Notes under the pieces: model-generated
Told to the model about the DNA's origin: nothing
Databases searched by the model: none
The model's input: only the letters and a program-made list of their open reading frames with translations
Shown here: positions 1 to 64,000 of the stretch, piece after piece
Layout of the letters: each line of letters starts with the position of its first letter
Numbering within the stretch: the first letter of the stretch is position 1
Source of the DNA: a phage
DNA: 64,000 bases
Reading direction: 5' to 3' (one strand)
Assembly: GCA_012690745.1 (NCBI GenBank)
Contig: GCA_012690745.1_4086.2
Program-made: the position numbers and the translations under genes

Positions 1-119
1 TACTAATACATATTTCGGCAGAGTATGCTACAATAATTGTATTCAAATGACTTTAAACGCAAATGAAGATGGTAACAGTACTAACCTGTACTCCGGCATC
101 ATAGGTATACTATTCCTGT

Positions 120-308
120 ATGAATAATTACAAAGACTTCTATTTGAATACACTACCTACTGTACTTTCTCTAAGTGCTCAATGTAAAATCCCGCTGGAT
201 AATGCTTACGCCAGATATAGCTATTCCATAACTGTTAATCGATGTATAGAGAATCATTGCAGTACTAACCAGTACTATAACATAATCCTACTTATATTCA
301 GGTACTAA
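120..308 (+). CDS. hypothetical small protein (tandem repeat unit 1)
   Basis: Track ORF; paralogous to 310..492 and 508..699; no clear RBS. Confidence 0.3.
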   Translation: MNNYKDFYLNTLPTVLSLSAQCKIPLDNAYARYSYSITVNRCIENHCSTNQYYNIILLIFRY

Positions 309-309
309 T

Positions 310-492
310 ATGAATAAAGAACATAAAGAATTCTATATACGAAAACTAACATTCGTCCCCGTAAGAATATATAAAGAATGCGACCCAAGATTATACCTAT
401 GGCACTTCAATGAGTGCATAAAAGATTCTATATACCCTAAGAACTATAAAGAACAATTGTGCTCAGTACTAACACTAGTACTATCATATTAA
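310..492 (+). CDS. hypothetical small protein (tandem repeat unit 2)
   Basis: Track ORF; paralog of neighbours. Confidence 0.3.
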   Translation: MNKEHKEFYIRKLTFVPVRIYKECDPRLYLWHFNECIKDSIYPKNYKEQLCSVLTLVLSY

Positions 493-507
493 TTAATAGA
501 GAATACT

Positions 508-699
508 ATGTATAAAAACTTCTATATAAGTAAACTAAAAGAAAATGAACAAGTATGGATTAGATCTATAATTCCACTGGCATTTAATAGATATGCATTT
601 AACAGATGTACCGAGATTGCTATAGACCCTTATAATATTAAAGAGAATGTACAGTATAATCAGTACTACTATATCTTAATGCTTATATATAGAAAGTAA
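508..699 (+). CDS. hypothetical small protein (tandem repeat unit 3)
   Basis: Track ORF; paralog of neighbours. Confidence 0.3.
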   Translation: MYKNFYISKLKENEQVWIRSIIPLAFNRYAFNRCTEIAIDPYNIKENVQYNQYYYILMLIYRK

Positions 700-1096
700 T
701 TAAACACAAGTAGACAGGGGAAGCTCCTAGTGAACAACCTTTATGTACAGGCGAATTGTTAAAATTCAGCCTGGACAAATGCGATCACTAGGATTCTCCC
801 CAGGCTAAACCTCGTAATCATAGGTAGTCATAAGTAATCATATATAAACATTTATATGAGCACCGTAGAATCACAGAATGATTATATATGATTCAGTACT
901 GATTAGTATAGACAAGATTGCTCAAGAATGCACGGAAATGTGTGTGAATGATTCAGTACTGATATGCCACTAAGTAGGCAGAGGAAGTCTGCCGTACTTT
1001 GTAGTTTCCAAGCTCCTTTTCCATTTTGCAAATTACATCAAATGTAATCAAAAGTAATCACGCAATGATTAGTACTGAATTATTACTTTCATCTTA

Positions 1097-1141
1097 ATTT
1101 CAATTACCCCTTTACCCTTCGGGGTAAAATTCAATTACCCC
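1097..1141. repeat. Direct repeat ttcaattacccct x2 flanking a small cccttcgggg hairpin
   Basis: Read directly from sequence. Confidence 0.5.
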
Positions 1142-1337
1142 TTGAGGCTCCAGCAAAAAGTTGGTTAGTACTCCATCCTAAATCTGGATCGTAAAAATTT
1201 TGGAGTACCTATGAAATAAAAGTTGGATCTTCGAAAGTTGAAATTTACGTTGGGACGTTTATGATTTGTGGGATATAATGATGATTGTAGTCGGGTAGTT
1301 CTCAAGAATATCAGTACTGAAAGATGAAAGAAAGTTA

Positions 1338-1365
1338 TTGACATTATGATTCAGTACTGTATAAT
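1338..1365 (+). promoter_or_regulatory. sigma70-like promoter
   Basis: -35 TTGACA 1338-1343, 16-nt spacer, -10 TATAAT 1360-1365; no ORF over 25 codons follows. Confidence 0.5.
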
Positions 1366-1548
1366 GTTCTACATAGAGAGATGAGTTGCTGCGAACAATT
1401 CATTTACTCTACCTCCTGTCGTGAGACAGTACAGAAAAGATAGTTCCTCCTGTGGTGGTACATCTTTTTGAACCTCATATGAAAATCGTAATAACAGTAC
1501 TGATATTAACAGAATGGTATTAGTACTGATTTTAATCTAAAGCATTAT

Positions 1549-1568
1549 GCCACCAGCACAAGCTGGTG
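1549..1568. repeat. Perfect 8-bp-stem hairpin ccaccagc-acaa-gctggtgg
   Basis: Perfect inverted repeat; same arms recur at 7908-7915 / 7970-7977. Confidence 0.6.
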
Positions 1569-1823
1569 GATTCCCTCTAACAGTATTCAGTACTACATGA
1601 TGGTCTTCATCCTCCTAGGGTAACATAGTGAGGGCTATGATGGCAGTACTGAATACTCCCTTTCAAAAGATAGATCTATGGTATAGTACTGACGGATTTT
1701 GGGTGTAGTTACCCTGGATGGATTTTGGGCGTAGATATGTCTAGCCCTCCAGAAGTCTGGAAGTAAAGATGGCTATCCATCTAGACGGCTAAACGGCTAG
1801 ATTTCTGGATGGCTAGACGTTTG

Positions 1824-1923
1824 GACGGCTAAACGGCTAGATGGTTACACGTCTGGAAGTATAGACGGCTAGACGGCTAAACGGCTAGATGGTTACACGT
1901 CTGGAAGTATAGACGGCTAAATC
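1824..1923. repeat. Tandem 40-bp direct repeats (two full copies 1824-1863 and 1872-1911 plus partial copies), ACGGCTA-rich
   Basis: gacggctaaacggctagatggttacacgtctggaagtata occurs twice identically; degenerate copies extend upstream to about 1777. Confidence 0.7.
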
Positions 1924-2540
1924 AAAATTTTATTTTGTTTTTTCCAATAGTTCCCCTACCGCGTCGGGGTAAATTCCCCAGCAGTATCGAACGTTAGATT
2001 TTTCTGAATCTGGAATCATTATCTTATAAACTGGGGGCAATGTCAACGGCCTGGACGGATATTTTTAAAATTTTTTTCAGTACTGAATTTTGGGCGTAAC
2101 TATGCACCCGGTGGGCTTGAGTCTTTCTCGACTTGATGGAACTATTATACAGTACTGAAAAAATAAAGCAATACCCTGGAAGCAAAAAAGTTTTAATTAA
2201 TTTGCTTGCTATCCTGGGCCGGACTATGGTACTATATTTCAGTACTGAGAAAGTGCGTTTACCTGCTAGGGTGCGGGAGTGTATCCTTTTTTTATATCTT
2301 GAATTTTGGGCGTAATTCCGCACCCTCTGGGGTTTCCGCTTTCTCACGTCTATGTAGTAATTATACGCTTTTTCAGGATCAAGTCAATACCTAAAAACAA
2401 AATAATTGAAAATAATTTAACGCGTTTAAACGGCCTGTAAAGCCCTGGAATGATTGGAATGGTGCAAATGTATAGCTTATGTGTATTAATGCGTTAGAAT
2501 GCGTCTGAGGCCGTTTTATGGGGTGTAGTAGTGATTTGGT

Positions 2541-2632
2541 TGATTCAGTACTGAATAATAGTACTCCTATATAGAAAGATAGTTCCCCTGGATTGATTCA
2601 GTACTGAATAATAGTACTCCTATATAGAAAGA
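2541..2632. repeat. 39-bp perfect direct repeat x2 (2541-2579, 2594-2632)
   Basis: tgattcagtactgaataatagtactcctatatagaaaga repeated; contains two AGTACT sites. Confidence 0.7.
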
Positions 2633-2663
2633 AAACTATTTTAAAAGTATTTGTAGAAAGTAC

Positions 2664-2691
2664 TTGCACCGTACTGATAAAAGCGTATAAT
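2664..2691 (+). promoter_or_regulatory. sigma70-like early promoter with downstream 5' hairpin (2705-2723)
   Basis: -35 TTGCAC 2664-2669, -10 TATAAT 2686-2691; hairpin agcgggaa-cac-ttcccgct. Confidence 0.7.
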
Positions 2692-2746
2692 GTTTTACAT
2701 CGAGAGCGGGAACACTTCCCGCTACACTTTAAGAGAGATTAATACG

Positions 2747-3109
2747 ATGGCAACTCAAATCACCAAAATTATTGCTAACCTGGTTAACTTCCGCGACGAG
2801 ATGAAAGATCTTCCGGCGGCGACGGTTAAAACTCACATTGACGCATACCGCGAACTGATTAAAATGCTGCCGCTTAAGCGTGAACAATACGCCGCTACCG
2901 TGATGCTTGATGCGATGATCCATAAGATGATCGCCAGTGATTTGACGATGGTTTATCAGTATATGGGCGAAAATTTCGCGGTGTGTAGTAAGCCAGTACC
3001 AGGGATGGCAACAACTGAGGAATTGCACGGCTTAAACTTAAAACAAGATGCATGGGATAATATGCCTCGTTTCCTGGTATGGGCTGACAGTGGCAAAATT
3101 TACAAATAA
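2747..3109 (+). CDS. hypothetical protein
   Basis: Track ORF 2690..3109 trimmed to ATG 2747 (track ATG lies in the -10 TATAATG); protein starts MATQITK. Confidence 0.6.
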   Translation: MATQITKIIANLVNFRDEMKDLPAATVKTHIDAYRELIKMLPLKREQYAATVMLDAMIHKMIASDLTMVYQYMGENFAVCSKPVPGMATTEELHGLNLKQDAWDNMPRFLVWADSGKIYK

Positions 3110-3123
3110 GTTTAATAAAGTAC

Positions 3124-3151
3124 TTGCAAACTATGTTTAATGGCGTATAAT
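3124..3151 (+). promoter_or_regulatory. sigma70-like early promoter with 5' hairpin (3163-3182)
   Basis: -35 TTGCAA 3124-3129, -10 TATAAT 3146-3151. Confidence 0.7.
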
Positions 3152-3204
3152 GTTTTACATCAGGTGGGGAATAGTTCCCCACTATATAAGAGGATTAAAA
3201 AAAA

Positions 3205-3444
3205 ATGGCTAAATCAAAAATGTTCTTAGGTCACAAAAACAAAACTCATTGGAATGTAAGCCTGTGGATTAATAACGATGAGGGATTGTATCGGTTGGCC
3301 CTGGACTTTATTGCCGCCAATACTAATCGCAATGATGCGGCCCGTCATATGATGTTATTTTTAGAACAGACTGGACAAGATAAAACACCGGACGGATTCA
3401 AATATAGCACTACTGCGATCCGTGCGGCGATGGTTGGAATGTAA
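3205..3444 (+). CDS. hypothetical protein
   Basis: Track ORF; RBS GAGGA upstream. Confidence 0.6.
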   Translation: MAKSKMFLGHKNKTHWNVSLWINNDEGLYRLALDFIAANTNRNDAARHMMLFLEQTGQDKTPDGFKYSTTAIRAAMVGM

Positions 3445-3464
3445 TAGAATTTATTTAAAGTACT

Positions 3465-3493
3465 ATCATTTTTTTGCGATAGTACTTTATAAT
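3465..3493 (+). promoter_or_regulatory. promoter-like element (good -10, poor -35)
   Basis: -10 TATAAT 3488-3493; flanks resemble the promoter at 15935. Confidence 0.3.
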
Positions 3494-3530
3494 AGTGTTT
3501 TATTCATACACCAACGATAAGGGCAACAGC

Positions 3531-3797
3531 ATGAATATTAAGTATTTTGCGACGCGTGAACAAGCTCGGATCGCCGCACGCCAGGACGGGGCAACGTTTA
3601 AAGATATGGGAGCGGGATCGGCAAGTGGTAAACGTTGGGCCATTGTAAAGCGTAGTACGGCCAGATCATTACAGTACTGGTTAGCGGCCTTAAAAAGTCC
3701 CGATAGTGTATCGCGTCGAGTGGTAGAAATAAAGCTCGACCGAAAGGGCAACCGCGTGACCGTGTACCGTACTAAAAAGATTGCAGTACTTGAATAA
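3531..3797 (+). CDS. hypothetical protein (paralog of 16012..16407)
   Basis: Trimmed from track 3495; shares FATREQARIAAR...TFKDMG...RW and DRKGNRVTVY with 16012..16407. Confidence 0.6.
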   Translation: MNIKYFATREQARIAARQDGATFKDMGAGSASGKRWAIVKRSTARSLQYWLAALKSPDSVSRRVVEIKLDRKGNRVTVYRTKKIAVLE

Positions 3798-3804
3798 AAA
3801 GTAC

Positions 3805-3832
3805 TTGCAAACTATGTTTAAAGGCGTATAAT
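3805..3832 (+). promoter_or_regulatory. sigma70-like early promoter with 5' hairpin
   Basis: -35 TTGCAA 3805-3810, -10 TATAAT 3827-3832; hairpin gagcgggaactcttcccgc follows. Confidence 0.7.
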
Positions 3833-3884
3833 GTTTTACATCGAGAGCGGGAACTCTTCCCGCCTATAACCTGGAGTAATAAAA

Positions 3885-4115
3885 ATGACTAATATGTATA
3901 TGACTGAAGTTAAAACCGTAAAAGATACTACCACGAATAAAACTACTTACTTACAGCGGATCTGTGGTGTATGGCAACGTATCAGCAAATCAAAGTACTT
4001 TAAATTAACATCATATGCAAACCGTTCTGATTCATTCAGTACTGAAATAAAAGGTAATAAAGTACACCAATACGGCACTTATTATTATTACAGCCTGGAC
4101 GCGATTGCAGTATAA
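3885..4115 (+). CDS. hypothetical protein
   Basis: Track ORF; RBS GGAG. Confidence 0.55.
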   Translation: MTNMYMTEVKTVKDTTTNKTTYLQRICGVWQRISKSKYFKLTSYANRSDSFSTEIKGNKVHQYGTYYYYSLDAIAV

Positions 4116-4145
4116 GCAGTTTACAAATCTTTACAATTGCCGGTA

Positions 4146-4174
4146 TTGACTTATTTTGTCAGTACTGGCATAAT
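4146..4174 (+). promoter_or_regulatory. promoter (TTGACT/CATAAT class) preceding inverted-repeat element pair
   Basis: -35 TTGACT 4146-4151, 17-nt spacer, -10 CATAAT 4169-4174. Confidence 0.55.
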
Positions 4175-4197
4175 GTATTCATTGGCAGATAAGCCGT

Positions 4198-4272
4198 AGC
4201 CCATAGGGTGCGGGAGTGTATCTATAGAAAAATTAGTTTAGTATAGTTACAATTGTGCACCCGGTGGGTTAG
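4198..4272. repeat. Inverted pair of the cccaYagggtgc element (A copy 4198-4227, inverted B copy 4241-4272)
   Basis: agcccatagggtgcgggagtgtatctatag and inverted gtgcacccggtgggttag; family also at 2104, 2265, 2328, 6333, 10644, 12327, 14679, 17987, 20241. Confidence 0.6.
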
Positions 4273-4364
4273 CTGTTGTCATGGGGTATATTATGCCAGT
4301 ACTTGATAATGCTGTCAATACTTTTTTTTACTATCCAGTACAGAAAACTATTTTTAAAAAGTAC

Positions 4365-4392
4365 TTGCAAACTATGTTTAAAGGCGTATAAT
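4365..4392 (+). promoter_or_regulatory. sigma70-like promoter driving a conserved ~80-nt leader / candidate small RNA (4395-4475)
   Basis: -35 TTGCAA 4365-4370, -10 TATAAT 4387-4392; leader near-identical to 14797-14875. Confidence 0.65.
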
Positions 4393-4394
4393 GT

Positions 4395-4475
4395 TTTACA
4401 TCAGGACGGGGAACGAAATAAGTAACTTCCCGTTAAGTAGCCCAGGAGTAAGGCACACGAAAAACTCCCCTGATA
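4395..4475 (+). ncRNA. candidate small RNA / structured leader (copy 1)
   Basis: Transcribed between two tandem promoters; near-identical copy at 14797-14875, divergent copy at 7262-7330; contains hairpin cgggaa-N13-ttcccg; no ORF. Confidence 0.35.
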
Positions 4476-4482
4476 AAATAGT

Positions 4483-4510
4483 TTGACAAATGTTTTTAAA
4501 AGCGTATAAT
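4483..4510 (+). promoter_or_regulatory. sigma70-like promoter
   Basis: -35 TTGACA 4483-4488, -10 TATAAT 4505-4510. Confidence 0.7.
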
Positions 4511-4542
4511 ACTTACATCAACTACTGAATGAGGGTTATAAA

Positions 4543-5154
4543 ATGAAAACTATCACTACTACTACTTTCGTTATGGATTTTTCTGAATTGAACGCAGAAC
4601 AACAAACGTCAGCTATCGAACTGGTTCGGGAACGTGAAAAAAACTCAAACGACAATTATTTTTCTGAAAGTGAAATTGAATACTATAAAGAAACAGTACT
4701 ACCGGAATATGGCATTAATGACGCTGAAATACAATTCAGTGGTTTTTGGTCCCAGGGTGACGGTGCATCAATCAGTACTGACCACGTTGACGCAGTGAAG
4801 TTTTTACGCAAGGTTAGAGCGTTAACTAAGTATCGCTCAATCCGTCACCTGCTGAATGAAGATGAATTATCTATGAGGGTACAGCGTTCTCAATCCCGCT
4901 ACTCACACGAAAACACTGTAAGCGGGTACATTGAATCGGGGTACACTGATTTAACAGCAAAACAGGAAGCGTTAGCCAATGAGCTTGAGGAATTGCTTAC
5001 TGTTACTATTCGTGAATTATCTCGCAAGTTGTACCGTGATTTAGAGAATGCATATGAGGATCAATTCACTACTGAGAACATCACGGCACTGATCGAGGGT
5101 AACGAGTATCAATTCAATGTTATTGATGGCGTAGTAGAATCAATCGCATATTAA
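4543..5154 (+). CDS. hypothetical protein (203 aa)
   Basis: Track ORF; RBS GAGGG; contains FSGFWSQGDGAS segment; family not identified. Confidence 0.7.
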   Translation: MKTITTTTFVMDFSELNAEQQTSAIELVREREKNSNDNYFSESEIEYYKETVLPEYGINDAEIQFSGFWSQGDGASISTDHVDAVKFLRKVRALTKYRSIRHLLNEDELSMRVQRSQSRYSHENTVSGYIESGYTDLTAKQEALANELEELLTVTIRELSRKLYRDLENAYEDQFTTENITALIEGNEYQFNVIDGVVESIAY

Positions 5155-5209
5155 TTTAGTACTGAGATAATGGCGGGGAATGGTTCCCGCCTTTACTGAG
5201 GAATATCTA

Positions 5210-5497
5210 ATGAGCAAAGTAATTAGCTATACAGTATTAAGCAAGTCATTATCTATTAGCCAGTGCACTGATGGTTATTGGCTTTATGATGAATCGCGTG
5301 GCATGAATTTAGCTATGCGTGCAAAAACTGCTGAGGCGGCGTATCTTGAGGCACTGGAATACTACCAGGAACGATTAAAGGAAGTAGAAAACGATTATAA
5401 TAACCTGAAAGCGAAAGTAGATCATTTCGTCGGGCAATTCGTTGACGATGACGAGGAAGACGGGCACTACTGCGACCGTTGCGGATCTTACAGTTAA
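5210..5497 (+). CDS. hypothetical protein
   Basis: Trimmed from track 5180 to ATG 5210 with RBS GAGGAA; track start lies in hairpin 5173-5192. Confidence 0.6.
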   Translation: MSKVISYTVLSKSLSISQCTDGYWLYDESRGMNLAMRAKTAEAAYLEALEYYQERLKEVENDYNNLKAKVDHFVGQFVDDDEEDGHYCDRCGSYS

Positions 5498-5514
5498 GTA
5501 CTAAGGATTATCTA

Positions 5515-5721
5515 ATGAGTGATTTAATTGAACGTATCAAAGAGCTTGAAGAAAAAGAATTACAGTTAATCGGATTGCGTAATAAAGTTTATTCAGAGCT
5601 TGGAGGCTTCATACAGGCTTGGGATAGTGGTGATCCTGATGCTTTACCTGCTAACCGCCAGGCGATGATCAATGATGTGAGAAGTGTCTTTGATTATGTT
5701 TTAAAAAGTACTGGACACTAA
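5515..5721 (+). CDS. hypothetical protein
   Basis: Trimmed from track 5479 to ATG 5515 (RBS AAGGA); starts just after upstream stop. Confidence 0.55.
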   Translation: MSDLIERIKELEEKELQLIGLRNKVYSELGGFIQAWDSGDPDALPANRQAMINDVRSVFDYVLKSTGH

Positions 5722-5739
5722 GCAATAAAGGCGTATAAT
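5712..5739 (+). promoter_or_regulatory. sigma70-like promoter with 5' hairpin (5751-5772)
   Basis: -35 TGGACA 5712-5717, -10 TATAAT 5734-5739. Confidence 0.6.
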
Positions 5740-5791
5740 ACTTTATATCGAGAGCGGGAATAGTTCCCGCTACTAATGAGGAATACTACAA

Positions 5792-5956
5792 ATGAATACT
5801 TTTACCTTCGCTCAATTGAACGCCCTGGATGTATTGTCTGATGCTTTGCGGGATGCAACTGAAAGCGGTTTATTTGACAATGTTGACATTCACCCTGATG
5901 TAATTAATAATTTTTGTGATGCTATCGCAGAAGTACTGGAAGATCTAAAAAAATAA
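5792..5956 (+). CDS. hypothetical small protein (54 aa; not in ORF track)
   Basis: ATG 5792 after RBS GAGGAA, downstream of promoter and hairpin; stop TAA 5954-5956. Confidence 0.45.
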   Translation: MNTFTFAQLNALDVLSDALRDATESGLFDNVDIHPDVINNFCDAIAEVLEDLKK

Positions 5957-5966
5957 TAGAAAGTAC

Positions 5967-5994
5967 TTGCAATTAGTTTTTAGTACTGTATAAT
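5967..5994 (+). promoter_or_regulatory. sigma70-like promoter with 5' hairpin (6007-6025)
   Basis: -35 TTGCAA 5967-5972, -10 TATAAT 5989-5994. Confidence 0.7.
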
Positions 5995-6044
5995 AGTTTA
6001 CATCAAGGGGAGAAATGGTTCTCCCTGGTAATGAGGAAAATAAA

Positions 6045-6266
6045 ATGGCTAATATCACTACTCTTTCCCAACTGGAAGCACTGGTTAAATCTATGCGGGA
6101 ACATGCCGACAATATCGGCGTAAAAGATCCAGCCGTTTGCTTCTGCGACGAAATGAATGATGATACACTGGTAATAGCAGAAGTACAAGATATTTCTAAC
6201 TATTCATCGCGTTACACTGGCGGCGTAGCAAATAAAGGTGACTTCTGTTTATACCTTACCAAATAA
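6045..6266 (+). CDS. hypothetical protein
   Basis: Trimmed from track 6015 to ATG 6045 with RBS GAGGAA. Confidence 0.6.
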   Translation: MANITTLSQLEALVKSMREHADNIGVKDPAVCFCDEMNDDTLVIAEVQDISNYSSRYTGGVANKGDFCLYLTK

Positions 6267-6271
6267 CAACG

Positions 6272-6301
6272 CGGGGAGATAATAACTCCCCGTTACTTTT
6301 T
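6272..6301 (+). terminator. rho-independent terminator
   Basis: Stem cggggag / ctccccg, loop ataataa, then T-rich ttacttttt. Confidence 0.6.
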
Positions 6302-6434
6302 CAGTACTGAATCATTTAATAGACGGATCTCGGCACCCTGTGGGTTAGTGACTGTATCGTCTTTATGTAGTAATTATGCCAGTACTGGATGCAGTTGTCA
6401 ACAATTATTTTTCAAATACTTTTTATTAAAATAC

Positions 6435-6462
6435 TTGCTATTAGTTTTTAAACGCGTATAAT
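6435..6462 (+). promoter_or_regulatory. sigma70-like promoter with 5' hairpin
   Basis: -35 TTGCTA 6435-6440, -10 TATAAT 6457-6462; hairpin ggggagcggttcccc. Confidence 0.65.
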
Positions 6463-6509
6463 GTTTTGCATAGGGGGAGCGGTTCCCCTGGTAACTAAGG
6501 AATAAGAAA

Positions 6510-6746
6510 ATGGTCGAACAAATCAAATCAACGTCTTCGAATGTAACGGGAACGGTAGCACACTTTACTAGTGATGAATCGCGGGGCGTTCCCTATTGTG
6601 CTGTACATGTAAACACTGAGGGTAACTACTGGTTTACGGTTTACGGATCATATTCATTTGGACGGCCAGGGCATCAAAAAATTCTGGATAAAGTACAACC
6701 AACGGGTAAAAATATCACTGCCGAAATGTTTTATAAAAAATCATAA
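6510..6746 (+). CDS. hypothetical protein
   Basis: Track ORF; RBS AAGGAA. Confidence 0.6.
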   Translation: MVEQIKSTSSNVTGTVAHFTSDESRGVPYCAVHVNTEGNYWFTVYGSYSFGRPGHQKILDKVQPTGKNITAEMFYKKS

Positions 6747-6751
6747 AGTAC

Positions 6752-6779
6752 TTGATAATAGTTTTTAGTACTGTATAAT
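6752..6779 (+). promoter_or_regulatory. sigma70-like promoter with 5' hairpin
   Basis: -35 TTGATA 6752-6757, -10 TATAAT 6774-6779; hairpin gggggagcggttccccc. Confidence 0.65.
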
Positions 6780-6830
6780 ATTTTACATCGCAAGGGGGAG
6801 CGGTTCCCCCTGGTAACTAAGGATAATCAA

Positions 6831-7130
6831 ATGAAAATTGCAATCATCGCCCTGGCTTTATCTGTTTCCTCTTTCGCTGTTAATGCGTCGTTAGATGTAA
6901 GTAGTGAAAAATTCATTCAGTGCACTGTAGCGATGACCAATGAAAGTACTGGCGAGATTGTTTTAAAGGATTTAGAGATCCAGCCCGAAGCATTTAAAAA
7001 CGGGCCGTTCCATGAAGAAGACGAAAACGGTAGCACAACAATTTATTACGATGCAAGTACTAAACGCGGTTCGGTCACTGTAATGGATACTGAGAAAGTA
7101 ACGCACACAGGAGTAATTAACTGTTTATAA
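6831..7130 (+). CDS. putative secreted/periplasmic small protein
   Basis: N-terminus MKIAIIALALSVSSFAVNA-S looks like a Sec signal peptide with AxA site; RBS AAGGA. Confidence 0.6.
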   Translation: MKIAIIALALSVSSFAVNASLDVSSEKFIQCTVAMTNESTGEIVLKDLEIQPEAFKNGPFHEEDENGSTTIYYDASTKRGSVTVMDTEKVTHTGVINCL

Positions 7131-7147
7131 TCTAGTACTGAATCACT

Positions 7148-7176
7148 AGCCCACTTATACAGTGGGCTTTTTTGTT
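7148..7176 (+). terminator. rho-independent terminator
   Basis: Stem agcccact / agtgggct, loop tatac, T6 tract. Confidence 0.75.
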
Positions 7177-7226
7177 TTTGTAGTATCGTAGTACTGCATA
7201 CTTTGAAAATAGTTTTAAAAAAGTAG

Positions 7227-7254
7227 TTGACATTACCAGGGAAAAGCGTAGAAT
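7227..7254 (+). promoter_or_regulatory. sigma70-like promoter followed by ~100-nt leader (divergent copy of the 4395-4475 leader)
   Basis: -35 TTGACA 7227-7232, -10 TAGAAT 7249-7254; leader begins catcaagacggggaac. Confidence 0.6.
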
Positions 7255-7368
7255 GTATTACATCAAGACGGGGAACATTAAGTAGACCGCCAGTAAGTCG
7301 AATGAAAAACTGGACACGTCAAACAAACTTTGATAAACTAACTTAAACTTTAATTGAGGATTTATAAA

Positions 7369-7851
7369 ATGGCTAATGTAAAATCATTTCTGAAAGCACT
7401 GATTTCTAACGATACTGTTATTGCTGCTGAATTGCTGGCTGACCTGGATAATGATACCATGAAAGCAGTACGCAACAATTTTAACATTGCTTACAGTGAA
7501 GCGAAAGAACTACAAGCCAAAAAGGTAGCAGAACTGGAAGAACAGAAAAAAGCCCGTGAAGCAGAACTGCAAGCAACAATAGAAAGTATTCAGGCGGCGG
7601 TGTCTGGTTTAGATCTGGAAGTGGTTATTGAAATGGCACATAAAGCCCTGGCGGTTAAGTACGGTGAAGATAAGCCGGAATCTAAGCCTAAAAAATGGAT
7701 TCAAGAACGTGTTACTGTTGTCCTTGATAACGGGGAAGAACATTTGATTCCTGTACGCGGTAACTGCATTGCGGTAGTACTGGATGCAATCAAAGAAAGC
7801 GGTATGACTCGCGAGGAATGGATCGAAGCTCACCGCAAAGTTGAAGCATAA
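7369..7851 (+). CDS. hypothetical protein (coiled-coil-rich, 160 aa)
   Basis: Trimmed from track 7354 (TTG) to ATG 7369 with RBS GAGGA. Confidence 0.65.
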   Translation: MANVKSFLKALISNDTVIAAELLADLDNDTMKAVRNNFNIAYSEAKELQAKKVAELEEQKKAREAELQATIESIQAAVSGLDLEVVIEMAHKALAVKYGEDKPESKPKKWIQERVTVVLDNGEEHLIPVRGNCIAVVLDAIKESGMTREEWIEAHRKVEA

Positions 7852-7872
7852 CAATTAAAGTACTGAATCACT

Positions 7873-7900
7873 AGCCCACTGTATAAGTGGGCTTTTTTGT
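7873..7900 (+). terminator. rho-independent terminator
   Basis: Stem agcccac / gtgggct, loop tgtataa, T6 tract. Confidence 0.75.
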
Positions 7901-7907
7901 GTTTATC

Positions 7908-8022
7908 GTTTACCAGGCCACCAGCACCGCCTAGAATCGATTCTAACGCATTAAACTGATTATCTGATGCATCGCCCTAGCTGGTGGCGTTAAGGTCGTT
8001 AGAATGCGATTGAGGACGTTTA
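7908..8022. repeat. Complex palindromic region: arms ccaccagc (7908-7915) / gctggtgg (7970-7977), 14-bp perfect palindrome tagaatcgattcta (7922-7935), and cgttagaatgcg motif (7987-7998)
   Basis: Read directly; cgttagaatgcg also at 2492-2503 and 12043-12054. Confidence 0.6.
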
Positions 8023-8052
8023 AAGTATTTTGCAAAAAGTAATAAAAAGTAC

Positions 8053-8080
8053 TTGCACGATTAAGAGATTAGCGTATAAT
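8053..8080 (+). promoter_or_regulatory. sigma70-like promoter with 5' hairpin
   Basis: -35 TTGCAC 8053-8058, -10 TATAAT 8075-8080. Confidence 0.7.
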
Positions 8081-8135
8081 GTTTTACATCGAGAGGGGGA
8101 AACGGTTCTCCTTCCAAATCAAAGGAATCAAAACA

Positions 8136-8363
8136 ATGGCTATCGTAATCGCTTATGTAACTGGTACTACTGGCACTTCTTCTACTGTTGCTGTAATTAC
8201 CAACAAGAAAGGTGCGGAATTACATTCTGCAATGGATACCTGGGCGGTAAATGAGTTCGGTCAGTGGGCAAGTGTAGCATATGTTGAAACCTATCAAGTG
8301 CCAACCATTAGCTTAACGGATCTCGGTGTAGATCGTATCCTTTGCCTGGATGAATTAAATTAA
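8136..8363 (+). CDS. hypothetical protein
   Basis: Trimmed from track 8079 (ATG in -10) to ATG 8136, RBS AAGGA; starts MAIVIAYV. Confidence 0.6.
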   Translation: MAIVIAYVTGTTGTSSTVAVITNKKGAELHSAMDTWAVNEFGQWASVAYVETYQVPTISLTDLGVDRILCLDELN

Positions 8364-8371
8364 AAAAGTAC

Positions 8372-8399
8372 TTGCAAAGTAAATCAGATAAAGTATAAT
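8372..8399 (+). promoter_or_regulatory. sigma70-like promoter with 5' hairpin (8412-8430)
   Basis: -35 TTGCAA 8372-8377, -10 TATAAT 8394-8399. Confidence 0.7.
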
Positions 8400-8449
8400 A
8401 CATTACATCAAGGGGAGAAATGGTTCTCCCTGATAATGAGGAAACTAAT

Positions 8450-8593
8450 ATGAAAACTTGTCAATGTGGTAAAAAATCTATTACTGGTTTAAAGCGGGGC
8501 GTTGCTCTTTGCCAGTACCATTATAATTTACAAGTATGGGGTAAAGAATGGGCCGACCAGGTGGAAGCAGCAAAGAAAGCAAAAAGTAAGTAA
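8450..8593 (+). CDS. hypothetical small Cys-rich protein (47 aa, possible zinc ribbon; not in ORF track)
   Basis: ATG 8450 after RBS GAGGAA; CQCG...CQYH spacing. Confidence 0.45.
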   Translation: MKTCQCGKKSITGLKRGVALCQYHYNLQVWGKEWADQVEAAKKAKSK

Positions 8594-8612
8594 AATTATT
8601 ATCACAGTACTA

Positions 8613-8641
8613 TTGACATAGATTGATAGTACTGGCATAAT
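8613..8641 (+). promoter_or_regulatory. sigma70-like promoter (TTGACA-N17-CATAAT class)
   Basis: -35 TTGACA 8613-8618, -10 CATAAT 8636-8641; same architecture at 11472, 11751, 12274, 19570. Confidence 0.65.
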
Positions 8642-8674
8642 AGATTTTATCAAGACAACTAAGAGGAAATTAAA

Positions 8675-9019
8675 ATGGCTAATATCAACACTATCGCAAA
8701 ACAAAATATCAACCTGTCTTCTGTTGAAGTTGTACATATTGCCGCTCGGCGTTGGTTCCAGGCTTCATATGGTAACACTTATTTCTCTTTAAGTGTAGAC
8801 GTAGAAATTGATGGTAATTTTATTGAAGTAGTAAACGTGCCGTTCCAATATGGATACGGGGATCACTTTGACACTGTAGCAATGGAAGAATTTAGCAAGG
8901 TTATTAATATGGAAGATAAAGAGTTTTTACGCGGTTCTTATCTTTCCCGTTTTTGCCGTGACAATAATATCACTGTTTACAGTTCGGTAACTGATGTTAA
9001 ACGCAAAAAAGATCTTTAA
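8675..9019 (+). CDS. hypothetical protein (paralog of 15589..15912)
   Basis: Track ORF; RBS AGAGGAA; shares GNTY...YGYG...DVKRKKD with 15589..15912. Confidence 0.6.
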   Translation: MANINTIAKQNINLSSVEVVHIAARRWFQASYGNTYFSLSVDVEIDGNFIEVVNVPFQYGYGDHFDTVAMEEFSKVINMEDKEFLRGSYLSRFCRDNNITVYSSVTDVKRKKDL

Positions 9020-9099
9020 TTAGCTTTACTTTATGCAGATACTTTGATACAGTGTCTGCATAGGGGAAAGAAATTAAATCAACTTAAGAGGATAGTAAA

Positions 9100-9369
9100 A
9101 TGAAAAATATCAGTACTTTAATCGATGCAGGTACACATGTTCGTCGGTCTATGGTTGCAACCAGTTCTACAAAACAAGTACCAAGCGGTTATCTTGTATT
9201 TGTGCACGATGGAAAACTCCTGGAACGTTCAATCAATTTTGATGTTAAAAACAATTGCCGTTTTATTATCTTTAAGCGTGAACAATATAAAATTGATTTG
9301 CCAGCGAAGCCCATTAGCGGGGCGTACAGCGTACAATCATTGTTTGAGCGTCAACCTTACACCTATTAA
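9100..9369 (+). CDS. hypothetical protein
   Basis: Track ORF; RBS AAGAGGA. Confidence 0.55.
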   Translation: MKNISTLIDAGTHVRRSMVATSSTKQVPSGYLVFVHDGKLLERSINFDVKNNCRFIIFKREQYKIDLPAKPISGAYSVQSLFERQPYTY

Positions 9370-9420
9370 TCAAAACATCGTTAGCGGTCGATTTAGGCCG
9401 CTTATATTGGGGATTATACC

Positions 9421-9693
9421 ATGAACGTTAATCAAGTACTGAATGAGATCGAAAGCATCATTAAACCGATGAAGCGTACTGATGCTATGTTAACACCGGA
9501 AGAATGCCGCCTTTATGAGCGTTACAGCGTCGAACAAGTCCAGGCAATGGCTATGGCTACCCCAGCCGTTTCACCGCCTGAGAATGCGTTACAGGACGTT
9601 ACAGGGGATTATATCATTAATCCAGTACTAGGGAAGATGACTGCAATCACCGAAGATCAAAAAGACTACTTAAGCCAGTACTTAAAAGGTTAA
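9421..9693 (+). CDS. hypothetical protein
   Basis: Track ORF; contains 20-bp segment identical to intergenic 12047-12066. Confidence 0.55.
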   Translation: MNVNQVLNEIESIIKPMKRTDAMLTPEECRLYERYSVEQVQAMAMATPAVSPPENALQDVTGDYIINPVLGKMTAITEDQKDYLSQYLKG

Positions 9694-9698
9694 TTAAT

Positions 9699-9908
9699 AT
9701 GCTTACTGTACAGGATAAGATCGACATCTTAAAGGTTAATATGTATGTGATTGATGCCGTACCTGGTAAAGTATTTGCATACGATGACACCACTGTAAGC
9801 AATTTCTACTATAGCCAGGACGTGGGGGATCTTTCTGTACAGTCGGTTATTGAAAATGTAGTTAATGCAGCGTATGAGCATTTACTTTCAAATAGTACTT
9901 GCAATTAG
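9699..9908 (+). CDS. hypothetical protein
   Basis: Track ORF; 3' end overlaps the next promoter -35. Confidence 0.5.
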   Translation: MLTVQDKIDILKVNMYVIDAVPGKVFAYDDTTVSNFYYSQDVGDLSVQSVIENVVNAAYEHLLSNSTCN

Positions 9909-9926
9909 TTTTTAAACGCGTATAAT
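9899..9926 (+). promoter_or_regulatory. sigma70-like promoter with 5' hairpin (9939-9958)
   Basis: -35 TTGCAA 9899-9904, -10 TATAAT 9921-9926. Confidence 0.7.
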
Positions 9927-9977
9927 GTTTTACATGAAGGGGAGAAATGATTCTCCCCACTAATTAAGGAATATGAA

Positions 9978-10124
9978 ATGAAAGCATCAAAAAAGAGTAA
10001 TACTAAGAAAGCATGTTCACCTTTCGCTGGGGTATTCCCTTTACGTTTCGTTGATGAAGTGGTTTCCTACCCGCCGGGCCTTACTCCTGAGATGGTAGAA
10101 AGTTTGCGTAAATCTAAAAAATAA
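9978..10124 (+). CDS. hypothetical small basic protein (48 aa; not in ORF track)
   Basis: ATG 9978 after RBS AAGGAA; stop TAA 10122-10124. Confidence 0.45.
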   Translation: MKASKKSNTKKACSPFAGVFPLRFVDEVVSYPPGLTPEMVESLRKSKK

Positions 10125-10127
10125 TAC

Positions 10128-10155
10128 TTGCAATTAGTTTTTAGTACTGTATAAT
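10128..10155 (+). promoter_or_regulatory. sigma70-like promoter with 5' hairpin
   Basis: -35 TTGCAA 10128-10133, -10 TATAAT 10150-10155. Confidence 0.7.
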
Positions 10156-10205
10156 TGTTTACATAGAGGGGGAAATGGTTCTCCCCTGATACAAGGAGAA
10201 TCAAA

Positions 10206-10358
10206 ATGAAACAATATAATGCTCGGTTTGATGTTACTATCGGTAACGGCAAAGGTCAATTTTCTTTCAGTACTCGACGCAGTTATACAGAAAACTTCCT
10301 GCGTAATTGTGCACTGACCGCCGCTCAAATTAAACATTATTTTCAGGCTAAAAAATGA
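10206..10358 (+). CDS. hypothetical small protein (50 aa; not in ORF track)
   Basis: ATG 10206 after RBS AAGGAGAA; stop overlaps next start (ATGA). Confidence 0.45.
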   Translation: MKQYNARFDVTIGNGKGQFSFSTRRSYTENFLRNCALTAAQIKHYFQAKK

Positions 10359-10444
10359 AATCATTAGCTTATTACAGTTCGGCCCTGGTCGGTGCATTGA
10401 TCGCGGCGTTGTTAGTAACCTATCTATTCTTTATGGTGATTTAA
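10355..10444 (+). CDS. hypothetical small hydrophobic peptide (29 aa)
   Basis: ATGA-coupled to upstream ORF; sequence MKSLAYYSSALVGALIAALLVTYLFFMVI is one hydrophobic helix. Confidence 0.35.
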   Translation: MKSLAYYSSALVGALIAALLVTYLFFMVI

Positions 10445-10582
10445 ATGAATCCTAACGGTATAATTTACAGTACTCCTAAAACGAAAGCAGATAAAGCGAA
10501 AGCACGTAAAGCGAAAGTAAAGGAGTACATCAAGCAAGGCATGACGCGAAAGGCGGCGATTCTGAAAGCTAAAAATAAATGA
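10445..10582 (+). CDS. hypothetical small lysine-rich protein (45 aa)
   Basis: ATG 10445 one nt after upstream stop; highly basic. Confidence 0.4.
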   Translation: MNPNGIIYSTPKTKADKAKARKAKVKEYIKQGMTRKAAILKAKNK

Positions 10583-10587
10583 AAAAG

Positions 10588-10674
10588 TGGTTGACTTCGG
10601 TCAGCCATTTTGCTATTATATATTCATTGAGAGATAGCTCACTAGCCCACAGGGTGCAGGAGTGTATCTATTGT
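10588..10674 (+). promoter_or_regulatory. Repeated intergenic module copy 1: terminator-like hairpin with embedded TTGACT-N17-TATTAT promoter, then cccacagggtgc element
   Basis: Hairpin tggttgac-ttcg-gtcagcca + TTTT (10588-10611); -35 10591-10596, -10 10614-10619; element 10644-10674. Confidence 0.55.
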
Positions 10675-10723
10675 ATAATGATTGAGTACAGAAAACTATT
10701 TTAAAGTATTTGATAAAAAGTAC

Positions 10724-10751
10724 TTGCATACTATCTCAATAGGCGTATAAT
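10724..10751 (+). promoter_or_regulatory. sigma70-like promoter with 5' hairpin
   Basis: -35 TTGCAT 10724-10729, -10 TATAAT 10746-10751. Confidence 0.7.
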
Positions 10752-10802
10752 GTTTTACATCGCAAGGGGAAACGGTTTCCCCTGGTAATAAGGAAACGAA
10801 TC

Positions 10803-11144
10803 ATGACTATTGCAATTGCTCAATCTAACTTTGAAAACGAAATCATCGCTCAGGCACTGCGTTTAAATGATGGTCGGGCCGAAATCAATTACGGTTTCAA
10901 TAGTGGTGGATGTGAAAAATATCAGTACTTTGTAACGGCTGATGGCTGTGTCCTGGGTATCAATACAGTTATTGTAAACATTCAGAAAATTAATTTCAAT
11001 GATCCAGACGATAGCCAGTTTTACATCACGGGCGTAGACGTGAACTATGAGGATGACTCACTAACTGATGATCACACTGGCGAGAAGTTAGAAAGTGCAT
11101 ACGGTGAAGATGATTATCAGTCCGGTCCAGAAGATTTCGAATAA
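10803..11144 (+). CDS. hypothetical acidic protein
   Basis: Track ORF; RBS AAGGAA. Confidence 0.6.
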   Translation: MTIAIAQSNFENEIIAQALRLNDGRAEINYGFNSGGCEKYQYFVTADGCVLGINTVIVNIQKINFNDPDDSQFYITGVDVNYEDDSLTDDHTGEKLESAYGEDDYQSGPEDFE

Positions 11145-11158
11145 TATTAAAAAATAGT

Positions 11159-11186
11159 TTGACAATAGTTTTTAGTACTGTATAAT
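11159..11186 (+). promoter_or_regulatory. sigma70-like promoter with 5' hairpin
   Basis: -35 TTGACA 11159-11164, -10 TATAAT 11181-11186. Confidence 0.75.
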
Positions 11187-11239
11187 AGTTTACATCAAGG
11201 GGAGAATAGTTCTCCCCACTAACAGAGAGAGAAAACAAA

Positions 11240-11452
11240 ATGGCTAATATCCGCACTGTACTGAAAAATGCAAAACAAGTTTTATTTTCTGATCATGAAA
11301 ATTTCAACAAGGATATCACTGGCGTTCGGAATATCAAAGATGTAAAAAATGTTATGGGTATCTATTGCAATATGAAACGTGTTGGCACGTTCGGCGATAA
11401 AGTACTATACCAGGCAGGGGATTACAATTTTACACTGACTATCATTAACTAA
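11240..11452 (+). CDS. hypothetical protein
   Basis: Track ORF; RBS GAGAGAGA. Confidence 0.55.
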   Translation: MANIRTVLKNAKQVLFSDHENFNKDITGVRNIKDVKNVMGIYCNMKRVGTFGDKVLYQAGDYNFTLTIIN

Positions 11453-11471
11453 AAATATTATCACAGTACTA

Positions 11472-11500
11472 TTGACAACGTTTGATAGTACTGGCATAAT
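11472..11500 (+). promoter_or_regulatory. sigma70-like promoter (TTGACA-N17-CATAAT class)
   Basis: -35 TTGACA 11472-11477, -10 CATAAT 11495-11500. Confidence 0.65.
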
Positions 11501-11543
11501 AACTTTTATCAAGACAACGCATATTAATTTAAGGAATACTAAA

Positions 11544-11723
11544 ATGGCTATTATCGCAAAAACTGAAATCATCGGCCTGGATTCTATCATCATGACGTTT
11601 GAAGATCAAAAAGGGATGTATGTAGTTTCCTATGGTGATTATGTTCGGGAGTATGAAACAGTAGACGAAGCCTTTGAAAGTTACATTCGCCAGGTTAATA
11701 AAGCATACGACGATTACCGCTAA
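11544..11723 (+). CDS. hypothetical protein
   Basis: Trimmed from track 11472 (TTG of the -35) to ATG 11544 with RBS AAGGAA. Confidence 0.5.
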   Translation: MAIIAKTEIIGLDSIIMTFEDQKGMYVVSYGDYVREYETVDEAFESYIRQVNKAYDDYR

Positions 11724-11750
11724 AATATATTACCAGTACTATTAAATCTA

Positions 11751-11778
11751 TTGACAATGTTTGATAGTACTGTATAAT
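11751..11778 (+). promoter_or_regulatory. sigma70-like promoter
   Basis: -35 TTGACA 11751-11756, -10 TATAAT 11773-11778. Confidence 0.7.
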
Positions 11779-11822
11779 AACTTTTATCAACAGTAGTTAA
11801 CTTAACCTAAGAGAGAAAAATC

Positions 11823-11966
11823 ATGACAGCATTAGATTCATTCATCGACGCAGTACTGGCAAAAACTGGCGAGGATCTGACCGCAGAACAATACGCGATG
11901 ATCGAGCAATGCCAGCAAAACGGTAAATCGGTGAAAGATACTGTTAAGATTATCCGCAAGATGTAA
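11823..11966 (+). CDS. hypothetical small protein (47 aa; not in ORF track)
   Basis: ATG 11823 after RBS AGAGAGA; stop TAA 11964-11966. Confidence 0.45.
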   Translation: MTALDSFIDAVLAKTGEDLTAEQYAMIEQCQQNGKSVKDTVKIIRKM

Positions 11967-11972
11967 GATTAT

Positions 11973-12001
11973 AGCCCACTGGTTAACGCTGGTGGGCTTT
12001 A
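11973..12001 (+). terminator. terminator-like hairpin
   Basis: Stem agcccac / gtgggct with 12-nt loop; short T run. Confidence 0.4.
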
Positions 12002-12071
12002 ATCATTTACCCTATACAATGCCAGTACTAAACCGTTTAACTCGTTAGAATGCGTTACAGGACGTTTAACA

Positions 12072-12269
12072 ATGATTAGCATGAAATCAGTACAAAAACA
12101 AATAGAAACATTATCAAAAATTAAACGTAAACAGTACTCCTTAGAATATACAATCAATGGTAACTATCATCTAATGAAAGAAAATAATTTTATAGTCATT
12201 GATGAATCATTGCAGATCATTAGTATAGTACTGAAAGCATTAATCAATGACAGAAAAAAGTTAAAATAA
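12072..12269 (+). CDS. hypothetical protein
   Basis: Track ORF; no strong RBS. Confidence 0.4.
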   Translation: MISMKSVQKQIETLSKIKRKQYSLEYTINGNYHLMKENNFIVIDESLQIISIVLKALINDRKKLK

Positions 12270-12273
12270 TCTA

Positions 12274-12360
12274 TTGACAAATTATGCCAGTACTGGCATA
12301 ATACTTACATCAAGACGAGAACGTCACTAACCCATAGGGTGCACAAATGTAACTATATAA
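12274..12360 (+). promoter_or_regulatory. Promoter (TTGACA-N17-CATAAT) followed by cccatagggtgc element (module variant)
   Basis: -35 12274-12279, -10 12297-12302; element 12327-12360. Confidence 0.55.
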
Positions 12361-12440
12361 TATCGATCAATAAATGATCAAAAAAGTACTGGATCAATTT
12401 AGCATAAGGCGTATAATTCTGATCAAATCTTGATCAAAGG
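12355..12440. repeat. GATC cluster: five GATCAA repeats within ~80 bp in a 250-bp ORF-free region
   Basis: cgatcaataaatgatcaaaaaagtactggatcaa ... ctgatcaaatcttgatcaaagg. Confidence 0.6.
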
Positions 12441-12598
12441 CAATAAACGTAGTTGAAATTATATAGAAAGTACAAAGGCGTTACCATTCGTGGTAATGCT
12501 GGGGAATATGTAGTATCATACGGTTTGAATAAAATCAGTACTAGTAGTATTATTGTAGCATTACAGTACTATAGTATTTTTATAATGAGGTTAAAATA

Positions 12599-12856
12599 AT
12601 GGCTGTTGGATTCGCGAAGGACGGGGCCGAGCAAGACGAGATTAACGCAGTGATTCAGGCCGCTGTAAACCACGCTAGAACGCAAATTAACGCACAAATA
12701 GAATCACTGATACATTGCCTCGACTGCGGCGATAAAATCCCTGAGAATCGCCGCCTGGCCGTTAAGGGGTGTAAGTACTGCATCACTTGCCAGGCTGATC
12801 ATGATAGCATATTCAAACGCAATCCCCGTAATTGTTGGCATAGATCTATGAGATAA
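12599..12856 (+). CDS. DksA/TraR-family C4-type zinc-finger protein
   Basis: CLDCG-DKIPENRRLAVKG-CKYCITCQ matches the four-Cys TraR/DksA finger; RBS GAGG. Confidence 0.7.
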   Translation: MAVGFAKDGAEQDEINAVIQAAVNHARTQINAQIESLIHCLDCGDKIPENRRLAVKGCKYCITCQADHDSIFKRNPRNCWHRSMR

Positions 12857-12862
12857 AAAGTA

Positions 12863-12890
12863 TTGACAGTGCTGTTAGTTAGTGTATAAT
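12863..12890 (+). promoter_or_regulatory. sigma70-like promoter
   Basis: -35 TTGACA 12863-12868, -10 TATAAT 12885-12890. Confidence 0.75.
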
Positions 12891-12919
12891 ATTTTATATC
12901 TTAACTGAGGATTGAAATC

Positions 12920-13276
12920 ATGGGTATACAACATATCACGCGTACTACAGACAATGGTGAGATCACTGGCTATCAAGTACAAGGCAAAGTAGCACAATTG
13001 CAGTACTGGTTTGTTAAACGTGGCATTGTTGCACCGGATCTTGATTATGATCGTGTAGCGTTTATTGATTCTCTTTATGTTGATCCCGATAATCGCGGTA
13101 ACGGTGAAGGTACTGAATTAATGAATGCCTTTATTGATGCCGCCGATGATTCAGATTGTATCATCTTAGAATGCGATACGGGAGAAGATAACGAGTTTAA
13201 TCTTAAAGAATGGTATGAAAGTTTTGGTTTTGAAGTACTGATTAACTGTGAATATCCTATAATGATTTTATCCTAG
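12920..13276 (+). CDS. putative GNAT-family N-acetyltransferase
   Basis: SLYVDPDNRGNGEGTELMNAF resembles GNAT motif A; RBS GAGGA. Confidence 0.5.
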   Translation: MGIQHITRTTDNGEITGYQVQGKVAQLQYWFVKRGIVAPDLDYDRVAFIDSLYVDPDNRGNGEGTELMNAFIDAADDSDCIILECDTGEDNEFNLKEWYESFGFEVLINCEYPIMILS

Positions 13277-13279
13277 TAC

Positions 13280-13307
13280 TTGCATTTAGTTTTAAGTACT
13301 GTATAAT
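13280..13307 (+). promoter_or_regulatory. sigma70-like promoter with 5' hairpin (13320-13338)
   Basis: -35 TTGCAT 13280-13285, -10 TATAAT 13302-13307. Confidence 0.7.
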
Positions 13308-13355
13308 AGTTTACATGAAGGGGAGAATAGTTCTCCCCACTACAAGGAAAGACAA

Positions 13356-13544
13356 ATGCAAAACTTATCAAGTATTTTAGTACAAGATGATTTTGGTAAT
13401 CCTGGAAGTGCTATCATCGTTCGGGGCAATAAGGCAACGTTTGTTATTGCTGGTGGACCTGTACAGCGTAGCATTAAAAACAATGCAGTTACAATCAATA
13501 ATGTTCGCTATCGCTTAGATAAAGAATTGATTCATAAACTGTAA
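13356..13544 (+). CDS. hypothetical protein
   Basis: Track ORF; RBS AAGGAAAGA. Confidence 0.5.
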   Translation: MQNLSSILVQDDFGNPGSAIIVRGNKATFVIAGGPVQRSIKNNAVTINNVRYRLDKELIHKL

Positions 13545-13571
13545 TATTAATTTAATAGAGGATAAAAATAA

Positions 13572-13895
13572 ATGTATATTCATACTACTATCACAAAAGA
13601 AGTTCGTTGTCAATTCGAAAGTATCCCTGGTGTATGTTTCATTACAGGCACTTTCTCACCTGGTGACCGTGATAATCCAGTACTGTTACAGTTACGCCAT
13701 CCATTATGGGATAAAGCATTTGATCTGCCGTTGAATGAATTCGCAACCACTGCTGATAAGTACATTAAAAATATTCGCGAGAATGATTGCCTATTCATTA
13801 ATGCTTTTAGTGATGCCGCGTTAAGTGAGATCCATGCTGTATTGGTTGCAATCATGGAATCAATGGAGAAAACTAAATTCAAACAAGGTGAATAA
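13572..13895 (+). CDS. hypothetical protein
   Basis: Track ORF; RBS AGAGGA. Confidence 0.55.
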   Translation: MYIHTTITKEVRCQFESIPGVCFITGTFSPGDRDNPVLLQLRHPLWDKAFDLPLNEFATTADKYIKNIRENDCLFINAFSDAALSEIHAVLVAIMESMEKTKFKQGE

Positions 13896-13901
13896 AAACT
13901 A

Positions 13902-13929
13902 TTGACAATGTAATCTAGTACTGTATAAT
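13902..13929 (+). promoter_or_regulatory. sigma70-like promoter with 5' hairpin (13942-13961)
   Basis: -35 TTGACA 13902-13907, -10 TATAAT 13924-13929. Confidence 0.75.
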
Positions 13930-13978
13930 AGTTTACATGAAGGGGAGAAATGATTCTCCCCACTAAGAGGAAAGAAAC

Positions 13979-14191
13979 ATGCAAGGTCAACTAATCGTTC
14001 GTAAATGGTCTGATACTAACGAAAAACCGTGGGATGTTCAATATATCGGACCGGACGGTGTTTCACGTTATCAACCTGGCGTAACGCATAGTACTGAGCA
14101 ATATGCCGCCGCTCACCGTGAACGCCTGTTAGAATCTATGAAACAGGGATTCTGTGAAAAATTCATTCAAGATCATTGGCTGAAAGATTAA
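13979..14191 (+). CDS. hypothetical protein
   Basis: Track ORF; RBS AAGAGGAAA. Confidence 0.55.
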   Translation: MQGQLIVRKWSDTNEKPWDVQYIGPDGVSRYQPGVTHSTEQYAAAHRERLLESMKQGFCEKFIQDHWLKD

Positions 14192-14208
14192 TAGAAGGAG
14201 TACAGCTT

Positions 14209-14301
14209 ATGCAAATGAATCCGATGATTGTTGTGTTAGCTGTACTTATGATCATTCATGCCATCGTAGAAGTACTAACACAATCAGGAGTAATACAATG
14301 A
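14209..14301 (+). CDS. hypothetical small hydrophobic peptide (30 aa)
   Basis: ATG 14209 after RBS AAGGAG; MQMNPMIVVLAVLMIIHAIVEVL; stop overlaps next ATG. Confidence 0.35.
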   Translation: MQMNPMIVVLAVLMIIHAIVEVLTQSGVIQ

Positions 14302-14468
14302 TCCAAGTAGAATTATCAGTACTGAAAGATCTGTTTTATCGGTTAGGCACTACTGGCGAATACCCTAAAGGGGATACTGCTAAACTATACATTGCATTGG
14401 ATGTATGGCAACGTAATGAACTGGCTAACGCCTGGCGTAAAGGTAAATCAGAGGGGATTGCAGCATGA
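14298..14468 (+). CDS. hypothetical small protein (56 aa)
   Basis: ATGA-coupled to neighbours. Confidence 0.4.
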   Translation: MIQVELSVLKDLFYRLGTTGEYPKGDTAKLYIALDVWQRNELANAWRKGKSEGIAA

Positions 14469-14614
14469 AAGAATTCTTATTCGAAGTAGTGTTCCAGGGC
14501 GTAGGAAGTAACCAACTGATTCGATCAAGTGGTTACAATGTTAACCAGGCATGGAATAACATTAAACAAATGTACCCGAACGCTATCACATATCGCAACC
14601 CAAAACAAGTTTAA
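14465..14614 (+). CDS. hypothetical small protein (49 aa)
   Basis: ATGA-coupled; stop TAA 14612-14614. Confidence 0.4.
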   Translation: MKEFLFEVVFQGVGSNQLIRSSGYNVNQAWNNIKQMYPNAITYRNPKQV

Positions 14615-14628
14615 AAAGATTTAAAAAA

Positions 14629-14713
14629 GGGATTGACTCCGGTCAGTCCCTTTGCTATTATATATGCATAGAAACAATCTAACCCACAGGGTGCATAAAT
14701 GTATCTATTATAT
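14629..14713 (+). promoter_or_regulatory. Repeated intergenic module copy 2
   Basis: Hairpin gggattgac-tccg-gtcagtccc + TTTG; -35 TTGACT 14633-14638, -10 TATTAT 14656-14661; element 14679-14713. Confidence 0.55.
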
Positions 14714-14761
14714 GCTGGTGGCTAGTACTATCAAGTACTGAAAACTATTTTTAAAAAGTAC

Positions 14762-14789
14762 TTGCATTGTACTTAGAATCAAGTATAAT
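14762..14789 (+). promoter_or_regulatory. sigma70-like promoter driving conserved leader / candidate small RNA (14797-14875)
   Basis: -35 TTGCAT 14762-14767, -10 TATAAT 14784-14789. Confidence 0.65.
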
Positions 14790-14796
14790 GTTTTAC

Positions 14797-14875
14797 ATCA
14801 GGACGGGGAACGAAATAAGTAACCCCGTTAAGTAGTCCAGGAGTAAGACATACGAAAACCTCCCCTGATAAAATA
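14797..14875 (+). ncRNA. candidate small RNA / structured leader (copy 2)
   Basis: Near-identical to 4395-4475 with a few substitutions; again followed by a second promoter. Confidence 0.35.
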
Positions 14876-14877
14876 GT

Positions 14878-14905
14878 TTGACAATAGAAATTAAACGAGT
14901 ATAAT
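14878..14905 (+). promoter_or_regulatory. sigma70-like promoter
   Basis: -35 TTGACA 14878-14883, -10 TATAAT 14900-14905. Confidence 0.7.
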
Positions 14906-14935
14906 ACTTACATCAACCACAAAGAGGAATACAAA

Positions 14936-15136
14936 ATGAAACATTTTACTTTCGGTGTAGTAGGCTTTACAGTATCCAGCGGCGTTTATAAATCAGAACG
15001 CGGTGCTAAAAATGCAGCAAGTCGGGCGTATGGTTCACAGCGTGACTTACAGGTCGGTTATATTAGTAACATTAATAACATGTTTATTCCTGTTTCACAG
15101 CGTAAAGCGGGTAACATGAAATGGGAAACAATTTGA
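14936..15136 (+). CDS. hypothetical protein
   Basis: Track ORF; RBS AAGAGGAA. Confidence 0.5.
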   Translation: MKHFTFGVVGFTVSSGVYKSERGAKNAASRAYGSQRDLQVGYISNINNMFIPVSQRKAGNMKWETI

Positions 15137-15145
15137 TAAAATAGT

Positions 15146-15173
15146 TTGACAATAGTTTTTAGTACTGTATAAT
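15146..15173 (+). promoter_or_regulatory. sigma70-like promoter with 5' hairpin (15186-15204)
   Basis: -35 TTGACA 15146-15151, -10 TATAAT 15168-15173. Confidence 0.75.
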
Positions 15174-15225
15174 ATTTTACATCAAGTGGGGAATAGTTCC
15201 CCACCTAACAAAGAGAGAAATTAAA

Positions 15226-15501
15226 ATGCGGATTCTACTGACAGCTAACGAAATCGAGCAAGTACTGACTACTAACCTGGAAGACTGGAAACGTGATGCA
15301 GATATCCAGGCGGTGCAATGGCTCAATGATAAGTTAACGCCGGATGATTTAAGTAAGATTGTAGATCCACAATTCTATGAAGATATTCACGACACGGCTT
15401 TAAGCGTCGAGGATGTACTTGATAAGCACTACATTGATACTGATTTACATGTTTACGGTCGTAAAAACTTTATCACTATTCACGACATTTACAATACTTA
15501 A
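15226..15501 (+). CDS. hypothetical protein
   Basis: Track ORF; RBS AAGAGAGA. Confidence 0.55.
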   Translation: MRILLTANEIEQVLTTNLEDWKRDADIQAVQWLNDKLTPDDLSKIVDPQFYEDIHDTALSVEDVLDKHYIDTDLHVYGRKNFITIHDIYNT

Positions 15502-15504
15502 GTA

Positions 15505-15532
15505 TTGACAAAGTATCTTAGTACTGTATAAT
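15505..15532 (+). promoter_or_regulatory. sigma70-like promoter with 5' hairpin
   Basis: -35 TTGACA 15505-15510, -10 TATAAT 15527-15532. Confidence 0.75.
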
Positions 15533-15588
15533 AGTTTACATCAAGTGAGGGGAATGGTTCCCTTCCTAACAAAAAGAGAGAAATTAAA

Positions 15589-23011: not shown

Positions 23012-23316
23012 AACACTTAACTGATGATGAATTTGAAACTATAATTCGTAAACTAACCCCCATCACAAGGATAGTCTACGGTGACCCCAGCCTTACATGG
23101 AACCAAATGCGAGCTAAAGTTAATGAGCTATGGTTGCTGTACTTTATGGGGACTCAATATCAAGATAAGTTTTGCACAGAATATATCGAACAATTAACGA
23201 ATGTTATACAGGATAAACTAGATGATTATTTGCTCACAAAACATGAAGATTTTATCAGGAGTGGAGTATCAGACTGCCCTCTTCTCTCTTCTAAACACCC
23301 TCCGCACGAACAATAA
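23002..23316 (+). CDS. small paralog family member 7 (C-terminally extended)
   Basis: Motif FMGTQYQDKFC; the usual stop at the ctATGA junction is absent, so frame reads on ~30 codons over next gene. Confidence 0.5.
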   Translation: MQMKHLTDDEFETIIRKLTPITRIVYGDPSLTWNQMRAKVNELWLLYFMGTQYQDKFCTEYIEQLTNVIQDKLDDYLLTKHEDFIRSGVSDCPLLSSKHPPHEQ

Positions 23317-23494
23317 ACTTTATAATTCCCGTGAAGCTGATATCGTCAACGCTGATGTATATCTTAATAAATTCATAGGGACTAACTATCAAGAACTGTT
23401 CACTCTACGATATATCGCTGCATTGAGAAACGAAATATCAGATAAAACCCGTCAAGCCAGAAGAGAATGGAATAAACAATGCGACACAGACTAA
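23222..23494 (+). CDS. small paralog family member 8
   Basis: Starts MII like other members; motif FIGTNYQELFT. Confidence 0.55.
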   Translation: MIICSQNMKILSGVEYQTALFSLLNTLRTNNKLYNSREADIVNADVYLNKFIGTNYQELFTLRYIAALRNEISDKTRQARREWNKQCDTD

Positions 23495-23727
23495 ATCACA
23501 AAATGTATTGTAAACTATTACAGACACTGGCACAGAAACACTATGACACGGTATCTGGAATATTACCCTATGATATCATGCGTTTACTTCACTGTGAGGC
23601 CGAGATGCTTGTACTGATGACAGGCACTGATAAAACAGCAATCGCCAGATCGATAGAGCAATATATTGATGCACACTGCCAACACATGAGAACCGAAATC
23701 TGGAGGAAAGAGAATGATAATTCTTAA
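23479..23727 (+). CDS. small paralog family member 9 (divergent)
   Basis: N-terminus fits family; motif region divergent (MTGTDKTAIA). Confidence 0.5.
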   Translation: MRHRLNHKMYCKLLQTLAQKHYDTVSGILPYDIMRLLHCEAEMLVLMTGTDKTAIARSIEQYIDAHCQHMRTEIWRKENDNS

Positions 23728-23929
23728 TGAGTATCAGTATCATTGGAGGTTACAAACTATCAAATCAAAAGTGTATAGTATTGTGTTAAACAAATCTATT
23801 GCACAAGAGGACAAATGTGTTATAATAGCTGAAATGAAGTTGGGTGTATTCGTAGGGACAAACTATCAAAACATCTACACTGACGTATTATTAAGTTCCT
23901 TACGTAACAAGGTGGTATCCAAAATATGA
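23714..23929 (+). CDS. small paralog family member 10
   Basis: Motif FVGTNYQNIYT. Confidence 0.6.
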   Translation: MIILNEYQYHWRLQTIKSKVYSIVLNKSIAQEDKCVIIAEMKLGVFVGTNYQNIYTDVLLSSLRNKVVSKI

Positions 23930-24144
23930 GAAATTTACAAGGCTTTGAATACATCAGACTCCTGAAAACATGTGGAAGCAGAAGGAGAATGATATCAAGC
24001 GATAAGAGCATCCAAGCTAACCTTAAGCACGCACTAGTAACTGAACTTTATGTAGGTGCACTCTTAGGCACAAACTATCAACAAATGTATGTAGATCTAT
24101 GGATTGACGCTCTACAGAAAGAGGTTAAAAGTAAATGCAAATGA
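23926..24144 (+). CDS. small paralog family member 11
   Basis: ATGA overlap; motif LLGTNYQQMYV. Confidence 0.6.
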   Translation: MRNLQGFEYIRLLKTCGSRRRMISSDKSIQANLKHALVTELYVGALLGTNYQQMYVDLWIDALQKEVKSKCK

Positions 24145-24353
24145 TTAATTTAAGTAAAGACGAATTTTATGTTATACTGGCGAAAACTTATCCAGCACGT
24201 AAGGCCGTTTATGATAGTCACATTATTGAACCCTCAAAGAAGTTGATTTTAGTAAATGAGATAAAGATGCTTTCAGTCTTAGGAACAAACTATCAAGAGA
24301 ATGCTGTACTGATGTTAATTGATGCCCTCCAGCGAGAGGTTAAACGTAAATGA
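24135..24353 (+). CDS. small paralog family member 12
   Basis: Motif LGTNYQENAV. Confidence 0.6.
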   Translation: MQMINLSKDEFYVILAKTYPARKAVYDSHIIEPSKKLILVNEIKMLSVLGTNYQENAVLMLIDALQREVKRK

Positions 24354-24580
24354 AAATGATTCATTTAACTTACCATGAATATCAAAAACGTTTAAATGCA
24401 TCCAGAGATATAAGGATTCAAATATTCAATAACAAAAGATTGAAGCCTGATATCAGGAAAATCAAAATCATAGAAGCCGTGTTGTGCAACTTCCTAGGGA
24501 CTAACTATCAGGAAGGTAAGGTAGAAAACTATCTTATAGAACTCATGAATAGTATTGAAAATAAATGTAAGGGTAATTAA
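24350..24580 (+). CDS. small paralog family member 13
   Basis: ATGA overlap; motif FLGTNYQEGKV. Confidence 0.6.
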   Translation: MKMIHLTYHEYQKRLNASRDIRIQIFNNKRLKPDIRKIKIIEAVLCNFLGTNYQEGKVENYLIELMNSIENKCKGN

Positions 24581-24581
24581 C

Positions 24582-24821
24582 ATGAAAATGATTAAATTAT
24601 CTCAAGCAAAATATAAAGAACGCCTGGTAAAAATTGCACCTGGACTTAATGAAATCCATCACGGAGAAGTCATTAAACACGGAAATAAGATGATTATGAA
24701 ACTTGAGTTAAAGGTGGGTGCATTCATAGGAACAAACTATCAGGAGTATTATGTAGATGAATACATAATCGCACTTAAGAGATACATTGGAAGAAAACTA
24801 TATCTACAAACTAAAGAATAG
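24582..24821 (+). CDS. small paralog family member 14
   Basis: Trimmed from track 24555 (TTG) to ATG 24582; motif FIGTNYQEYYV. Confidence 0.55.
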   Translation: MKMIKLSQAKYKERLVKIAPGLNEIHHGEVIKHGNKMIMKLELKVGAFIGTNYQEYYVDEYIIALKRYIGRKLYLQTKE

Positions 24822-24850
24822 TATTGAAAATAAATGTGAGGTTGATGAAC

Positions 24851-25114
24851 ATGCAAATGATCAATTTAAGTAAAGATGAATATACCGAGCGTATGACAAA
24901 AATTACGCACAAACGTAATACAATCTATCACAACCCAGAAATTCAACACAGTAAGAAAATGATTATGATGCGTGAGTTAAAGATGGGTGTATTCTTAGGA
25001 ACAAACTATCAAGATACAGAAGTAAATCGCTTAATCGCGGAGTTACTACTGGAAATCAAAGGTAAGCTGTACTTTTATCAAATGACCCAACCACTAAGGT
25101 GTACTAAGAAATGA
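24851..25114 (+). CDS. small paralog family member 15
   Basis: Trimmed from track 24824 to ATG 24851; motif FLGTNYQDTEV; preceded by duplicated segment agtattgaaaataaatgt. Confidence 0.55.
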   Translation: MQMINLSKDEYTERMTKITHKRNTIYHNPEIQHSKKMIMMRELKMGVFLGTNYQDTEVNRLIAELLLEIKGKLYFYQMTQPLRCTKK

Positions 25115-25326
25115 TCAACATCACATTGCAAGAAAGATTCATCCGAATCAACTATGCAATTACCAAATTAGATGCTACTATAGGCAACCAAAGTTTACCG
25201 TTCAAAACAAGAATGATATTAGAGTGCGAAGCCAAGTTAGGTGTACTGTTAGGGACGCAACACCAACAACGATATGTGGAAATCTGGATTGATCTTTTAA
25301 CCCAAAATGCACATGAGAGAATGTAA
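25111..25326 (+). CDS. small paralog family member 16
   Basis: ATGA overlap; motif LLGTQHQQRYV. Confidence 0.55.
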   Translation: MINITLQERFIRINYAITKLDATIGNQSLPFKTRMILECEAKLGVLLGTQHQQRYVEIWIDLLTQNAHERM

Positions 25327-25557
25327 ATGCAAAAGGAAATGATATACTTAACACATGATGAATTTCAAGAGAAGATGTTAAAAGCCAATAACATTACTCT
25401 TAAGTTCGTTCCAAATCAATCAATATATGAAATGTCTGCGAATGTATTGTTTCAGAAGCTACCATACGTTCTTGGAACTGATAAACAAGAATTTATGGTT
25501 CAAAATATGATTGAGCATCTTGCAATGAGTATTATGGAAAAAGTAAATGCAAAATGA
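25327..25557 (+). CDS. small paralog family member 17
   Basis: Motif VLGTDKQEFMV. Confidence 0.55.
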   Translation: MQKEMIYLTHDEFQEKMLKANNITLKFVPNQSIYEMSANVLFQKLPYVLGTDKQEFMVQNMIEHLAMSIMEKVNAK

Positions 25558-25807
25558 AATGAAATACTTAACATATAATGAATACGTCGAGAGATTAGTT
25601 CGTGCCAAGAGATATACCAATAAACGTCCAATTGACCTAAACCAAACCCCAGCAGAAAGGAGTGCAGAAGTATTATTCCAATCACTACCATATCTTCTGG
25701 GAACTGATAGACAAGAGGAATATGTTGCACGTATGATTAGATATCTTAAAATCACTATTAAGGAAAAAGTAAATGCAAATGCAAATGAAATACTTAACAG
25801 ACGATGA
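25547..25807 (+). CDS. small paralog family member 18
   Basis: Motif LLGTDRQEEYV; reads through the usual junction stop. Confidence 0.55.
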   Translation: MQNEMKYLTYNEYVERLVRAKRYTNKRPIDLNQTPAERSAEVLFQSLPYLLGTDRQEEYVARMIRYLKITIKEKVNANANEILNRR

Positions 25808-26030
25808 GTTAAAAGAACGATTAATTAAATCCAGAAAACTTACAAATCAACTTCCAAACGACACAAACAAGTCACATGCCGAAAGGAGTGCAGAAGTTTT
25901 ATACATTCAACTCCTGTACTTTCTTGGAACTGACAGACAAGAGTATTACATTGAAAGTATGCTTCGATATCTTAAATTCTCTATAAAGGAAAAGGTACAT
26001 GCTCAAGAATTTAAAAATCCTAACAGTTAA
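25773..26030 (+). CDS. small paralog family member 19
   Basis: Motif FLGTDRQEYYI; start may be the 2nd or 3rd ATG of atgcaaatgcaaatg. Confidence 0.5.
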   Translation: MQMQMKYLTDDELKERLIKSRKLTNQLPNDTNKSHAERSAEVLYIQLLYFLGTDRQEYYIESMLRYLKFSIKEKVHAQEFKNPNS

Positions 26031-26241
26031 TGAATATCATAAGATTGTAATGAAGACTAATAGTGCTTACGCTAAAAAATCAAACCCAAAGTACATACTG
26101 GAACACACATTCGAAGAACGTCAATTAGCTCTAGTTGAAGCAAAACTTCTTGCACTCCTAGGAACAAACTATCAGGAAGAATACATCAGAAAACTAATAT
26201 ACCTTTTAACTAAACACATCAGGAAAAGAAAAAAAGCATGA
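25999..26241 (+). CDS. small paralog family member 20
   Basis: Motif LLGTNYQEEYI. Confidence 0.55.
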   Translation: MLKNLKILTVNEYHKIVMKTNSAYAKKSNPKYILEHTFEERQLALVEAKLLALLGTNYQEEYIRKLIYLLTKHIRKRKKA

Positions 26242-26468
26242 AACACTTGACAGATGATGAACATGGGCTTATAGTAATGGATGTAATCAACATCGAATAC
26301 AAAAAGTTGATACGCTATCGTTGTTATGAAGATAAGCAACTCGTTCTAGCAGAACAGAAGTTGTTTCGACTCTTAAACACAAACTACCAAGCACAATACG
26401 AAGAATCGTACATGTACCTTTTGGCGAGGAAAGCAAAAAGAGATTATGAAAATTTTAAGCAAAGGTGA
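26238..26468 (+). CDS. small paralog family member 21
   Basis: ATGA overlap; motif LLNTNYQAQYE. Confidence 0.55.
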   Translation: MKHLTDDEHGLIVMDVINIEYKKLIRYRCYEDKQLVLAEQKLFRLLNTNYQAQYEESYMYLLARKAKRDYENFKQR

Positions 26469-26667
26469 TTCAGTAATATTACTTATAGAGAGTTCAAGTA
26501 AATTCTTAAACATAACACTGTCTGATATAGATGAAGATGACAAAGAAGTACTGAGAGCAGATTTAAGAGTACTGTTACATCTCGGAACAAACCTACAAGA
26601 AGAATATGTAGAGTGCTACATCAATGAACTTAAAGAATCAGTACTGAGAAGATGCAAATGCGAATGA
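26446..26667 (+). CDS. small paralog family member 22
   Basis: Motif HLGTNLQEEYV. Confidence 0.55.
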   Translation: MKILSKGDSVILLIESSSKFLNITLSDIDEDDKEVLRADLRVLLHLGTNLQEEYVECYINELKESVLRRCKCE

Positions 26668-26879
26668 TTACCGACGAAGAATACCTAACAATTATAAATG
26701 GATTGTTTTTGAAGTTGTTTGTTATTAACACATCAGATATACCAGATATGGATAAAATTATTAAGAGAAATGAAATCTATGTTCAAGCTACACTAGGGAC
26801 TAACTATCAAGAATGCTATATTAATGATTATATTAATACACTTAAACGAGCGATTGAACTAAAATGCCAAAACCACTAG
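26652..26879 (+). CDS. small paralog family member 23
   Basis: Motif TLGTNYQECYI. Confidence 0.55.
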   Translation: MQMRMITDEEYLTIINGLFLKLFVINTSDIPDMDKIIKRNEIYVQATLGTNYQECYINDYINTLKRAIELKCQNH

Positions 26880-27079
26880 GAACAGCAGAATACATTGAAC
26901 TCATGGGATTACACTTCTCATCCTTTCAGAAACTTATGCGAGATTCAAAGAATGATTTAGAATATACCATCAGAAGTTCAGAATTAAGAATGCTTCTCAC
27001 CCTAGACACAGATTCCCAAGAGCGTTTTGTCAATGAGCACATTAGAGCACTTTTAATGGAAATTAAAAGTAAACTATGA
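26864..27079 (+). CDS. small paralog family member 24
   Basis: Motif TLDTDSQERFV. Confidence 0.55.
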   Translation: MPKPLGTAEYIELMGLHFSSFQKLMRDSKNDLEYTIRSSELRMLLTLDTDSQERFVNEHIRALLMEIKSKL

Positions 27080-27291
27080 AGATAATATCAAACCAAGAGT
27101 ACTTGGCACTATTCAGAAAGAATAATCACAAATTTATGGCACTTGATTCAAGAACTGATATAAGTGAACTTGAAAAAAATCTTTTGCGTTCAGATATGAT
27201 AGTACTGACACTCTTAGGAACACAGCATCAAGAGAGAACTGTTAATTCACACATAGGTATTCTTATACAGATTGTACAGGAAAAGATATGA
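27076..27291 (+). CDS. small paralog family member 25
   Basis: ATGA overlap; motif LLGTQHQERTV. Confidence 0.55.
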   Translation: MKIISNQEYLALFRKNNHKFMALDSRTDISELEKNLLRSDMIVLTLLGTQHQERTVNSHIGILIQIVQEKI

Positions 27292-27509
27292 GAATCATAT
27301 CACAACAAGATATTCTTAAGTTCACAAGGGTTCATGCATCTGAATTTGATGCTATATTATCAAAAAGTTACAATGACCCTTATACACAAGATGTACATTA
27401 CAGTGAATTATGGATGTATATACTTTTAGGTACAAATAAGCAAGAGCAAGCCGTACAGAAGTATTTGACAGCTTTACGTGATGCTACAGCTAATGGAGTA
27501 TGTGTTTAA
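27288..27509 (+). CDS. small paralog family member 26
   Basis: ATGA overlap; motif LLGTNKQEQAV. Confidence 0.55.
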   Translation: MRIISQQDILKFTRVHASEFDAILSKSYNDPYTQDVHYSELWMYILLGTNKQEQAVQKYLTALRDATANGVCV

Positions 27510-27510
27510 T

Positions 27511-27753
27511 ATGAAAGTACTGACAGAACTAGAAATGTATCATAGATTTAATAAGTACTATCATTTACTTAAGCCTATACAGAGGATTAAATGTCCATTT
27601 GAAGAGAAACAGGTTTTAATCTATGAGCACAAGTTCTTTGTATCATTAGGTACAGATCAACAAGAGTACTATTTGACGTTGTACTTGATTACATTAATAG
27701 ATTTAATTCACTATAAAACCAAACAAGCTAATAAAGAGAAATATGAAAACTAA
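27511..27753 (+). CDS. small paralog family member 27
   Basis: Trimmed from track 27478 to ATG 27511; motif SLGTDQQEYYL. Confidence 0.55.
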   Translation: MKVLTELEMYHRFNKYYHLLKPIQRIKCPFEEKQVLIYEHKFFVSLGTDQQEYYLTLYLITLIDLIHYKTKQANKEKYEN

Positions 27754-28087
27754 TATACAACTCAAGGTATATAAATCATTTGAACATACATATATCAAAA
27801 GTAGTCTATGTAGAGATGTAATGGATTACAAGGGTAAGCCATTCACAATTACCTATGATTCTTATGTTAGTGATTTATATATATCATTTGTTAATTACGA
27901 AAATAAAATATACAAGCACGTTGATATTAAAGATTTAAGTACTTTATCACCAGAGGAATACTTTCAGGAATCATTAGTATGGGATTTAGAGTTTCCTATG
28001 CCATTAGTACATAAGATGATAGTACTAATGAAAGAATCTAAACAGGAGCCTAATGGTGATTATGAAGAACACACAGTTGAGTATTAA
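27743..28087 (+). CDS. EYFQ-motif paralog family member
   Basis: Track ORF; motif SPEEYFQESLVWD. Confidence 0.6.
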   Translation: MKTNIQLKVYKSFEHTYIKSSLCRDVMDYKGKPFTITYDSYVSDLYISFVNYENKIYKHVDIKDLSTLSPEEYFQESLVWDLEFPMPLVHKMIVLMKESKQEPNGDYEEHTVEY

Positions 28088-28457
28088 AAGTACTGATAAT
28101 ACTAAGAGTTATACAAGCTCAAGTACTGTGACAATCGAAGTGAATTCTATTAATGCTGGTAATGCAGTAGATAAGTTCTTTATTGCTCAAGGGTACAGGA
28201 AAGATATTCATCAATACTGTTCAGTATATGGGGAGTACAATTCTACTGAAGATATAATTTATTGGTCAACACATCAAGATTATATAACTAAAATTGGCGT
28301 TCCAGATGTTAGTACTTTATCTGAAGAAGAATACTTTCAGTACAGCTTAGTACATGATGTACCTATACCTTTAGAGTTGCTCAAGGGTATACAGGAAGAG
28401 GTTCATAAGCTTAAATCCATGAGTTCAGGTACTTTCATTAGAACAGTGCAATACTAG
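28053..28457 (+). CDS. EYFQ-motif paralog family member
   Basis: Track ORF; motif SEEEYFQYSLVHD; start uncertain (35-nt out-of-frame overlap). Confidence 0.5.
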   Translation: MVIMKNTQLSIKSTDNTKSYTSSSTVTIEVNSINAGNAVDKFFIAQGYRKDIHQYCSVYGEYNSTEDIIYWSTHQDYITKIGVPDVSTLSEEEYFQYSLVHDVPIPLELLKGIQEEVHKLKSMSSGTFIRTVQY

Positions 28458-28458
28458 C

Positions 28459-28487
28459 TTGACAGTACTTTTCATTACTGATATAGT
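28459..28487 (+). promoter_or_regulatory. sigma70-like promoter inside the array
   Basis: -35 TTGACA 28459-28464, 17-nt spacer, -10 TATAGT 28482-28487. Confidence 0.55.
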
Positions 28488-28516
28488 ACTTGTACGTTAA
28501 TCATAGGGTAAAAATT

Positions 28517-28762
28517 ATGTTAAATTTTTTAAATTTCCTTATCGTTTTGTGTATTGTTCTTGGGATTGCACCATTTGTATTGTATTTCATGGATTCAGAT
28601 GAAATGCAGAAGATGAATTGCACAAGGACAGGACAGAGTAGAGAAGAGACGATTCTTATGCCTGTTACGGTTATTGTTAACAACATGCCCATTACAAACA
28701 TGGTCCCTACCCTAACGACAACGTACCAGTACTCTTGTACAGATGGAGAGAGGTGGAGATGA
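28517..28762 (+). CDS. hypothetical small membrane protein
   Basis: Trimmed from track 28490 to ATG 28517 (RBS AGGG); N-terminal hydrophobic helix. Confidence 0.5.
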   Translation: MLNFLNFLIVLCIVLGIAPFVLYFMDSDEMQKMNCTRTGQSREETILMPVTVIVNNMPITNMVPTLTTTYQYSCTDGERWR

Positions 28763-29079
28763 AATTTAATATAGCAAAAACATCTAATATATGTATATTT
28801 GGTTATGCCGAAGAGTTGGGTGATATTGACATTCTTTTGTACAAAAAAGATGGTGTTATGCATTTCAAGTACCAGGATGAAGAGGCAGACAATTATTCTT
28901 TACCTAATTTAGTACAAATGCAGGAAGAGGAATTATTCCAGTACAGCTTAGTATATGACATTGATATTTGCACGATGCCAGTACTAATTAATATTCAAAA
29001 AGTGATGCTCGATGTGTTTGATAGGCTAATACAAGGCACACAAGGAAGAACCATATATGTCAATGTACAAGACAATTAA
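28759..29079 (+). CDS. EYFQ-motif paralog family member
   Basis: Trimmed from track 28735 to ATG 28759 (ATGA overlap); motif QEEELFQYSLVYD. Confidence 0.55.
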   Translation: MKFNIAKTSNICIFGYAEELGDIDILLYKKDGVMHFKYQDEEADNYSLPNLVQMQEEELFQYSLVYDIDICTMPVLINIQKVMLDVFDRLIQGTQGRTIYVNVQDN

Positions 29080-29272
29080 TCAAGAATGGAAGACCCAAAA
29101 GTACAGGGAATTCAGTACTAGTTTAACAAAAGATGCATTGAATTTAAAAAGAACAGAGTTTGATATGTTTATTTTTCTTGGAACACGTTCACAGGAACAA
29201 TACATTCATTATTATATAAGTTCATTGCGAACGGAGATCGTATGCAAAACACAGGGTATTATAAAAAAGTAA
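29057..29272 (+). CDS. small paralog family member interleaved in large array
   Basis: Motif FLGTRSQEQYI. Confidence 0.5.
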   Translation: MSMYKTINQEWKTQKYREFSTSLTKDALNLKRTEFDMFIFLGTRSQEQYIHYYISSLRTEIVCKTQGIIKK

Positions 29273-29508
29273 ACCAATATTTGTACGCATCGAAGTACAG
29301 GGATTTTTGTTTAAAGGGTGGTGATGAAGATTTTTCTTTGCGATTATCAGAATTTAATCTGTTATTTTATCTTGGTACAAAAGAACAAGAAGAAATGGCA
29401 CAGAAATTTATCAAGCACCTTTTACAAAAAATTAATATGCAAATTTTGATGCTTAAGTTACAGAATGAGATAAATGAATATGAATCCAGAAATAGTTCAG
29501 GATCTTAA
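29242..29508 (+). CDS. small paralog family member (divergent)
   Basis: Motif YLGTKEQEEMA. Confidence 0.5.
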   Translation: MQNTGYYKKVNQYLYASKYRDFCLKGGDEDFSLRLSEFNLLFYLGTKEQEEMAQKFIKHLLQKINMQILMLKLQNEINEYESRNSSGS

Positions 29509-29866
29509 AAAAGTAATATTTCTTTTGAATACCAGAAGTGAATTGTATACAGAGTTAAAAGAGATTAATGCATTTTATCAGAATTTTGTAATCCAAGAGA
29601 TCAGTGATTTAATTACAGATGCATTATTTGAATTATCGGAGAAATACAAAGGAACAGAGTTCAGTGTTAAGAATGTTATTCGTCCAATTACAAGGAAAAT
29701 TATATTATCACATTTTACATTTGACAATAAAGATTTATTCAGTCATAATCCAAGTACAGCTTTATATTTTATTCCTGATTCAGACAAAAATCATCCTATT
29801 CATTACGGATGGATTTTGTCGTACATAGTACAAGGAAAGGAGTATCCTATTAAATGGAACGATTAG
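29474..29866 (+). CDS. hypothetical protein
   Basis: Track ORF; no clear family motif. Confidence 0.45.
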   Translation: MNMNPEIVQDLKKVIFLLNTRSELYTELKEINAFYQNFVIQEISDLITDALFELSEKYKGTEFSVKNVIRPITRKIILSHFTFDNKDLFSHNPSTALYFIPDSDKNHPIHYGWILSYIVQGKEYPIKWND

Positions 29867-30015
29867 GGCGATTAGATTATTACACAATTAATACAAATTA
29901 TTTGTTGCGTAATATAAAATCCGATTACAAAATATGGATAAAGAACAGAGATAGTATGTGTTATGAATTTTATTTAGATTATGCCATCAAACGCTTTTTA
30001 AGAGAAGAACATTAA
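29854..30015 (+). CDS. hypothetical small protein (53 aa; not in ORF track)
   Basis: ORF filling the gap; stop overlaps next ATG. Confidence 0.3.
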   Translation: MERLGRLDYYTINTNYLLRNIKSDYKIWIKNRDSMCYEFYLDYAIKRFLREEH

Positions 30016-30206
30016 TGCACACACCGCACAAAGAGCACAAAAATACAAAAACGATAAATGTTTTAAATGATTCTTTATTGGTGAGTATAAATTTATATTA
30101 TAAAATTCATTTAAATGGTGGTATTGAAAATTTTAGTTATTATTTGAGTGCAATATCGCAAGAGCATTTAATATACCAAGATCATTTATTGCACCCGAAT
30201 CCATAA
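30015..30206 (+). CDS. hypothetical protein
   Basis: Track ORF. Confidence 0.4.
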   Translation: MHTPHKEHKNTKTINVLNDSLLVSINLYYKIHLNGGIENFSYYLSAISQEHLIYQDHLLHPNP

Positions 30207-30214
30207 GGCAAATT

Positions 30215-30760
30215 ATGAATGATATAGAATTATTAGCACACAAGATTAGTACAATAATGCTTATCCTCAATAACAACCATCCTATATCGCAGATAGATGG
30301 AATCCTGAGTCAGAGGACAGGTGGTAGTTTATATTTGACATTAACAGAGGTTATCGCAAGGAATTACATTGATATTGAAATCGAGAACAGTGATGCATCA
30401 GGAAAGGTTGATGTAGGTGCATTAATCAGTTCAAATCCAGTATCAGCATCACCATTGACAAGAAATGTAAGTACAGGATTCGAAGGGTATTTGTGGTACA
30501 ATACCAATGATGATTATTTTATATATCAGCATTCCAATACAAATTATGATGAAGACAAATTTCAGTTCATAGACCCTTATGATGAAGCTGAAGTATTTCA
30601 AAAATCATTAATCACAAAACCGCATGAGATGATGTATCTAATGTTATTCAGTACAATGCATTTGAATCCATTAATTAAAGGTTTAAAATTTTATATTCAA
30701 TTGAATTTAGTCCATGTAGTTTATGATTTATTAATGCAAGGATATAGTTATGAAGTATAA
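30215..30760 (+). CDS. EYFQ-motif paralog family member
   Basis: Motif DEAEVFQKSLI. Confidence 0.55.
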   Translation: MNDIELLAHKISTIMLILNNNHPISQIDGILSQRTGGSLYLTLTEVIARNYIDIEIENSDASGKVDVGALISSNPVSASPLTRNVSTGFEGYLWYNTNDDYFIYQHSNTNYDEDKFQFIDPYDEAEVFQKSLITKPHEMMYLMLFSTMHLNPLIKGLKFYIQLNLVHVVYDLLMQGYSYEV

Positions 30761-31067
30761 AATGCTTAATACAGCATCAGGGATATATGTAGAATTAGAA
30801 TCCGATTATTCAGATGGATGGAATTTTATTAAACGACACGATAGAAATACATGGTACATGGCACATTTGGATAATGACGTAATAATAGATAATTTTGTCG
30901 ATTTTAATACATTATCAGAAGAAGAATTTTTCCAAATGCAATTTGTGCTTGATACAAATGGATTTGATTTGCTATTATTAAGGAATATTCAGAAAGCGGT
31001 TAATGAATTCATAATCCAAAATAATTCAGGTAAAATGGGGATGTTCCATGATCTGGAAGTACAATGA
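30750..31067 (+). CDS. EYFQ-motif paralog family member
   Basis: Motif SEEEFFQMQFVLD. Confidence 0.55.
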   Translation: MKYKMLNTASGIYVELESDYSDGWNFIKRHDRNTWYMAHLDNDVIIDNFVDFNTLSEEEFFQMQFVLDTNGFDLLLLRNIQKAVNEFIIQNNSGKMGMFHDLEVQ

Positions 31068-31623
31068 AAGCAATGATTACAATGAAATTCAGTACACCTA
31101 CGCTAATGCAATCCTTATGGGACAAAAGTTAGCTTGTATTGTTGCAGCCTTATATAATGCCCAGAAATATCACAAGCGTCATTTCCACAAATGTATTGGT
31201 ATTATTCCATCGAAGTACAATACATATATTGCGTGCACGAGTCATTTTGATAAACGATTCAATACACCTGATACCCCAAATTCCTGTAGTGTTATTGGTC
31301 TTTTGGATTTCGCACCTGGTGCTGTTATTGGAAAGAATGATTTAGAGTACGCATGGTATAATAAAAATGCCCCGTTAGTAATGGTAAAATATGATACAGA
31401 AACGAATAAAACAATAGAGTACAATACATATAAATCAGAGGAAGAATTTTTCCAAGGTTCATTGCTTGTACCAGTGCGTTTGTTATTTTATAATGTCATA
31501 ATGAGTACAGTACACAATAGTCCATTACACAAGAATCACAAAATTAATTTCAATTTTTGTGCTTATGCGATTGATGGTGTGTATGAGTGTTTAATGGAGG
31601 TATTGAGTTATGAAGCTGAATAA
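31048..31623 (+). CDS. EYFQ-motif paralog family member
   Basis: Motif SEEEFFQGSLLV. Confidence 0.55.
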   Translation: MIWKYNESNDYNEIQYTYANAILMGQKLACIVAALYNAQKYHKRHFHKCIGIIPSKYNTYIACTSHFDKRFNTPDTPNSCSVIGLLDFAPGAVIGKNDLEYAWYNKNAPLVMVKYDTETNKTIEYNTYKSEEEFFQGSLLVPVRLLFYNVIMSTVHNSPLHKNHKINFNFCAYAIDGVYECLMEVLSYEAE

Positions 31624-31951
31624 TACATTTGATATTAATAAGTTAAGAGAATGGTTTTATAGTATTGAAATTGAAGCCATCCCGTATCATAGATATGAAC
31701 AATATAATTTAACCAGTATTGATATCAGTGAGTTGTACGCGTATTATCAAAGTGCATTAGAGATGCATAAGTTATTTTTGAGTACAGATTTTGTTCTAAA
31801 TTACAATTTTGAGGAATTTAAAAATTATAATTTAGTACAGAAATATGTAGTAGCAAAGTACATGTACCTTCAAGGAATTACAAGTAATTTGGAATTCAAT
31901 ACAGTCCTTGCTTTAGTTGAGGTAATTTTATGCAGTACATGTATGATTTAG
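31610..31951 (+). CDS. EYFQ-motif paralog family member (divergent)
   Basis: Variant motif SELYAYYQSALEM. Confidence 0.45.
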   Translation: MKLNNTFDINKLREWFYSIEIEAIPYHRYEQYNLTSIDISELYAYYQSALEMHKLFLSTDFVLNYNFEEFKNYNLVQKYVVAKYMYLQGITSNLEFNTVLALVEVILCSTCMI

Positions 31952-32436
31952 AGTTTAGTTTAGATGCTGCCTTTAAATTTGTTCACAAGATAGAAACAAT
32001 ATACAGTACATTATGTGCAATACAATCAGTATCATCTGAGTTTGATGTTGGTGAAAAATATCAGGTATGGAATAATACATTTCTAAACAAAGAACGTTGC
32101 TCTACGGGGTTTAATATTTTAACATTTAATCCCAGCAATTGTTACCCAGAGAAGCATGAACGTTATCCGAATGACGACATGTGGTTTGATTACACAAAAG
32201 ATGGTGATATGTCATCCCTTGTAGTTCCTGATGATTTTAATGCCGAAGATTTAACGGAAGAGTGGTGGTTTCAACAGAATTTAGTACACGATGATATTGA
32301 TTTATTTTTTTATGTAGTATTTAAAATGCTTTACCACAACAATATATTAAAAGATAGTGTGTTTTTTTCATGTCTATATATTGATGATTTGTACAATGAA
32401 ATCCAAATCAACATTCCCAGCACGCCTGTATCGTAA
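31930..32436 (+). CDS. EYFQ-motif paralog family member
   Basis: Motif TEEWWFQQNLVHD. Confidence 0.55.
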   Translation: MQYMYDLEFSLDAAFKFVHKIETIYSTLCAIQSVSSEFDVGEKYQVWNNTFLNKERCSTGFNILTFNPSNCYPEKHERYPNDDMWFDYTKDGDMSSLVVPDDFNAEDLTEEWWFQQNLVHDDIDLFFYVVFKMLYHNNILKDSVFFSCLYIDDLYNEIQINIPSTPVS

Positions 32437-32461
32437 GATATGGGCTTTTTTCGTTTTGGTA

Positions 32462-32490
32462 TTGACAAAGAAGTGCAAAGCTGTTATCAT
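32462..32490 (+). promoter_or_regulatory. sigma70-like promoter inside the array
   Basis: -35 TTGACA 32462-32467, 17-nt spacer, -10 TATCAT 32485-32490. Confidence 0.5.
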
Positions 32491-32518
32491 GTGTAATCAT
32501 TTTAAAGGAGAACATATA

Positions 32519-33031
32519 GTGAGTTTCATAATCCCAAGTACATACGAAGATGCATCAAGTGCAGTTCATAAGATTCATTATATTTTTAATTTAATTATTA
32601 GATCTGCAAAAATTAAAATGTATGCACCTCTTGTGGAATACGATAAAAATGAGGAAATTTTTGTTAGCACAGACCAAATTATTTTTCCATATTTCAATGA
32701 AGATAGATTGTGGTTCATGCATTTAGCTGCATTACAAAAATATAAAATGTCAATTCGTAATAATTTGGATATACCGTTATATCATCCTGATATTGGAGAG
32801 GATGAATATTTTCAGTACAGTACAGTACACCGCCATGAAGATATCTTTGTTGCTATGCTTATTGCTAAATTGAATACCGTTGATTTGGAGCAGTACAAAT
32901 ACAATAATAAATCATGTAAGATCATAATCCCTGCATTCATAGCTCTTTATGATTATGTGGTGCATAACAAAAAAGATGATACATATGCTTTCAATGAAGA
33001 GTATTTGAATTTTTTTAAGGAGAACATATGA
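32519..33031 (+). CDS. EYFQ-motif paralog family member
   Basis: Start moved to GTG 32519 (RBS AAGGAG 8 nt upstream); motif GEDEYFQYSTVH. Confidence 0.5.
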   Translation: MSFIIPSTYEDASSAVHKIHYIFNLIIRSAKIKMYAPLVEYDKNEEIFVSTDQIIFPYFNEDRLWFMHLAALQKYKMSIRNNLDIPLYHPDIGEDEYFQYSTVHRHEDIFVAMLIAKLNTVDLEQYKYNNKSCKIIIPAFIALYDYVVHNKKDDTYAFNEEYLNFFKENI

Positions 33032-33555
33032 GCAGTGAAGTGCTGAAATCAATGACATTCAATGAAATTGGTACATTTAAAGATAAGATCATTGATTGCA
33101 TTGAATACATGATTTGTAGTAATATCGAAAGTATCGAGATATTTAACAAGACAAATCGCTCTTACCATATGATGTACATTGCAAACAATAATGGTATCAT
33201 TCCATTTATTTCGGATAGTACAATATGGTACGCATGTGATACGAAAAAAACCACAATAGGTTTACATTCATTTGAGACACATTATGATCTAATTATTCCT
33301 GAACATTGTATGCAAGAAGAAGAATATTTTCAAATGCAATGTATACATTCACCATTAGTGTTGTTTAGTTTATATATTATACCTTATATCACCAAATGTG
33401 TTCATGAGAATAAAGCTCCGTGGAATCATGAATTTGTATCGTTGAAGTTATTGTATAATGTATTAGTAGAATATTATGATTACAGGCACAATGGTACAAT
33501 CAGTGATGTATGGGATTTTGAATCGCTAAGGGTGAAAACATACACAGGTGAATGA
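33028..33555 (+). CDS. EYFQ-motif paralog family member
   Basis: ATGA overlap; motif QEEEYFQMQCIH. Confidence 0.55.
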   Translation: MSSEVLKSMTFNEIGTFKDKIIDCIEYMICSNIESIEIFNKTNRSYHMMYIANNNGIIPFISDSTIWYACDTKKTTIGLHSFETHYDLIIPEHCMQEEEYFQMQCIHSPLVLFSLYIIPYITKCVHENKAPWNHEFVSLKLLYNVLVEYYDYRHNGTISDVWDFESLRVKTYTGE

Positions 33556-34171
33556 TATGACCAGAATTAAAATGTATGATTTGATGCTGTACAGTAAAAT
33601 TGCCATTCCAGTGCTTAATAAAGTGCTGGATGCATTCATTGCCAAATACCCTGAGAATTCAGTGTTATGTATTCCATTTAGTGTTCCAGATAAAGATGAT
33701 ATATTCCAAGTGAATGTCAGTACACGTGGTATTACATTGCAGCAGAAATATATGGATACGGAATATTATGGAATAAAGTTGGATTCAGTACAGGGTTCTA
33801 AATCAGCCTATGATTTTTTTGTTCCTAATAACATCGAGTCATGGGAAACAAACATTTCAAAGAAAGATGAAAATGATGTTCCTATTAGTGGTGTGTTCAA
33901 CAATAAAGTTTTTTATTATTACGAAACCGACAAATTCCCTGAAGAGTTATATTACAATTCAGAAATGAATGAAGATGTAGATGCATTCATGTTTCAATTA
34001 TCGTTAGTACATGATATCATTGATGTTCAAGAGTTAAGAGCAGAAATCAATTTAGCTAAAGAGTTATCGGACATGCTCCCACCGTTTAGTATGCTTTTTT
34101 GTGAAGGAGGTTATTTTTCAAAAGAAGTGTTTGAACATTTCGTAGATGTTGTAAAAGGGTTGGATATATAG
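33548..34171 (+). CDS. EYFQ-motif paralog family member
   Basis: Motif DAFMFQLSLVHD. Confidence 0.55.
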   Translation: MNDMTRIKMYDLMLYSKIAIPVLNKVLDAFIAKYPENSVLCIPFSVPDKDDIFQVNVSTRGITLQQKYMDTEYYGIKLDSVQGSKSAYDFFVPNNIESWETNISKKDENDVPISGVFNNKVFYYYETDKFPEELYYNSEMNEDVDAFMFQLSLVHDIIDVQELRAEINLAKELSDMLPPFSMLFCEGGYFSKEVFEHFVDVVKGLDI

Positions 34172-34172
34172 T

Positions 34173-34367
34173 ATGCTTATAATTGATATTAAACAAAAAT
34201 ACCGTAAGTTTGATTGGTTCACCGATAGTTTCCAGCTTGAATTATTACATATGAATATCAGTGAAACATTATGTGCAGAAACACAAGATGAATTTGATGA
34301 TAGAGTGATGAACATAGTAATGCTTTCTTGCTTTAAACATTTTGGTTATTTTTTCGGACAGTATTGA
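34173..34367 (+). CDS. hypothetical small protein
   Basis: Track ORF; no family motif. Confidence 0.4.
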   Translation: MLIIDIKQKYRKFDWFTDSFQLELLHMNISETLCAETQDEFDDRVMNIVMLSCFKHFGYFFGQY

Positions 34368-34375
34368 GGTAAAAA

Positions 34376-34891
34376 ATGCATCAACACAAGCATCATTCAT
34401 ATGATTTTGCAATTAACATTATGAAGTTTATTCGAGCGTTGGAGGATGGGAAGCTTAGTCATAAGTACAGGAAAGAGGGTAACAATTGGTTCAGAAATGA
34501 TTCCGAGTTCAGTTGTCATAAAATCGTGTATAGTAATCAGTACAGTGCCAATTACCTACAAGATGTAGTGATGTGTTTTGAATACGTGTTGCAGTTCAGG
34601 GGTTCAATCCAAGATGAGTTGATGGAGAACATGTACATCCGATACCTTCCAATGCTCAAAGATGAAAATGTATTATTAAATTCAATATACCAACGAGTTC
34701 GTGAAATTGAGTGCAGGGATATATTAGATACAGAAGAATCGTATTTCCAGCAATCCCTGATTTATTCACCTGATTTATTACAGGTACATAATTTGTTTAA
34801 TACATTACGTCAGAACATCAGTACAGACATATTTTTGTCATTATCGGATTATGATACATTTGTCAAAGATTTAGAGGAAATAGGTTTATGA
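34376..34891 (+). CDS. EYFQ-motif paralog family member
   Basis: Motif TEESYFQQSLIY. Confidence 0.55.
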   Translation: MHQHKHHSYDFAINIMKFIRALEDGKLSHKYRKEGNNWFRNDSEFSCHKIVYSNQYSANYLQDVVMCFEYVLQFRGSIQDELMENMYIRYLPMLKDENVLLNSIYQRVREIECRDILDTEESYFQQSLIYSPDLLQVHNLFNTLRQNISTDIFLSLSDYDTFVKDLEEIGL

Positions 34892-35232
34892 GTCGATTTT
34901 CGGTTTATATAGTAAACGTCAGTAAAGATGGTAGTTTAATTGAATTTGATGTAGTTGATAACAATGATAATTCATATGGTATTAAGGTACAGGACAATGA
35001 TGTACAGTTCAGTACAAGGACAAATTTTGAGAATCCAGTCCAAGTTCCGAATTTCATAGAAGATGAAGCTGCACGATTCCAATACGAAACGGCCTTTGAT
35101 AATGTACATATGCATATTATTATGCAACAAAGTTTAGTTCAATTAGTTCCTTTGTTCAGACAAAATATATATGTACATGAAGTGTCGATTAATGGCATTC
35201 AAAGTTCCGTATTGTTCGATACAAATATGTAA
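34888..35232 (+). CDS. EYFQ-motif paralog family member (divergent)
   Basis: ATGA overlap; motif DEAARFQYETAFD. Confidence 0.5.
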   Translation: MSRFSVYIVNVSKDGSLIEFDVVDNNDNSYGIKVQDNDVQFSTRTNFENPVQVPNFIEDEAARFQYETAFDNVHMHIIMQQSLVQLVPLFRQNIYVHEVSINGIQSSVLFDTNM

Positions 35233-35242
35233 GGAAAGTACA

Positions 35243-35794
35243 ATGAGTTCAATGAGTTTATTAGATACATTAGAAAAAGACAGAAGTGCAATTAAGCGTT
35301 TAAAAGAGCAAGTACAAAAGATTGTATACAACGTTGATAAGTTTGAGGTTCCCGGAAGATTTGGTGATATTTCCCATACGGAGATCAAATCCCTTAAGTC
35401 AGATTTGTTGATTAAAAATAAAAATGGGTTGATTTTAGTTTTGAGTTCAGATATGATGGGGGCAACACATAGTTATAATGCCGTATCGGTGCGTTCCGAG
35501 TGTGAAGGTATATATCTATCACAGGGTTTCAATAGCGAGACACAGGTTTGTTTTTGTGATGCAGTACATGACCCTATGAAGTTCACGAGAAGTGAAGCCC
35601 AAGCGTTATTAGAGCTATCAGACGAGAGTTTGTTTCAGTACAGTACAATGTATGACAATGATAAGCTTCGTTGTATGTACGCTGTAAAGCATTATACACA
35701 GGAGTTTTCTGGATTTGCATACCTTTTAGTTAGAACCAATACCAGATATATTGATATGTTAGAAGATTACATCGATAAAGTTGTTAATGTATGA
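35243..35794 (+). CDS. EYFQ-motif paralog family member
   Basis: Trimmed from track 35171 to ATG 35243 (RBS AAGGAAAG); motif DESLFQYSTMYD. Confidence 0.55.
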   Translation: MSSMSLLDTLEKDRSAIKRLKEQVQKIVYNVDKFEVPGRFGDISHTEIKSLKSDLLIKNKNGLILVLSSDMMGATHSYNAVSVRSECEGIYLSQGFNSETQVCFCDAVHDPMKFTRSEAQALLELSDESLFQYSTMYDNDKLRCMYAVKHYTQEFSGFAYLLVRTNTRYIDMLEDYIDKVVNV

Positions 35795-35814
35795 TTTTGT
35801 GATGGGATGGGATA

Positions 35815-35982
35815 ATGCTGATGAAAGAGTTATTTGAAGATCAGTTCAATACATATGTGGATAATATTCTTTATTCCAGCCGTGCTAGTCAACGAGGAAA
35901 TCGTGCTTACAATATAGATTACCTATTAGTGGTGCTGAGTTCACAGTACACCTACGCTGTACAGAGGACATATTATGAATAA
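35815..35982 (+). CDS. hypothetical small protein (55 aa; not in ORF track)
   Basis: ORF in gap; 3' end overlaps next start. Confidence 0.35.
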   Translation: MLMKELFEDQFNTYVDNILYSSRASQRGNRAYNIDYLLVVLSSQYTYAVQRTYYE

Positions 35983-36178
35983 TTTTAGAGATGTTGCTAA
36001 GGAGAAGTTCAAGTGCAGTTTAGATTTTGGGTTAAATGATTTTCTGACATGCACAATGTACAGGAATGATGATTATGAGCAATCCGTAATTTCGTTGCAC
36101 AGATATTTCGAAATAATTTACGCAAGATATCTTAGAAGGTTAGAGGGAATAGGGGATTGGAATTATGATTACGTTTGA
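35975..36178 (+). CDS. hypothetical small protein
   Basis: Track ORF. Confidence 0.4.
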   Translation: MNNFRDVAKEKFKCSLDFGLNDFLTCTMYRNDDYEQSVISLHRYFEIIYARYLRRLEGIGDWNYDYV

Positions 36179-36389
36179 AGAGCCGGAAGTGGCATATTGC
36201 TTTAGTGTGAAAGGTTTTGAATTCATGATGGATTCTATTTTGAAGGATACATATTTGGTTCAGATTGCAGTTGCAGATAATACAGATAATGCATTACAGC
36301 GAGTATTGAATATATACGAGAGGACGAGTCGAAGGCTTTGTGCAATGAAAAGGATTGAAGAAATCAAGGTTTCTAGGCTGAATAAATAG
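36165..36389 (+). CDS. hypothetical small protein
   Basis: Track ORF. Confidence 0.4.
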   Translation: MITFEEPEVAYCFSVKGFEFMMDSILKDTYLVQIAVADNTDNALQRVLNIYERTSRRLCAMKRIEEIKVSRLNK

Positions 36390-36585
36390 AGACGTTTCAT
36401 TTTGACAGGCCGCAGGGGGGTCAAAAAAATTTCCGCTGAAAAACATGCTAAGGTATATGTTTAATATAAAGTTTTATATTGTGTTTTTCAGAGTACAGTT
36501 CATGTTTCCTGAAACAAAAAATACCCCGCCGCCGAACGTTCTCCTTATATTGGAGTTTACCTTATTAATTATAGTAGAGATTAAG

Positions 36586-36963
36586 ATGGAAATAAAATAT
36601 AATGAATTTTGTGCAAGGACATGGATGTACACTGGTGAGTTAGTTACGCACTCTAACTTATACAAGGGTGATTTAAACTACGCTAGGGACAAGATTTTAA
36701 AGTACTGGAATGCTGACTTTTATTTGATGGATTTTAGTACTGGGTTTAGGGGTAAAGCAACCGAGATGTTGGACTATACAGTACTTGATGATGCTACACT
36801 GTTTCAGGCGGCATTAGTATTTGATAAGAAGTACATCTGTACATTAGAAGAGATGATTGAATTACAGCGTAGAATTAAATGTATTCACAGGGAATGTATA
36901 GATATCTGGTGCAGTACTGGTGAAGATGATTTTTGTAATCATTTCAATCTAGGGGAAGTGTGA
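36586..36963 (+). CDS. EYFQ-motif paralog family member
   Basis: Trimmed from track 36445 to ATG 36586 (RBS GAGA); motif DATLFQAALVFDKKYICTLEEM. Confidence 0.55.
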   Translation: MEIKYNEFCARTWMYTGELVTHSNLYKGDLNYARDKILKYWNADFYLMDFSTGFRGKATEMLDYTVLDDATLFQAALVFDKKYICTLEEMIELQRRIKCIHRECIDIWCSTGEDDFCNHFNLGEV

Positions 36964-37124
36964 TGGAATTTGATTTTTTAATATCAGTACATTCTTTTAA
37001 GCACAGTTATCAGTACTTTTGTAATTTAAACAAAGGTGATTTGATTATGGATACAGATACAGAGGCTGTATACAGTTCTAATATTCTGTACAAATTCAGT
37101 ACTAATCTGAAGGAGATTTTATGA
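36963..37124 (+). pseudogene. truncated N-terminal duplicate of the 37492 paralog (53 codons)
   Basis: MEFDFLISVHSFKHSYQYFCNLNKGDL is near-identical to N-terminus of 37492..37848 but ORF ends after 53 codons. Confidence 0.45.
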
Positions 37125-37492
37125 AAAAAGAAATTAGAATTCAATTCGGTATGAGGAAAAAAGAGGTCATCTGTACACTGAATCATGCGGTCGTGGAAAG
37201 CCTTGGTGGTGCATTACAAAAATTCTCCCATTTTGTTCTTGTACTATATGAAAATGGGTCTTTTAAAATCTTCACATATGATGATTCAAAAAATTACCGT
37301 AATGATTTTGTAAATCTGACAGTACTGTCAGAAGAGGAATTCTTTCAGGAAAGTACTGTCTGGAATTTACCAGGAGCACCAATTGAATACGTCCGTGCTA
37401 CACAGGCAGAAATGATCAAAGTAATGCAGAACTATCCAGAAGATTATATGACTAAGTTTCCTGAATCTATTTATGTAGAGGTTGAGTACTGA
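37121..37492 (+). CDS. EYFQ-motif paralog family member
   Basis: ATGA overlap; motif SEEEFFQESTVWN. Confidence 0.55.
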   Translation: MKKEIRIQFGMRKKEVICTLNHAVVESLGGALQKFSHFVLVLYENGSFKIFTYDDSKNYRNDFVNLTVLSEEEFFQESTVWNLPGAPIEYVRATQAEMIKVMQNYPEDYMTKFPESIYVEVEY

Positions 37493-37848
37493 TGGAATTT
37501 GATTTTTTAATATCAGTACATACTTTCAAGCACAGTTATCAGTACTTTTGTAATTTAAACAAAGGTGATTTAATGCACAGTGCAAATGAGTATATTCATT
37601 ACACTCAGGGTAAATTTACATTCATTGATTACAGTTCATTACAGTATCCACACCAAGATATGCCGGACTATACATTAATGGATACCGCAGAACTATTCCA
37701 AGAATCATTAGTATTTGATAAGAAGTACTTGTGTACATTTGAAGAAGTTATTGCAATACAAAATGAAATGAAAGAGTATGCTGCTTTGCATAAACCCAAT
37801 GCAAGTATTAATCAAGAATACAAATTCAATTTAGGAATTCAAGAATGA
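37492..37848 (+). CDS. EYFQ-motif paralog family member
   Basis: Motif TAELFQESLVFDKKYLCTFEE. Confidence 0.55.
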   Translation: MEFDFLISVHTFKHSYQYFCNLNKGDLMHSANEYIHYTQGKFTFIDYSSLQYPHQDMPDYTLMDTAELFQESLVFDKKYLCTFEEVIAIQNEMKEYAALHKPNASINQEYKFNLGIQE

Positions 37849-38204
37849 CATATGATTATTCTATGTACTATTATAAGTTACCTAAAGGATGGGACTTGTG
37901 CTGTAATCTTATTAAGGGCGACTCGGAACATGAGTTGAGTTTATATATGCATTACAAAGATTCTTGTTTTAAATTTATTCATGTATCACATGACGACTAT
38001 GACTATGAATCTGAGAGTCTTATAGATTATACAGTACTGGACGATGGTGAACTATTTCAGGCTGCATTAGTGTTTGATAAGAATAAGTACTCCTGTACAT
38101 TTGAAGAAATGGTTTCTTTGCAAAATGAAATGAAGAGATTTGAAAAAGAAAACGTATTTAATCCATCCCCATCAAGAACGAATAATTATTATTTCAATAT
38201 ATGA
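37845..38204 (+). CDS. EYFQ-motif paralog family member
   Basis: ATGA overlap; motif DGELFQAALVFDKNKYSCTFEE. Confidence 0.55.
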   Translation: MTYDYSMYYYKLPKGWDLCCNLIKGDSEHELSLYMHYKDSCFKFIHVSHDDYDYESESLIDYTVLDDGELFQAALVFDKNKYSCTFEEMVSLQNEMKRFEKENVFNPSPSRTNNYYFNI

Positions 38205-38213
38205 GATTATAAA

Positions 38214-38705
38214 ATGACATTACAGAGTTCATTGGAAAAAGCAAAGAAGATTCATGAGTACATGAATATGGCAAAAGAAGGTTCAGTTTACGGTGTTTTC
38301 AAAGACACAAGTACTCAATATTATGTACCGGATAACCTCCTTTATAATGACTGCTCAGATACAGAAACGTGCGTACTGGATACAGAAACGTGCATACTAG
38401 ATACCGACCCTAATGATTATGAATGCTTCATTAATATGCATAATGAGTACATGGTCTATATTAATGATACAGATACCATCAACAGTACTGACAGCGATTC
38501 CAATGACATTATAATTCCGAGTGAAGTACTGGAAGGTCCGTGGGATAGTGAAGAGTATTACTTCCAACAAAGTACTGTATATGATAATGAAGTACTTGAT
38601 GTTATTATAATTATGTGGTACTTTAAAAGTATTGGTTCTGGGAACTTCTATTTCGATTACAAATACGTAAAGAAAACTGTAGATAACGGTATTAACAGGG
38701 GTTGA
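38214..38705 (+). CDS. EYFQ-motif paralog, MSLQSAL subfamily
   Basis: Motif LEGPWDSEEYYFQQSTVYD. Confidence 0.6.
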   Translation: MTLQSSLEKAKKIHEYMNMAKEGSVYGVFKDTSTQYYVPDNLLYNDCSDTETCVLDTETCILDTDPNDYECFINMHNEYMVYINDTDTINSTDSDSNDIIIPSEVLEGPWDSEEYYFQQSTVYDNEVLDVIIIMWYFKSIGSGNFYFDYKYVKKTVDNGINRG

Positions 38706-38706
38706 A

Positions 38707-39177
38707 ATGAGTTTAGAAAGAGCATTAGAGATTGCGAAGTTAATTGATTTATGCAGCAAAGAAATTGTAGCAAATTGTCTTAATGGATATCTATTCAAGG
38801 AAGGTAAATCATATTGTCGAATGAGATACGATGACAGTAGTGAGTACATTCACATGTATGAAGAAAACTTAGATTCTTCTGAAACAACACTCAATGGGTG
38901 TGATGTTAATTTGGAAGATAATTACATGTACTTCTGTCGTGATGCTGATATTTTAATACAAGATTCTGACATTATATCTGGTGCAGCAGAGAAACATCTT
39001 CCGTATTCAGTACTGGATAATGACTGGGGAAGTGAAGAGTACTACTTCCAGCAGAATACTATCTACGAGGAAGATGTACTTGACAAGCTTGTCATTCTGT
39101 GGTACTTTAATAATACAGATTGTCCTAGCTTCTATTTGGACTTGGATCTACTACGAGTTATTAAAGAGGATATATGA
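38707..39177 (+). CDS. EYFQ-motif paralog, MSLQSAL subfamily
   Basis: Motif NDWGSEEYYFQQNTIYE. Confidence 0.6.
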   Translation: MSLERALEIAKLIDLCSKEIVANCLNGYLFKEGKSYCRMRYDDSSEYIHMYEENLDSSETTLNGCDVNLEDNYMYFCRDADILIQDSDIISGAAEKHLPYSVLDNDWGSEEYYFQQNTIYEEDVLDKLVILWYFNNTDCPSFYLDLDLLRVIKEDI

Positions 39178-39617
39178 GTTTAGCAAGTGCACTTGAACTA
39201 GCACACAGAATACATCACTTCCACGATAACATAAAAAGTGGGTTCTATGGTGATAAAGTAAGTGCATTTGGTGATGAGTATTATCTATCAGGTATAAAGA
39301 CATACTCTGATGATATTTTACTTATGGGACAGGATAAAGACAATACTATACAGTACTCTTCATGTAGTCAATATACTAATTTTTTTGTATATATTCCAGG
39401 TACTAAGATTACTTTTGACACAACAAATACACCTGTTGACTTCGGGGTACTTGATGGCCCGTGGGGTACTGAAGAGTATTACTTCCAACAGAGTCTCATT
39501 TTTAACCAAGAAATTCTTGATTCCTTGGTTGTGTTGTGGTACTTTAAGGAATTGAATTTTGAACCATTCTTTCTTGACTGGGGAGCATGTGAATATTTAA
39601 GTACAGGGGATTTGTAA
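39174..39617 (+). CDS. EYFQ-motif paralog, MSLQSAL subfamily
   Basis: ATGA overlap; motif DGPWGTEEYYFQQSLIFN. Confidence 0.6.
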   Translation: MSLASALELAHRIHHFHDNIKSGFYGDKVSAFGDEYYLSGIKTYSDDILLMGQDKDNTIQYSSCSQYTNFFVYIPGTKITFDTTNTPVDFGVLDGPWGTEEYYFQQSLIFNQEILDSLVVLWYFKELNFEPFFLDWGACEYLSTGDL

Positions 39618-40105
39618 TGTCATTACAAAGTGCATTGAAAGAAGCAAAGAAGATTCATGAGTACATGATTATGGTACAGGAAGGTTCAGTACCAGGTGTA
39701 TATAAAACATCTGATACTGAATTTTTTGTAAAAGACCGTGACGATTATGACGAGTCCGAGATATGTGCAGAAACATTAGTACTGCACACTGATACTGGTG
39801 ACAGTGATAACTGTGAATATCATATGTACAATCAGTACATTAGTTATTGCCGTAATGAAGATATTACCATCTACAACACAGATAGTGATGCTGATGACAC
39901 TATCATTCCTTATTCAGTACTGGAAGGACCGTGGGATAGTGAAGAATATTACTTCCAGAATAGTACGTTGTACAATGAAGAAGAATTAGATGTTATTGTA
40001 ATTATGTGGTATTTCAAAAGTATTGACTCCAGTAGTTTCTATTTTGATTATGAATATGTAGAGAATACTGTAGGAGAAGGTAATGTCATTACAAAGTGCT
40101 CTTGA
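39617..40105 (+). CDS. EYFQ-motif paralog, MSLQSAL subfamily
   Basis: Motif LEGPWDSEEYYFQNSTLYN. Confidence 0.6.
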   Translation: MSLQSALKEAKKIHEYMIMVQEGSVPGVYKTSDTEFFVKDRDDYDESEICAETLVLHTDTGDSDNCEYHMYNQYISYCRNEDITIYNTDSDADDTIIPYSVLEGPWDSEEYYFQNSTLYNEEELDVIVIMWYFKSIDSSSFYFDYEYVENTVGEGNVITKCS

Positions 40106-40535
40106 AAAAGCAAAAGAACTACATGGATACTTTGAAGATATAAAGGCAGGAAAGTTCAAAGAAGTGTACAAAGCCGAGAACGGCAACTACTACAAGGATG
40201 AAATGTATAATAACTCCGTTGGTGTAAGGGTTATTCTTGGGTTGAATTCCAATAGTCCTATATCGTTTTCTGAATACAATAGAGATGCAGAATTTATTAG
40301 TTATGTTGAAAATGGTAGCATTCGTTTTATTAATCGCAAAAAACCATTAATTTTGAATTATGAAGTACTGGAAGGTCCGTGGGATAGTGAAGAGTATTAC
40401 TTCCAAAACAGTACTGTTTACGATGATGAAGTACTTGAAGCATTAGTTATTATGTGGTACTTAAAGAGTGTTAACTGTCCTCGATTTTATTTGGATTTCG
40501 AAGAACTTCGTAAAGATCCAGAAGGTATAGAATGA
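40083..40535 (+). CDS. EYFQ-motif paralog, MSLQSAL subfamily
   Basis: Motif LEGPWDSEEYYFQNSTVYD. Confidence 0.6.
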   Translation: MSLQSALEKAKELHGYFEDIKAGKFKEVYKAENGNYYKDEMYNNSVGVRVILGLNSNSPISFSEYNRDAEFISYVENGSIRFINRKKPLILNYEVLEGPWDSEEYYFQNSTVYDDEVLEALVIMWYLKSVNCPRFYLDFEELRKDPEGIE

Positions 40536-40846
40536 AAAACTTATTCAGTGTTCAGTACGTCCCTGGTGAAATTAGTTTATTGTATCTGTTTGATCATGAT
40601 AATTCATTATTACTAGTAGTAAAGAAATGCCAAGCTAGTTCGTTTGTTGAATACATTCACGATAGTGAATATATACCTGATTTTTTAGAGTGTGATTATT
40701 ACGATGAACATGAATCATTTATTTTCCAGGAATCTCTCGTATGGGATAAATCGATCAACTTCTTTACGTTAATTGAATTACAAAAGCAGGTGAAGTATCA
40801 TTGGGATTATTTAATCACACAGGATTACATTGAGATAGAAATATAA
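40532..40846 (+). CDS. EYFQ-motif paralog family member
   Basis: ATGA overlap; motif HESFIFQESLVWD. Confidence 0.55.
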   Translation: MKNLFSVQYVPGEISLLYLFDHDNSLLLVVKKCQASSFVEYIHDSEYIPDFLECDYYDEHESFIFQESLVWDKSINFFTLIELQKQVKYHWDYLITQDYIEIEI

Positions 40847-41154
40847 TGACTAAAAATGAATTTGATTCACTTTGTACGGTTTATAATTCATTGACAGAAA
40901 TACCTGACTTTATTAATTACATTTCAGCTTTAAATCAAATTATGCATAGTTTTGAACAATCGTTTGAAGAGAAATATGCTGGTAGAAAAGTTCTATGTCA
41001 TATGTCAATGTACTTAGGAGATGGTGAGCCTTACACTACAAGTACTACATGTGAAATAAAAAAATATAATATATTATTGGGGACAATAGAATTCACAGTA
41101 TCCAATGGTGGTAGTTATATGTACTTTAGAGATGGAGTGGTTGAATTATTATGA
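40846..41154 (+). CDS. hypothetical protein
   Basis: Track ORF; no family motif. Confidence 0.45.
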   Translation: MTKNEFDSLCTVYNSLTEIPDFINYISALNQIMHSFEQSFEEKYAGRKVLCHMSMYLGDGEPYTTSTTCEIKKYNILLGTIEFTVSNGGSYMYFRDGVVELL

Positions 41155-41600
41155 GTTACGAAAGTGCAATCAAGAAAGCAAATGATATTCTACGCGTCGT
41201 TAAATTCTTCAAAGAAAATCCTGAATACTTAGCTGATGAAAACCATGATCACGATGAGAGATTGAGACGAAAAATTGTCGCTTTATTTGACACTAATGCG
41301 GATAATTATAGTCTAATTGAGTTAGCATACGATTATATTTCATTGAACCGAAACGGCAATATAGTTAATATAGAAAGACATGCAACTGAAGAATCTTTTA
41401 AAATTTCAGATATTTTATCCCTGAGTACTGAAGAAGGGTACTTCCAGGGTAGTACTGTTTATGAACAAGGAACACTTGACAATCTATGCACATTCAGTGT
41501 AATATATCAGAAATCTGTACTAGATGTATTTTATCTTGACACTGCTGAACTGGATACACTAACCAATTTTGTTACTACTGAAGAGGCTACATTCGAGTGA
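41151..41600 (+). CDS. EYFQ-motif paralog (MSYESAI N-terminus, related to MSLQSAL subfamily)
   Basis: ATGA overlap; motif TEEGYFQGSTVYE. Confidence 0.55.
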   Translation: MSYESAIKKANDILRVVKFFKENPEYLADENHDHDERLRRKIVALFDTNADNYSLIELAYDYISLNRNGNIVNIERHATEESFKISDILSLSTEEGYFQGSTVYEQGTLDNLCTFSVIYQKSVLDVFYLDTAELDTLTNFVTTEEATFE

Positions 41601-42133
41601 TGAAAGTTAACATCAATGACTTTGATGCATTACAAGATTTATCAAAAAAGATTCGCACCATTGTACCAGTACTCAAAAAATGCAGTACTGGTTTAATCGA
41701 TCCTAGTACTGTTGTTAATGAGAAGTACAATTTTCATTATGTATTACAGGGTACTGGGGCATTCCAGAAGTGTGAGGTGCGTGAGACACACGTAATTGAT
41801 ACATCATTGTTTTCTATTGGTGCACCTGTGTCGAATAATACTATTTTCCTAGACAACGCTGGAAATATTCAACAATTAACATTTAAGAAAAGGAAAAAGA
41901 ACAATAACATTGGTGTGTATGCGATGAAGTGGGGTCAACCTGATTTGAAGCGTGAAATTCACATCCCTAAGTACAATTACAATGCATTTGACGAACAGTG
42001 TTTTCAACTATCGTGTACTGACCCTGACTATGCTATCATTCAGTTCTATATGGAATTGCAGATAGCATTTAACAGTAATTTGTATATTAACTTATTGGCG
42101 ATTAACATTGATGAAGTATTCAAAAACATTTAA
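41597..42133 (+). CDS. EYFQ-motif paralog family member (divergent)
   Basis: ATGA overlap; motif DEQCFQLSCTDP. Confidence 0.5.
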   Translation: MMKVNINDFDALQDLSKKIRTIVPVLKKCSTGLIDPSTVVNEKYNFHYVLQGTGAFQKCEVRETHVIDTSLFSIGAPVSNNTIFLDNAGNIQQLTFKKRKKNNNIGVYAMKWGQPDLKREIHIPKYNYNAFDEQCFQLSCTDPDYAIIQFYMELQIAFNSNLYINLLAINIDEVFKNI

Positions 42134-42329
42134 TCGAATTGAATACATGAGAACTGTGAGTGCAGTGTGGGACATATGGTTCACTACTAAACCAAAAATG
42201 GATTACCATGACTTTAAGCTCTTGTTCTTCGTTGGCTCTAACAAACAGGATGTTGCAATGAAGGGTTATATTCAGCACTTACAGGAACTAATCCAGAAGA
42301 GAATATATGAAAATAATAGACCAAAATGA
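42108..42329 (+). CDS. small paralog family member interleaved in large array
   Basis: Motif FFVGSNKQDVAMKGYIQHL; start uncertain. Confidence 0.45.
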   Translation: MMKYSKTFNRIEYMRTVSAVWDIWFTTKPKMDYHDFKLLFFVGSNKQDVAMKGYIQHLQELIQKRIYENNRPK

Positions 42330-42498
42330 CATTGCTAAACTATTCAATATATATTCTACTAGAATGATGCAAACAGACTCATATAGTACTGAATTCAAAG
42401 AGTTGAAAGTCCTGATGTACTTGGGAACCCAATATCAGGAACAAGTTATTTTGGAATATATTAATTCGCTGAAGAAGGATATCCGTTATGTACGATGA
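42307..42498 (+). CDS. small paralog family member interleaved in large array
   Basis: Starts MKII; motif MYLGTQYQEQVI. Confidence 0.5.
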   Translation: MKIIDQNDIAKLFNIYSTRMMQTDSYSTEFKELKVLMYLGTQYQEQVILEYINSLKKDIRYVR

Positions 42499-43048
42499 TT
42501 TAGATATTGCGTTTGAACGTATGGTAATTTTAATGCAATGTGCAGAAATGCATGAAACAATCCGTCGCACCAAAGGGATTGAATATACAAGTAAACTATT
42601 CTCATACGAAAGTCGTCGAGGGATGGATCATTTTTACTGCACTGATTGTTCAAAGTTTTCAGTACTGAAATATTATCATCCTACTGTTTCCAATAATAGT
42701 TTAATATCCACATATGACGGTGATCTGTTTAGTGTAATGTATGACACATTACATCCATCAATTTCAATCTATAAAGATTGCGATAGTAGTTTATCGTATA
42801 TAATTGAAGATTACTTATCTCCTAATACTGAAGAGAATATTTTTCAGAACAGTGTGTTGCATGATGAATTAAGTATAAAATGCATCTATATGTTCAATAA
42901 GTTAAAAGAGTACGCCGATAATAATTACTTAATTGATAAGTTAGCAGTATTGTCTGTTTCCGTTTTTAATACAAATGACATTGATATGAAATACTATAAT
43001 GAGATTTGTAAAGTACATCATATGTATAAGGAACTATTATGTCAATAA
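42488..43048 (+). CDS. EYFQ-motif paralog family member
   Basis: Motif TEENIFQNSVLHD. Confidence 0.55.
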   Translation: MYDDLDIAFERMVILMQCAEMHETIRRTKGIEYTSKLFSYESRRGMDHFYCTDCSKFSVLKYYHPTVSNNSLISTYDGDLFSVMYDTLHPSISIYKDCDSSLSYIIEDYLSPNTEENIFQNSVLHDELSIKCIYMFNKLKEYADNNYLIDKLAVLSVSVFNTNDIDMKYYNEICKVHHMYKELLCQ

Positions 43049-43641
43049 ATGCAAATAAATGTTGTAGTGCAGATGTGCATTTGTTTTTTAAGAAATTAGC
43101 AAATGATATTATATATATGCAGGAAATGATTTATCACAAACGAGCGGATTTAGAAAAAGCATTAGTACAGTTCTCATTTATGCTTGATGGTGATATATTT
43201 CTAGAGAGTGATGCATTGCGAATAGTATTAGACAAAAATGCTAAAAGATTTTTATTTCATATAGATAATAAATTATGTTCCTCCGTATGTCGTACTTTTT
43301 ATAATCGTGATTCGGACTTATATCAATTCCTTTATTCTAAAGGTGCAGTAGAAGCATCATATGGTGATGGTTATGCCCTAGGAAAGAGTATTCCATTTAT
43401 GAAATCATTTAAAATAGAACACATCAGTACTGATGAAGATGCAATGTTCACAAATGATATAACTATGGGACGTGAAGATGCAATGCGATATATTACAAAT
43501 TCTATGCATACATTCTTTCAACGAACAGAATTTGATAATGTATATATATCAAATGTAAATATTTTCAATGACCTGTGTCAGTACTTGAGAAGTGTTTGTG
43601 ATTTTGATGAAAGCTATTGTAAGCTTTATACTGAGGTATAA
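43039..43641 (+). CDS. hypothetical protein (weak family resemblance)
   Basis: Track ORF; degenerate motif EDAMFTNDITMG. Confidence 0.45.
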   Translation: MSINANKCCSADVHLFFKKLANDIIYMQEMIYHKRADLEKALVQFSFMLDGDIFLESDALRIVLDKNAKRFLFHIDNKLCSSVCRTFYNRDSDLYQFLYSKGAVEASYGDGYALGKSIPFMKSFKIEHISTDEDAMFTNDITMGREDAMRYITNSMHTFFQRTEFDNVYISNVNIFNDLCQYLRSVCDFDESYCKLYTEV

Positions 43642-43646
43642 AACAA

Positions 43647-44009
43647 ATGAACACATTAAGTATTACATACTATACAACTAAAAAATTAGTTACTTGTTTA
43701 ATATCATTGAAGACAAACCATGATGATATGTTTGATATGGCTGCATATGAATTAGAATTATCAGAAGATGGCTTCAAGAGCTATGAAGTATATAGCTATG
43801 TTCGTGAAGATGTAATTGACACTACACTAATGCAAGAGGATGAGTTATTCCAAGAAAGTTTAGTATGGGATAATAAGTACGATTGTAACTTTGATTTCTT
43901 ATGTTTAATCCAGAAAGAAATGAAAAGAATCTTTGATAATTATCCAGTGAAGAGATTGAGTACTGGACCGGAGCAGTACAGGAGAATTTTATTCCGTTAT
44001 GAAGACTGA
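43647..44009 (+). CDS. EYFQ-motif paralog family member
   Basis: Motif QEDELFQESLVWD. Confidence 0.55.
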   Translation: MNTLSITYYTTKKLVTCLISLKTNHDDMFDMAAYELELSEDGFKSYEVYSYVREDVIDTTLMQEDELFQESLVWDNKYDCNFDFLCLIQKEMKRIFDNYPVKRLSTGPEQYRRILFRYED

Positions 44010-44334
44010 ATTAGTGAAAGTAATGTACGCTACTCATATTAAACTACTACTTGTGAAATTTGATTATAATAAAAAACATAATGATTTCTATACTTTAATT
44101 CGTGATGAAAATACATTCTCCTTGCGATGCAACAATATACCGTTGAAGATAAATGATTTTACTTCACTTGACGAGGGTGAATTATTTCAAGAATCATTAG
44201 TTTTTAATAGTAATATAAAAATTGATATAGAAGTTATTAAAAAATACCAGATTTTATTGAACAAAATTATGAATTGTTATCCATGTGAAATAGGAGGTCA
44301 TATGCAGTTCAAATCAAAAATGTATGAATTATGA
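43999..44334 (+). CDS. EYFQ-motif paralog family member
   Basis: Motif DEGELFQESLVFN. Confidence 0.55.
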   Translation: MKTELVKVMYATHIKLLLVKFDYNKKHNDFYTLIRDENTFSLRCNNIPLKINDFTSLDEGELFQESLVFNSNIKIDIEVIKKYQILLNKIMNCYPCEIGGHMQFKSKMYEL

Positions 44335-44878
44335 GGTTTATATGTTAGATGAAAAAATGAACAATGGAACACAATATAATCATCTTAAGTTGGATACATT
44401 CGAATCAGCTATCAGTACTGCACAAGATATAATTGATATTATCAAGTTCATTAAAGAAAATAAGTTCAAATGTTTGAAAATACTAAATCGTTCAATGTAC
44501 CGTGATAAAAATATTCATGTATCAGTACGTAGACCGAAAGATCAAGAAAGTGGGAGAGATTTCTATAACAACAGTGAGCAGTTCGAATGTGAATATGATC
44601 CAGAATTCAGAGGCGGTTTCATGTGTTACAGTATAAAGGATACCTCACACATTGAGATACGTTCATCGAAAGGTGGCATACGTACATTAGAGTTCATTGA
44701 TATAGTTTTAAATCAGGAATACTACTTTCAACTATCATTATTGTTTCCTGCATACGATTTAGGAGTTCTATTCATGTATAAGTACTTTCATGAGCACTGG
44801 AATGAAGACTTCTATCTGGACTTAGAAGATTACCAATTAGTTTGGAAAGAAATGGTAGAACTTCGCAATCCCTCTTGA
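44324..44878 (+). CDS. EYFQ-motif paralog family member
   Basis: Motif NQEYYFQLSLLF. Confidence 0.55.
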   Translation: MNYEVYMLDEKMNNGTQYNHLKLDTFESAISTAQDIIDIIKFIKENKFKCLKILNRSMYRDKNIHVSVRRPKDQESGRDFYNNSEQFECEYDPEFRGGFMCYSIKDTSHIEIRSSKGGIRTLEFIDIVLNQEYYFQLSLLFPAYDLGVLFMYKYFHEHWNEDFYLDLEDYQLVWKEMVELRNPS

Positions 44879-44904
44879 CACCCACCGATTCTTTGTGATA
44901 TAAT
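44875..44904 (+). promoter_or_regulatory. sigma70-like promoter inside the array (extended -10)
   Basis: -35 TTGACA 44875-44880, 18-nt spacer, TGaTATAAT with -10 at 44899-44904; hairpin cccttta...taaaggg follows. Confidence 0.6.
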
Positions 44905-44937
44905 CCCTTTATATTAATTGTAAAGGGTTATAACACA

Positions 44938-45414
44938 ATGTCCAACGAACTCACATTCACCAATGCACAAAAAATAGCAAAAGACATTATCAGGGTTTAT
45001 AAATTCCTTGCGAATGTTACTGAAGATTTTTTAATTGATAAAAATAAAGTTATTAAACGAAATGGATACCTTTCCTTTATGGATGGGTTACTCTATAGTT
45101 CAGATGAATCATCTTGTGGTATTAGAGTACTTGATACTGTACCAAACGGAGATTTTATTTCATACCATTTTCCAAGTTCAGATAATTTCAAATACTACAA
45201 TAGTATTCTCATAGGAGAATACTTTGATACGATTGTAATTAACAATGAAGAAGAGTTCTTCCAGTACAGTACTGTGTATCCAGAGAGGATTGTTTTCAGT
45301 TCAGTGATTTTAACAGCCCTTAAAAATGAACTAAATTCCGATAGTGATCATTTCTACTTGGACCTGAACAATGTCGATTGTATTATTGAGTACCTGGAGA
45401 AAAATGGTTTATGA
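44938..45414 (+). CDS. EYFQ-motif paralog family member
   Basis: Motif NEEEFFQYSTVYP. Confidence 0.55.
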   Translation: MSNELTFTNAQKIAKDIIRVYKFLANVTEDFLIDKNKVIKRNGYLSFMDGLLYSSDESSCGIRVLDTVPNGDFISYHFPSSDNFKYYNSILIGEYFDTIVINNEEEFFQYSTVYPERIVFSSVILTALKNELNSDSDHFYLDLNNVDCIIEYLEKNGL

Positions 45415-45896
45415 TTACTACAGAATATGATTACTATGGTGTTTTAGAATTTACAGAAAATATCTATCGCATTGCAAAGGAGTTCAGAAGTCCTAAGCCT
45501 TTTGGTGGAATGCCTTTTGGTGGTATGTTTCAATACGATGAGTTCAGTTCATCTAAAGGAAGACTAGCATTTACTAATGGTAGAGGTAATCAAATCTACG
45601 CGGAGTACTTTGATGATAATGACTTTCATTACAAAGCCGAATACATTTCATATTGCCCTGGGTCTGATTTGAAGATTAATATTGATACATTTAGAGAAGC
45701 AGTATTTGTTCCGTATAATGATTTAGTCTTCATGTCAGAGGAAATGTACTTTCAGGGTTCTTGTATTCATGATGTAAAAGTACTTAATGCTATGTTATTT
45801 TATGGTGCACTACTTAATCATTACAAATACAATCAACGATTCTTTTTAGATTTAGCAGTCTACTATAAATGCGTGGATTATTTGAATGCAAAATAA
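45411..45896 (+). CDS. EYFQ-motif paralog family member
   Basis: ATGA overlap; motif SEEMYFQGSCIHD. Confidence 0.55.
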   Translation: MITTEYDYYGVLEFTENIYRIAKEFRSPKPFGGMPFGGMFQYDEFSSSKGRLAFTNGRGNQIYAEYFDDNDFHYKAEYISYCPGSDLKINIDTFREAVFVPYNDLVFMSEEMYFQGSCIHDVKVLNAMLFYGALLNHYKYNQRFFLDLAVYYKCVDYLNAK

Positions 45897-46248
45897 GAAA
45901 ACAATTCAGTACATGACTGATGGTTCTGAATACTTTGTTTCAAGATATGTAATCAACTACAACCATTATGTAACCTATATTCCAGAGTACAATCAATTTT
46001 ATATTCAGATTTATCAAAATAATGGAAAGATAAATGATATATATTCAGAAATAAAAATCCCTGATTATAGTACTTTATCAGAAGAGGAATTGTTTCAGGA
46101 GAACACTATAAGTACTGAAGATGTGTACGAAATAATGGAATACCAAAAGGTACTTAAACATTTTCATGAAGCAAATGATATACAAATAGATATTGTTAAA
46201 CCGTGGTGTTACAATACATATGAGGTAAATTATGTTAGAAATGATTAA
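45886..46248 (+). CDS. EYFQ-motif paralog family member
   Basis: Motif SEEELFQENTIS. Confidence 0.55.
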   Translation: MQNKKTIQYMTDGSEYFVSRYVINYNHYVTYIPEYNQFYIQIYQNNGKINDIYSEIKIPDYSTLSEEELFQENTISTEDVYEIMEYQKVLKHFHEANDIQIDIVKPWCYNTYEVNYVRND

Positions 46249-46645
46249 AATTATGCAACGCTGTCTTGTTGATCAACACGGGGTATATGGATATCGTTTA
46301 AGTGCTCCTATTGACAAAAATAAAACAACCTATGTAAGCTATAATGCTGTACATGGATTTGATATATTCATTGATGCCAACAATAAAATCAAACAAGCTA
46401 AGGATGTGTCTATAATGACCCCTGATGAGTTATTCCAGTACAGCTTAGTTCTTCCTACATGTATCGATTTACAACGTCTAGGAGCGATACAGAAGGTTTT
46501 ACGCGAACATAAAGTACAACCCAATAAAGTCACACACATTCCAGAAACAATCTTCAAAACCATAGAAGTAGAAACTCCTGATTATATGTTAAGTGATGAT
46601 GAGTACTACGAAAAACACTTCCCTGGTAAAGTTTGGAGAGACTAA
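46232..46645 (+). CDS. EYFQ-motif paralog family member
   Basis: Motif TPDELFQYSLVLP. Confidence 0.55.
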   Translation: MLEMIKIMQRCLVDQHGVYGYRLSAPIDKNKTTYVSYNAVHGFDIFIDANNKIKQAKDVSIMTPDELFQYSLVLPTCIDLQRLGAIQKVLREHKVQPNKVTHIPETIFKTIEVETPDYMLSDDEYYEKHFPGKVWRD

Positions 46646-47136
46646 TGAACCGAAAGTACAGAGAAACTATGAAGTTCGCTAAGGAGTGTTTAGAAGTGTT
46701 TGAGTTCATCAATGCTCATAAAGATTTATTCCATAGATACATTGCAATCAGTGAGACAGATGACCATAGGTACATATGTTCTCGAATTCAAGATAAGATA
46801 TATAAGATTGTGTTCTCGGAAACATACACAGATACATCTAATTCACTATATGATTTTGCACGTACTGATTACGTTTCATACAAATCTTGGTCTGATAGTA
46901 TTAAAATTGTGCACAAGCAAAATACATTTTATTCTTTTCTTACGGACATTTCCGAAGAAAGTTACTTTCAAAACAGTTTAATTTATACAGAAAAAGAACT
47001 CAAAATGTTATTCATAATGTCGTACTTTAAAAAGTACTGCAAATTTAATACATTATCTTTTGAGATTTCTGCAATGAAAGTATTCATTAAAAATGTAAAA
47101 GAATTAAAGAGGGCTTTTAATGTACATAGAAAATGA
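46633..47136 (+). CDS. EYFQ-motif paralog family member
   Basis: Motif SEESYFQNSLIYT. Confidence 0.55.
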   Translation: MERLMNRKYRETMKFAKECLEVFEFINAHKDLFHRYIAISETDDHRYICSRIQDKIYKIVFSETYTDTSNSLYDFARTDYVSYKSWSDSIKIVHKQNTFYSFLTDISEESYFQNSLIYTEKELKMLFIMSYFKKYCKFNTLSFEISAMKVFIKNVKELKRAFNVHRK

Positions 47137-47662
47137 GAATGTAAAATGCATTACTGACATTTGTATAAAATTAATGAAAATTTTCATTAACCCAAAATAC
47201 AAGACTCGTTCTTTACGTCATAATATTGATGAGCATTGTACCATTAATATACTAGGTAGTATTCTTGATGTAAAATATGATGGTAAAATGTTATTCGGTA
47301 TAAGAGAAGAGAAGATAGATGATGCATTCTTTTCTTCTAAAGATAAATTTGAACCTTCTGATTATAAAGTGATTATTCGTGATGATAGCATCTATATTAG
47401 TAGTGATTATTCAAATTACTTCGATAAAATATACACTGAAAACGTTGACTACCATTATGAAATGATTGATTTACCAGTAACAGACATTGATATGGAGAGA
47501 ATCAAATTTTCATTATCAGATAATGAGTACTTAGGTATACAAACATATTATTCACTACAAGGAAAGATTCCACCTGCTATGTATATAAGGATTGAGATTG
47601 GTAATGTATTCAATGATAAGGTTATATCAATTGCTGATAAAATATTGGGGGTTGAATTATGA
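47120..47662 (+). CDS. hypothetical protein (array member, motif not evident)
   Basis: Track ORF; contiguous with array. Confidence 0.45.
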   Translation: MYIENENVKCITDICIKLMKIFINPKYKTRSLRHNIDEHCTINILGSILDVKYDGKMLFGIREEKIDDAFFSSKDKFEPSDYKVIIRDDSIYISSDYSNYFDKIYTENVDYHYEMIDLPVTDIDMERIKFSLSDNEYLGIQTYYSLQGKIPPAMYIRIEIGNVFNDKVISIADKILGVEL

Positions 47663-48222
47663 ATATCAATGATTACCAATTTCATAGGCTTGAATTTCGT
47701 CATTGTGTTGCATTTGCAAAAACATTGATGTGCATCATTGACACTCTTTCATCCAAACAATTTCGTAAGGATAATGATTTATTTCTGAAAAAAGGTCGTG
47801 TAACATCATCCGATATCTGTGTTGAACTATTTGTTGATATCAGTGTTGATACCGGAGACAGTACAAGGGTTGGTTGTATAGGTCATATTGGTACACATTG
47901 CTTCACATGGAATCCAAATACAAGTCAAGTACGAATTGATTATAGAAATTCACGTTGGGTTGATCTTAGTACTGAATCCGATTTAGAATCAGCTATGTTC
48001 CAGCTAAGTTTAATTCACAATCCTAATGAACTTCTTTACATTATTACTTTCAGTTATCTGTTACAAAACTACGATAAACCATCAGGGTTTTTCATAGAAT
48101 CGGATATAGAAGAAATTATGGAAGAGTTTCCTAGTTTAAAGGATATTCTGGTAGAAAAAGATTTCTATGAAGACTTCAGAGATTTATACGACATGCACTT
48201 GGAGTTATTTAAGAATGGATAA
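47659..48222 (+). CDS. EYFQ-motif paralog family member
   Basis: ATGA overlap; motif LESAMFQLSLIHN. Confidence 0.55.
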   Translation: MNINDYQFHRLEFRHCVAFAKTLMCIIDTLSSKQFRKDNDLFLKKGRVTSSDICVELFVDISVDTGDSTRVGCIGHIGTHCFTWNPNTSQVRIDYRNSRWVDLSTESDLESAMFQLSLIHNPNELLYIITFSYLLQNYDKPSGFFIESDIEEIMEEFPSLKDILVEKDFYEDFRDLYDMHLELFKNG

Positions 48223-48733
48223 AGATGATATTCTAATTAGACTAATCAACAGTCTGTTAAATTTCGTGAATAGTGCCAGTGATACACACAATATAGGTGA
48301 CATTGAATTCAAATCATTTGGAATGTACGGTGAGGAAAAAACATATTATGCATCAATGAAATTCCAAGATTATTATGAAATGTTAGTTTCATTATCATAC
48401 GAAGATGTGGACCCAAGATGGAGTTCCAGTATTTCACTATCGAGAATGGTAATTCGTAGTAAACATCGTTACATTTCGTCAAAGAATACTCCCAACTTGT
48501 TTGATATTGTTTTAAATGAAAATACCAATCCTATATCTAAACATGATATCGTACCTTTAACTGATGAAGTACTTTTTCAATTGAGTACCATTTGTGATGA
48601 AGATGTGATATCATGTATGAAAATTTATGAGAAGGTTGGGAGTGATATTCCCATGAACTATTACCTAACGATAGATGGAACATACCTCAGAGATGAAGCT
48701 CTAGCGTACATTGACAGTGTTTTACCAAAATAA
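48215..48733 (+). CDS. EYFQ-motif paralog family member
   Basis: Trimmed from track 48167 to ATG 48215 (RBS GGAG); motif TDEVLFQLSTICD. Confidence 0.55.
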   Translation: MDKDDILIRLINSLLNFVNSASDTHNIGDIEFKSFGMYGEEKTYYASMKFQDYYEMLVSLSYEDVDPRWSSSISLSRMVIRSKHRYISSKNTPNLFDIVLNENTNPISKHDIVPLTDEVLFQLSTICDEDVISCMKIYEKVGSDIPMNYYLTIDGTYLRDEALAYIDSVLPK

Positions 48734-48755
48734 AGACCCTTATGGGTCTTTTTGT
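48734..48755 (+). terminator. rho-independent terminator
   Basis: Stem agaccc / gggtct, loop ttat, T tract. Confidence 0.7.
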
Positions 48756-48764
48756 GTTTATGTC

Positions 48765-48793
48765 TTTACAGTAGCATTTAGATGTGTTATAAT
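48765..48793 (+). promoter_or_regulatory. sigma70-like promoter inside the array
   Basis: -35 TTTACA 48765-48770, 17-nt spacer, TGtTATAAT with -10 at 48788-48793. Confidence 0.6.
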
Positions 48794-48820
48794 CGCTTTT
48801 AATAGAGGATAGGAGAAGAT

Positions 48821-49387
48821 ATGAGTACTGAATTAATTAAAGAAGTTACCTTACTTCTGAAGCATTGTTTTAAGTTCATTCCTGATACTGGTTCACGCCA
48901 GTACATTAAAGTTAATGAGAAATATAACATCAATATCCTTGTATCTGAAACTGCGAGCAGTTATGCTAACATTGAGTTGGATTCTGAAGAAAAATATACA
49001 GTATTACAAATCATAGCAGATGTACAACGTAAACAAGATTATCGTTCTTCATTTTACAACGATTATCTGTGTGTTTGCTCAAACTTCAGTGAGAATAAAA
49101 TTGTGTATAAGAATTTATACACACATGAAGTGATTGATACATATAATTATAAAATTTCATCTGATGAATACAATGTGCTAATGTTCAACGCAAACCTTTT
49201 GTATGATGCCAGTACTGTACGCTGTTTAGAGTTAGCATATAAAATTCCAAAGATCATGGAAAGAAAAGATTTGATTCACTTTAAAACTATTTTAAAATAC
49301 AGTACAAAAGAATTAGAGGATTTAGTACAGGCTCTTAAGAATTTCATTAATGAACATGTACCTGTTAAATTCGAGGATGCACAATGA
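48821..49387 (+). CDS. hypothetical protein (array member, degenerate motif)
   Basis: Track ORF; RBS AGGAGAAG. Confidence 0.5.
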   Translation: MSTELIKEVTLLLKHCFKFIPDTGSRQYIKVNEKYNINILVSETASSYANIELDSEEKYTVLQIIADVQRKQDYRSSFYNDYLCVCSNFSENKIVYKNLYTHEVIDTYNYKISSDEYNVLMFNANLLYDASTVRCLELAYKIPKIMERKDLIHFKTILKYSTKELEDLVQALKNFINEHVPVKFEDAQ

Positions 49388-49968
49388 ACCATATCAGAAC
49401 TAAAATTTTGAGACTCATGCATGACATTGCAGAACTTTCAGAGATTCATGACATTACAGAAATTGTTGAATTTGATAATTATCGACTGAAAATTGAAAAC
49501 AAATCCAAACATCGTTTTGGTTCAGTTCAGTTGGATGTATATAAAACTTATGAATTTTCTAAAAAAATTAAAAGTTCATGGGATACGATTACTATGTACA
49601 TTCGCACATCCAGAAATCGTGAACGTATTGGTTCTATTTCTTATAATATGGTATTTGCGAATGCATTACATGAAAAAATGAATAAAATTGTAGAATCTAA
49701 TTTCAGTGAAGATGATGGTTTTATTGGGTTGGATGTTCCACCAGAATTAGACCAAAGTGAAGATATTCGAGATGCATTCATTTTCCAGAAATCCTTGTTG
49801 GACAATTACAAAGAATTCGAGTACTTAATGCTTTGTTACGATACTGCAAAAATTCTTGATTGTGGTGAACTAGTTATGTACAATGATTTTATCAATTGCA
49901 AGACTGATGTTCTGAATACACTACTTCAAAATATAGAATCTGTTAAGGAAAAATATGAACGCTTATAG
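49384..49968 (+). CDS. EYFQ-motif paralog family member
   Basis: ATGA overlap; motif RDAFIFQKSLLDN. Confidence 0.55.
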   Translation: MNHIRTKILRLMHDIAELSEIHDITEIVEFDNYRLKIENKSKHRFGSVQLDVYKTYEFSKKIKSSWDTITMYIRTSRNRERIGSISYNMVFANALHEKMNKIVESNFSEDDGFIGLDVPPELDQSEDIRDAFIFQKSLLDNYKEFEYLMLCYDTAKILDCGELVMYNDFINCKTDVLNTLLQNIESVKEKYERL

Positions 49969-50536
49969 TTATATGACAGAACGCCATCAGTTATTATATG
50001 ATATCAGTAAAAAAATGCTATCAATTGTTGGTAGTGCGAAAGAAATTGAAAAACAATATCTCATCCGTGATGTATCAATTTCATCCAAATGTTGGTCAAA
50101 TGAATATTACGACCACGGTATTCTTACTATTTCTGGGGCTAGAAATATTTGTATTGTAAAAAATAAAAGTAAAAGTAATGAAGAGTGTGAGATTAGAACC
50201 GATATACAAATTAAGGATGATGGAAGTTTTTCACATCACCCATTCCATATTAGTACTATTGGTGTTTTATATAATATTAAAGTACTATTCGGTGATGAAG
50301 AGTATGTGTTAAAAGCTATCAATCCAGATTCAAGTACAGTTGAAGAAGAACTGTTCCAGATGAGCACTGTTATACCTGAAGAGGTTCTTAGTACTGTTGT
50401 TTTTTGTAGTTTAATTTATCATACATACAAAAAGAACCAATTCGATTTCCACATTTTAGGAACGTACATCTTCAATACTTTGAATGTTGATCGTTTAAAA
50501 GCATTAAATGCAGCAATGGATAAGGTGCTACAATGA
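49955..50536 (+). CDS. EYFQ-motif paralog family member
   Basis: Motif VEEELFQMSTVIP. Confidence 0.55.
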   Translation: MNAYSYMTERHQLLYDISKKMLSIVGSAKEIEKQYLIRDVSISSKCWSNEYYDHGILTISGARNICIVKNKSKSNEECEIRTDIQIKDDGSFSHHPFHISTIGVLYNIKVLFGDEEYVLKAINPDSSTVEEELFQMSTVIPEEVLSTVVFCSLIYHTYKKNQFDFHILGTYIFNTLNVDRLKALNAAMDKVLQ

Positions 50537-50961
50537 CAAGAGATGATTGTTTGTACATATGGGATATAATTGAAACTACACTTTCAAATCCAGAAAATTA
50601 TAAAACAAAAAAAAGACAACGACACAAAATATGGATAGATTTGTTCGTTGAGGGCATACACGCAGTGACTATTTGGGATTCACCGAGGGCATCAGCATCT
50701 ACTCTATTGGACAATGAATGCATTGATTGCATTAATTCCACTTTTCATCTCTACGGTACTACATTTTTCGGTACATTTCTGGATATTGAAAGTAAAGATG
50801 ATATTGATTCACTTGCGTTACAATACCAAGTACTGTATAATACTAAATTAATTTACGATTTAGTACTAGCTTCTTATGTGTATAAATTAATGATGAAATA
50901 TAATCATATTTCTGTTTCAGTTTATACTAAGGATATTCTTTCATTAAGAGACAAAACATGA
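50533..50961 (+). CDS. hypothetical protein (array member, weak motif)
   Basis: ATGA overlap; weak LALQYQVLYN. Confidence 0.45.
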   Translation: MTRDDCLYIWDIIETTLSNPENYKTKKRQRHKIWIDLFVEGIHAVTIWDSPRASASTLLDNECIDCINSTFHLYGTTFFGTFLDIESKDDIDSLALQYQVLYNTKLIYDLVLASYVYKLMMKYNHISVSVYTKDILSLRDKT

Positions 50962-51467
50962 GTTTATTAAATGCACGCGAATTAGTTGAGATGTATGAGA
51001 TTTTGTCTTCATATAAAAATTCTCATGGAGATGTGATTCTCGACAAAAAGTTCAATGTCAGTGTTGAACATATATCAAATATAGATATGATTTCTTTGGT
51101 GGAAAGTAATAAGTCAGGTCTTGAACGCGATATCATGCGTTTGATTTATATTCCCAAACCATCATATACTAATGATAGTTCAATTAGTAATGAGACATTC
51201 ATGTATAGTCCTGGTACGGATTCTACTATAGTATCGCTGTCCAATAAATCAATGGGTACTTTCCAATTCATCTATACCAGTACTGATAACATTGAAGAAA
51301 TTGAATTTCAAAACAATACATTAAGTCCATGTAGTAGTGTTATAACCTTTATGTCATATCTATGGTCAACTAAAACAAGTGCTGTTGTATATAGTTCAAA
51401 TTATACACAAGATAGTATTGTTGAATCATATAAAGTTCTAAAGGAATACTATGAAAATAACAAATGA
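50958..51467 (+). CDS. EYFQ-motif paralog family member
   Basis: ATGA overlap; motif IEEIEFQNNTLSP. Confidence 0.5.
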   Translation: MSLLNARELVEMYEILSSYKNSHGDVILDKKFNVSVEHISNIDMISLVESNKSGLERDIMRLIYIPKPSYTNDSSISNETFMYSPGTDSTIVSLSNKSMGTFQFIYTSTDNIEEIEFQNNTLSPCSSVITFMSYLWSTKTSAVVYSSNYTQDSIVESYKVLKEYYENNK

Positions 51468-52032
51468 TTTTATTAAAAGTGTAGTACACCCTATGCTTAG
51501 TATTATGAAAAAAATACAGAATCTACCGGAAGATAACGATTACAAGTTTAATCGTTTTGATTCAGATGTGTTTTGTATTGAAATTGAAATTAATAACAAT
51601 CGTAATTTACATTTAAAATTCAAAGAATCTTCGAGTCCGTACTACAACTTTGATATGAATTTTAAAATAGATACTGACATTGAAGAAAACGTAATATCAA
51701 ATCATACTAGCAAAAATGGTTTTATGCATAGAACTACTATGTACAATAATAAAAATAGTATTGTATCTAAATGGAATCATCAATTCACTAAAATTTGTGA
51801 AATTGAATATAATGATTTTGGTGAAGAACATTACTTTCAGTTAAGTACAATTCATGAACTTCCACCATATGATTATGTTAAAACATGGTTTGATATTCAT
51901 AATATAATTGATGATGCAATCAAACTTCCATTTGGTGTGTCAATATCATATACTGCACCTAAAACATTTGTTTTTACTGAAGATATGATTATGAAAAAGA
52001 TATGGGCAATCATCCCACTTATGATGGATTAA
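51451..52032 (+). CDS. EYFQ-motif paralog family member
   Basis: Motif GEEHYFQLSTIHE. Confidence 0.55.
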   Translation: MKITNDFIKSVVHPMLSIMKKIQNLPEDNDYKFNRFDSDVFCIEIEINNNRNLHLKFKESSSPYYNFDMNFKIDTDIEENVISNHTSKNGFMHRTTMYNNKNSIVSKWNHQFTKICEIEYNDFGEEHYFQLSTIHELPPYDYVKTWFDIHNIIDDAIKLPFGVSISYTAPKTFVFTEDMIMKKIWAIIPLMMD

Positions 52033-52038
52033 ATTTGT

Positions 52039-52064
52039 ACCAGGGGTTGACTCTGGTTTTTTTG
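52039..52064 (+). terminator. rho-independent terminator
   Basis: Stem accag / ctggt, 9-nt loop, T7 tract. Confidence 0.6.
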
Positions 52065-52093
52065 TATGATACATTGTCCTAAAGGAGAATTTT

Positions 52094-52645
52094 ATGAACT
52101 ACAATCATGATCTTTTTACATTATGTGCATCCAAATGTGTTGATGGATGGACAGATAAAATCAATACCATAATTCATCGATATCTGGTCTTTAGTTCTCG
52201 TGCACGAAGTGAGGGGGCTATGGATTTCAAATATACACTATCTATTGATGGTGTAACTATCCATGCAGACGAAGAACGTCTGAGCATTAATTTGTATGAT
52301 TCCTGTGTATTTGCTATTCACCAAAAGATGGGGAAAGGATGGGGTTGTAATAACATTAACTCAAAAGCTATCTTTTGGGTTGGTCACCACCAGACAGTAC
52401 TTGATCCTTCAATCAAATCTAATCTTTTATCCGATAATATGGTTTATGATTTATTGTACTCCGAAGAACAACATTTTCAGTTAAGTACATTACATGATCT
52501 GGCACAGTACGAGGATTGTTACAAAACATTAGAACTATGCCATTCCCTTGAACTTAAAGATAAATTGATACAAGTTTACCCTTCATTCTTTCATGAAGAA
52601 GTACAAAGTACACTAGATCATATTTTATATGGATACGATAAATGA
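52094..52645 (+). CDS. EYFQ-motif paralog family member
   Basis: RBS AAAGGAGAA; motif SEEQHFQLSTLHD. Confidence 0.6.
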   Translation: MNYNHDLFTLCASKCVDGWTDKINTIIHRYLVFSSRARSEGAMDFKYTLSIDGVTIHADEERLSINLYDSCVFAIHQKMGKGWGCNNINSKAIFWVGHHQTVLDPSIKSNLLSDNMVYDLLYSEEQHFQLSTLHDLAQYEDCYKTLELCHSLELKDKLIQVYPSFFHEEVQSTLDHILYGYDK

Positions 52646-53244
52646 GAAAAAGTTATCAAGAAGCTATTGACTTAATTCGTGAAGTTATCAAGGTGGCTCC
52701 TGCTGCTATTGAGTTCAAGAAGTCCATATACAAGAAGTATGGTTCAATGTCGAGTATGTGCTTTCAAAAGAAACGTAGAGCATTCACTACCCAGTACTGG
52801 AATGATTCTATCATCCTGAGCAATGAGACTCAGCGTATTTTAACACTAGAATCTGAACCTAATGAGTACGGGGAAGGGAACATTTGTGTACCTGAATATG
52901 ATGAAATTAACTTCAACTGCGGTGATTTTGAAACAACATTATTACTTCATGAGGGTTATCCAGAAGGTGATGTATTAGCTGAGTACAATCCAAAAACTAA
53001 AATTCTCAAAAGAGGAATCCAGTTCACTATTAATAACAAAGATGATGTTCAAGCAGCACTGATGCAACTGAGTACAAGTGAACCTATCACTATTAGTGTA
53101 GAAGAGTTATGGGGAATTATTTCAGTACTCAATGAGTGCTACAAAGTAAAATCATTGCGTAATCACACCCTTATATTGCATACTAATATGGCAAATATAA
53201 AATGTAAGCACATTCAAGAAATGGTGGTTCCAGATGGACTTTAA
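52642..53244 (+). CDS. EYFQ-motif paralog family member (divergent)
   Basis: ATGA overlap; motif VQAALMQLSTSEP. Confidence 0.5.
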   Translation: MRKSYQEAIDLIREVIKVAPAAIEFKKSIYKKYGSMSSMCFQKKRRAFTTQYWNDSIILSNETQRILTLESEPNEYGEGNICVPEYDEINFNCGDFETTLLLHEGYPEGDVLAEYNPKTKILKRGIQFTINNKDDVQAALMQLSTSEPITISVEELWGIISVLNECYKVKSLRNHTLILHTNMANIKCKHIQEMVVPDGL

Positions 53245-53818
53245 AGAAATTGAAAGTAAATTAAAGTACTTCAAAGATATCAAACTTCTTTGGGAAAAGT
53301 ATAAAGTTGATTACAATTTCAGTGATGATGAGACAATAAAATACATTGAGATTAATATCAAAATCAAGTTCAAGAATAATAATTATGGTGAAGTAACCTT
53401 AAATCATACTGGTATATCACTCAAGGACTATGATGGTTCAACACTCGCATATTTTGACTTCACACCAGAACCAGGTGAAACACTACTTAGTGAGATAAAT
53501 TCCTATGACATGGAAGTGTTCGGCGGGAATCCGTTACTGTTCCGACTTTCTGAAGAGTGGAGTGAAGAGTACTACACTTACAAAGATGGTGTAGTACTTG
53601 ATATTCATGGAGAAGTTGTGAATGACTTGGAAGAACGTTTGTTCCAAGAATTGTGTGTTTCAAATACTTCATATGCATACAATCATATCCTTGACATGTT
53701 TGATTTATATAGTAAAATAGATGCTGAAATGAAGGCACATGGTATTCATTACCTTACAATTAACGACTATGCTCAACTCGAAACCGCTGTGAAAGCATTG
53801 ACTAAAGTACTGAAATAG
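53234..53818 (+). CDS. EYFQ-motif paralog family member
   Basis: Motif LEERLFQELCVSN. Confidence 0.5.
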   Translation: MDFKEIESKLKYFKDIKLLWEKYKVDYNFSDDETIKYIEINIKIKFKNNNYGEVTLNHTGISLKDYDGSTLAYFDFTPEPGETLLSEINSYDMEVFGGNPLLFRLSEEWSEEYYTYKDGVVLDIHGEVVNDLEERLFQELCVSNTSYAYNHILDMFDLYSKIDAEMKAHGIHYLTINDYAQLETAVKALTKVLK

Positions 53819-53827
53819 GAATGAAAT

Positions 53828-54241
53828 ATGAAACTGTATCATGCGAGTACTGTAAAAATTGATAACTTTTATATCCCGTATGGTGGTCTTCATATGGGAG
53901 GTAAACACAGTGCTTTGGAAGCTGCATTACGCAAGCTGAGAAGCCCACTGAACGTAGTAGACGCATGTACAGTATACTTGCATACCTTAGAAGTTGATGT
54001 TGATAACGTGCTTCTGTGTGAAGATTTAGGCAGTAATGATGAGTGGCGTTCACTTATTGAGAATTGCACTGCTCAAGGTTATGATGCTGTTCAGTACAAA
54101 AATGATTACGAGCCAGACAATGTTCCTAGCTTTATGATTTGGGATGCATCTAAAGTTCGCATCATTGAAGTTGATGCTATGCATATGGATGAAGCTGAAA
54201 TGATTATCGAAGATTTTCTTGATGAATATGAAGGTGTATAA
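53828..54241 (+). CDS. hypothetical protein (not a family member)
   Basis: Track ORF. Confidence 0.5.
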   Translation: MKLYHASTVKIDNFYIPYGGLHMGGKHSALEAALRKLRSPLNVVDACTVYLHTLEVDVDNVLLCEDLGSNDEWRSLIENCTAQGYDAVQYKNDYEPDNVPSFMIWDASKVRIIEVDAMHMDEAEMIIEDFLDEYEGV

Positions 54242-54777
54242 TGTCTGAACCGATGGTAGCACTGGCACGTACAAAATTACTATTAAAGATTGGTGAGATT
54301 TTTACGGTTCTTCTGTCCAATAATATTGATATTACTGAGCTAGATATTAAGCAACCGTGGGAAGTGACTATGTTCTCGGCGTTCCACCGATTGTCATATA
54401 AAGGTGAAAGTGTTCTTGATTTTAACCCTAAAGCAAAATTCATAGATTATGCTGCGTTGTACAGAGAGTTGCACAGAAATATTTATTCCGGTTGTATAAC
54501 CAATAACTTCAAAGAAATTAAAGTTCAAACTGCATCACATGAGTTCAATGATTTACTTTATCCAGAATTTAATCTAACGGAAGAATTACTCTTTCAGTAC
54601 TCGTTAATTCTCACAAATCTCGAAACACTAGAGTTCTACAAAGAGTTAGTAGATATTTTTATGAATACACGACTTTCAAAAGATATTGTGATATTCTGGT
54701 ATACAGAGCATGTTACGGAGGAATTGCTTACTGAATTTCTTCTAAATATGACAGCTATAAAGGAGAAGTTATGTTAG
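54241..54777 (+). CDS. EYFQ-motif paralog family member
   Basis: Motif TEELLFQYSLILT. Confidence 0.55.
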   Translation: MSEPMVALARTKLLLKIGEIFTVLLSNNIDITELDIKQPWEVTMFSAFHRLSYKGESVLDFNPKAKFIDYAALYRELHRNIYSGCITNNFKEIKVQTASHEFNDLLYPEFNLTEELLFQYSLILTNLETLEFYKELVDIFMNTRLSKDIVIFWYTEHVTEELLTEFLLNMTAIKEKLC

Positions 54778-55244
54778 ATATTTTAGGAAACATCGATACT
54801 GCAAATTATTTTATCCAGGACGCACTGTTCAATACAGTTCAACAAGGATTAGAAGTTCGTCATAACGTTTACCAAGGTGATGGTTATTTCGTTGATATTG
54901 TTGAGGCACGAAAGAATACGTTTAATGTTAACATTACAACACTGGGTAGACAGAACATTGCACGAATTTTAGTAAGTAAAGATGAAATTGTATTGAGATA
55001 CAGTGCTAAGTTTATGTTGACTTATAAGAAAAAAACTGATATGTTCAGTACTAATTTATTTGATGAGCCATTTGACCTTGAAGATATTGAAGCTACTTTC
55101 TTTACTCAAAGTACTATGGTAAAATACACTGATGTTCAATTTTCTGCTGATGTAATGTCAGAAACATTACAAATGATCAAGGTATTATTTTATGCATTTG
55201 AGCAATTTAGAGAAGAAAGAAACAAGGTTAACAACCACAGATGA
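54771..55244 (+). CDS. EYFQ-motif paralog family member (divergent)
   Basis: Motif IEATFFTQSTMVK. Confidence 0.5.
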   Translation: MLDILGNIDTANYFIQDALFNTVQQGLEVRHNVYQGDGYFVDIVEARKNTFNVNITTLGRQNIARILVSKDEIVLRYSAKFMLTYKKKTDMFSTNLFDEPFDLEDIEATFFTQSTMVKYTDVQFSADVMSETLQMIKVLFYAFEQFREERNKVNNHR

Positions 55245-55605
55245 ACTAATAGAGGCGATCACTAAGGAGTCAAAATACCACAAAGGGATTCGTCTATATT
55301 TTATAGATATTGGTTCAATGGAAGGCATATACATTTATGGTTCACAATCTTTATCTTATGATGTAATGCCAAAAAAACATGTAAAAATCTTTTTAGGTTC
55401 AGATAAAAAAACTTTCTTGACAATTAATGATAAAAACGTTATTATGAATTCGTTGGGTCATGATAAGGTGGAAATTGATCTAAACACACTGGAGGATATT
55501 GATTTTTTTCAATACGAGTGTTTAGGTGTTGACTTACATGGCATTAGTAGCGATATGATAAAATCATTAATCAAATATTTCGAAGGTGTTCATAAATGTA
55601 TCTAA
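55192..55605 (+). CDS. EYFQ-motif paralog family member (divergent)
   Basis: Motif EDIDFFQYECLGVD; 52-nt out-of-frame overlap with upstream gene, start uncertain. Confidence 0.45.
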   Translation: MHLSNLEKKETRLTTTDELIEAITKESKYHKGIRLYFIDIGSMEGIYIYGSQSLSYDVMPKKHVKIFLGSDKKTFLTINDKNVIMNSLGHDKVEIDLNTLEDIDFFQYECLGVDLHGISSDMIKSLIKYFEGVHKCI

Positions 55606-56093
55606 CTAAATCAATGAAAAATTCATTTGATAAAATCAAGAGTTGTCTTGATGGGGAAAATATTACAAGTGTTACACAAACTGCTGACCAAATTCAAAGC
55701 AGTTCAAGTGATTGTACTGTTATTTTAGGTTTACATAGTCTACGTTTATCAATAGTAAATAATATTGACAACACTGCTATTGTAATCACACCATGCCATA
55801 TTCAAAATGAGAATGGTGTATATCTTCATCACATGGGAACAGTATTTCATATTTTCAATACAAACGAAAACATTGTTAAGGAATACAAATCTCTTAATAT
55901 TGATTCAGGTGAATTATTTCAAATGAGTACTTTGTACTCATGTAATTTTACAGATACTTCATGTATTTTGCCATTTTTCTTGGAAATTATTAAGAAAATG
56001 GAAAATTTAAAACTTGAATACAATAAAGAAATGGTTCCTGAAGCTATATTAAATATTACTAATGCTATAGAGAAGTATAATGCAGTGACTTAA
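55596..56093 (+). CDS. EYFQ-motif paralog family member
   Basis: Motif DSGELFQMSTLYS. Confidence 0.55.
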   Translation: MYLTKSMKNSFDKIKSCLDGENITSVTQTADQIQSSSSDCTVILGLHSLRLSIVNNIDNTAIVITPCHIQNENGVYLHHMGTVFHIFNTNENIVKEYKSLNIDSGELFQMSTLYSCNFTDTSCILPFFLEIIKKMENLKLEYNKEMVPEAILNITNAIEKYNAVT

Positions 56094-56135
56094 TAAAAAC
56101 GCACATGGAGTGCATTAGAAGATCAAGGATAGATC

Positions 56136-56609
56136 ATGGAGATTAAAACTGTTGAAAATGGGAAAATTGATGACATTTTAGAGTTGGACGCATTCAAAGT
56201 TCATGATATAATGTTTAATGTGAAGGACATTATTCAATGTCTATTTTTGTGTAGCAAGACAATGCATGATTTTTTTCACAACCCAAATACTAACGTTTTT
56301 ATACTAACAATCAGTACTGAAAACTCGTTTATCATGGGTATGCCTATGAGTACAAATGAACAATATATTGATTGTGTTATTCGTAATAACGATAGTATTA
56401 CGCCACAATCTGAAGTACGTAAAAAGAAAAACACATACACAATCAAAGATGATAAAATTATGATGTGCTGTAGTAAAGGGTTTATATTAGATAATTTTAT
56501 CGTCAAAGACAGTTATCACGACTTTAAAGTGTCTGAAAATCAATCCAATGTAGTTCTTTATGCGAGTGACATAGAAAGTCTAACAGTTAAAGATCCCAGT
56601 TTGGAGTAA
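56136..56609 (+). CDS. hypothetical protein
   Basis: Track ORF; no family motif. Confidence 0.5.
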   Translation: MEIKTVENGKIDDILELDAFKVHDIMFNVKDIIQCLFLCSKTMHDFFHNPNTNVFILTISTENSFIMGMPMSTNEQYIDCVIRNNDSITPQSEVRKKKNTYTIKDDKIMMCCSKGFILDNFIVKDSYHDFKVSENQSNVVLYASDIESLTVKDPSLE

Positions 56610-56611
56610 GT

Positions 56612-56743
56612 ATGGCTAAGAAAGTAAACAATTTCGTACAGAAACACATGAATGAGTTTAACAAGCCTCAGACACATGTGGATCGTAAAAAAGAAATGAA
56701 AAATGGTAAAGTAAAACACAAGTCGAGATTTATTCTCGACTAA
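56612..56743 (+). CDS. hypothetical small basic protein (43 aa; not in ORF track)
   Basis: ATG 56612 after RBS GGAG; lysine-rich; followed by terminator. Confidence 0.4.
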   Translation: MAKKVNNFVQKHMNEFNKPQTHVDRKKEMKNGKVKHKSRFILD

Positions 56744-56750
56744 TTTTTTG
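56722..56750 (+). terminator. rho-independent terminator
   Basis: Stem gtcgaga / tctcgac, loop tttat, T6 tract. Confidence 0.65.
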
Positions 56751-56766
56751 TCTAAATTTATGAGGA

Positions 56767-57621
56767 TTGTATATGTTAGACATTTCAGATTTTCTTAATT
56801 TTAAAAAGTATTCAGTGCTTGAACATATCAACGAATTTCTGAATTCTACTACACCATTTGGTATCAGTACATCAGATGCATACGATGGATATACAATCTT
56901 CCCATACAATGACTTTCAAATTTCCGTCAAAAAAGGTTTTACAAAAGAAGTTGCAATTCGTGATGTAGTAATGTATAGCGATTCTTCTATTTCTTACTGT
57001 CATGACGTGAACAAGTTTGAATCTCTTTCAACACCTAATTGTTCATACTACAAATCCCATGACACGATGATGTATAAAGAACAACATATTAATGGTGTTT
57101 CGTTCTATAAAACTAGCAGTGATAAATCATATACATCTAGAGATGATTTTGGAAAATACACATGTACTATGCACACGGATAATGAAAAAACAAATTACAC
57201 TCATTCATTCGAGTCCAAATTCCAAGAGAGTGAAGTTTCAAATATCACTATACAAGAACAGGTTTCAGAAGGCATTGTATATCGTAGTACTGCATTCTTT
57301 CGCATGAAAGATATTGCCACAGGCAGACCAATGATGTACAATATTGACATATACATGAAAGGTGATATATCCGAAGTAGTGATTAGTACTGGTTATCGTG
57401 AAAAATATACAGTTACAATGGAATCACCAGATGCATCATTAGTTCACCTCTTTAACAATTTATATACATTCCAATTCGAACTTAGTTTCGATCCAAATGA
57501 ATATCAAATATTTGATATATTAAAAAGTAATATTATTAATAAGTTAGAATATTACTACAAGTTAGGTGGTAAGATGTGCATAGTTAATACTATGTTACAT
57601 AACATAAAAGAAACATTATAA
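56767..57621 (+). CDS. hypothetical protein (284 aa)
   Basis: Track ORF. Confidence 0.6.
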   Translation: MYMLDISDFLNFKKYSVLEHINEFLNSTTPFGISTSDAYDGYTIFPYNDFQISVKKGFTKEVAIRDVVMYSDSSISYCHDVNKFESLSTPNCSYYKSHDTMMYKEQHINGVSFYKTSSDKSYTSRDDFGKYTCTMHTDNEKTNYTHSFESKFQESEVSNITIQEQVSEGIVYRSTAFFRMKDIATGRPMMYNIDIYMKGDISEVVISTGYREKYTVTMESPDASLVHLFNNLYTFQFELSFDPNEYQIFDILKSNIINKLEYYYKLGGKMCIVNTMLHNIKETL

Positions 57622-57637
57622 ATCTGGAGGATTTGGT

Positions 57638-57931
57638 ATGGATACTAAATTCAAAATTATTTTTAAAACTAAGCCGTATATTCCACATACAGCAGAACGT
57701 TTTATACCACATGGTGCTGAGGAAATTATTCACCAAGATGGTACTAAGTTATACCTTGTTCCTTGTTCTTATGAACGTGCAGTAGAAATGTTACTAATGA
57801 ATGCTAGACTATGCAAAAACAAGTACATTAGTTACCTATACAATGAACATATTTTAGATTTCAATGATGAAAATATGTTCATTCTAGCAATTGAGGATTT
57901 TGATAACTGGTACAATATTATTAAAATCTAA
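57638..57931 (+). CDS. hypothetical protein
   Basis: Track ORF; RBS GGAGGA. Confidence 0.55.
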   Translation: MDTKFKIIFKTKPYIPHTAERFIPHGAEEIIHQDGTKLYLVPCSYERAVEMLLMNARLCKNKYISYLYNEHILDFNDENMFILAIEDFDNWYNIIKI

Positions 57932-57940
57932 TGAAAATAA

Positions 57941-57987
57941 TGTGAACATATTAGATTCTTGTGATATAATGTTCACATCTTTTTTTG
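57941..57987 (+). terminator. terminator-like long-loop hairpin (loop carries TGnTATAAT)
   Basis: tgtgaacat (57941-57949) pairs with atgttcaca (57969-57977), then T7 tract; -10-like TATAAT 57965-57970. Confidence 0.4.
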
Positions 57988-58002
57988 ATAACGGAGATAT
58001 AG

Positions 58003-58389
58003 ATGAATACAAGTTCAGTCCTAAAAGCAATTGGTGGTGTTTTACTCATTGAAGTAAAAGGTGAGCCAAAGCTATGCTGTTTAGAAGATATGAAGAATAC
58101 AAAACACTTCAGTACTGGTCAGATTTTCAATGCCATTCGTATTCTAAATGACAAATCCATTGCTGATTATGGAAAAGTTTGGCCTGTATATCAAAATGCT
58201 GATGGTGATATCAGTACTGATTGGAAAACAATTGAGGCGGTACGACAAAGTTGTGAGAGTGATTGGGACTTCATTGTTGAAGTTTGTGATCAACTACAAG
58301 AAGATGTTCCAGAAATTGTTGAACGAAAAGAAGTTCTAGCACGACTTGAAAAATTCCGTCACGGAACACTACAGTATGACACAATCTAA
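58003..58389 (+). CDS. hypothetical protein
   Basis: Track ORF; RBS ACGGAGA. Confidence 0.55.
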   Translation: MNTSSVLKAIGGVLLIEVKGEPKLCCLEDMKNTKHFSTGQIFNAIRILNDKSIADYGKVWPVYQNADGDISTDWKTIEAVRQSCESDWDFIVEVCDQLQEDVPEIVERKEVLARLEKFRHGTLQYDTI

Positions 58390-58438
58390 TCTGCTTATTA
58401 AAAATATCTAATTAACATTATATAAAAGGAATTTAAAA

Positions 58439-58744
58439 ATGGAAGACAATGGAATGAAATTTGATATGTTTGAAGGTGTACCAGAGTTCGATTTCAACAA
58501 ACTTGAAGAAGGTGAGGAATCAGAACTAGTTAGTGTTACACTTAAAGCAGATTCTAAAAAGAAATATTCATCATCAGTACGTTCACGTTCACAAGAAGAA
58601 TACGAAACATTTATTGAAAGTATTCATTATGAAACATTCCATCACGCAGATGGAACTCCATATGAAGTACGTGTAACAGTACTGAAGCCTGAAGTAAATC
58701 CAATGGAAAATCTACGTCCTGTTTACTGCTGGGCAAGTCACTAA
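58439..58744 (+). CDS. hypothetical protein
   Basis: Track ORF; RBS AAAGGAA. Confidence 0.55.
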   Translation: MEDNGMKFDMFEGVPEFDFNKLEEGEESELVSVTLKADSKKKYSSSVRSRSQEEYETFIESIHYETFHHADGTPYEVRVTVLKPEVNPMENLRPVYCWASH

Positions 58745-58752
58745 TAAACCAA

Positions 58753-58784
58753 AGGACGGGATTTGTTATCTCGTCCTTTTTTTG
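58753..58784 (+). terminator. rho-independent terminator
   Basis: Stem aggacg(gg) / (at)cgtcct, T7 tract. Confidence 0.7.
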
Positions 58785-58795
58785 TCTGGAGATGT

Positions 58796-59650
58796 ATGAA
58801 ACTTTATCTAATCGTTGACTACAATAAGGATTATGCTGGTAACTTCACCGAAGATTCGGATGGATATTGCACATCGACTAATGTCAATGTACGTAGCAGT
58901 AGTGCTCATGAACATGAATCTTGTAAAAATCTAAAAGATTTTATCGCATACCGAGCATTTGAAAAGAACTTCTGCCGCAGTAGATATTCGAAGTTTGAGT
59001 ACCCGTTAATTGATGTTCCTGATGATTTAATGTTCCAGTTAATGTTGACTGGAGTTCAAGATTATGATTACATAGCGTATAATCATATTACTAAGAAAAT
59101 TTATATTGGTACATCATCACATGACACTTCTATGTATGCATCATGCCCAGATGATCGAATGAATGATAGAAAATCATACTATAGTGGGTCAGTTGGTTTA
59201 AATGATTCATTAAATAAAAATTCATTCTTTGAGTATGTTTATGATTACCATCATGAGAAAAAAGAACGTGAAGATTACTGTATAGCAATTGATAGTACTA
59301 ATGGTTATGAAGACGTGAAAGAAGCACTTATGCCGTACATTATTGAAAAGTACTACAAAGATTTTCAGTACTGTAGTAATTTTCTAATCAGAAATTCTAT
59401 TATAATCGGTCGCCAATCTAGTGCATACTCTCAGTACTACAACGATTCACCAGTAGCATCGGCAAATGAAATGTGTGATATTTTACAAATTCCACGTGAA
59501 GATATGACATTTATTTTTACGTCTTTTATTGAAGATGATGAGTTGTATATTAAAAATAAACATCGTTTCATGCCAAGCAGGATTGAGGTTATTCGAAGTT
59601 TTAGTGTTGATATACTAACAAATTTCACAGAAAAAACCGAATATAACTGA
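58796..59650 (+). CDS. hypothetical protein (284 aa)
   Basis: Trimmed from track 58763 to ATG 58796 (RBS GGAG); weak family-like PDDLMFQLMLTGV. Confidence 0.55.
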   Translation: MKLYLIVDYNKDYAGNFTEDSDGYCTSTNVNVRSSSAHEHESCKNLKDFIAYRAFEKNFCRSRYSKFEYPLIDVPDDLMFQLMLTGVQDYDYIAYNHITKKIYIGTSSHDTSMYASCPDDRMNDRKSYYSGSVGLNDSLNKNSFFEYVYDYHHEKKEREDYCIAIDSTNGYEDVKEALMPYIIEKYYKDFQYCSNFLIRNSIIIGRQSSAYSQYYNDSPVASANEMCDILQIPREDMTFIFTSFIEDDELYIKNKHRFMPSRIEVIRSFSVDILTNFTEKTEYN

Positions 59651-59679
59651 GACAAATGATAAGTTAATGATATAATATA

Positions 59680-59714
59680 AGGTGACAACATAATATGTTA
59701 GTCACCTTTTTTTA
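59680..59714 (+). terminator. rho-independent terminator
   Basis: Long stem aggtgacaacat / atgttagtcacct, 3-nt loop, T7 tract. Confidence 0.8.
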
Positions 59715-60250
59715 ATCCTGAAAGGTTCCCATAAGGAAATGATTAAAAGCCTAATCCACTCGAAAATGTAGAGGGTAGATGAGTAGTCCTTTCAGTACGA
59801 ACAGCAGATGAAACCCGTTAGATGATGGCATAGTTTGAACCACTCACGGCAATGCGGCTGTATAAAGAACTCCAATAGGATAAAGAGAGTTCCTCGATAG
59901 ACATATAAGGATCGCACCTTACCAATTATCTAAGGGAGATTTCATAAGAAATATGCGGTCGGAATTATACAATATAGTTGCGTCCAAATTTTGTGAAATC
60001 AAATACAAGTACTGGTCATATGGTATTTGTATTATGTGTCGGGATGTTTAAGACCGACGACCGTTGCTACAAGAACCGCGATAGAGAGAAACAGAGCAAC
60101 CCGCTTTCGTCTCATAAGAGAATTCGTGATATGAACTATGTGAAGGCCACCAGCGTCAAATTTTTTTGTTCTTTCCCCTGCGGGGGGATGAAATATGCTC
60201 AAGCAAACCCCGTCAATATTAATTAAAAGAAAATAGTACTTGTAGAATTA
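59715..60250 (+). other. ORF-poor, visibly GC-richer 540-bp region; candidate structured noncoding RNA or regulatory region
   Basis: Only one weak ORF (59978..60226) without RBS; local hairpins such as cccctgcgggggg. Confidence 0.3.
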
Positions 60251-60328
60251 GACATGCGTAGCATGATAATTCTACTGATGTTGATGCAATCAACGTCACG
60301 TATATTCATTGATGTTTCCATAGGAATA

Positions 60329-60874
60329 ATGATGGCATTTATTAGAAAAGAAAAAACTGTTACTTATAAAACTTTGAATTTTGATGATTGCATTAATCAA
60401 TCACAAGACGAAGATATCTTTACTGGATATGTGGTTATTAAAGAAAAAGGATGCATTTCTTATATAAAGGAATTACAAAATGGAATTGAAGTGACTTCAG
60501 TTAAATTACTTCCTACTCAAAAACCAACAATATCAAAAGCCCAGTATGGTAATTATTTTGAAGAAAGATATAGTAATAATTCAATAAGTGTTAAGGCTCA
60601 TATTATTAAAGGAGAACTAGAAGGAGAATATAGAAAATACAACCCACAAGGAAAATGTGTTTGGGTTAAATACTTCAATTCAGGATATGATGTAACATCT
60701 GAAATTATAGAATTCTTGGGTTTAAAATGTACCCCTGAGACTATTCATGATTACAAGTTCAATACTGAAGAAGAGTTTAATCTGATGATGCGTTACGGTT
60801 CACATTTTAAATTTTTATATGAATATAACATTGACAGTAGTACTTTTGATAAGATAGTACACAACTGTCTCTAA
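60329..60874 (+). CDS. hypothetical protein with possible MORN/YwqK-like repeats
   Basis: Trimmed from track 60254 to ATG 60329 (RBS AGGAA); GELEGEYRKYNPQGKCVWVKYFNSGYDV resembles MORN-type repeats. Confidence 0.45.
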   Translation: MMAFIRKEKTVTYKTLNFDDCINQSQDEDIFTGYVVIKEKGCISYIKELQNGIEVTSVKLLPTQKPTISKAQYGNYFEERYSNNSISVKAHIIKGELEGEYRKYNPQGKCVWVKYFNSGYDVTSEIIEFLGLKCTPETIHDYKFNTEEEFNLMMRYGSHFKFLYEYNIDSSTFDKIVHNCL

Positions 60875-60890
60875 CAAAAGGAATTATATA

Positions 60891-61412
60891 ATGTCGAAGA
60901 AGGATGCTTCGAAAAAACATTCAGTACATTTCAGTACTGGAAAAGATAACTGGACAACTCCCAAAGATTTCTTTGAAGATTTGGATGAGTTATGGGGATT
61001 TACACTTGATGCTGCTTGTGTTGATGAGACTGCATTGTGTGATAATTTTTTCACTCCAGAAGATGATTCACTATCACAGGATTGGGGAAATAATATAGTT
61101 TGGTTGAATCCACCATACAGTGACTTGAAAACTTGGTTATCTAAAGCAGTAGATGCATATAATAACGGGGCAACTGTAGTTATTCTTGTACCCTCAAGAA
61201 CCGACACAATTGCTTTTCAGGATTATGCTGCTAAAATATGTGATTGTATTTGTTTTATTAAGGGAAGATTACGATTTGGTATACCAGAAGAACCCGATAA
61301 GAAAACAGATTCAGCACCATTTCCTTCGTGTCTGATAGTACTGGATAAGTACTTAACCACTGCTAAAATCAATTATCTTAAATCTCTTGGATTGGTGATG
61401 AAGAATTTATGA
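60891..61412 (+). CDS. dam: DNA N6-adenine methyltransferase (phage Dam-type)
   Basis: WTTPKDFFEDLDELWGFTLDAAC followed by catalytic NPPY; overall phage Dam-like; RBS AAGGAA. Confidence 0.8.
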   Translation: MSKKDASKKHSVHFSTGKDNWTTPKDFFEDLDELWGFTLDAACVDETALCDNFFTPEDDSLSQDWGNNIVWLNPPYSDLKTWLSKAVDAYNNGATVVILVPSRTDTIAFQDYAAKICDCICFIKGRLRFGIPEEPDKKTDSAPFPSCLIVLDKYLTTAKINYLKSLGLVMKNL

Positions 61413-61942
61413 AAGAAACATGTGTATTAACGTTTGGTCGTATTAATCCTGTACATCGTGGACATGGTTTAGTTTTTGAAAAGGCCAAAACATTACAAGA
61501 ACAGTACAATGCTGATTTAAAAATATATCTAAGCACCAGTACTGACAATATAAAAAACCCACTCCCACCTGAACTAAAAATGTATTATACAGAGGGATTC
61601 TATCCTTCAGTGCAAGAGAACATCTACACAGAAGACAATCTATTTGATATAATGAGAGAACTGGATGGAAAGTACTTAGATGTTCTTTTCATTTGTGGTT
61701 CTGACCGTATTGATTCTTTTCAAAAAACTCTTGACATGTACAATGGTAAGTTGTATAATTTTTGTAGTATAAAAGCAATTCAGGCAGGTATTGACCGTAA
61801 TGTAAGTCAATATAGCTCAACACAAATGCGTAACTTCGCAAAAAATGAAGATTTTGATAGTTTTCGTGAGTTTTTACCTGGAAATGACGAGGACTTAAAA
61901 ATACAATTATTTGAAGACGTTATAAAATACATGAGGAAATAA
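61409..61942 (+). CDS. cytidylyltransferase-superfamily nucleotidyltransferase, NMN adenylyltransferase-like
   Basis: N-terminal TFGRINPVHRGH (HxGH nucleotidyltransferase motif) and SSTQMR (ISSTxxR-like); ATGA overlap with dam. Confidence 0.6.
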   Translation: MKETCVLTFGRINPVHRGHGLVFEKAKTLQEQYNADLKIYLSTSTDNIKNPLPPELKMYYTEGFYPSVQENIYTEDNLFDIMRELDGKYLDVLFICGSDRIDSFQKTLDMYNGKLYNFCSIKAIQAGIDRNVSQYSSTQMRNFAKNEDFDSFREFLPGNDEDLKIQLFEDVIKYMRK

Positions 61943-61944
61943 TT

Positions 61945-64000: not shown

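Follow-up and report, generated by a model that had tools for sequence, protein, structure and literature searches.

Tandem array of genes for small, putatively early proteins at the genome terminus of Asteriusvirus jumbo coliphages

African swine fever virus (ASFV; multigene families MGF100, MGF110, MGF360 and MGF505) and poxviruses possess terminal gene families ('gene accordions'), for which a role in host range or immune evasion has been demonstrated. The terminal-redundancy module of SPO1, the early 'monkey-wrench' genes of T4 and the pre-early genes of T5 are modules of host take-over. Polyimmunity arrays (SUKH, Imm) of polymorphic toxin systems are thought to neutralise a spectrum of related effectors. 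Furthermore, the early region of CBB contains short ORFs behind RpoD-like promoters (PMC5259590). Here we compare with these systems a tandem array of small genes that lies next to the genome end of Asteriusvirus phages.

The DNA analysed (64,000 nucleotides, GenBank assembly GCA_012690745.1, contig GCA_012690745.1_4086.2; the whole stretch is referred to as the window) carries three small ORFs close to its start, which a preliminary description made from the letters alone had placed exactly where the ORF list has them. The first 3 kb of the window match ~40 genomes of jumbo coliphages and Salmonella phages of the PBECO4/121Q group (genus Asteriusvirus), the best match being E9.1 (97.7% identity); judging from this match, the window is DNA of an Asteriusvirus jumbo coliphage (PBECO4/121Q/G17/E9.1 group). 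The features at its start are as follows.

1 to 127, + strand: 3' end (41 codons and stop) of the preceding family member, ortholog of E9.1 CDS0657
120 to 308, + strand: unit 1 (W1), ATG ORF, 62 aa, match to phrog_11711 with E=2.5e-14; present in E9.1, PBECO4 and A4
300 to 302, + strand: weak Shine-Dalgarno core AGG of unit 2, the Arg codon of the unit 1 ending ...R-Y-stop (AGG TAC TAA t ATG)
310 to 492, + strand: unit 2 (W2), ATG ORF, 60 aa, match to phrog_11711 with E=1.6e-6
499 to 502, + strand: weak Shine-Dalgarno-like GAGA of unit 3, 5 nt before the ATG
508 to 699, + strand: unit 3 (W3), terminal unit of the array, ATG ORF, 63 aa, match to phrog_11711 with E=7.1e-24
973, unstranded: physical genome terminus, first base of the direct terminal repeat, from the E9.1, fEgEco12 and G17 alignments

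The partial gene at 1-127 overlaps unit 1 by 8 nt (ATGAATAA), and its frame-2 translation (TNTYFGRVCYNNCIQMTLNANEDGNSTNLYSGIIGILFLYE, followed by the stop) is identical to the C-terminus of E9.1 CDS0657. That the units encode related peptides was confirmed by their common match to the independent profile phrog_11711, and this kinship is apparent at the protein level: W1 and W3 are 34% identical (BLASTP E=2e-8) and W2 matches W3 with E=1e-3, the direct BLASTP match of W1 to W2 being not significant. Unit 2 is the most divergent of the three, its second helix being missing. The preliminary description had regarded the units as ~190-bp tandem repeats, which holds for a tandem gene duplication but not for the DNA itself, as Tandem Repeats Finder detected no repeat of ~190-bp period (the units are too diverged at the DNA level) and a repeat search revealed only short stretches of 13-27 nt common to them. 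Each of the two peptide motifs put forward is present in two of the three units, but not in the third: K-[DE]-F-Y (sequences KDFY, KEFY and KNFY) and NRC[IT]E (NRCIE, NECIK and NRCTE). No known RNA family was found at window positions 1-3200 (E<=1). When the other small-ORF runs of the window were searched with an HMM of the family, only the three units matched (next best E=0.056). One such run, ~25 back-to-back ORFs of ~70 aa with stop/start overlaps directly after the terminal repeat (21745-27500), is unrelated to the array family and presumably represents one of the other 'mini-gene families' of the preliminary description.

An extension upstream had been proposed as a check, and in every relative examined the array indeed continues, to ~4-5 kb and 16-22 copies. 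By comparison with these genomes, the three units are the last three genes of a 16-22-copy tandem family located just before the physical genome end, and the relatives carry 13-19 further copies upstream of the part that is present in the window. Copies were counted with an HMM built from the E9.1 paralogs and searched in the genomes of the relatives.

121Q: 16 copies
G17, PBECO4 and A4: 17 copies each
Metagenomic relative (L011): 18 copies
E9.1: 21 copies
BF17: 22 copies

In E9.1, the array comprises 21 small paralogs (59-75 aa) and one embedded unrelated ORF of 219 aa, in total 4.8 kb, and the three units of the window correspond to the last of these paralogs. The synteny is constant: a cluster of RCC1-like propeller genes on the opposite strand is followed by the array, ~2 kb of non-coding DNA and small early genes. 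At least six paralogous genes for RCC1-like/WD40_RLD beta-propeller proteins are located on the opposite strand directly upstream of the array (positions 1-6577 of the E9.1 locus L003; 1-6482 in L011). The embedded ORF (219-223 aa, phrog_29152; positions 8714-9373 of L003 in E9.1) lies mid-array in every genome and has no recognisable domain; it was rejected as a relative of the family (hhalign probability 0.3%).

Clustering at 62% identity resulted in 37 ortholog groups over 8 genomes, with indels, duplications and relocated units. Judged from this gene content, the array gains, loses, duplicates and reshuffles units among closely related phages. All genomes, including the most divergent one, retain the first (head) and the terminal unit of the array as well as several internal ones, and unit 3 in particular was found in all eight relatives examined. 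Unit 2 is absent from A4 and the metagenomic phage. Unit 1 is lacking in 121Q and G17 together with its upstream partner, which is why several BLAST matches begin at window position 304; it is also absent from BF17, ph0011 and the metagenomic phage, the partner being kept in BF17 and ph0011.

Three records of relatives begin or end at window position 973, to which base 1 of E9.1, base 1 of fEgEco12 and the last base of G17 are aligned. For fEgEco12, PhageTerm was used to determine the termini, which restriction digestion confirmed, and the direct terminal repeat has 20,993 bp (PMC13070987); the repeats of G17 (~20 kb, PMC6563267) and Sharanji (20,668 bp, PMC11895373) are of similar length. With the terminus at 973, the unique region thus has the array as its last coding element, and 273 bp separate the end of the array from the terminal repeat (~20.7-21 kb), which is full of early promoters. 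The idea that the units adjoin the control region was thus right in spirit, as they end 273 bp before the terminus and a promoter-rich repeat.

Within the repeat, 4 nt from its start, begins a hairpin (GGCAGAGGAAGTCTGCC; 977-993). Also just inside the repeat, at 1742-1930, there is a non-coding array of 8-bp period with ~23 units of TAGACGGC-like sequence and a 48-bp super-periodicity; GATTTTGGGCGTA occurs four times in its vicinity (1693, 1719, 2084 and 2300), and an exact direct repeat of 40 nt is located at 2540-2579 and 2593-2632. In the intergenic regions between 2700 and 14300, each early gene of the terminal repeat is preceded by a near-consensus sigma70 promoter of its own, which follows one of two designs, AGTACTTGCA-N16/17-TATAAT (motif fused to the -35 box) or TTGACA-N9-AGTACTG-TATAAT (motif abutting the -10 box), some promoters carrying both motifs 20 bp apart. 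Downstream of the promoters follow a conserved GTTTTACAT, a G/C-rich hairpin in the 5'-UTR (e.g., GGGGAGAAtagTTCTCCCC) and the RBS.

The preliminary description left two alternatives for the units, a family of mini-genes or protein-binding repeat DNA, and proposed to examine whether conservation follows codon positions. When all paralog pairs of E9.1 are compared, the identity of the first, second and third codon positions is 0.465, 0.541 and 0.379, compared to 0.28, 0.31 and 0.275 expected by chance; conservation is thus strongest at position 2, weakest at position 3 and not uniform. Furthermore, orthologs (E9.1 versus six other genomes) show a dN/dS of 0.28-0.53 when read in the annotated frame, compared to 0.83-1.35 when the frame is shifted either way (six genome pairs), unit 1 and its ortholog in A4, for example, differing with pS=0.46 and pN=0.09. 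Intact ORFs are maintained in all copies in all genomes. The codon-position conservation and the frame-specific dN/dS therefore argue for genes rather than for protein-binding repeat DNA, for which no ~190-bp repeat was found either. By these tests, the units are protein-coding and under purifying selection, though a selection 2-3 times weaker than that on the neighbouring early genes (dN/dS 0.15-0.17 for 11 adjacent genes versus the same genomes). A dN/dS of 0.3-0.5 is compatible with relaxed constraint as well as with diversifying selection.

Metagenomic orthologs of units 2 and 3 (P0018, P0002, P0023 and P0025) carry small in-frame C-terminal duplications at the AGTACT-bearing stretch (reading LVLSLVLSY and QYNQYNQYYY), and one frameshifted tail variant is present in Salmonella phage SD-1_S14. 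These variants suggest slippage at short repeats.

The proteins of the family are ~60 aa long, Tyr-rich and predicted to be all-helical, forming a domain of 3-4 helices. The AlphaFold2 models are confident: that of W3, made with the family alignment, has four helices (residues 3-7, 12-21, 28-39 and 52-61; pLDDT 85.8, pTM 0.69), and that of W2, obtained in the same way, has three (pLDDT 79.6). Conservation is seen at hydrophobic or aromatic residues, namely F/Y-Y close to the N-terminus, a Leu, a Cys in the centre and Y..VL.LI at the C-terminus. The sequence elsewhere and the net charge vary widely (pI 4.7-9.6), which is in keeping with variable surfaces on a conserved scaffold. Foldseek searches with the W2 and W3 models retrieved no match in the PDB at E<=0.001 (E>2.8), nor did W3 match any BFVD entry at this threshold; a single BFVD hit, A0A411BGI5 (68 aa, 30% identity, E=0.046), apparently belongs to the family. 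The best hit of a profile search against PDB sequences had E=2.6. No match above cut-off was found in Pfam and NCBIfam and none with PADLOC, the sub-threshold Pfam hit ADAMTS_CR_2 (E=0.059) being dismissed. Neither sequence nor fold likeness to characterised host-take-over, immunity, defence or anti-defence proteins was detected (PADLOC, Pfam, NCBIfam, PDB sequences, Foldseek against PDB).

When 1.84 billion representative proteins were searched exhaustively with the family HMM, 17 hits were obtained. Sixteen are proteins of 44-75 aa, and those of their contigs that were examined are either ~350-kb phage contigs or short contigs with the same array; the remaining one, P0075, is a repeat protein of 680 aa whose match is spurious and due to low complexity. 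As far as this search reaches, the family is confined to Asteriusvirus-type jumbo coliphages. The orthologs in public records (PBECO4, 121Q, G17, phAPEC6, E9.1) are annotated as hypothetical proteins, and PHROG 11711, whose function is given as unknown, covers the array in part, the 'YTYREVLKLISI' subfamily and the 75-aa head unit not matching it. No paper describing the array was found in the literature.

As the window does not include the head of the array, its promoter, RBS and operon structure were deduced from the relatives. There, a predicted promoter, the consensus match TTGACA-N17-TACTAT with a CAGTACTG box in the spacer, is located ~26 bp before the first unit and is followed by a strong AAGGAG RBS at the first cistron. 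This 60-bp stretch of putative promoter and AAGGAG is invariant in 6 genomes, including a divergent metagenomic one with a different first gene, and is built like the early promoters found in the terminal repeat. The gene junctions in the array range from -8 to +15 nt with one exception (E9.1 coordinates), and no terminator-like site was found on the + strand inside the array. The sequence features of an early operon, i.e. a conserved sigma70-type promoter and RBS, close-packed cistrons and the absence of internal terminators, are thus present, and we infer that the array is transcribed early as one polycistronic mRNA whose cistrons are translationally coupled.

The lack of clear RBSs in front of the three units, which had been pointed out before, was confirmed, their Shine-Dalgarno sequences being weak or absent. 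Unit 1 has none, and its start lies within the 8-nt overlap with the preceding gene. The junction of units 1 and 2 (300-312) reads AGGTACTAATATG, a string that is found at 6 of the 21 E9.1 junctions, where the Arg codon of the conserved ...R-Y-stop provides AGG seven nt before the next ATG. No promoter-like site was found on the + strand at window positions 1-700. The AGTACT-bearing tails were considered as promoters of the next unit and rejected, the spacing to -10-like sequences matching neither promoter design of the terminal repeat.

Taken together, the early-type promoter, the location next to the terminal repeat, the turnover in copy number and the elevated dN/dS point to host-directed early proteins, and the units probably represent such proteins amplified into a multigene family. 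On balance, we therefore favour, with modest confidence, the reading of the array as a polycistronic set of 16-22 paralogous, fast-evolving, host-directed early proteins of ~60 aa with a helical structure. According to this proposal, host sigma70 RNA polymerase would start at the promoter before the first unit, and the first cistron would be translated from the strong AAGGAG RBS. The downstream cistrons may be reached by coupling or re-initiation across the -8 to +15 nt junctions, aided by the weak AGG/GAG cores. The products could then serve as a battery of small binding proteins against host targets in host take-over or counter-defence, which is speculative, and the paralogs would diversify through tandem duplication and divergence, in the manner of the terminal multigene families of large eukaryotic DNA viruses.

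In a more specific version, which we regard as tentative and rather doubtful, each helical unit would be a miniature inhibitor that neutralises a different variant of a host factor (e.g., abortive-infection toxins or other defence effectors), and the array would be kept beside the genome terminus because unequal recombination between the units could there enlarge, reduce and reshuffle the repertoire. If true, the array would be the phage counterpart of the asfarvirus/poxvirus terminal multigene families, built on a fold without known relative.

Alternatively, the array may be a largely dispensable by-product of unequal recombination, whose redundant copies are expressed and drift without any paralog-specific target. 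The dN/dS above that of the neighbours would be expected in this case, as would the free loss and gain of units between near-identical phages (e.g., the pair of unit 1 and its partner absent from 121Q and G17) and the occasional frameshifted or slippage variants of the tails (P0018, P0025, P0002). However, the in-frame dN/dS is still clearly below 1 and all copies have intact ORFs; besides, the head, the terminal and several internal units are conserved even in the most divergent genome, and the fold-determining residues are kept across very old duplicates with ~20% identity. We thus consider this explanation unlikely.

An improbable, though not absurd, possibility is that the small proteins assist the RCC1-like proteins encoded next to them, as accessory factors or partners, and serve to assemble the virion or condense the DNA instead of acting on the host. 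Both paralog expansions are always adjacent and divergent, with a common intergenic region of ~100 bp, and phAPEC6 has eleven RCC1-like genes, the products of two of which, gp549 and gp551, are virion-associated (PMC7247149). However, the 62 virion proteins found in phAPEC6 (PMC7247149) include no small protein of the array, a result that is uninformative for non-structural proteins. Furthermore, the array promoter is an early-type sigma70 promoter with the CAGTACTG box of the terminal-repeat early promoters.

The similar AGTACT-containing tails ascribed to the units do exist, as sites are present in the tail of each unit, but they are not unit-specific, being instances of a genome-wide motif. 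In the units, the sites are distributed as follows.

261 to 276, unstranded: two AGTACT sites (261 and 271) in the unit 1 tail, read S-T (frame 0) and Q-Y-Y (frame 1)
465 to 482, unstranded: two AGTACT sites (465 and 477) in the unit 2 tail, both read V-L (frame 2), on codons non-homologous to those of units 1 and 3
662 to 667, unstranded: AGTACT site in the unit 3 tail, read Q-Y-Y (frame 1)

Since the codons that carry AGTACT in one unit are not homologous to those in another, each tail represents a local and independent occurrence of the motif, which was not inherited with the unit. In the window, AGTACT occurs 255 times compared to about 16.6-22 expected (~15-fold over-representation) and GTAC 581 times compared to 203 (zero-order expectation, per strand); the longer CAGTACTG and TCAGTACTGA are present 56 and 17 times, with about 0.65-0.7 and 0.05 expected per strand, respectively. 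The enrichment around the GTAC core has the form of nested palindromes (e.g., 894-901, 1352-1359 and 2546-2553). One third of the AGTACT sites is intergenic, and those in coding regions are spread over the three frames (61/41/58), synonymous codon choice being biased 4-5 fold towards AGTACT in each frame; in motif-rich segments, 60 of 95 Ser-Thr dipeptides are encoded by AGT-ACT. By its sequence properties, the GTAC-core signal resembles a modification target or a site bound by a dimeric protein.

The AGTACT-dense stretch from 973 to ~21600 coincides with the terminal repeat, as calculated from the repeat length. AGTACT is absent from two blocks of the window, 21600-26500 and 29150-36650. The latter contains 38 AGTACA and no complementary TGTACT (with a tandem CAGTACAGTACAGTACA at 32814), the former nine TGTACT and one AGTACA; the orientation of the half-site thus flips between the blocks, the genes being on the + strand in both. 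A sequencing artefact was dismissed, since the independent genome 121Q (L015) has the same pattern. No mention of AGTACT in jumbo phages was found in the literature. The tails belong to a much larger signal that extends over the genome and is undescribed, and it may be a more interesting lead than the array itself.

A strongly selected palindromic motif needs a reader, and the family itself could consist of small sequence-specific DNA-binding proteins that recognise the GTAC core (AGTACT and its variants AGTACA/TGTACT). The circumstantial evidence for it includes the basic character of many members (pI 8.5-9.6) and the coexistence of many paralogs with more than one motif variant. However, 8 of the 21 E9.1 members have a pI below 7, down to 4.7, and no helix-turn-helix or other DNA-binding fold was matched by either AlphaFold model, nor any DNA-binding domain in Pfam, which makes this explanation very improbable. 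Finally, that the ORFs are incidental and the array is repeat DNA acting at the nucleotide level (sites for terminase, a replication protein or a regulator near the genome end) is hardly credible and already largely refuted by the codon-position and dN/dS tests, even though the array ends so close to the terminus, has AGTACT in every unit (7.1 per kb in the E9.1 array versus 4.0 per kb in the window) and contains, in the coding sequence of one E9.1 unit, an early-promoter-like TTGACA-N10-AGTACTG-TATCAT, as the units are too diverged at the DNA level, are constrained in their annotated frame only, keep this frame open in all copies and carry AGTACT on non-homologous codons, the motif being equally enriched throughout the genome.

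Taken alone, the family is one of the lineage-specific families of hypothetical proteins that are abundant in jumbo phages. What sets the array apart is its position directly against the genome terminus, its turnover between near-identical coliphages that are candidates for therapy, the fold without relatives and a degree of amplification that is unusually high among phages (16-22 copies in tandem, corresponding to ~1.3% of a genome of 350 kb). If the proteins are indeed host-directed, the array would amount to a compact, naturally occurring collection of small proteins that bind E. coli targets, and it may be a marker of host-range differences among Asteriusvirus isolates.

In comparison with the known systems, the three proteins of the window match the profile of PHROG 11711 from Asteriusvirus phages end to end (positions 1-62, 2-61 and 1-62 of 62 for units 1, 2 and 3). 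By its sequence features, the array is a tandem multigene family, specific to one lineage, of small early phage proteins; as a kind it is ordinary, its details being uncharacterised. Polyimmunity arrays also consist of diverged small paralogs in head-to-tail orientation; in contrast to them, the Asteriusvirus array has no associated toxin gene and no Imm/SUKH homology in Pfam, its neighbours being RCC1-like propeller genes and the domain-less 219-aa ORF, and an assignment to this class was rejected. Judged by architecture, its closest analogues are the terminal families of asfarviruses and poxviruses and the take-over modules of SPO1, T4 and T5. With the modules of SPO1, T4, T5 and CBB it has in common small, mostly genus-specific proteins, strong sigma70-type promoters and a location at or near the terminal repeat. 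However, those modules consist of unrelated genes, each usually with its own promoter, whereas here a single family is repeated 16-22 times in one tight operon just outside the repeat. With the ASFV and poxvirus families the array shares, by analogy, diverged tandem paralogs beside the terminal repeats of a large linear dsDNA virus, a copy number that varies between isolates and an evolution faster than that of core genes; it differs from them in that there is no kinship of sequence or fold, the virus is a phage, the proteins have only ~60 aa, and the host role, demonstrated for the eukaryotic viruses, is conjectured.

Follow-up and report, generated by a model that had tools for sequence, protein, structure and literature searches.

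The predicted left genome end of an Asteriusvirus jumbo phage and its genome-wide palindrome AGTACT

What is the role of a 2-kb stretch of phage DNA that is devoid of genes and crowded with copies of the palindrome AGTACT? The stretch in question, positions 700-2650 of the 64,000 nucleotides of phage DNA that we have analyzed in full (the window), had been put forward in an original prediction as a candidate replication origin, packaging site or master regulatory region. The best joint explanation, to which we assign a probability of roughly 0.6, is that two separate things meet here: the stretch would be the left end and leader of an Asteriusvirus genome, and AGTACT would be a distinct, genome-wide site for a putative dimeric protein. 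Sequence comparison identifies the window as part of an Asteriusvirus jumbo coliphage (121Q/PBECO4/G17-like) with a genome of ∼350 kb plus a direct terminal repeat (DTR) of ∼21 kb, 37 Asteriusvirus records matching the region at 88-97% identity. By homology 700-2650 is assigned as a concatemer junction that contains the left physical genome end and a non-coding terminal leader. Window bases 1-972 form the final part of the unique DNA, a conserved non-coding leader extends from 973 to ∼2689-2746, ahead of the first early gene, and behind the leader lie ∼50 small rightward early genes. The predicted lack of genes is borne out, as there is no conserved ORF in 700-2650, all four ORFs of at least 59 aa carrying stops or frameshifts in at least three of nine relatives; none of the four has a match in Pfam, no RNA gene was obtained from Rfam (E up to 1, window 1-4000) and an ARAGORN scan of the whole window for tRNAs returned nothing.

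The proposal of a packaging region is supported, with a genome end and DTR boundary at 973 that is identical to the termini of three related records, fEgEco12, vB_Ec-M-J and G17, from which the ends of the present isolate were assigned by homology. The packaged DNA and the DTR open at this position with 5'-AGTAGGCAGAGG, and the DTR runs over 973-21677 (20,705 bp), the window containing a single collapsed copy. In the case of fEgEco12 the termini derive from PhageTerm and ten restriction digests, with a DTR of 20,993 bp (PMC13070987). Base 1 and the last base of that genome correspond, by exact sequence identity, to 973 and 21677 of the window; its first 360 bases are those starting 20,993 bp from the right end, and its last 300 bases are the stretch ending at 20,993. 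The vB_Ec-M-J and G17 records have the same ends. A DTR of 20,668 bp has been obtained with PhageTerm for Sharanji, and the ends of G17 and CBB have been defined via coverage. The sequence CAGTACTGATAT-CCACTA^AGTAGGCAGAGG, with the caret marking the boundary, is invariant in nine phages, and the left flank beside the boundary is variable and rich in indels. Coordinates of the features of the junction, leader and DTR are collected in Table 1.

Table 1. Features of the concatemer junction, terminal leader and DTR boundaries (window positions; caret, boundary; promoters, terminator and cassettes are predicted)
Feature	Position	Strand	Remarks
Inverted repeat, 23-nt arms 711-733 and 785-807	711-807		Core invariant in 9 phages; last unique DNA
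10-bp GTAATCA-type repeats left of cut	814-860		Matching pair right of cut at 1037-1060
Two TTCAGTACTGA sites left of cut	895-960		Alignment of 9 phages
Left end of virion DNA, left DTR boundary	968-977, first genome base 973	+	...CCACTA^AGTAGG...; match to relatives' termini
Terminal inverted repeat AGTAGGCAGA-ggaag-TCTGCC(G)TACT	973-998		DNA fold -9.7 kcal/mol, z -2.65; begins at genome base 1
Inverted-repeat element AGTACTCCATCCTAAATC...AAATTTTGGAGTAC	1167-1208		Invariant in 9 Asteriusvirus genomes
Sigma-70 promoter-like site TTGACA-16-TATAAT, 12/12 consensus	1338-1365	+	Inward; AGTACT abuts -10; invariant in 9-phage alignment
Inverted Chi octamer pair CCACCAGC-nnnn-GCTGGTGG	Arms 1550-1557 and 1562-1569		577 bp from left end
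Tandem array, period 8 (CTAGACGG x17, at 1781-1919), nested in 40/48-bp units	1755-1921		Repeat scan
Sigma-70 promoter-like site TTGACA-17-GATAAT, 11/12	2018-2046	-	Leftward; faces tandem array and genome end
Small cassette: -10 TATAAT 2149-2144, weak -35, CCCACCGGGTGC (2104-2115) ∼30 nt downstream	2070-2171	-	
Terminator-like hairpin and T-run with GGGTGCGG	2268-2293	+	Pairs with CCGCACCC at 2317-2331
Small cassette: promoter-like TTGACT-16-TATAAT, 11/12 (2387-2360), then CCCAGAGGGTGC (2320-2331)	2286-2387	-	
Two 40-nt direct repeats, 100% identical	2540-2579 and 2593-2632		Each with 14-bp palindrome ATTCAGTACTGAAT and second AGTACT
First early-gene promoter, AGTACT fused to -35 (AGTACTTGCAC), -10 TATAAT 2686-2691	2659-2691	+	
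First early gene	ATG 2747, end 3109	+	121Q CDS 266
Right DTR boundary	21665-21690, last DTR base 21677	-	...GGGTAACCT^TAGCGAC; minus strand GTCGCTA^AGGTTA

On the strand entering the repeat CTA^ is found at all six DTR boundaries compared, a sample of three lineages in three genera (Asteriusvirus, fENko-Kae01 and CBB) whose GenBank ends may be one base off. Such a shared CTA^ fits staggered nicks. The ends may arise when, at the left and right boundaries of the DTR, opposite strands are cut in a sequence-specific manner after (G/A)CTA; a 3'-OH would remain outside the repeat at each cut, and extension of these 3'-OH ends through the repeat would then duplicate it. In the literature searched we found no description of such a (G/A)CTA^ rule that applies to both boundaries, on opposite strands. 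The rule would provide a testable nick-and-extend model for how phages cut and duplicate very long exact terminal repeats. Like the present genome, which opens with the terminal inverted repeat at 973-998, that of fENko-Kae01 begins with an inverted repeat, of 8 bp and unrelated in sequence.

The AGTACT site at 955-960, 12 nt short of the terminus, is unchanged in 9/9 phages despite its varying surroundings; in fENko-Kae01 and CBB an AGTACT is located 15-17 nt before the left cut, with 3-4 copies in the 100 bp that precede it. The arrangement recalls P1 pac, with palindromic hexamers flanking the cut (895 and 955 to the left, 1071 and 1167 to the right), but the hexamer is AGTACT rather than TGATCA and the packaged ends are exact rather than headful. 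Since there are ∼950 copies of AGTACT per genome the hexamer alone cannot define the cut.

In its layout the terminus is similar to those of T7/T3, T5 and SPO1, with exact, sequence-defined ends and a direct repeat at both of them, a non-coding left leader with strong inward host-type promoters, and a repeat packed with small early genes, each behind a strong promoter; in T5 and SPO1 it is host-takeover genes that the long terminal repeats carry. The inverted repeat at the boundary can be compared with the hairpin intermediate proposed for T7. The likeness is one of layout, and unlike T7, T5 and SPO1 the present phage has a 20.7-kb repeat, a 370-kb genome, and a T4-like replisome and large terminase.

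The leader comprises an end-proximal inverted repeat, a predicted inward sigma-70 promoter of consensus sequence, Chi sites, an 8-bp array and three small cassettes of predicted promoter and CCCANAGGGTGC. A counterpart of the element AGTACTCCATCCTAAATC...AAATTTTGGAGTAC can be recognized in fENko-Kae01, 84-130 bp from the left end, and the inward promoter-like site is 365 bp from the end in the present phage. The CCCANAGGGTGC element, of which the original prediction had noticed copies, is present at 2104(-) and 2320(-) and in 8 further copies in the DTR, and the cassette at 2286-2387 is almost identical in fENko-Kae01. A structured RNA in these cassettes was considered and rejected, with merely a 4-bp hairpin predicted and no covariation. 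The tandem repeats of the original prediction are present, with periods of 48, 40 and 8, and so are the direct repeats, which are 40 nt rather than 39 bp in length. The predicted promoters at 2659-2691, 3124-3151 and 3805-3832 each match the sigma-70 consensus at 10/12 positions with spacers of 16-18 bp. The reading of AGTACTG-TATAAT as an extended -10 was also set aside, because the spacer base that normally separates the TG from the hexamer is missing and the promoter scan makes no call.

Might the region serve as an origin, with the 8-bp array as iterons, an A+T-rich segment for unwinding and a promoter-supplied primer or R-loop, as in T4 oriF/oriG? We consider this improbable. The 17 8-bp units at 1781-1919 are indeed followed by an A+T-rich stretch (1919-1945), a leftward promoter-like site (2046-2018) is aimed into the array and the region is strongly conserved, but the array copy number varies freely even among close relatives and fENko-Kae01 has no array at the equivalent place. 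There is no DnaA box (TTWTNCACA) in window 1-10,900, GC skew is positive throughout without an inflection, and neither an initiator gene nearby nor a conserved ORF in the region is found. Moreover, the T4-type recombination and replication genes (UvsX, UvsW and gp46/47-like) fit replication primed by end invasion, for which no fixed origin is needed. The proposal of an origin thus receives no positive evidence from the DnaA-box and skew analyses.

The perfect 8-bp hairpin of the original prediction is present (dG -9.9 kcal/mol, z -4.5), one base away from where it had been placed, and it turns out to be an inverted pair of Chi octamers. Exact copies of the octamer, 5'-GCTGGTGG-3', occur 11 times in the window where 0.36 are expected, a number that 0/100 shuffles reach; 10 of the 11 are inside the DTR, and 7 of these 10 are non-coding. 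The DTRs of fEgEco12, fENko-Kae01 and CBB contain 12, 14 and 9 copies, respectively. Relatives have kept the inverted pair close to the left end, which is retained in 8/9 phages and lies at 484/496 bp in fENko-Kae01; a conserved inverted Chi pair at such a distance, ∼0.5 kb, from the left end represents a new arrangement. By the orientation rule stated in PMC12315714 the minus-strand Chi at 1550 is oriented so as to act on RecBCD that enters from the left end, and eight plus-strand copies, the nearest 1.4 kb in, face the right end in the active orientation. The plus-strand bias also coincides with the direction of transcription. Chi sites that face the ends would switch RecBCD from degrading incoming ends to recombining repeats. 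Of the 50 Chi sites of phage P1 most are located within its terminal redundancy or close to it, and those of the lambdoid phage LLS and its relatives are also clustered at the ends (PMC12315714); the present DNA is similar in that Chi is far above expectation, located at the genome ends and mostly oriented for RecBCD from the nearby end. Unlike the LLS-type phages, which are without a recombination module, the present phage is a virulent jumbo phage with its own UvsX/RecA-like recombinase. Some phages were recently found to recruit RecBCD instead of blocking it, and end-facing Chi in a virulent jumbo phage would add to that finding.

We turn now to AGTACT itself, of which 18 copies are present in 700-2650 (at 895, 955, 1071, 1167, 1313, 1353, 1496, 1522, 1589, 1645, 1685, 2079, 2151, 2241, 2547, 2560, 2600 and 2613) as compared to ∼0.5 expected, the latter obtained by scaling to the region the mean of shuffles of the whole window, 16.6 per 64 kb. 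The claim of at least 15 copies of a longer motif thus stands for the hexamer core but not for the motif, the full TCAGTACTGA occurring only 7 times, with 13 copies of AGTACTGA and 11 of CAGTACTG. In the whole window there are 255 AGTACT against the 16.6 expected from shuffles (∼15-fold), and 56 copies of CAGTACTG against 0.7; the one-off variant AGTACA is found 101 times against 26. The density of the hexamer is 9.2/kb in the region, 4.0/kb on average in the window and 12.4/kb in other non-coding DNA of the DTR, or, more generally, 8-12 per kb outside genes as against about 3 per kb within them. The notion of a master regulatory region defined by AGTACT is not sustained by these numbers, the hexamer being genome-wide and the region no denser than other non-coding DNA of the DTR. 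It is only the longer palindrome that is concentrated locally, with the region containing 7 (41%) of the 17 copies of TCAGTACTGA in the 64-kb window.

The enrichment extends to the entire genome and to related phages. In phAPEC6 the per-locus counts sum to 913 AGTACT in 350 kb, and AGTACT is the rank 1 over-represented hexamer in the window, in phAPEC6, in a Klebsiella Rak2-like phage, in fENko-Kae01 and in CBB, that is, in four genera of enterobacterial jumbo phages that infect E. coli, Klebsiella and Pectobacterium; a Pseudomonas relative is not enriched. A 50-kb sample of E. coli K-12 has 0.06 AGTACT per kb, ∼50-fold fewer than the phage, so that AGTACT marks phage DNA. Selection is evident within genes, with 160 coding copies against 49 in synonymous-codon shuffles and 20 in codon-order shuffles, distributed over the three frames as 61/42/57, and also in comparison with 121Q, where 91.2% of AGTACT sites are intact (all hexamers, 76.8%), or 94.4% of those in non-coding DNA (hexamers, 74.8%). 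Loss of AGTACT is 2.6-fold less frequent than that of hexamers of the same composition, and 13 of the 18 leader sites are invariant in nine phages. A literature search produced no paper that links AGTACT to these phages, a giant-virus methylome paper being unrelated. As far as that search goes, AGTACT is a hitherto unreported mark of these phages, under selection and spread over the genome.

AGTACT occupies fixed positions at early promoters. Measured relative to the -10 hexamer, two offsets stand out, 7 (14 cases) and 27 (21 cases), such that early promoters have AGTACT at -39..-34 and -19..-14, 21 bp apart and beside the -35 and -10 elements, a two-site example being that at 5962-6000; spacings between sites pooled over 999 of them show one peak, at 20-22 bp. 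A Fourier analysis of the sites yields no 10-11-bp period and so no general helical periodicity. Flanking bases are symmetric, with C at -1 and G at +1. Approximately 80% of the sites are outside promoters, two thirds are in genes, and sites cluster at gene ends, confirming that the hexamer recurs in the spacers of early promoters and just after stop codons.

Judged from sequence patterns, AGTACT most probably forms the centre of a palindromic site of 6-12 bp, (TT)CAGTACTG(AA), for a putative dimeric DNA-binding protein. The palindrome, the purifying selection and the phased pairs at promoters are what is expected of a dispersed operator. The site would be selected wherever it can be afforded; a pair of dimers bound at -39..-34/-19..-14 would compete with RNA polymerase, and early transcription would thereby be modulated or shut off, with the leader providing the densest set of long and presumably highest-affinity sites. 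The original prediction that AGTACT may be bound by a phage or host factor is accordingly plausible, and is strengthened by the 15-fold excess, the use of three frames, the purifying selection, the fixed promoter positions and the recurrence in four genera. Three observations run counter to the operator reading: a 6-bp core is short for the operator of a transcription factor, ∼80% of the sites are not at promoters, and two AGTACT-free islands, 21.7-26.5 kb and 29.2-36.65 kb, presumably still function. A parallel can be drawn with the stoperators of cluster A mycobacteriophages, short sites repeated genome-wide both in and outside promoters and read, probably as here, by one protein. Stoperators are 13-bp, asymmetric, orientation-biased and mostly intergenic sites of a temperate repressor, present in ∼25-35 copies per genome; AGTACT, unlike these, is a palindrome of a virulent phage, with ∼950 copies of which two thirds fall inside genes. 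The reader is more likely encoded by the phage than by the host. The only candidate checked, the HTH regulator CBB_511 (HTH_37), was rejected, being confined to CBB and GAP32 and absent from Asteriusvirus and the Rak2-like phages. AGTACT is the most common hexamer in a genome of 34% G+C and is built into its early promoters, and its reader could be a new global regulator or part of a DNA-marking system; for engineering of these therapeutic phages AGTACT flags sequences that should not be recoded.

A bolder version, which we regard as rather doubtful, is that the Rak2/121Q/CBB jumbo phages use AGTACT as a self-marking code, by which a phage protein would tell phage from host DNA throughout the genome. 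The reader would, for instance, protect phage DNA during the destruction of host DNA, or switch off early promoters, and the terminal leader, with the longest palindromes by the cut site, would be the zone of nucleation or loading. If true, self-marking together with (G/A)CTA^ nicks and end-facing Chi would amount to a mechanism for making, protecting and recombining 20-kb repeats.

It is unlikely that AGTACT is instead read by a host protein of Enterobacterales, for example a nucleoid or division factor such as SlmA, which phage DNA would titrate or recruit. Enrichment in phages of E. coli, Klebsiella and Pectobacterium and not in the Pseudomonas relative would be explained in this manner, the host range being that of SlmA-bearing taxa, but the phylogenetic pattern is fit equally well by a clade-specific phage protein. 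We know of no other host factor with an AGTACT site. The SlmA site, GTGAGTACTCAC, is palindromic and contains AGTACT as its central hexamer (PMC3020112). However, SlmA requires G1, T2, purine 3, A4 and G5 in each half-site (PMC3020112), whereas the outer GT(R)/(Y)AC is not enriched around the phage hexamer: GT is not raised at -3/-2, and the adjacent position is mostly a disfavored pyrimidine, with C in 42% of window sites and G in 8%. Matches to GTRAGYRCTYAC with at most two mismatches number 25 where 18 are expected, and there are 0 perfect copies. Both flank composition and pattern counts argue against SlmA as the reader.

Also unlikely is a role for AGTACT as the target of a phage methyltransferase, an epigenetic mark that distinguishes replicated from unreplicated or phage from host DNA in the manner of GATC at P1 pac or at oriC with SeqA. 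The hexamer is a palindrome of the restriction-modification type (it is the ScaI site), a Dam-family N6-adenine methyltransferase is encoded at 60891-61409 (PF05869, E 7e-32), phAPEC6 has a second, type II-like methyltransferase, and pairs of sites two helical turns apart resemble reading of the SeqA type. To our knowledge, though, the PF05869 enzymes characterized so far act on GATC, and a 15-fold enrichment is left unexplained by methylation without a reader protein, which folds back into the main explanation. The enzymes of the published fEgEco12 digests included neither ScaI nor RsaI.

Action of AGTACT as a single strand or as RNA, be it as a primase site at Okazaki spacing, as a site for an endoribonuclease or processing, or through self-pairing of AGUACU, seems to us very unlikely. 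A density of 2.6-4 per kb genome-wide is of the order of Okazaki-fragment spacing, a palindrome exists on both strands, sites cluster at gene ends and neighboring copies are able to pair (1495-1528, for example). The symmetric C/G flanks (to TTCAGTACTGAA) and the sharp 21-bp spacing at -35/-10 point, instead, to a dimer that binds duplex DNA, many sites are upstream of transcription starts, and the primase sites known to us are trinucleotides.

Finally, that AGTACT is a functionless by-product of a spreading promoter cassette or of a mutational or repair bias is scarcely credible and largely refuted by the coding shuffles and the low site loss: the early promoters of the DTR are clearly paralogous cassettes and AGTACA-type variants are also raised, but 160/255 sites are in genes, in all frames, exceeding synonymous shuffles 3.2-fold and codon-order shuffles 8-fold, their loss is 2.6-fold rarer than that of hexamers of the same composition, and the hexamer ranks first in four genera whose DNA can no longer be aligned.

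A megablast search with the 700-2650 region returned 37 phage records at 88-97% identity, all of them jumbo coliphages or Salmonella phages of the genus Asteriusvirus (121Q, PBECO4, G17, phAPEC6, SP27 and fEgEco12 among them), and in most curated records no annotation lies beneath the match. The genes of the window, most of them small, all run rightward. The first has its ATG at 2747 and is the counterpart of 121Q gene 266; 973-2746 is therefore a non-coding leader. The region had been described as free of ORFs, and this holds in the sense that none is conserved, each of its four ORFs of at least 59 aa being interrupted in at least three of nine relatives and lacking a Pfam match, while Rfam and tRNA scans of the region were empty.

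The original prediction, of an origin, packaging or master regulatory region, is confirmed in its observation and partly supported in its interpretation. Packaging fares best, as the cut site, placed by exact match to the termini of relatives, falls inside the region at window 973. Such termini are already published for fEgEco12, a linear genome of 374,733 bp with direct terminal repeats (DTRs) of 20,993 bp that PhageTerm located and digests with ten restriction enzymes confirmed (PMC13070987). Window base 973 is base 1 of the fEgEco12 record (AGTAGGCAGAGGAAGTCTGCC...), the right-hand repeat copy of which follows ...CCCACTA with the same AGTAGGCAGAGGAAGTCTGCC... sequence, and at the right end the repeat terminates in ...GGGCGGGTAACCT, window 21677. 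The right-hand copy in vB_Ec-M-J (DTR 21,525 bp) also begins at AGTAGGCAGAGG, reverse-complementing the left- and right-end sequences gives exactly the two termini of the G17 record, and the Sharanji DTR measures 20,668 bp.

Read from outside into the repeat, on the given strand at the left and on the opposite strand at the right, the boundaries (cut at the slash) are GCCACTA/AGTAGG and GTCGCTA/AGGTTA in the window phage, TCCGCTA/TATCTT and GTGGCTA/AGGCAT in Klebsiella phage fENko-Kae01, and TCCGCTA/TATCCG and CTCGCTA/AGCGTT in Pectobacterium phage CBB. CTA closes all six and GCTA five of the six. From these six sequences we infer staggered nicks, made after CTA on opposite strands at the two DTR boundaries, each of which would create a 3'-OH lying outside the repeat; extending this end through the repeat could duplicate it. 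Extension of such a 3'-OH through the repeat is the classical route to terminal-repeat duplication.

In an alignment of nine Asteriusvirus genomes, variation and indels abound directly left of the cut, and CAGTACTGATAT-CCACTA/AGTAGGCAGAGG is invariant. The conserved element of the leader is found again in fENko-Kae01, a genome that does not align elsewhere, at 84-130 bp from its left end. Both the tandem and the direct repeats noticed originally were recovered, and their limits are listed in the Table together with the other features. At 700-1000 the leader of the distant relative fENko-Kae01 has Fur-box-like repeats (AATGATTATCATT, GAGAAT/ATTCTC) where Asteriusvirus has the 8-bp array.

Table. 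Features of the genome junction, leader and terminal repeat (window coordinates)
Feature	Position	Strand	Remark
Last unique DNA	1-972		mapped termini of relatives
DTR, one collapsed copy	973-21677		mapped termini of relatives
Unique DNA after left repeat	21678 onward
GTAATCA 10-bp repeats on both sides of cut	814-860 and 1037-1060
Terminal inverted repeat	973-998		opens genome
Conserved element AGTACTCCATCCTAAATC...TTTTGGAGTAC	1167-1208		invariant in nine-genome alignment
Inward sigma-70 promoter (sequence-predicted)	1338-1365	+	12/12 consensus
Tandem array	1755-1921		periods 8, 40, 48
Leftward promoter-like sites	2046-2018, 2387-2360	-
CCCANAGGGTGC in leader	2104, 2320	-
Direct repeats, 40 nt	2540-2579 and 2593-2632
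Chi sites in DTR	1550-, 1562+, 7918-, 7980+, 11988+, 13449+, 14714+, 17097+, 18504+, 20301+		strand after position
DksA/TraR zinc finger domain	12599-12853
GNAT acetyltransferase domain	12920-13273
Weak protein-kinase match	17276-17914

A replication origin in the region is unsupported: no DnaA box lies within 10 kb, the GC skew stays positive throughout, without inflection, and the copy number of the 8-bp array differs between close relatives, with fENko-Kae01 lacking the array. The recognisable domains in the DTR are consistent with a repeat that carries a host-takeover module.

The 8-bp hairpin of the original prediction is present at 1550-1569, and its arms, CCACCAGC and GCTGGTGG, are the RecBCD octamer Chi and its complement. 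Chi occurs 11 times in the window against 0.36 expected, with 10 copies (eight plus-strand) in the DTR, where ~0.1 would be expected; these include two inverted pairs, and 7 of the 10 fall in non-coding DNA, which makes up 32% of the DTR. Relatives have comparably loaded repeats, with 12 sites in fEgEco12, 14 in fENko-Kae01 and 9 in CBB, and in fENko-Kae01 the same inverted pair lies 484-503 bp from the left end. By the orientation rule for RecBCD entry restated in PMC12315714, the minus-strand site 577 bp in would be active for RecBCD entering the left end and the plus-strand DTR sites for RecBCD entering the right end. The window phage resembles P1 and LLS-type lambdoid phages, in which terminally clustered Chi is known (PMC12315714). 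We found no description of the CTA rule or of a Chi-loaded repeat in the searchable literature. The 4-nt hairpin loop (1558-1561; alignment columns 1066-1069) is ACAA in some phages and the complement, TTGT, in others, with the arms remaining perfect, and looks as if it had flipped through recombination between them; phage A4 has lost both hairpin Chi sites.

The palindromic hexamer AGTACT occurs 18 times in the region against ~0.5 expected from composition, and among longer forms AGTACTGA is found 13 times, CAGTACTG 11 times and the full 10-mer TCAGTACTGA 7 times, so that the predicted 15 or more motif copies hold for the core and not for the 10-mer. Over the window, 255 copies against 16.6 expected place AGTACT far above composition and make it the commonest hexamer, above AAAAAA, with CAGTACTG at 56 against 0.7. 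It does not define the region and is instead a genome-wide signature: the 350 kb of phAPEC6 examined contain 913 copies (146, 103, 78, 95, 105, 153 and 233 per 50 kb, against ~17 expected), replication, head and tail gene blocks included. AGTACT is likewise the first-ranked hexamer in a Klebsiella Rak2-like phage (88 against 9.7 expected), in fENko-Kae01 (186 against 13.3) and in CBB (143 against 7.0 in the DTR, 78 against 7.7 outside). The Pseudomonas relative MIJ3 has fewer copies than expected (3 against 11.8), and in E. coli K-12 a sample of 50 kb yielded 3. No description of the signature was found in the searchable literature.

Genes contain 160 copies, compared with 49 +/- 6 after synonymous-codon shuffling and 20 +/- 5 after shuffling of codon order, divided 61/42/57 among the reading frames. 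Measured against 121Q, at 93.7% overall identity, 91.2% of AGTACT sites are intact versus 76.8% of all hexamers and 77.0% of those of the same composition; the corresponding figures in non-coding DNA are 94.4% and, for comparison hexamers, 74.8%. Thirteen of the 18 leader sites are invariant across nine phages.

Non-coding DNA has 8-12 sites per kb and genes have ~3; in three genera the leader is denser than any other zone, at 9-12 per kb, and the 8-mer CAGTACTG is 2.4-6 times as frequent there as in the remainder of the DTR, while the perfect 14-mer ATTCAGTACTGAAT is present only at 2543 and 2596. As predicted, AGTACT often follows stop codons (within 20 nt in 30 of 52 DTR genes), where the next promoter has its upstream edge. 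In 21 cases (AGTACTTGCAA) it starts 27 nt upstream of the -10 element, covering -39 to -34 and overlapping the -35, and in 14 it starts 7 nt upstream (covering -19 to -14), the latter bearing out its reported presence in early-promoter spacers. Among 999 sites pooled over four genera the sole peak in pair spacing is at 20-22 bp (46 pairs against ~10 expected), and the flank preference is symmetric, C before and G after.

The symmetry of AGTACT and the phased pairs that bracket the RNA-polymerase contact points are best accounted for by a putative dimeric DNA-binding protein that has AGTACT as its site. Purifying selection, enrichment where coding constraints allow, specificity to one phage clade and near absence from the host fit this reading, and the proposal of a binding site for a phage or host factor is, on these grounds, very probably correct. 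At early promoters the putative protein and polymerase would overlap, pointing to control of early transcription, and the intragenic location of the majority of sites hints at a further function, the marking or organising of phage DNA across the genome. Methylation of AGTACT is a possible alternative, in view of a Dam-family N6-adenine DNA methyltransferase (PF05869, E 7e-32) encoded at 60891-61409, next to a cytidylyltransferase-like gene. Action at the RNA level or in priming is possible and fits site symmetry and promoter geometry less well than does protein binding. As to the reader itself, the one HTH regulator examined, from CBB, is confined to CBB and GAP32, and SlmA, the site of which has the same core, was rejected as its required flanks fail in the window.

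The cccagggtgc element was likewise found, as CCCANAGGGTGC, in two leftward leader cassettes ~30 nt past a -10 element, and other parts of the DTR contain eight further cassettes, each having a promoter of its own. The ten copies (2104, 2320, 4200, 4257, 6333, 10646, 12331, 14683, 17991 and 20245), on either strand and some in convergent pairs (4200+/4257-), are each ~30 nt downstream of a strong sigma-70-like promoter. Folding predicts no more than a 4-bp hairpin, with no covariation, and the copies may represent short RNAs or else sites for a protein at ~+30. At 2692-2725, 3152-3185, 3833-3865 and in most DTR genes, predicted early transcripts open with a conserved ACAT and, just after the start site, a G+C-rich stem-loop (e.g. 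GAGCGGGAACACTTCCCGCT) that probably stabilises the 5' end or serves as a regulatory hairpin.

Two islands, 21.7-26.5 kb and 29.2-36.65 kb, have zero copies of AGTACT where ~37 would be expected at the density of other genes. In the first, ~20 tandem overlapping genes for paralogous ~70-aa proteins (motif LGTNYQEEYV...KSKL) occupy 21745-26468, directly past the DTR. At the extreme right end of the unique genome (120-699) are three tandem paralogous ORFs of 60-63 aa (MNKEHKEFYIRKL...), the first two with a close AGTACT pair just before the stop and the third with a single copy. A paralogous family at 36700-47000, with the common peptide-coding block ...VLEGPWDSEEYYFQ..., has AGTACT at matching, inherited positions, so that some of the intragenic sites arose by copying and not as independent gains.

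Follow-up and report, generated by a model that had tools for sequence, protein, structure and literature searches.

An array of MetJ operator-like 8-bp repeats in the terminal repeat of an Asteriusvirus-like jumbo coliphage

A 64,000-nucleotide stretch of phage DNA (contig GCA_012690745.1_4086.2 of NCBI GenBank assembly GCA_012690745.1; hereafter the window) carries a tandem array of 8-bp units that match the operator of MetJ, the SAM-dependent methionine repressor of the host, and that lie inside the direct terminal repeat (DTR) of the genome. Judging from this match, host MetJ probably binds the array in vivo. We are evenly balanced on the fuller reading, according to which the array is a very long run of met boxes that MetJ–SAM would coat, giving a cis-acting block beside the DTR boundary. 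Two features define the repeat itself:

1735–1918, no strand assigned: met-box-like array of 23 head-to-tail 8-bp units in a single register
1824–1919, no strand assigned: perfect tandem duplication of 48 bp (6 units), 1824–1871 being exactly equal to 1872–1919

Read after a 2-base shift, the array includes the units AGACGGCT, AAACGGCT, AGATGGTT, ACACGTCT and GGAAGTAT, and its core consists of 19 consecutive boxes (1767–1918). Tandem Repeats Finder reported repeats over ~1755–1921, with a period of 8 bp (17.4 copies, 1781–1919) and one of 48 bp (3.4 copies, score 183); a 40-bp period was also called. The initial annotation had taken 40 bp as the basic unit, based on two exact copies at 1824–1863 and 1872–1911. 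These copies are indeed identical and form a portion of the perfect 48-bp duplication, but the true unit is 8 bp long and recurs 23 times in one register. The duplication is missing from four close relatives (E9.1, G17, Ec-M-J and fEgEco12), and the 40/48-bp periodicity is a recent duplication particular to the window phage. Likewise, the heptamer ACGGCTA, previously put at about ten copies, is found eight times in 1785–1919 and once in the remaining ~64 kb. The expectation for the whole window is ~2.6 copies, and a count of nine was reached by none of 100 shuffles (0/100).

MetJ operators are built from two or more tandem 8-bp boxes with the consensus AGACGTCT (PMC4239095; PMC3413123). Five E. 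coli K-12 met promoter regions (metB/J, metF, metE/R, metA and metC) served for calibration, and a scan with the tandem consensus put the known operator at the top in each of them. The E. coli boxes are closely similar to the phage units, with GGACGTCT AAACGGAT AGATGTGC in the metF operator, AGAAGTTT AGATGTCC AGATGTAT in that of metB/J, and GGACGGCT among the boxes of metE/R. Using a matrix of our own, derived from 19 genuine E. coli met boxes, we found the highest tandem scores for 2, 4, 8 and 16 units in the 64 kb all within 1727–1920. The 16-unit score was 118 bits at the array versus -35 for the next best place in the window, and 23 of the 23 array units scored positive. The published matrix of Augustus and Spicer (PMC3228920), for which a box must reach at least one quarter of the consensus score and a site at least the consensus score of 12.58 bits in total, returned 19 consecutive passing boxes (1767–1918) with a total of 141.7 bits. 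By the same matrix, the E. coli met operators comprise 2–4 boxes and 19–31 bits, and elsewhere in the window there is a single minimal 2-box site. The mean box score of the array (7.46 bits) compares with ~6–9.5 bits in natural operators.

The match extends to composition and phase. Base frequencies of the distinct units, tabulated by position, correlate with those of the published met-box matrix at r = 0.91, and do so in one register only. The arrays of the jumbo phages contain 11–14 distinct units each and give r = 0.79–0.96 in one register as against r ≤ 0.12 in the remaining seven. For CBB, pEa_SNUABM_12 and a T5-like contig, the distinct units have exactly AGACGTCT as their consensus. The array thus has in common with E. 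coli operators the 8-bp AGACGTCT unit, a strict head-to-tail arrangement that runs through all 23 units without a spacer, (C/T)T-(A/G)G junctions and degenerate boxes. MetJ is moreover encoded by the host, E. coli metJ having been retrieved. The differences lie in length (19–23 boxes in a non-coding phage terminal repeat versus 2–4), in box position 6, which is biased to G in the array (AGACGGCT) where the consensus has T, and in context: known operators sit in the promoters of methionine-related genes, as a rule no more than ~75 bp from the start codon, whereas the phage array has no methionine gene nearby and overlaps no promoter. TrpR also binds CTAG-centred sites 8 bp apart; it was rejected as a candidate ligand, as its ACTAGT core is poorly matched compared with 6–7 of 8 positions for the met box.

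The published thresholds are permissive, with ~8% of random 8-bp tandem repeats passing in their best register and ~1% attaining the mean score of the array. They are also passed by pure microsatellites, for example (ATACATTT)n, in contigs of giant viruses and bacteria. When bacterial genomes were scanned with a degenerate 5-box pattern, simple 8-bp microsatellites dominated among the matches listed; viruses showed equal microsatellite noise, yet real arrays were recovered from them. What sets the phage arrays apart from microsatellites is the diversity of their units, their varied compositions around a common consensus, and their host range. Unit make-up differs from phage to phage, with AGAAGTCT in Pontus, AGATGTTT/AGACGGCT in AhSzq-1 and AGACGTCC/AGATGCTT in PH1, and the central consensus is shared.

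The window derives from a jumbo coliphage that is Asteriusvirus-like and falls in the 121Q/PBECO4/G17 group, its best match being vB_EcoM_E9.1 (97.7% identity across window positions 1–4000); a T5-like phage, also considered as its identity, was dropped given this match. The ends of the fEgEco12, Ec-M-J and E9.1 records map onto the window and delimit the terminus as follows:

961–975, plus strand: left-terminus junction GATATGCCACTA/AGT, a conserved candidate terminase cleavage context
973–21677, plus strand: DTR of ~20.7 kb

The fEgEco12 and Ec-M-J records open at window position 973 (60/60 bases identical), and position 21677 corresponds both to the right end of E9.1 and to the DTR boundary of fEgEco12, the termini of which were determined by PhageTerm and restriction digests and enclose a DTR of 20,993 bp (PMC13070987). 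Because the ends of these relatives map there, we take 973 as the physical left end and 973–21677 as the DTR. Measured from the mapped end, the array lies 763–946 bp inside the genome and therefore within the DTR. Relatives' records that hold both terminal repeats contain it at record position ~720 and at a second place; no second comparable array was found at the right DTR boundary. The 15-mer at 961–975 is present in identical form in Klebsiella phage KP13-7 (genus Alcyoneusvirus). The array is embedded in a ~2-kb non-coding stretch (700–2690), with a run of small (~60-aa) genes on its 5′ side and, on its 3′ side, an extended series of small genes on the plus strand, several of them preceded by a near-consensus promoter. 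No methionine gene is found near the array, the nearest gene beginning at 2690, and a search for a clear promoter overlapping the array found none. The non-coding stretch contains several further elements:

1338–1365, plus strand: sigma-70 promoter of perfect consensus (TTGACA-16-TATAAT), facing the array
1549–1568, plus strand: strong hairpin CCACCAGC-ACAA-GCTGGTGG, between this promoter and the array
1693–1739, plus strand: two GGATTTTGGG(C/T)GTAG repeats directly upstream of the array
1919–1941, plus strand: A+T-rich T-tract spacer, 3′ of the final met box
1942–1988, plus strand: TTCCAATAGTTCCCCTACCGCG (1942–1963), hairpin GGGG-TAAATT-CCCC (1966–1979) and GCAGTATC (1981–1988)
2018–2046, minus strand: promoter-like TTGACA-17-GATAAT, directed leftwards to the array from ~90 bp away and not kept in CBB

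The promoter at 1338–1365 is situated 365 bp from the left end and ~400 bp upstream of the array, and similar promoters occur in fEgEco12 and CBB. In G17, the counterpart of the 1549–1568 hairpin is called a terminator by ARNOLD, and in fEgEco12 the loop of this hairpin is inverted. More copies of the GGATTTTGGG(C/T)GTAG type are located at 2084–2104 and 2300–2320. ATTTTGG stands upstream of the array in the majority of the jumbo phages, among them CBB, GAP32 and pEa12, and before the equivalent slot in KP13-7. Downstream of the array, the jumbo relatives show the order T-rich spacer, TTCCAWTAGYTCCCCTWCCGCG and small hairpin; the element at 1942–1988 is kept across Asteriusvirus, Mimasvirus and Eneladusvirus, and the stem of its hairpin exhibits compensatory changes (CTGG/CCAG, CTAG/CTAG, GGGG/CCCC).

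Comparing repeat number with relatives, a check proposed at the outset, showed that the array is retained and that its length differs by multiples of 8 bp. Five Asteriusvirus sequences including the window have 12–19 passing boxes and differ by whole 8-bp units only (window +6, fEgEco12 +2, G17 -1), indels within the array always being multiples of 8 bp. Beyond this genus, in-register arrays are found 650–850 bp from the start of the record in the Mimasvirus phages CBB and XbC2 and the Eneladusvirus phages pEa_SNUABM_12 and BF; that of GAP32 is at 3466–3585 in a record that opens elsewhere. The array thus lies ~650–950 bp from independently determined left ends in several jumbo genera, the end of CBB having been derived from read depth and that of XbC2 from PhageTerm. 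Across genera, the slot is kept though the flanks are only ~62% identical per alignment column.

Runs of 9–34 boxes recur in jumbo, T5-like, T7-like and other phages, making up about six lineages. A BLAST search with the array region matched T5-like Demerecviridae, with 28 consecutive units in Aeromonas phage AhSzq-1 and 15 in Vibrio phage Pontus. In both, the array is placed in the region matching T5 Repeat Region 3, 3′ of DnaA boxes and directly before a CCTGCGCC motif (the counterpart of the T5 7.9% nick), after which come GTGCAAATCCGACA-type repeats and, further downstream, ATTTTGGG-type repeats; no met-box array was found in T5 itself. In a complete T5-like IMG/VR contig of 118.5 kb, two copies of the array, at 9.62 and 117.70 kb, point to a DTR of ~10.46 kb whose boundary is 0.77 kb from the array. 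The IMG/VR contig L051 had no relative in the phage collection. Among T7-like phages, the Escherichia phages PGT2 and phiKT (Autographiviridae, Ermolevavirus) have nine units each; in PGT2 these occupy bases 38–109 of an inferred 260-bp terminal repeat, and the final units, CTAGACGT TTAGACGG CTAAATGG, differ hardly at all from those that close the CBB array. A shorter run of ~6 units is found roughly 60–120 bp from the right end of the Klebsiella Drulisvirus KPV811. Arrays exceeding 20 units are present in both Vibrio phage D164 (46 kb) and Pseudoalteromonas phage PH1 (42.7 kb).

The host range of these phages follows that of the repressor closely. MetJ occurs in Enterobacterales, Vibrionales, Aeromonadales and Alteromonadales, and Xanthomonas lacks it (PMC4239095). 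In the second of two BLAST surveys, which covered 50,697 phage records, the host order possesses MetJ for 81 of 82 matching records, and the MetJ-order host genera of both surveys are Escherichia, Salmonella, Klebsiella, Yersinia, Erwinia, Pectobacterium, Serratia, Cronobacter, Vibrio, Aeromonas and Pseudoalteromonas. The single exception in both is the array-bearing XbC2, whose reported host is Xanthomonas; its genome has 37.5% G+C as against ~65% for that host, and its nearest relatives are enterobacterial phages. XaC1, a distant relative from Xanthomonas, retains other leader motifs and has no array. Possession of MetJ by the host does not entail an array, since T5 and KP13-7 have MetJ-positive hosts, yet no met-box array. 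In KP13-7, a cluster of Fur-box-like repeats replaces the met boxes in the equivalent slot, bounded by ATTTTGG and TTCCATTAG (+769 and +931, respectively, counted from the homologous left-end junction); the best of these sites agrees with GATAATGATAATCATTATC at 16 of 19 positions. The T5 'DRC' repeats at the corresponding place are Fur-box-like as well (15/19).

The repeats were originally interpreted as iterons bound by an initiator or as binding sites of a terminase small subunit. That they form a protein-binding repeat near a genome end still stands as a prediction, but the spacer-less 8-bp unit fits neither assignment. Iterons would be expected as ~17–22-bp helix-phased repeats beside an initiator gene, and such an arrangement was not found. 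DnaA boxes (TTWTNCACA) are absent from window positions 1–3000, the A+T-rich stretch near the array amounts to a 23-bp T-rich tract on its 3′ side, and GC skew climbs steadily through the window with no turn and no origin signal. The gene search that had been proposed as a check likewise came back empty: of the 56 open reading frames in and around the DTR, none matched an initiator family or, by Pfam and PHROG, the ribbon-helix-helix, MetJ, Rep or terminase families. For terminase sites, the position near the genome-end cut (763–946 bp from the left end) would be suitable, but such sites should be specific to one terminase lineage, and this unit type, which matches the MetJ operator, is also found in T5-like phages, Autographiviridae and others. 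The packaging and replication proteins of the array-bearing families are not known to be related, which makes a lineage-specific terminase small subunit or initiator unlikely and a host factor the economical explanation; MetJ is the host factor whose operator the array matches in sequence.

Sites for some phage-encoded protein, be it a terminase small subunit, an initiator or a ribbon-helix-helix protein with MetJ-like specificity, would nevertheless suit an array less than 1 kb from the physical genome end, with an A+T-rich stretch and a conserved element on its 3′ side. Proteins of the ribbon-helix-helix type commonly bind contiguous short repeats, so the array would fit one of them, and screening for phage binding proteins covered 64 kb of a ~350-kb genome. 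Set against this are the like arrays in families whose terminases and replication systems are not known to be related, the lack of any ribbon-helix-helix or Rep protein among the 56 open reading frames and of DnaA boxes, a spacing of 8 bp that is unlike the helical phasing of iterons, and a right DTR boundary with no second array. In addition, when all plus-strand open reading frames of the window were compared by tblastn with the first-step regions of T5-likes and the early region of PGT2, none had a counterpart in both; with E. coli MetJ as the tblastn query, the matches in the whole set of phage records were bacterial contaminants only. We consider a phage-encoded ligand quite unlikely. An element acting as RNA, in which the transcribed repeat folds or serves as protein-binding RNA, appears exceedingly improbable. 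It could draw on the consensus promoter 400 bp upstream and on a predicted plus-strand fold far better than that of shuffles (z = -7.1); the minus strand, however, folds well too (z = -3.5), and the strong z-scores arise because the units are quasi-palindromic. A terminator-like hairpin intervenes between promoter and array, Rfam and tRNA scans of the array region found nothing, and an RNA role would account neither for the strict 8-bp register of the DNA nor for its match to the operator.

Two further readings accept the array as DNA and dispute its purpose. As a functionless 8-bp minisatellite with a chance likeness to met boxes and copy changes driven by slippage, it would account for the variable copy number among close relatives and for the recent 48-bp duplication in the window phage; many genomes hold 8-bp microsatellites that pass loose thresholds, and the ~1% chance that a random unit scores as high is not negligible. 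Such a repeat would hardly persist at a constant place across genera despite ~62% flank identity, nor consist of 11–14 distinct units that are all box-like with the consensus AGACGTCT, nor recur with differing unit compositions in about six lineages, nearly all with MetJ-bearing hosts, and we hold this reading to be very improbable. A decoy deserves more weight, even if we judge it on the whole to be rather unlikely. Here, MetJ would be drawn off its host operators by the array, with methionine and SAM synthesis (e.g. metK, metE) derepressed as a result, two arrays per genome taking up ~40 dimers and the gain supplying phage protein synthesis and SAM-dependent methyltransferases. Every result of the MetJ match applies equally to this reading, the number of boxes far exceeds the needs of an operator, the DTR location doubles the copies, and SAM-dependent methyltransferases are encoded by PGT2, phiKT and XbC2. 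A decoy, however, would be free in its location, yet the slot is constant across genera, and three or more phage families have the array inside terminal repeats; the Fur-like boxes in the KP13-7 slot would have a different metabolic effect. T5-type phages, moreover, destroy host DNA early, so a decoy would be of little use to them.

A cis-acting role is favoured over the decoy because the slot is conserved between genera, because three or more families have their arrays inside terminal repeats or close to them, and because both the KP13-7 slot and the corresponding place in T5, with its DRC repeats, carry Fur-box-like sequences. Such interchangeable arrays for host repressors (MetJ, possibly Fur, DnaA) suggest that it is protein-coated DNA that matters, and not methionine regulation. 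Granted that MetJ binds, we would give the bound array a chance at or slightly below even of acting as a cis block rather than as a decoy.

In mechanistic terms, ~20 MetJ dimers with the co-repressor SAM would bind cooperatively side by side once the DNA has entered the cell, and would form a continuous protein coat over ~185 bp. This coat may serve as a cis barrier or landmark next to the DTR boundary, at which RNA polymerase coming from the 1338–1365 promoter, replication forks, or the machinery of DNA entry or packaging would be stalled or insulated. In E. coli, replication forks are blocked by repressor–operator complexes arranged in tandem, three being sufficient in vitro (Payne et al. 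2006, PMC1636447). The engineered lacO/tetO roadblocks of this kind are tandem repressor–operator complexes that behave as proposed for the phage array, while differing from it in being artificial, in using other repressors and in having spacers between the operators (PMC1636447).

The closest natural parallel is T5 Repeat Region 3, where Davison places the injection stop signal (iss) and DnaA boxes (bioRxiv 10.1101/866236). Both regions are non-coding, repeat-dense and contained in a long terminal repeat within ~1 kb of its boundary, and both offer sites for host proteins, namely DnaA boxes in T5 and predicted MetJ boxes in the window phage; the short motifs ATTTTGGG and GCGTTAGAATGCG are common to the two. 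On the other hand, T5 has no met-box array, and window positions 1–3000 contain neither DnaA boxes nor the paired DnaA boxes of the T5-type IRD′/IRC′. The array is also next to the left DTR boundary in jumbo phages and next to the right one in T5-likes as conventionally drawn; the analogy with T5 therefore requires the jumbo phage to inject its right end first. Two-step injection is known for T5, not for Rak2-like phages. Other parallels are looser. Phage lambda carries an IHF site in cosB, in its packaging region, and recruits a host DNA-binding protein near the site of end formation, as is predicted for the window phage; this is a single bending site less than ~100 bp from the cut, compared with ~20 contiguous putative repressor sites 0.8 kb from the end. 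In T7, the heptamer arrays SRL and SRR, which Dunn and Studier are said to have described in 1983, reportedly flank the terminal repeat. Like the nine met boxes of PGT2 and phiKT, they are tandem short repeats next to or inside a terminal repeat, but they are heptamers of other sequence with no known host ligand. By analogy with T5, one might speculate that filaments of host repressors (MetJ, Fur-like or DnaA arrays) are the physical basis of a phage injection stop or gate, and that Rak2-like phages deliver their DNA in two steps; we view this as a long shot. By the same doubtful extension, the DTR would be the first-step DNA, and pause or release would be coupled to the SAM or iron status of the host.

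No mention of the array was found in the genome papers on array-bearing phages, and the conserved 1.7-kb non-coding leader of Rak2-like jumbo phages in which it resides is not discussed in theirs. The accessible part of Davison's analysis of the T5 region (10.1101/866236) discusses DnaA boxes, and no mention of MetJ was found in it; a full-text literature search combining MetJ with phage terms returned nothing relevant. What is new here is the occurrence of predicted MetJ-type units in a far longer, phage-borne array within a terminal repeat and without a methionine gene.

If MetJ binds these repeats, they would constitute a natural array of ~20–30 contiguous repressor sites, as compared with 2–4 in five E. 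coli operators, and the SAM status of the host may influence infection. The MetJ reading also makes the puzzling repeat regions in terminal repeats of the T5 and T7 type testable. If it is true, unrelated phages would recruit a metabolic repressor of their host to the ends of their genomes.

The slot that the met-box array (predicted host MetJ sites at 1735-1918) occupies in the window is taken, in the Klebsiella phage KP13-7 (Alcyoneusvirus; OP617745.1), by a cluster of Fur-box-like repeats at 1720-1860 and 2065-2083, the top sites of which match GATAATGATAATCATTATC at 16/19 positions. The 'DRC'/palindrome E-I repeats in the injection-stop region of T5 (9468-9637) are likewise Fur-box-like (15/19), a likeness of which we found no mention in the accessible portion of Davison's T5 analysis (bioRxiv 10.1101/866236). 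Met boxes themselves recur in an exceptional setting: the Xanthomonas phage XbC2 (OP292654.1) carries such an array at 648-775, and Xanthomonas lacks MetJ. XbC2 has a G+C content of 37.5%, compared with ~65% in its reported host, and its similarity to phages of enterobacteria exceeds 50%; either its array is a relic or its natural host is not the reported one.

The sequences around the array and in the early region contain the following features of the window:

961-975, left-end junction sequence, GATATGCCACTA/AGT with CAGTACT before it, spanning the physical left end
1338-1365, perfect sigma-70 promoter
1549-1568, strong hairpin ~180 nt past this promoter, annotated as a terminator in the Asteriusvirus relative G17
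1942-1988, conserved element directly after the array, comprising TTCCAWTAGYTCCCCTWCCGCG, a hairpin and GCAGWATC
3205-3444, gene of 79 aa, the second downstream of the non-coding leader

The element that follows the array is strongly conserved, being present also in XbC2 and in the sequences L004, L010 and L011, and the stem changes in its hairpin are compensatory. Its C-rich core (..GCG) resembles the CCC(C)TCCTGCGCC found after the array in T5-like phages, which is the counterpart of the T5 7.9% nick site CCCTGCGC. Four copies of GRATTTTGGGYGTA also flank the array (two at 1693-1739 and one each at 2084-2104 and 2300-2320). A long hairpin at 2268-2326, AGGGTGCGG...CCGCACCCT, carries one of them in its loop. 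This hairpin is kept in CBB (with a 15-bp stem), XaC1 and KP13-7, and in the last of these a Fur-like box replaces GRATTTTGGGYGTA in the loop. In T5, too, repeats (ATTTTGGGG, direct repeat A) lie near the terminal-repeat boundary. A further motif, GCGTTAGAATGCG-N-CT-N-AGG-N-CGTTTTA, is common to the leader (2491-2520) and T5 (9270-9300), where it is located directly before DnaA boxes; the T5-like phages AhSzq-1 and Pontus have similar TAGAGCGTT repeats.

At the left end, the junction sequence has an identical copy in KP13-7, which suggests, from sequence, a conserved terminase cutting context common to Asteriusvirus and Alcyoneusvirus. The stretch between the promoter and the hairpin at 1549-1568, the loop of which is inverted in fEgEco12, is ORF-free, and the pair could yield a short non-coding RNA from the first DNA near this end. 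AGTACT occurs 255 times in the 64-kb window, frequently within CAGTACTG or, as AAAGTACTTGCAA, immediately 5′ of early-type promoters; it is densest at 1-22000 and sparser at 22-26 kb and 30-36 kb, immediately past the terminal repeat.

Directly before the terminal repeat (1-700 and further upstream in the sequences L001 and L002) lies a tandem series of ~20 probably paralogous genes, each encoding ~60 aa, three of which match one PHROG family; upstream of them is an opposite-strand block of RCC1-like repeat genes. Within the repeat (973-21677), the small genes include those for a zinc-finger protein of the DksA/TraR type, an acetyltransferase of the GNAT family and a ParE-like toxin domain, a content consistent with a host-takeover early region. 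At the protein level, the 79-aa gene is 82% identical to one of the early genes (2147-2359) of PGT2, a T7-like phage, and its DNA is ~82-87% identical to genes of Asteriusvirus and Phapecoctavirus relatives; judged by sequence, these close matches indicate that early-region modules are exchanged among coliphages.

Follow-up and report, generated by a model that had tools for sequence, protein, structure and literature searches.

Three copies of a conserved, non-coding and compactly folded RNA domain are present in the window (the whole 64,000-nucleotide stretch of DNA analyzed here, which is the early region of a PBECO4/121Q-like jumbo coliphage), where they very probably form the 5′ ends of transcripts made from strong early promoters. 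They belong to a family of tightly folded RNAs that directly follow strong early promoters and occur in several enterobacterial phage groups unrelated to one another, and this family is apparently undescribed. As the best overall explanation we tentatively propose a folded RNA family acting as an autonomous immediate-early module or decoy.

Copies of the element in the window

The first two copies (4400-4474 and 14797-14869) show 92.8% identity across 83 nt in a pairwise alignment and differ by six substitutions and one 2-nt indel. A 28-nt element probe matched only 4399-4426 and 14796-14823 in the window, where shuffled sequences give an expectation of 0. Two such copies with few differences, each between tandem promoters, had been noticed in the first-pass annotation and are confirmed by these results. 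The divergent third copy which it placed near 7262-7330 is also real; it is a shorter relative (about 7260-7334), homologous to the other two in its core and matched by the covariance model, without the first hairpin (P2) and without a second promoter. The copies and their parts, all on the + strand, are as follows.

4400-4474, +: copy 1, full three-way-junction form (minimum free energy fold, pair counts, covariance-model match)
4400-4405 / 4469-4474, +: copy 1 closing helix, AUCAGG / CCUGAU
4406-4412 / 4427-4433, +: copy 1 P2, ACGGGGA / UUCCCGU
4435-4440, +: copy 1 AAGUAG
4440-4442 / 4452-4454, +: copy 1 S1, GCC / GGC
4445-4448 / 4465-4468, +: copy 1 S2, GGAG / CUCC
4455-4464, +: copy 1 A-rich loop
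7262-7334, +: copy 3, short form with pseudoknot core and closing helices (covariance-model match)
7262-7267 / 7329-7334, +: copy 3 outer closing helix, AUCAAG / UUUGAU
7267-7270 / 7317-7320, +: copy 3 inner helix, GACG / CGUC
7280-7285, +: copy 3 AAGUAG
7285-7287 / 7297-7299, +: copy 3 S1, GAC / GUC
7290-7293 / 7310-7313, +: copy 3 S2, CCAG / CUGG
14797-14869, +: copy 2 (fold, pair counts, covariance-model match)
14797-14802 / 14864-14869, +: copy 2 closing helix, AUCAGG / CCUGAU
14803-14808 / 14823-14828, +: copy 2 P2, ACGGGG / CCCCGU
14830-14835, +: copy 2 AAGUAG
14835-14837 / 14847-14849, +: copy 2 S1, GUC / GAC, compensatory relative to copy 1
14840-14843 / 14860-14863, +: copy 2 S2, GGAG / CUCC

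Promoters and downstream genes

Copies 1 and 2 are each flanked on both sides by a near-consensus sigma70 promoter, and the spacing known from T7 A1 suggests that the copy 1 transcript starts at A4400 (or A4398). The promoters and the genes which follow them are listed below.

4365-4392, +: copy 1 upstream promoter, −35 TTGCAA (4365-4370), 16-nt spacer, −10 TATAAT (4387-4392)
4483-4510, +: copy 1 downstream promoter, TTGACA, 16-nt spacer, TATAAT, predicted to drive the ORF at 4543-5154 (phrog_5162, function unknown)
7227-7254, +: copy 3 promoter, TTGACA, 16-nt spacer, TAGAAT; copy 3 is the 5′ leader of the gene with ATG at 7369 (phrog_27871)
14762-14789, +: copy 2 upstream promoter, −35 TTGCAT (14762-14767), 16-nt spacer, −10 TATAAT (14784-14789)
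14878-14905, +: copy 2 downstream promoter, TTGACA, 16-nt spacer, TATAAT, predicted to drive the ORF at 14936-15136 (phrog_7744, function unknown)

The element is independent of the gene downstream of it. The three downstream genes in the window are unrelated PHROGs, and across phages at least six unrelated genes follow the element, usually with their own promoter in between. In a comparison of five independent genomic contexts, identity was 0.91 for the element and only 0.38 and 0.47 for the flanking promoter spacers. No terminator-like hairpin was found between element and gene in 4398-4543 or 14795-14936. A gene-specific attenuator or riboswitch, the first of which had been suggested earlier as a cis-acting control of the downstream gene, was therefore rejected, because a terminator is lacking, a complete promoter intervenes and the downstream genes differ. 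The same annotation had proposed a small RNA of about 80 nt, and of this the non-coding, structured and presumably transcribed segment with its own near-consensus promoter directly upstream stands; a discrete species is not supported, since no intrinsic terminator was found between element and gene and such an RNA could arise only through processing.

The element is also non-coding. A mechanical 31-aa ATG frame (4391-4486) overlaps copy 1, with its start inside the −10 hexamer, and is broken in copy 2 by the 2-nt indel, so that the earlier statement of no ORF holds in substance. A leader peptide or small protein was rejected on the same indel, the stops in every frame and the variable length of the P2 loop, and the SD-like AGGAG was rejected as a ribosome signal since it is one strand of the covarying S2 helix. 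Among known RNA classes, Rfam 15 gave no family match over the whole window, which answers the search that had been proposed; at E<=10 around copy 1 the sole match (13.7 bits) was a chance one, and the T3 and phiA1122 leaders gave nothing relevant. ARAGORN reported zero tRNA or tmRNA genes in the window.

RNA fold and covariation

The core follows the pattern AAGUAG-S1-S2-UAAG-N-C-NNANGAAA and then the complementary S2 strand, and all three window copies fit it (AAGUAG, N-C-NN, 4-5 nt of S2, (A)UAAG-N-C, NNANGAAA, S2 complement). Read from the aligned sequences, this invariant core is a predicted small H-type pseudoknot, AAGUA-[G-N-C]-NN-[S2 5′ strand]-(A)UAA-[G-N′-C]-NNANGAAANN-[S2 3′ strand]. 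The P2 hairpin is placed 1-2 nt upstream of it, and an upstream segment pairs with the nucleotides immediately 3′ of S2 to close the fold; this segment is the transcript 5′ end in the jumbo-phage and rV5/phi92-like versions and the P2 loop in T7-like phages. The hairpin had first been noticed as cgggaa-N13-ttcccg; a hairpin is present, but that pairing is not found in both copies, the actual helices being ACGGGGA/UUCCCGU in copy 1 (7 bp, one G-U) and ACGGGG/CCCCGU in copy 2 (6 bp). The conserved part is the pseudoknot core downstream, beyond this single hairpin.

Pairs were counted in a MAFFT alignment made without regard to the structure. All 40 distinct sequences form every one of the four core S2 pairs (100%; types CG/GC, CG/GC/UA and UA/AU/UG), and the middle pair of S1 is formed in 39 of the 40 (AU in 28, UA in 7, CG in 4, one exception); in slid-partner controls the pairing falls to 17-43%. 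Within the window alone this S1 pair is C:G in copy 1, U:A in copy 2 and A:U in copy 3, and the third S1 pair changes from C-G to U-A in RaK2, BF25/12 and KKP3828. P2 occurs with at least 11 distinct helix sequences and a loop length varying freely from 12 to 15 nt, the closing helix differs in sequence in all 14 class I and II members examined, and in the T7-likes, where the P2 loop pairs with the tail, compensatory changes are seen in three lineages (L026, L035 and L055). S2 was predicted by RNAalifold unaided. Many of the aligned sequences are closely related, so the pair counts overstate the independent events, which by our own rough inspection number about 4 in S2, 3-4 in S1, 3 in the helix between loop and tail and some 10 in P2. 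Compensatory substitutions, for which a check across copies and related phages had been suggested, are thus present, and the covariation supports a P2 hairpin, an S1/S2 H-type pseudoknot and a closing helix as the probable fold. Single-sequence folding z-scores are modest (−1.2 to −3.0), and S1 has only 3 bp, so S1 and S2 could be alternative conformers and not a simultaneous pseudoknot.

It is very improbable that the segment has no function as RNA and is a promoter accessory at the DNA level (an UP element or factor site for the downstream promoter) or a spread relic, for example a decayed small-gene start hitch-hiking with mobile promoter cassettes. Such a reading could draw on the exchange of early-gene cassettes, clearly seen among these phages (the gene start at window position 3205, for example, has near-identical DNA in EmilieFrey), on the T7-like A-tract sitting where the proximal UP subsite of A2 would be, and on the SD-like AGGAG together with an ATG in copy 3 where copies 1 and 2 have ACG. 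The next promoter also uses part of the closing helix's 3′ strand as its UP or −35 region, and some of the conservation could therefore lie at the DNA level. Against this, compensatory changes occur in four helices and the G-U pairs are confined to the promoter strand, which fits RNA over DNA; the next promoter follows at 0 to about 45 nt or is missing altogether (window copy 3, EJP2 copy 3); AGGAG is merely one version of the S2 strand, replaced elsewhere by CCAG, CCUG or CUUG; the indels are not multiples of three; and the element is kept across subfamilies whose surrounding leaders are unalignable.

A small-molecule aptamer (riboswitch-like sensor or sponge) or a self-cleaving ribozyme is also improbable, though less so. 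A compact double pseudoknot whose junction and loop nucleotides are invariant, whose helices covary and whose third loop is A-rich would suit it, such folds being typical of small aptamers (preQ1-I, SAM-II) and small ribozymes, and the element is phage-specific and presumably highly expressed. There is, however, no Rfam 15 match even at E<=10 and no expression platform, and we know of no unusual cleavage of T7 A1 transcripts, which have been used in vitro for decades.

Somewhat more credible, though still unlikely, is an elaborate 5′-end stabilizer or insulator, that is, an enlarged simple 5′ hairpin with no specific partner, protecting the transcript from RppH/RNase E 5′-end-dependent decay or from Rho loading. 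About 30 early promoters (window 1.3-20.8 kb) carry a simple 5′ hairpin, GGGGAGAA-NNN-UUCUCCCC, at the same position, the outer helix AUCAGG/CCUGAU resembles the base of those hairpins (at 8372, for example, AUCAAGGGGAGAAAUGGUUCUCCCUGAU), and in classes I and II the closing helix begins at or near nucleotide +1. A helix alone would suffice for a stabilizer, yet in this element the helices vary freely and it is the unpaired positions, more than 15 of them (AAGUAG, UAAG, ANGAAA), that stay invariant from one phage family to another; the T7-likes have a separate 5′-terminal hairpin, with the element internal, and transcripts of the downstream promoter feed the same gene without the element.

Distribution among phages

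BLAST with the element returned 45 phage records, including Vequintavirinae and Stephanstirmvirinae, and the Munch-version core matched 280 records, including T3, T7M, phiA1122 and phiYeO3-12 at nt ~530-590. The core was also found in other jumbo phages (Munch-like, RaK2, K64-1, Hallingskeid), in Dickeya phage BF25/12 and Salmonella phage KKP3828, and in three Autographiviridae subfamilies. A covariance model trained on 12 T7-like sequences only recovered the three window copies with E 0.002-0.04 and no other credible match in the 64 kb; its best window match was copy 3 (7279-7314), and in copy 1 it matched 4407-4470. In T7, T3 and phiA1122 the family fills the interval from promoter A1 to A2, in T7 as part of the phage's first transcript, and the T7 sequence of this element was confirmed from PMC11863960, Table 1. 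The sequence of the T7/T3 segment is known, yet no description of it as an RNA element was found. E. coli genomes gave no match, and a GTDB scan gave only two true matches, on contigs of 1.1 and 2.7 kb with T7-like A1-A2 sequence, both of which we read as phage DNA and not as genuine bacterial-genome matches.

Possible function

Family members share the strand of a strong sigma70-type promoter and follow it at no more than about 60 nt; these promoters were called by consensus matches and not from mapped start sites. The proposed module would be made by host RNA polymerase as the 5′ end of early transcripts, immediately and at high level, and its function would not depend on the gene that follows. 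Its likeliest role, in itself still doubtful, would be to bind with high affinity, as RNA ligand or decoy, some conserved protein of enterobacteria that belongs to the RNA or transcription machinery or to a defence system. The binding partner, like the 3′ end of the RNA and its stability or processing, is inferred.

A decoy explains the strict promoter proximity and the position at the head of transcription units no better than a cis effect on RNA polymerase would. We consider it unlikely, but only a little behind the ligand reading, that the element is a cis-acting modifier of the transcribing host polymerase, like HK022 put or the natural RNAP-binding aptamers. The nascent fold would stay on its polymerase and would speed it up, reduce its backtracking or let it resist Rho or terminators, so that the first and second promoters of a tandem pair would yield transcripts that behave differently, whatever the downstream gene. 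Consistent with this, the element is never further than about 20-60 nt from the start of a strong sigma70 promoter, always goes with the upstream promoter of a tandem set (T7-like A1, the window upstream promoter), and occurs only in phages whose early genes use the host polymerase. A terminator or terminator-like block usually precedes it directly, in the window (4146-4290, 7148-7168, 14626-14716) as well as in A73, BF25/12 and KKP3828. On the other side, T3 and phiA1122 are already protected from Rho by an rrn-type boxA downstream of A3, and a fold closing onto the 5′-terminal nucleotides suggests a stability requirement needless for a co-transcriptional modifier. In classical in vitro systems the T7 early terminator efficiently stops transcripts begun at A1, a point against put-like readthrough at intrinsic terminators. 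The covariance model, run without filters on HK022 nt 24000-37000 (13.1 kb), where we expect the put sites although they are not annotated in the record, gave a best score of 10.2 bits (E 0.25), and the element is thus not a put homologue.

Comparison with known systems

A close counterpart of the window element is the T7/T3 A1-A2 segment (about T7 nt 536-593), which has the homologous core AAGUAGACAG-CCUG-AUAAGUCNNACGAAAAA-CAGG and the same order of strong sigma70 promoter, element and next sigma70 promoter. Unlike in the window, the T7-like element lies inside the transcript, with its start around +38 and a separate 5′ hairpin ahead of it, its fold is closed between P2 loop and tail (the tail being the A2 −35) and not between 5′ end and tail, and its S2 is CCUG/CAGG as against GGAG/CUCC.

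The HK022 put RNAs are likewise phage-encoded, promoter-proximal, structured early RNAs of about 70 nt made by host polymerase, and both would act whatever the downstream gene. They are, however, two stem-loops and not a pseudoknot, and they are antiterminator RNAs, antitermination by the window element being hypothetical. The preQ1-I and SAM-II riboswitches and the T4 gene 32 leader pseudoknot share with the element a small H-type pseudoknot in a 5′ leader, an A-rich third loop and invariant unpaired positions; the window element differs in having neither an Rfam match nor an expression platform and in being tied to no single gene, where the T4 pseudoknot autoregulates its own.

Precedents for phage RNAs which neutralize a host protein are phiTE pseudo-ToxI, a mimic of a type III antitoxin RNA, and the RNA anti-CRISPRs. 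These decoys are short (~36 nt) and pseudoknotted or hairpin RNAs; unlike them, the element has no tandem repeat array, no Rfam match and no similarity to host sequence. Generic 5′ hairpins, such as the ompA leader and those of the ~30 window leaders, share the extreme 5′ position and a similar base of the outer helix, to which the element adds a conserved pseudoknot and invariant loops common to phage families.

Copies and surroundings of the element

By BLAST, the window comes from a jumbo coliphage of the PBECO4/121Q type (genus Asteriusvirus) and lies in its early region, at the left end. The + strand has about 30 promoter cassettes close to the sigma70 consensus between 1.3 and 20.8 kb (window 1338-20800), built in the order -35, 16 nt, TATAAT, gttttACAUC, short 5' hairpin, SD and ATG, and the leader hairpin is conserved as GGGGAGAA-NNN-UUCUCCCC with variants. 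At three places the usual position of this simple hairpin is occupied by the element studied here.

4400-4474, +, copy 1
7262-7334, +, copy 3 (short form)
14797-14869, +, copy 2

The two full copies reported in the first-pass annotation were recovered with a 28-nt probe, which matched only 4399-4426 and 14796-14823 (0 expected in shuffles), and they share 92.8% identity over 83 nt; the divergent third copy was also found, as a weaker relative beginning at about 7260. The placement between tandem promoters was likewise seen in both full copies, with TTGCAA/TTGCAT-16-TATAAT upstream and TTGACA-16-TATAAT downstream, all near-consensus sigma70-type. The segment is non-coding, and the earlier statement that it holds no ORF stands: a mechanical ORF at 4391-4486 begins inside the -10 hexamer, a 2-nt indel shifts the frame in copy 2, and stops occur in every frame. 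A coding or leader-peptide reading was rejected, since the frames are broken between the copies and the SD-like AGGAG is a strand of a covarying helix.

The initial transcribed sequence of the three elements, ACAUC(A/G)AG..., is similar to the start of the T7 A1 transcript, AUCGAGAGGG, and because of this likeness +1 is placed, by analogy, at A4400, A14797 and A7262. Several of the cassettes begin with ACAUCGAGAGGGG, which is the T7 A1 initial transcribed sequence.

A two-part repeated block lies at the boundaries between early transcription units. Its first part is a 12-bp hairpin, AAAGGGAUUGACUCCGGUCAGUCCCUUU, and its second a 37-nt repeat, TAGCCCAYAGGGTGCRNNARTGTATCTAT, about 30-55 nt after the hairpin.

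10584-10611, 14626-14653, 17929-17956, 20188-20215: boundary-block hairpins
2260, 4197, 10643, 12328, 14680, 17988, 20242, +, boundary-block repeats
4318-4290, 2387-2360, 2171, -, promoters

Inverted copies of a CCCAYNGGGTGC motif are found about 35 nt downstream of the minus-strand promoters. Both full element copies directly follow a boundary block, an arrangement also seen in the Salmonella jumbo phage Munch, and the blocks may serve as terminators or insulators or give rise to small antisense RNAs.

Other repeats were noted in the window. A tandem array of about 24 units with an 8-nt period (1741-1929; units CTAGACGG, CTAAACGG, CTGGATGG and similar) lies close to the early region's left end. 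TTAAACTTTAA, which we take to be similar to 'epsilon', the translational enhancer in the leader of T7 gene 10, shortly precedes the SD of the gene that follows copy 3 (7343-7353) and is also present in Munch (about 3755-3770). Diverged direct-repeat arrays at 22690-27671 and 38474-40530 (families D7 and D12-D16, spacings 215-480 nt) look like tandem paralogous small genes, and the motif GAAGAAGAATACTTTCAGTACAG occurs 8 times between 27.9 and 52.5 kb.

Distribution among phages

The 83-nt segment was found by BLAST at 88-100% identity in 45 phage records, which extend beyond Asteriusvirus to Vequintavirinae (A73, W70, A7_1, A5-4) and Stephanstirmvirinae (outra, muut, EmilieFrey). Every carrier has the promoter-element-promoter layout, with at least six different genes behind the element; in the window the three genes fall into PHROGs that are unrelated to one another and of unknown function, and none matches Pfam. 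Identity of the element over five independent contexts is 0.91, against 0.38 and 0.47 for the 16-nt spacers of the flanking promoters. The element is shown to be a portable module, independent of the downstream gene.

The same promoter-hairpin cassettes are present in Vequintavirinae and Stephanstirmvirinae. Small early genes near-identical in DNA but different in position were observed between window 3205-3444 and EmilieFrey 1663-1902, and between window 8108 and A73 1667. These sharers are phages of about 145 kb of the Stephanstirmvirinae or Vequintavirinae, and near-identical early-gene DNA at different positions in them and in the jumbo phage indicates that promoter-gene cassettes have recently been shuffled between phage families with no relationship to each other.

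Strict pattern scans for the Asteriusvirus form returned only 121Q from IMG/VR and only two metagenomic contigs; the looser core pattern was the productive search. Through copy 3 a related element was located in Munch, and the core of this Munch version matches 280 phage records, among them T7M, phiYeO3-12 and the following two.

T3, nt 533-568, family core
phiA1122, nt 553-588, family core

In these four T7-like phages the core lies within the A1 promoter transcript and ends at the -35 of A2. The same stretch is present in T7, as seen in a published construct sequence (PMC11863960 Table 1). A degenerate core pattern gave 34 genuine IMG/VR loci, mostly T7-like, and further members were found in RaK2, K64-1, Erwinia phage Hallingskeid, Dickeya phage BF25/12 (Corkvirinae) and Salmonella phage KKP3828 (Slopekvirinae). 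Three candidates were discarded as false positives: a locus in a tRNA region (L045), a match inside a CDS of Pseudomonas phage HPP-Temi, and a 14-bit partial match at window 46597. As a separate feature, an rrn-type boxA, GCTCTTTAACAA, occurs downstream of A3 in T7-like early leaders (T3 about 778-792, phiA1122 about 793-807), about 200 nt downstream of the element.

In host genomes, BLAST against 5,426 E. coli genomes gave no match to the element. The degenerate core pattern returned 10 loci from 185,579 bacterial and archaeal genomes (GTDB), and only 2 are true matches, on short contigs of 1.1 and 2.7 kb with T7-like A1-A2 sequence which are taken to be phage DNA; the other 8 are chance matches lacking S2 complementarity (S1 and S2 being the core helices described below), four of them dksA coding sequence by translated motif. 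Host mimicry was rejected on these results. The element is shown to be specific to phages and common to several enterobacterial phage families by horizontal transfer; it is one copy of a pseudoknot RNA motif that occurs widely and is not confined to a single jumbo phage.

Structure and covariation

Single-sequence folding gave the same Y-shaped fold in all full-length versions (z-scores -1.2 to -3.0), made up of a closing helix AUCAGG/CCUGAU, the hairpin P2 (ACGGGG(A)/(U)CCCCGU) and a 3' hairpin GGAG/CUCC. Stronger evidence for the structure comes from comparing the members. Pairs were counted in a MAFFT alignment of 40 distinct sequences that was not fitted to any structure; one alignment, labelled A2, was left out because MAFFT had put a 1-nt S2 gap in the wrong place.

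Four core pairs of S2, which RNAalifold predicted unaided, are paired in 100% of the 40 sequences, with types CG/GC, CG/GC/UA and UA/AU/UG. S1 is a 3-bp helix in which G-N-C after AAGUA pairs with G-N'-C after UAA; its middle pair is AU in 28 sequences, UA in 7 and CG in 4, with one exception (C:A in EmilieFrey), and the three window copies carry all three types between them. In RaK2, BF25/12 and KKP3828 the third S1 pair is also changed, from C-G to U-A. When control pairings were slid by 1-3 columns the paired share dropped to 17-43%. S1 and S2 are interleaved and so form an H-type pseudoknot, in which loop 1 has 2 nt, loop 2 reads UAA or AUAA, and loop 3 is A-rich and about 10 nt long. Alternatively, the two helices could belong to different conformers.

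P2 stands 1-2 nt upstream of AAGUAG, and at least 11 helix sequences were counted for it. In each of the 14 members of classes I and II that were examined, the stretch following S2 pairs with the transcript 5' end, and the sequences involved differ. In the T7-likes the tail pairs with the P2 loop (GUCAA/UUGAC, where UUGAC is the -35 of A2), and three T7-like lineages with a changed tail have a compensating loop (GAUUAG/CUAAUC, GUCAC/GUGAC, GUCAUC/GAUGAC). The structured RNA that the first-pass annotation proposed is thereby borne out, compensatory changes across copies and related phages being present in the S1, S2, P2 and closure helices. The unpaired AAGUAG, UAAG, C and ANGAAA show little or no variation. 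G-U pairs arise only on the promoter-strand reading; that the segment is a DNA-level element or a relic is considered extremely improbable.

Structural classes of the family
Class I, full three-way junction: window copies 1 and 2, Munch, L054 (a further retrieved locus), RaK2, BF25/12, KKP3828
Class II, short form without P2: window copy 3, LTH01, EJP2 copy 3, Hallingskeid, K64-1
Class III, T7-like: P2, pseudoknot and loop-tail helix

A covariance model trained on 12 T7-like sequences only matches window 7279-7314, 14804-14865 and 4407-4470 (E 0.002-0.04), and with filters off nothing else credible was returned from the 64-kb window. The results show an RNA domain that is conserved, does not code for protein, folds compactly and is encoded right behind strong early promoters.

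Possible function

The element would be the first RNA made on infection and a self-contained module. Invariant unpaired nucleotides stand among helices that covary freely, a pattern pointing to a partner which recognises the element specifically. Tentatively ranked first is that the RNA acts in trans, as a ligand or decoy for a conserved host protein: the element has its own promoter apart from that of the gene, occurs in several copies in jumbo phages, and has closed fold ends which would suggest a need for stability, and in T7 RNase III frees the leader from the mRNA, which is counted in its favour. A plain 5' stabiliser is regarded as unlikely.

Nearly as likely as the decoy is a cis effect on the transcribing polymerase like that of put, the cis-acting antiterminator RNAs of phage HK022, for which speak the strict promoter proximity of the element and its position at the head of transcription units, right after terminator-like blocks. 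Homology to put RNA itself was rejected, as the covariance model found nothing over 13.1 kb of HK022 (nt 24000-37000, where put sites are unannotated and which we take to be the region holding them). The cis-acting attenuator suggested earlier was dropped in its terminator form, there being no terminator-like site between element and gene and a full promoter intervening. The other earlier reading, an independent RNA, may hold.

Beyond the decoy, the element may be a new functional RNA class, the very first product of these phages, serving counter-defence or takeover without any protein; it would have passed horizontally among at least five phage lineages and been overlooked in T7 for decades. 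We hold this to be quite unlikely. Such an RNA might be an aptamer sequestering a host immune signalling nucleotide, an inhibitor of a nuclease or an RNA-binding defence protein of the host, or a small ribozyme of a new kind; an aptamer or ribozyme as such is judged very doubtful.

Comparison with known RNAs and value of the findings

The Rfam search advised in the first-pass annotation gave no family of Rfam 15 for the element, at gathering or at permissive thresholds (E<=10), and ARAGORN found it to be no tRNA or tmRNA. Presumed short likenesses to tmRNA, the 16S 3' region, CRISPR repeats and ToxI were dropped, as they fall only at non-conserved positions. In the literature covered, which leaves out most subscription journals, the T7 sequence appears only in primer and construct listings where the RNA element is undescribed, and an older description may exist.

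The observation holds and is of greater interest than first proposed. The element is further evidence of promoter-leader cassette exchange between unrelated coliphage families. If its fold is functional, it would be a compact, easily mutated experimental target of about 35-75 nt, a candidate new Rfam family and a device within the first ~100 nt transcribed by these phages, bearing on how early transcription is secured or host responses are evaded before any phage protein exists. T7, the best-studied phage, and many therapeutic-candidate phages (T7-like, rV5-like, phi92-like and RaK2/PBECO4-like jumbo) would then carry an unrecognised, horizontally shared RNA device. As far as searched, the pseudoknot motif is uncatalogued, and T7 also carries it between A1 and A2.
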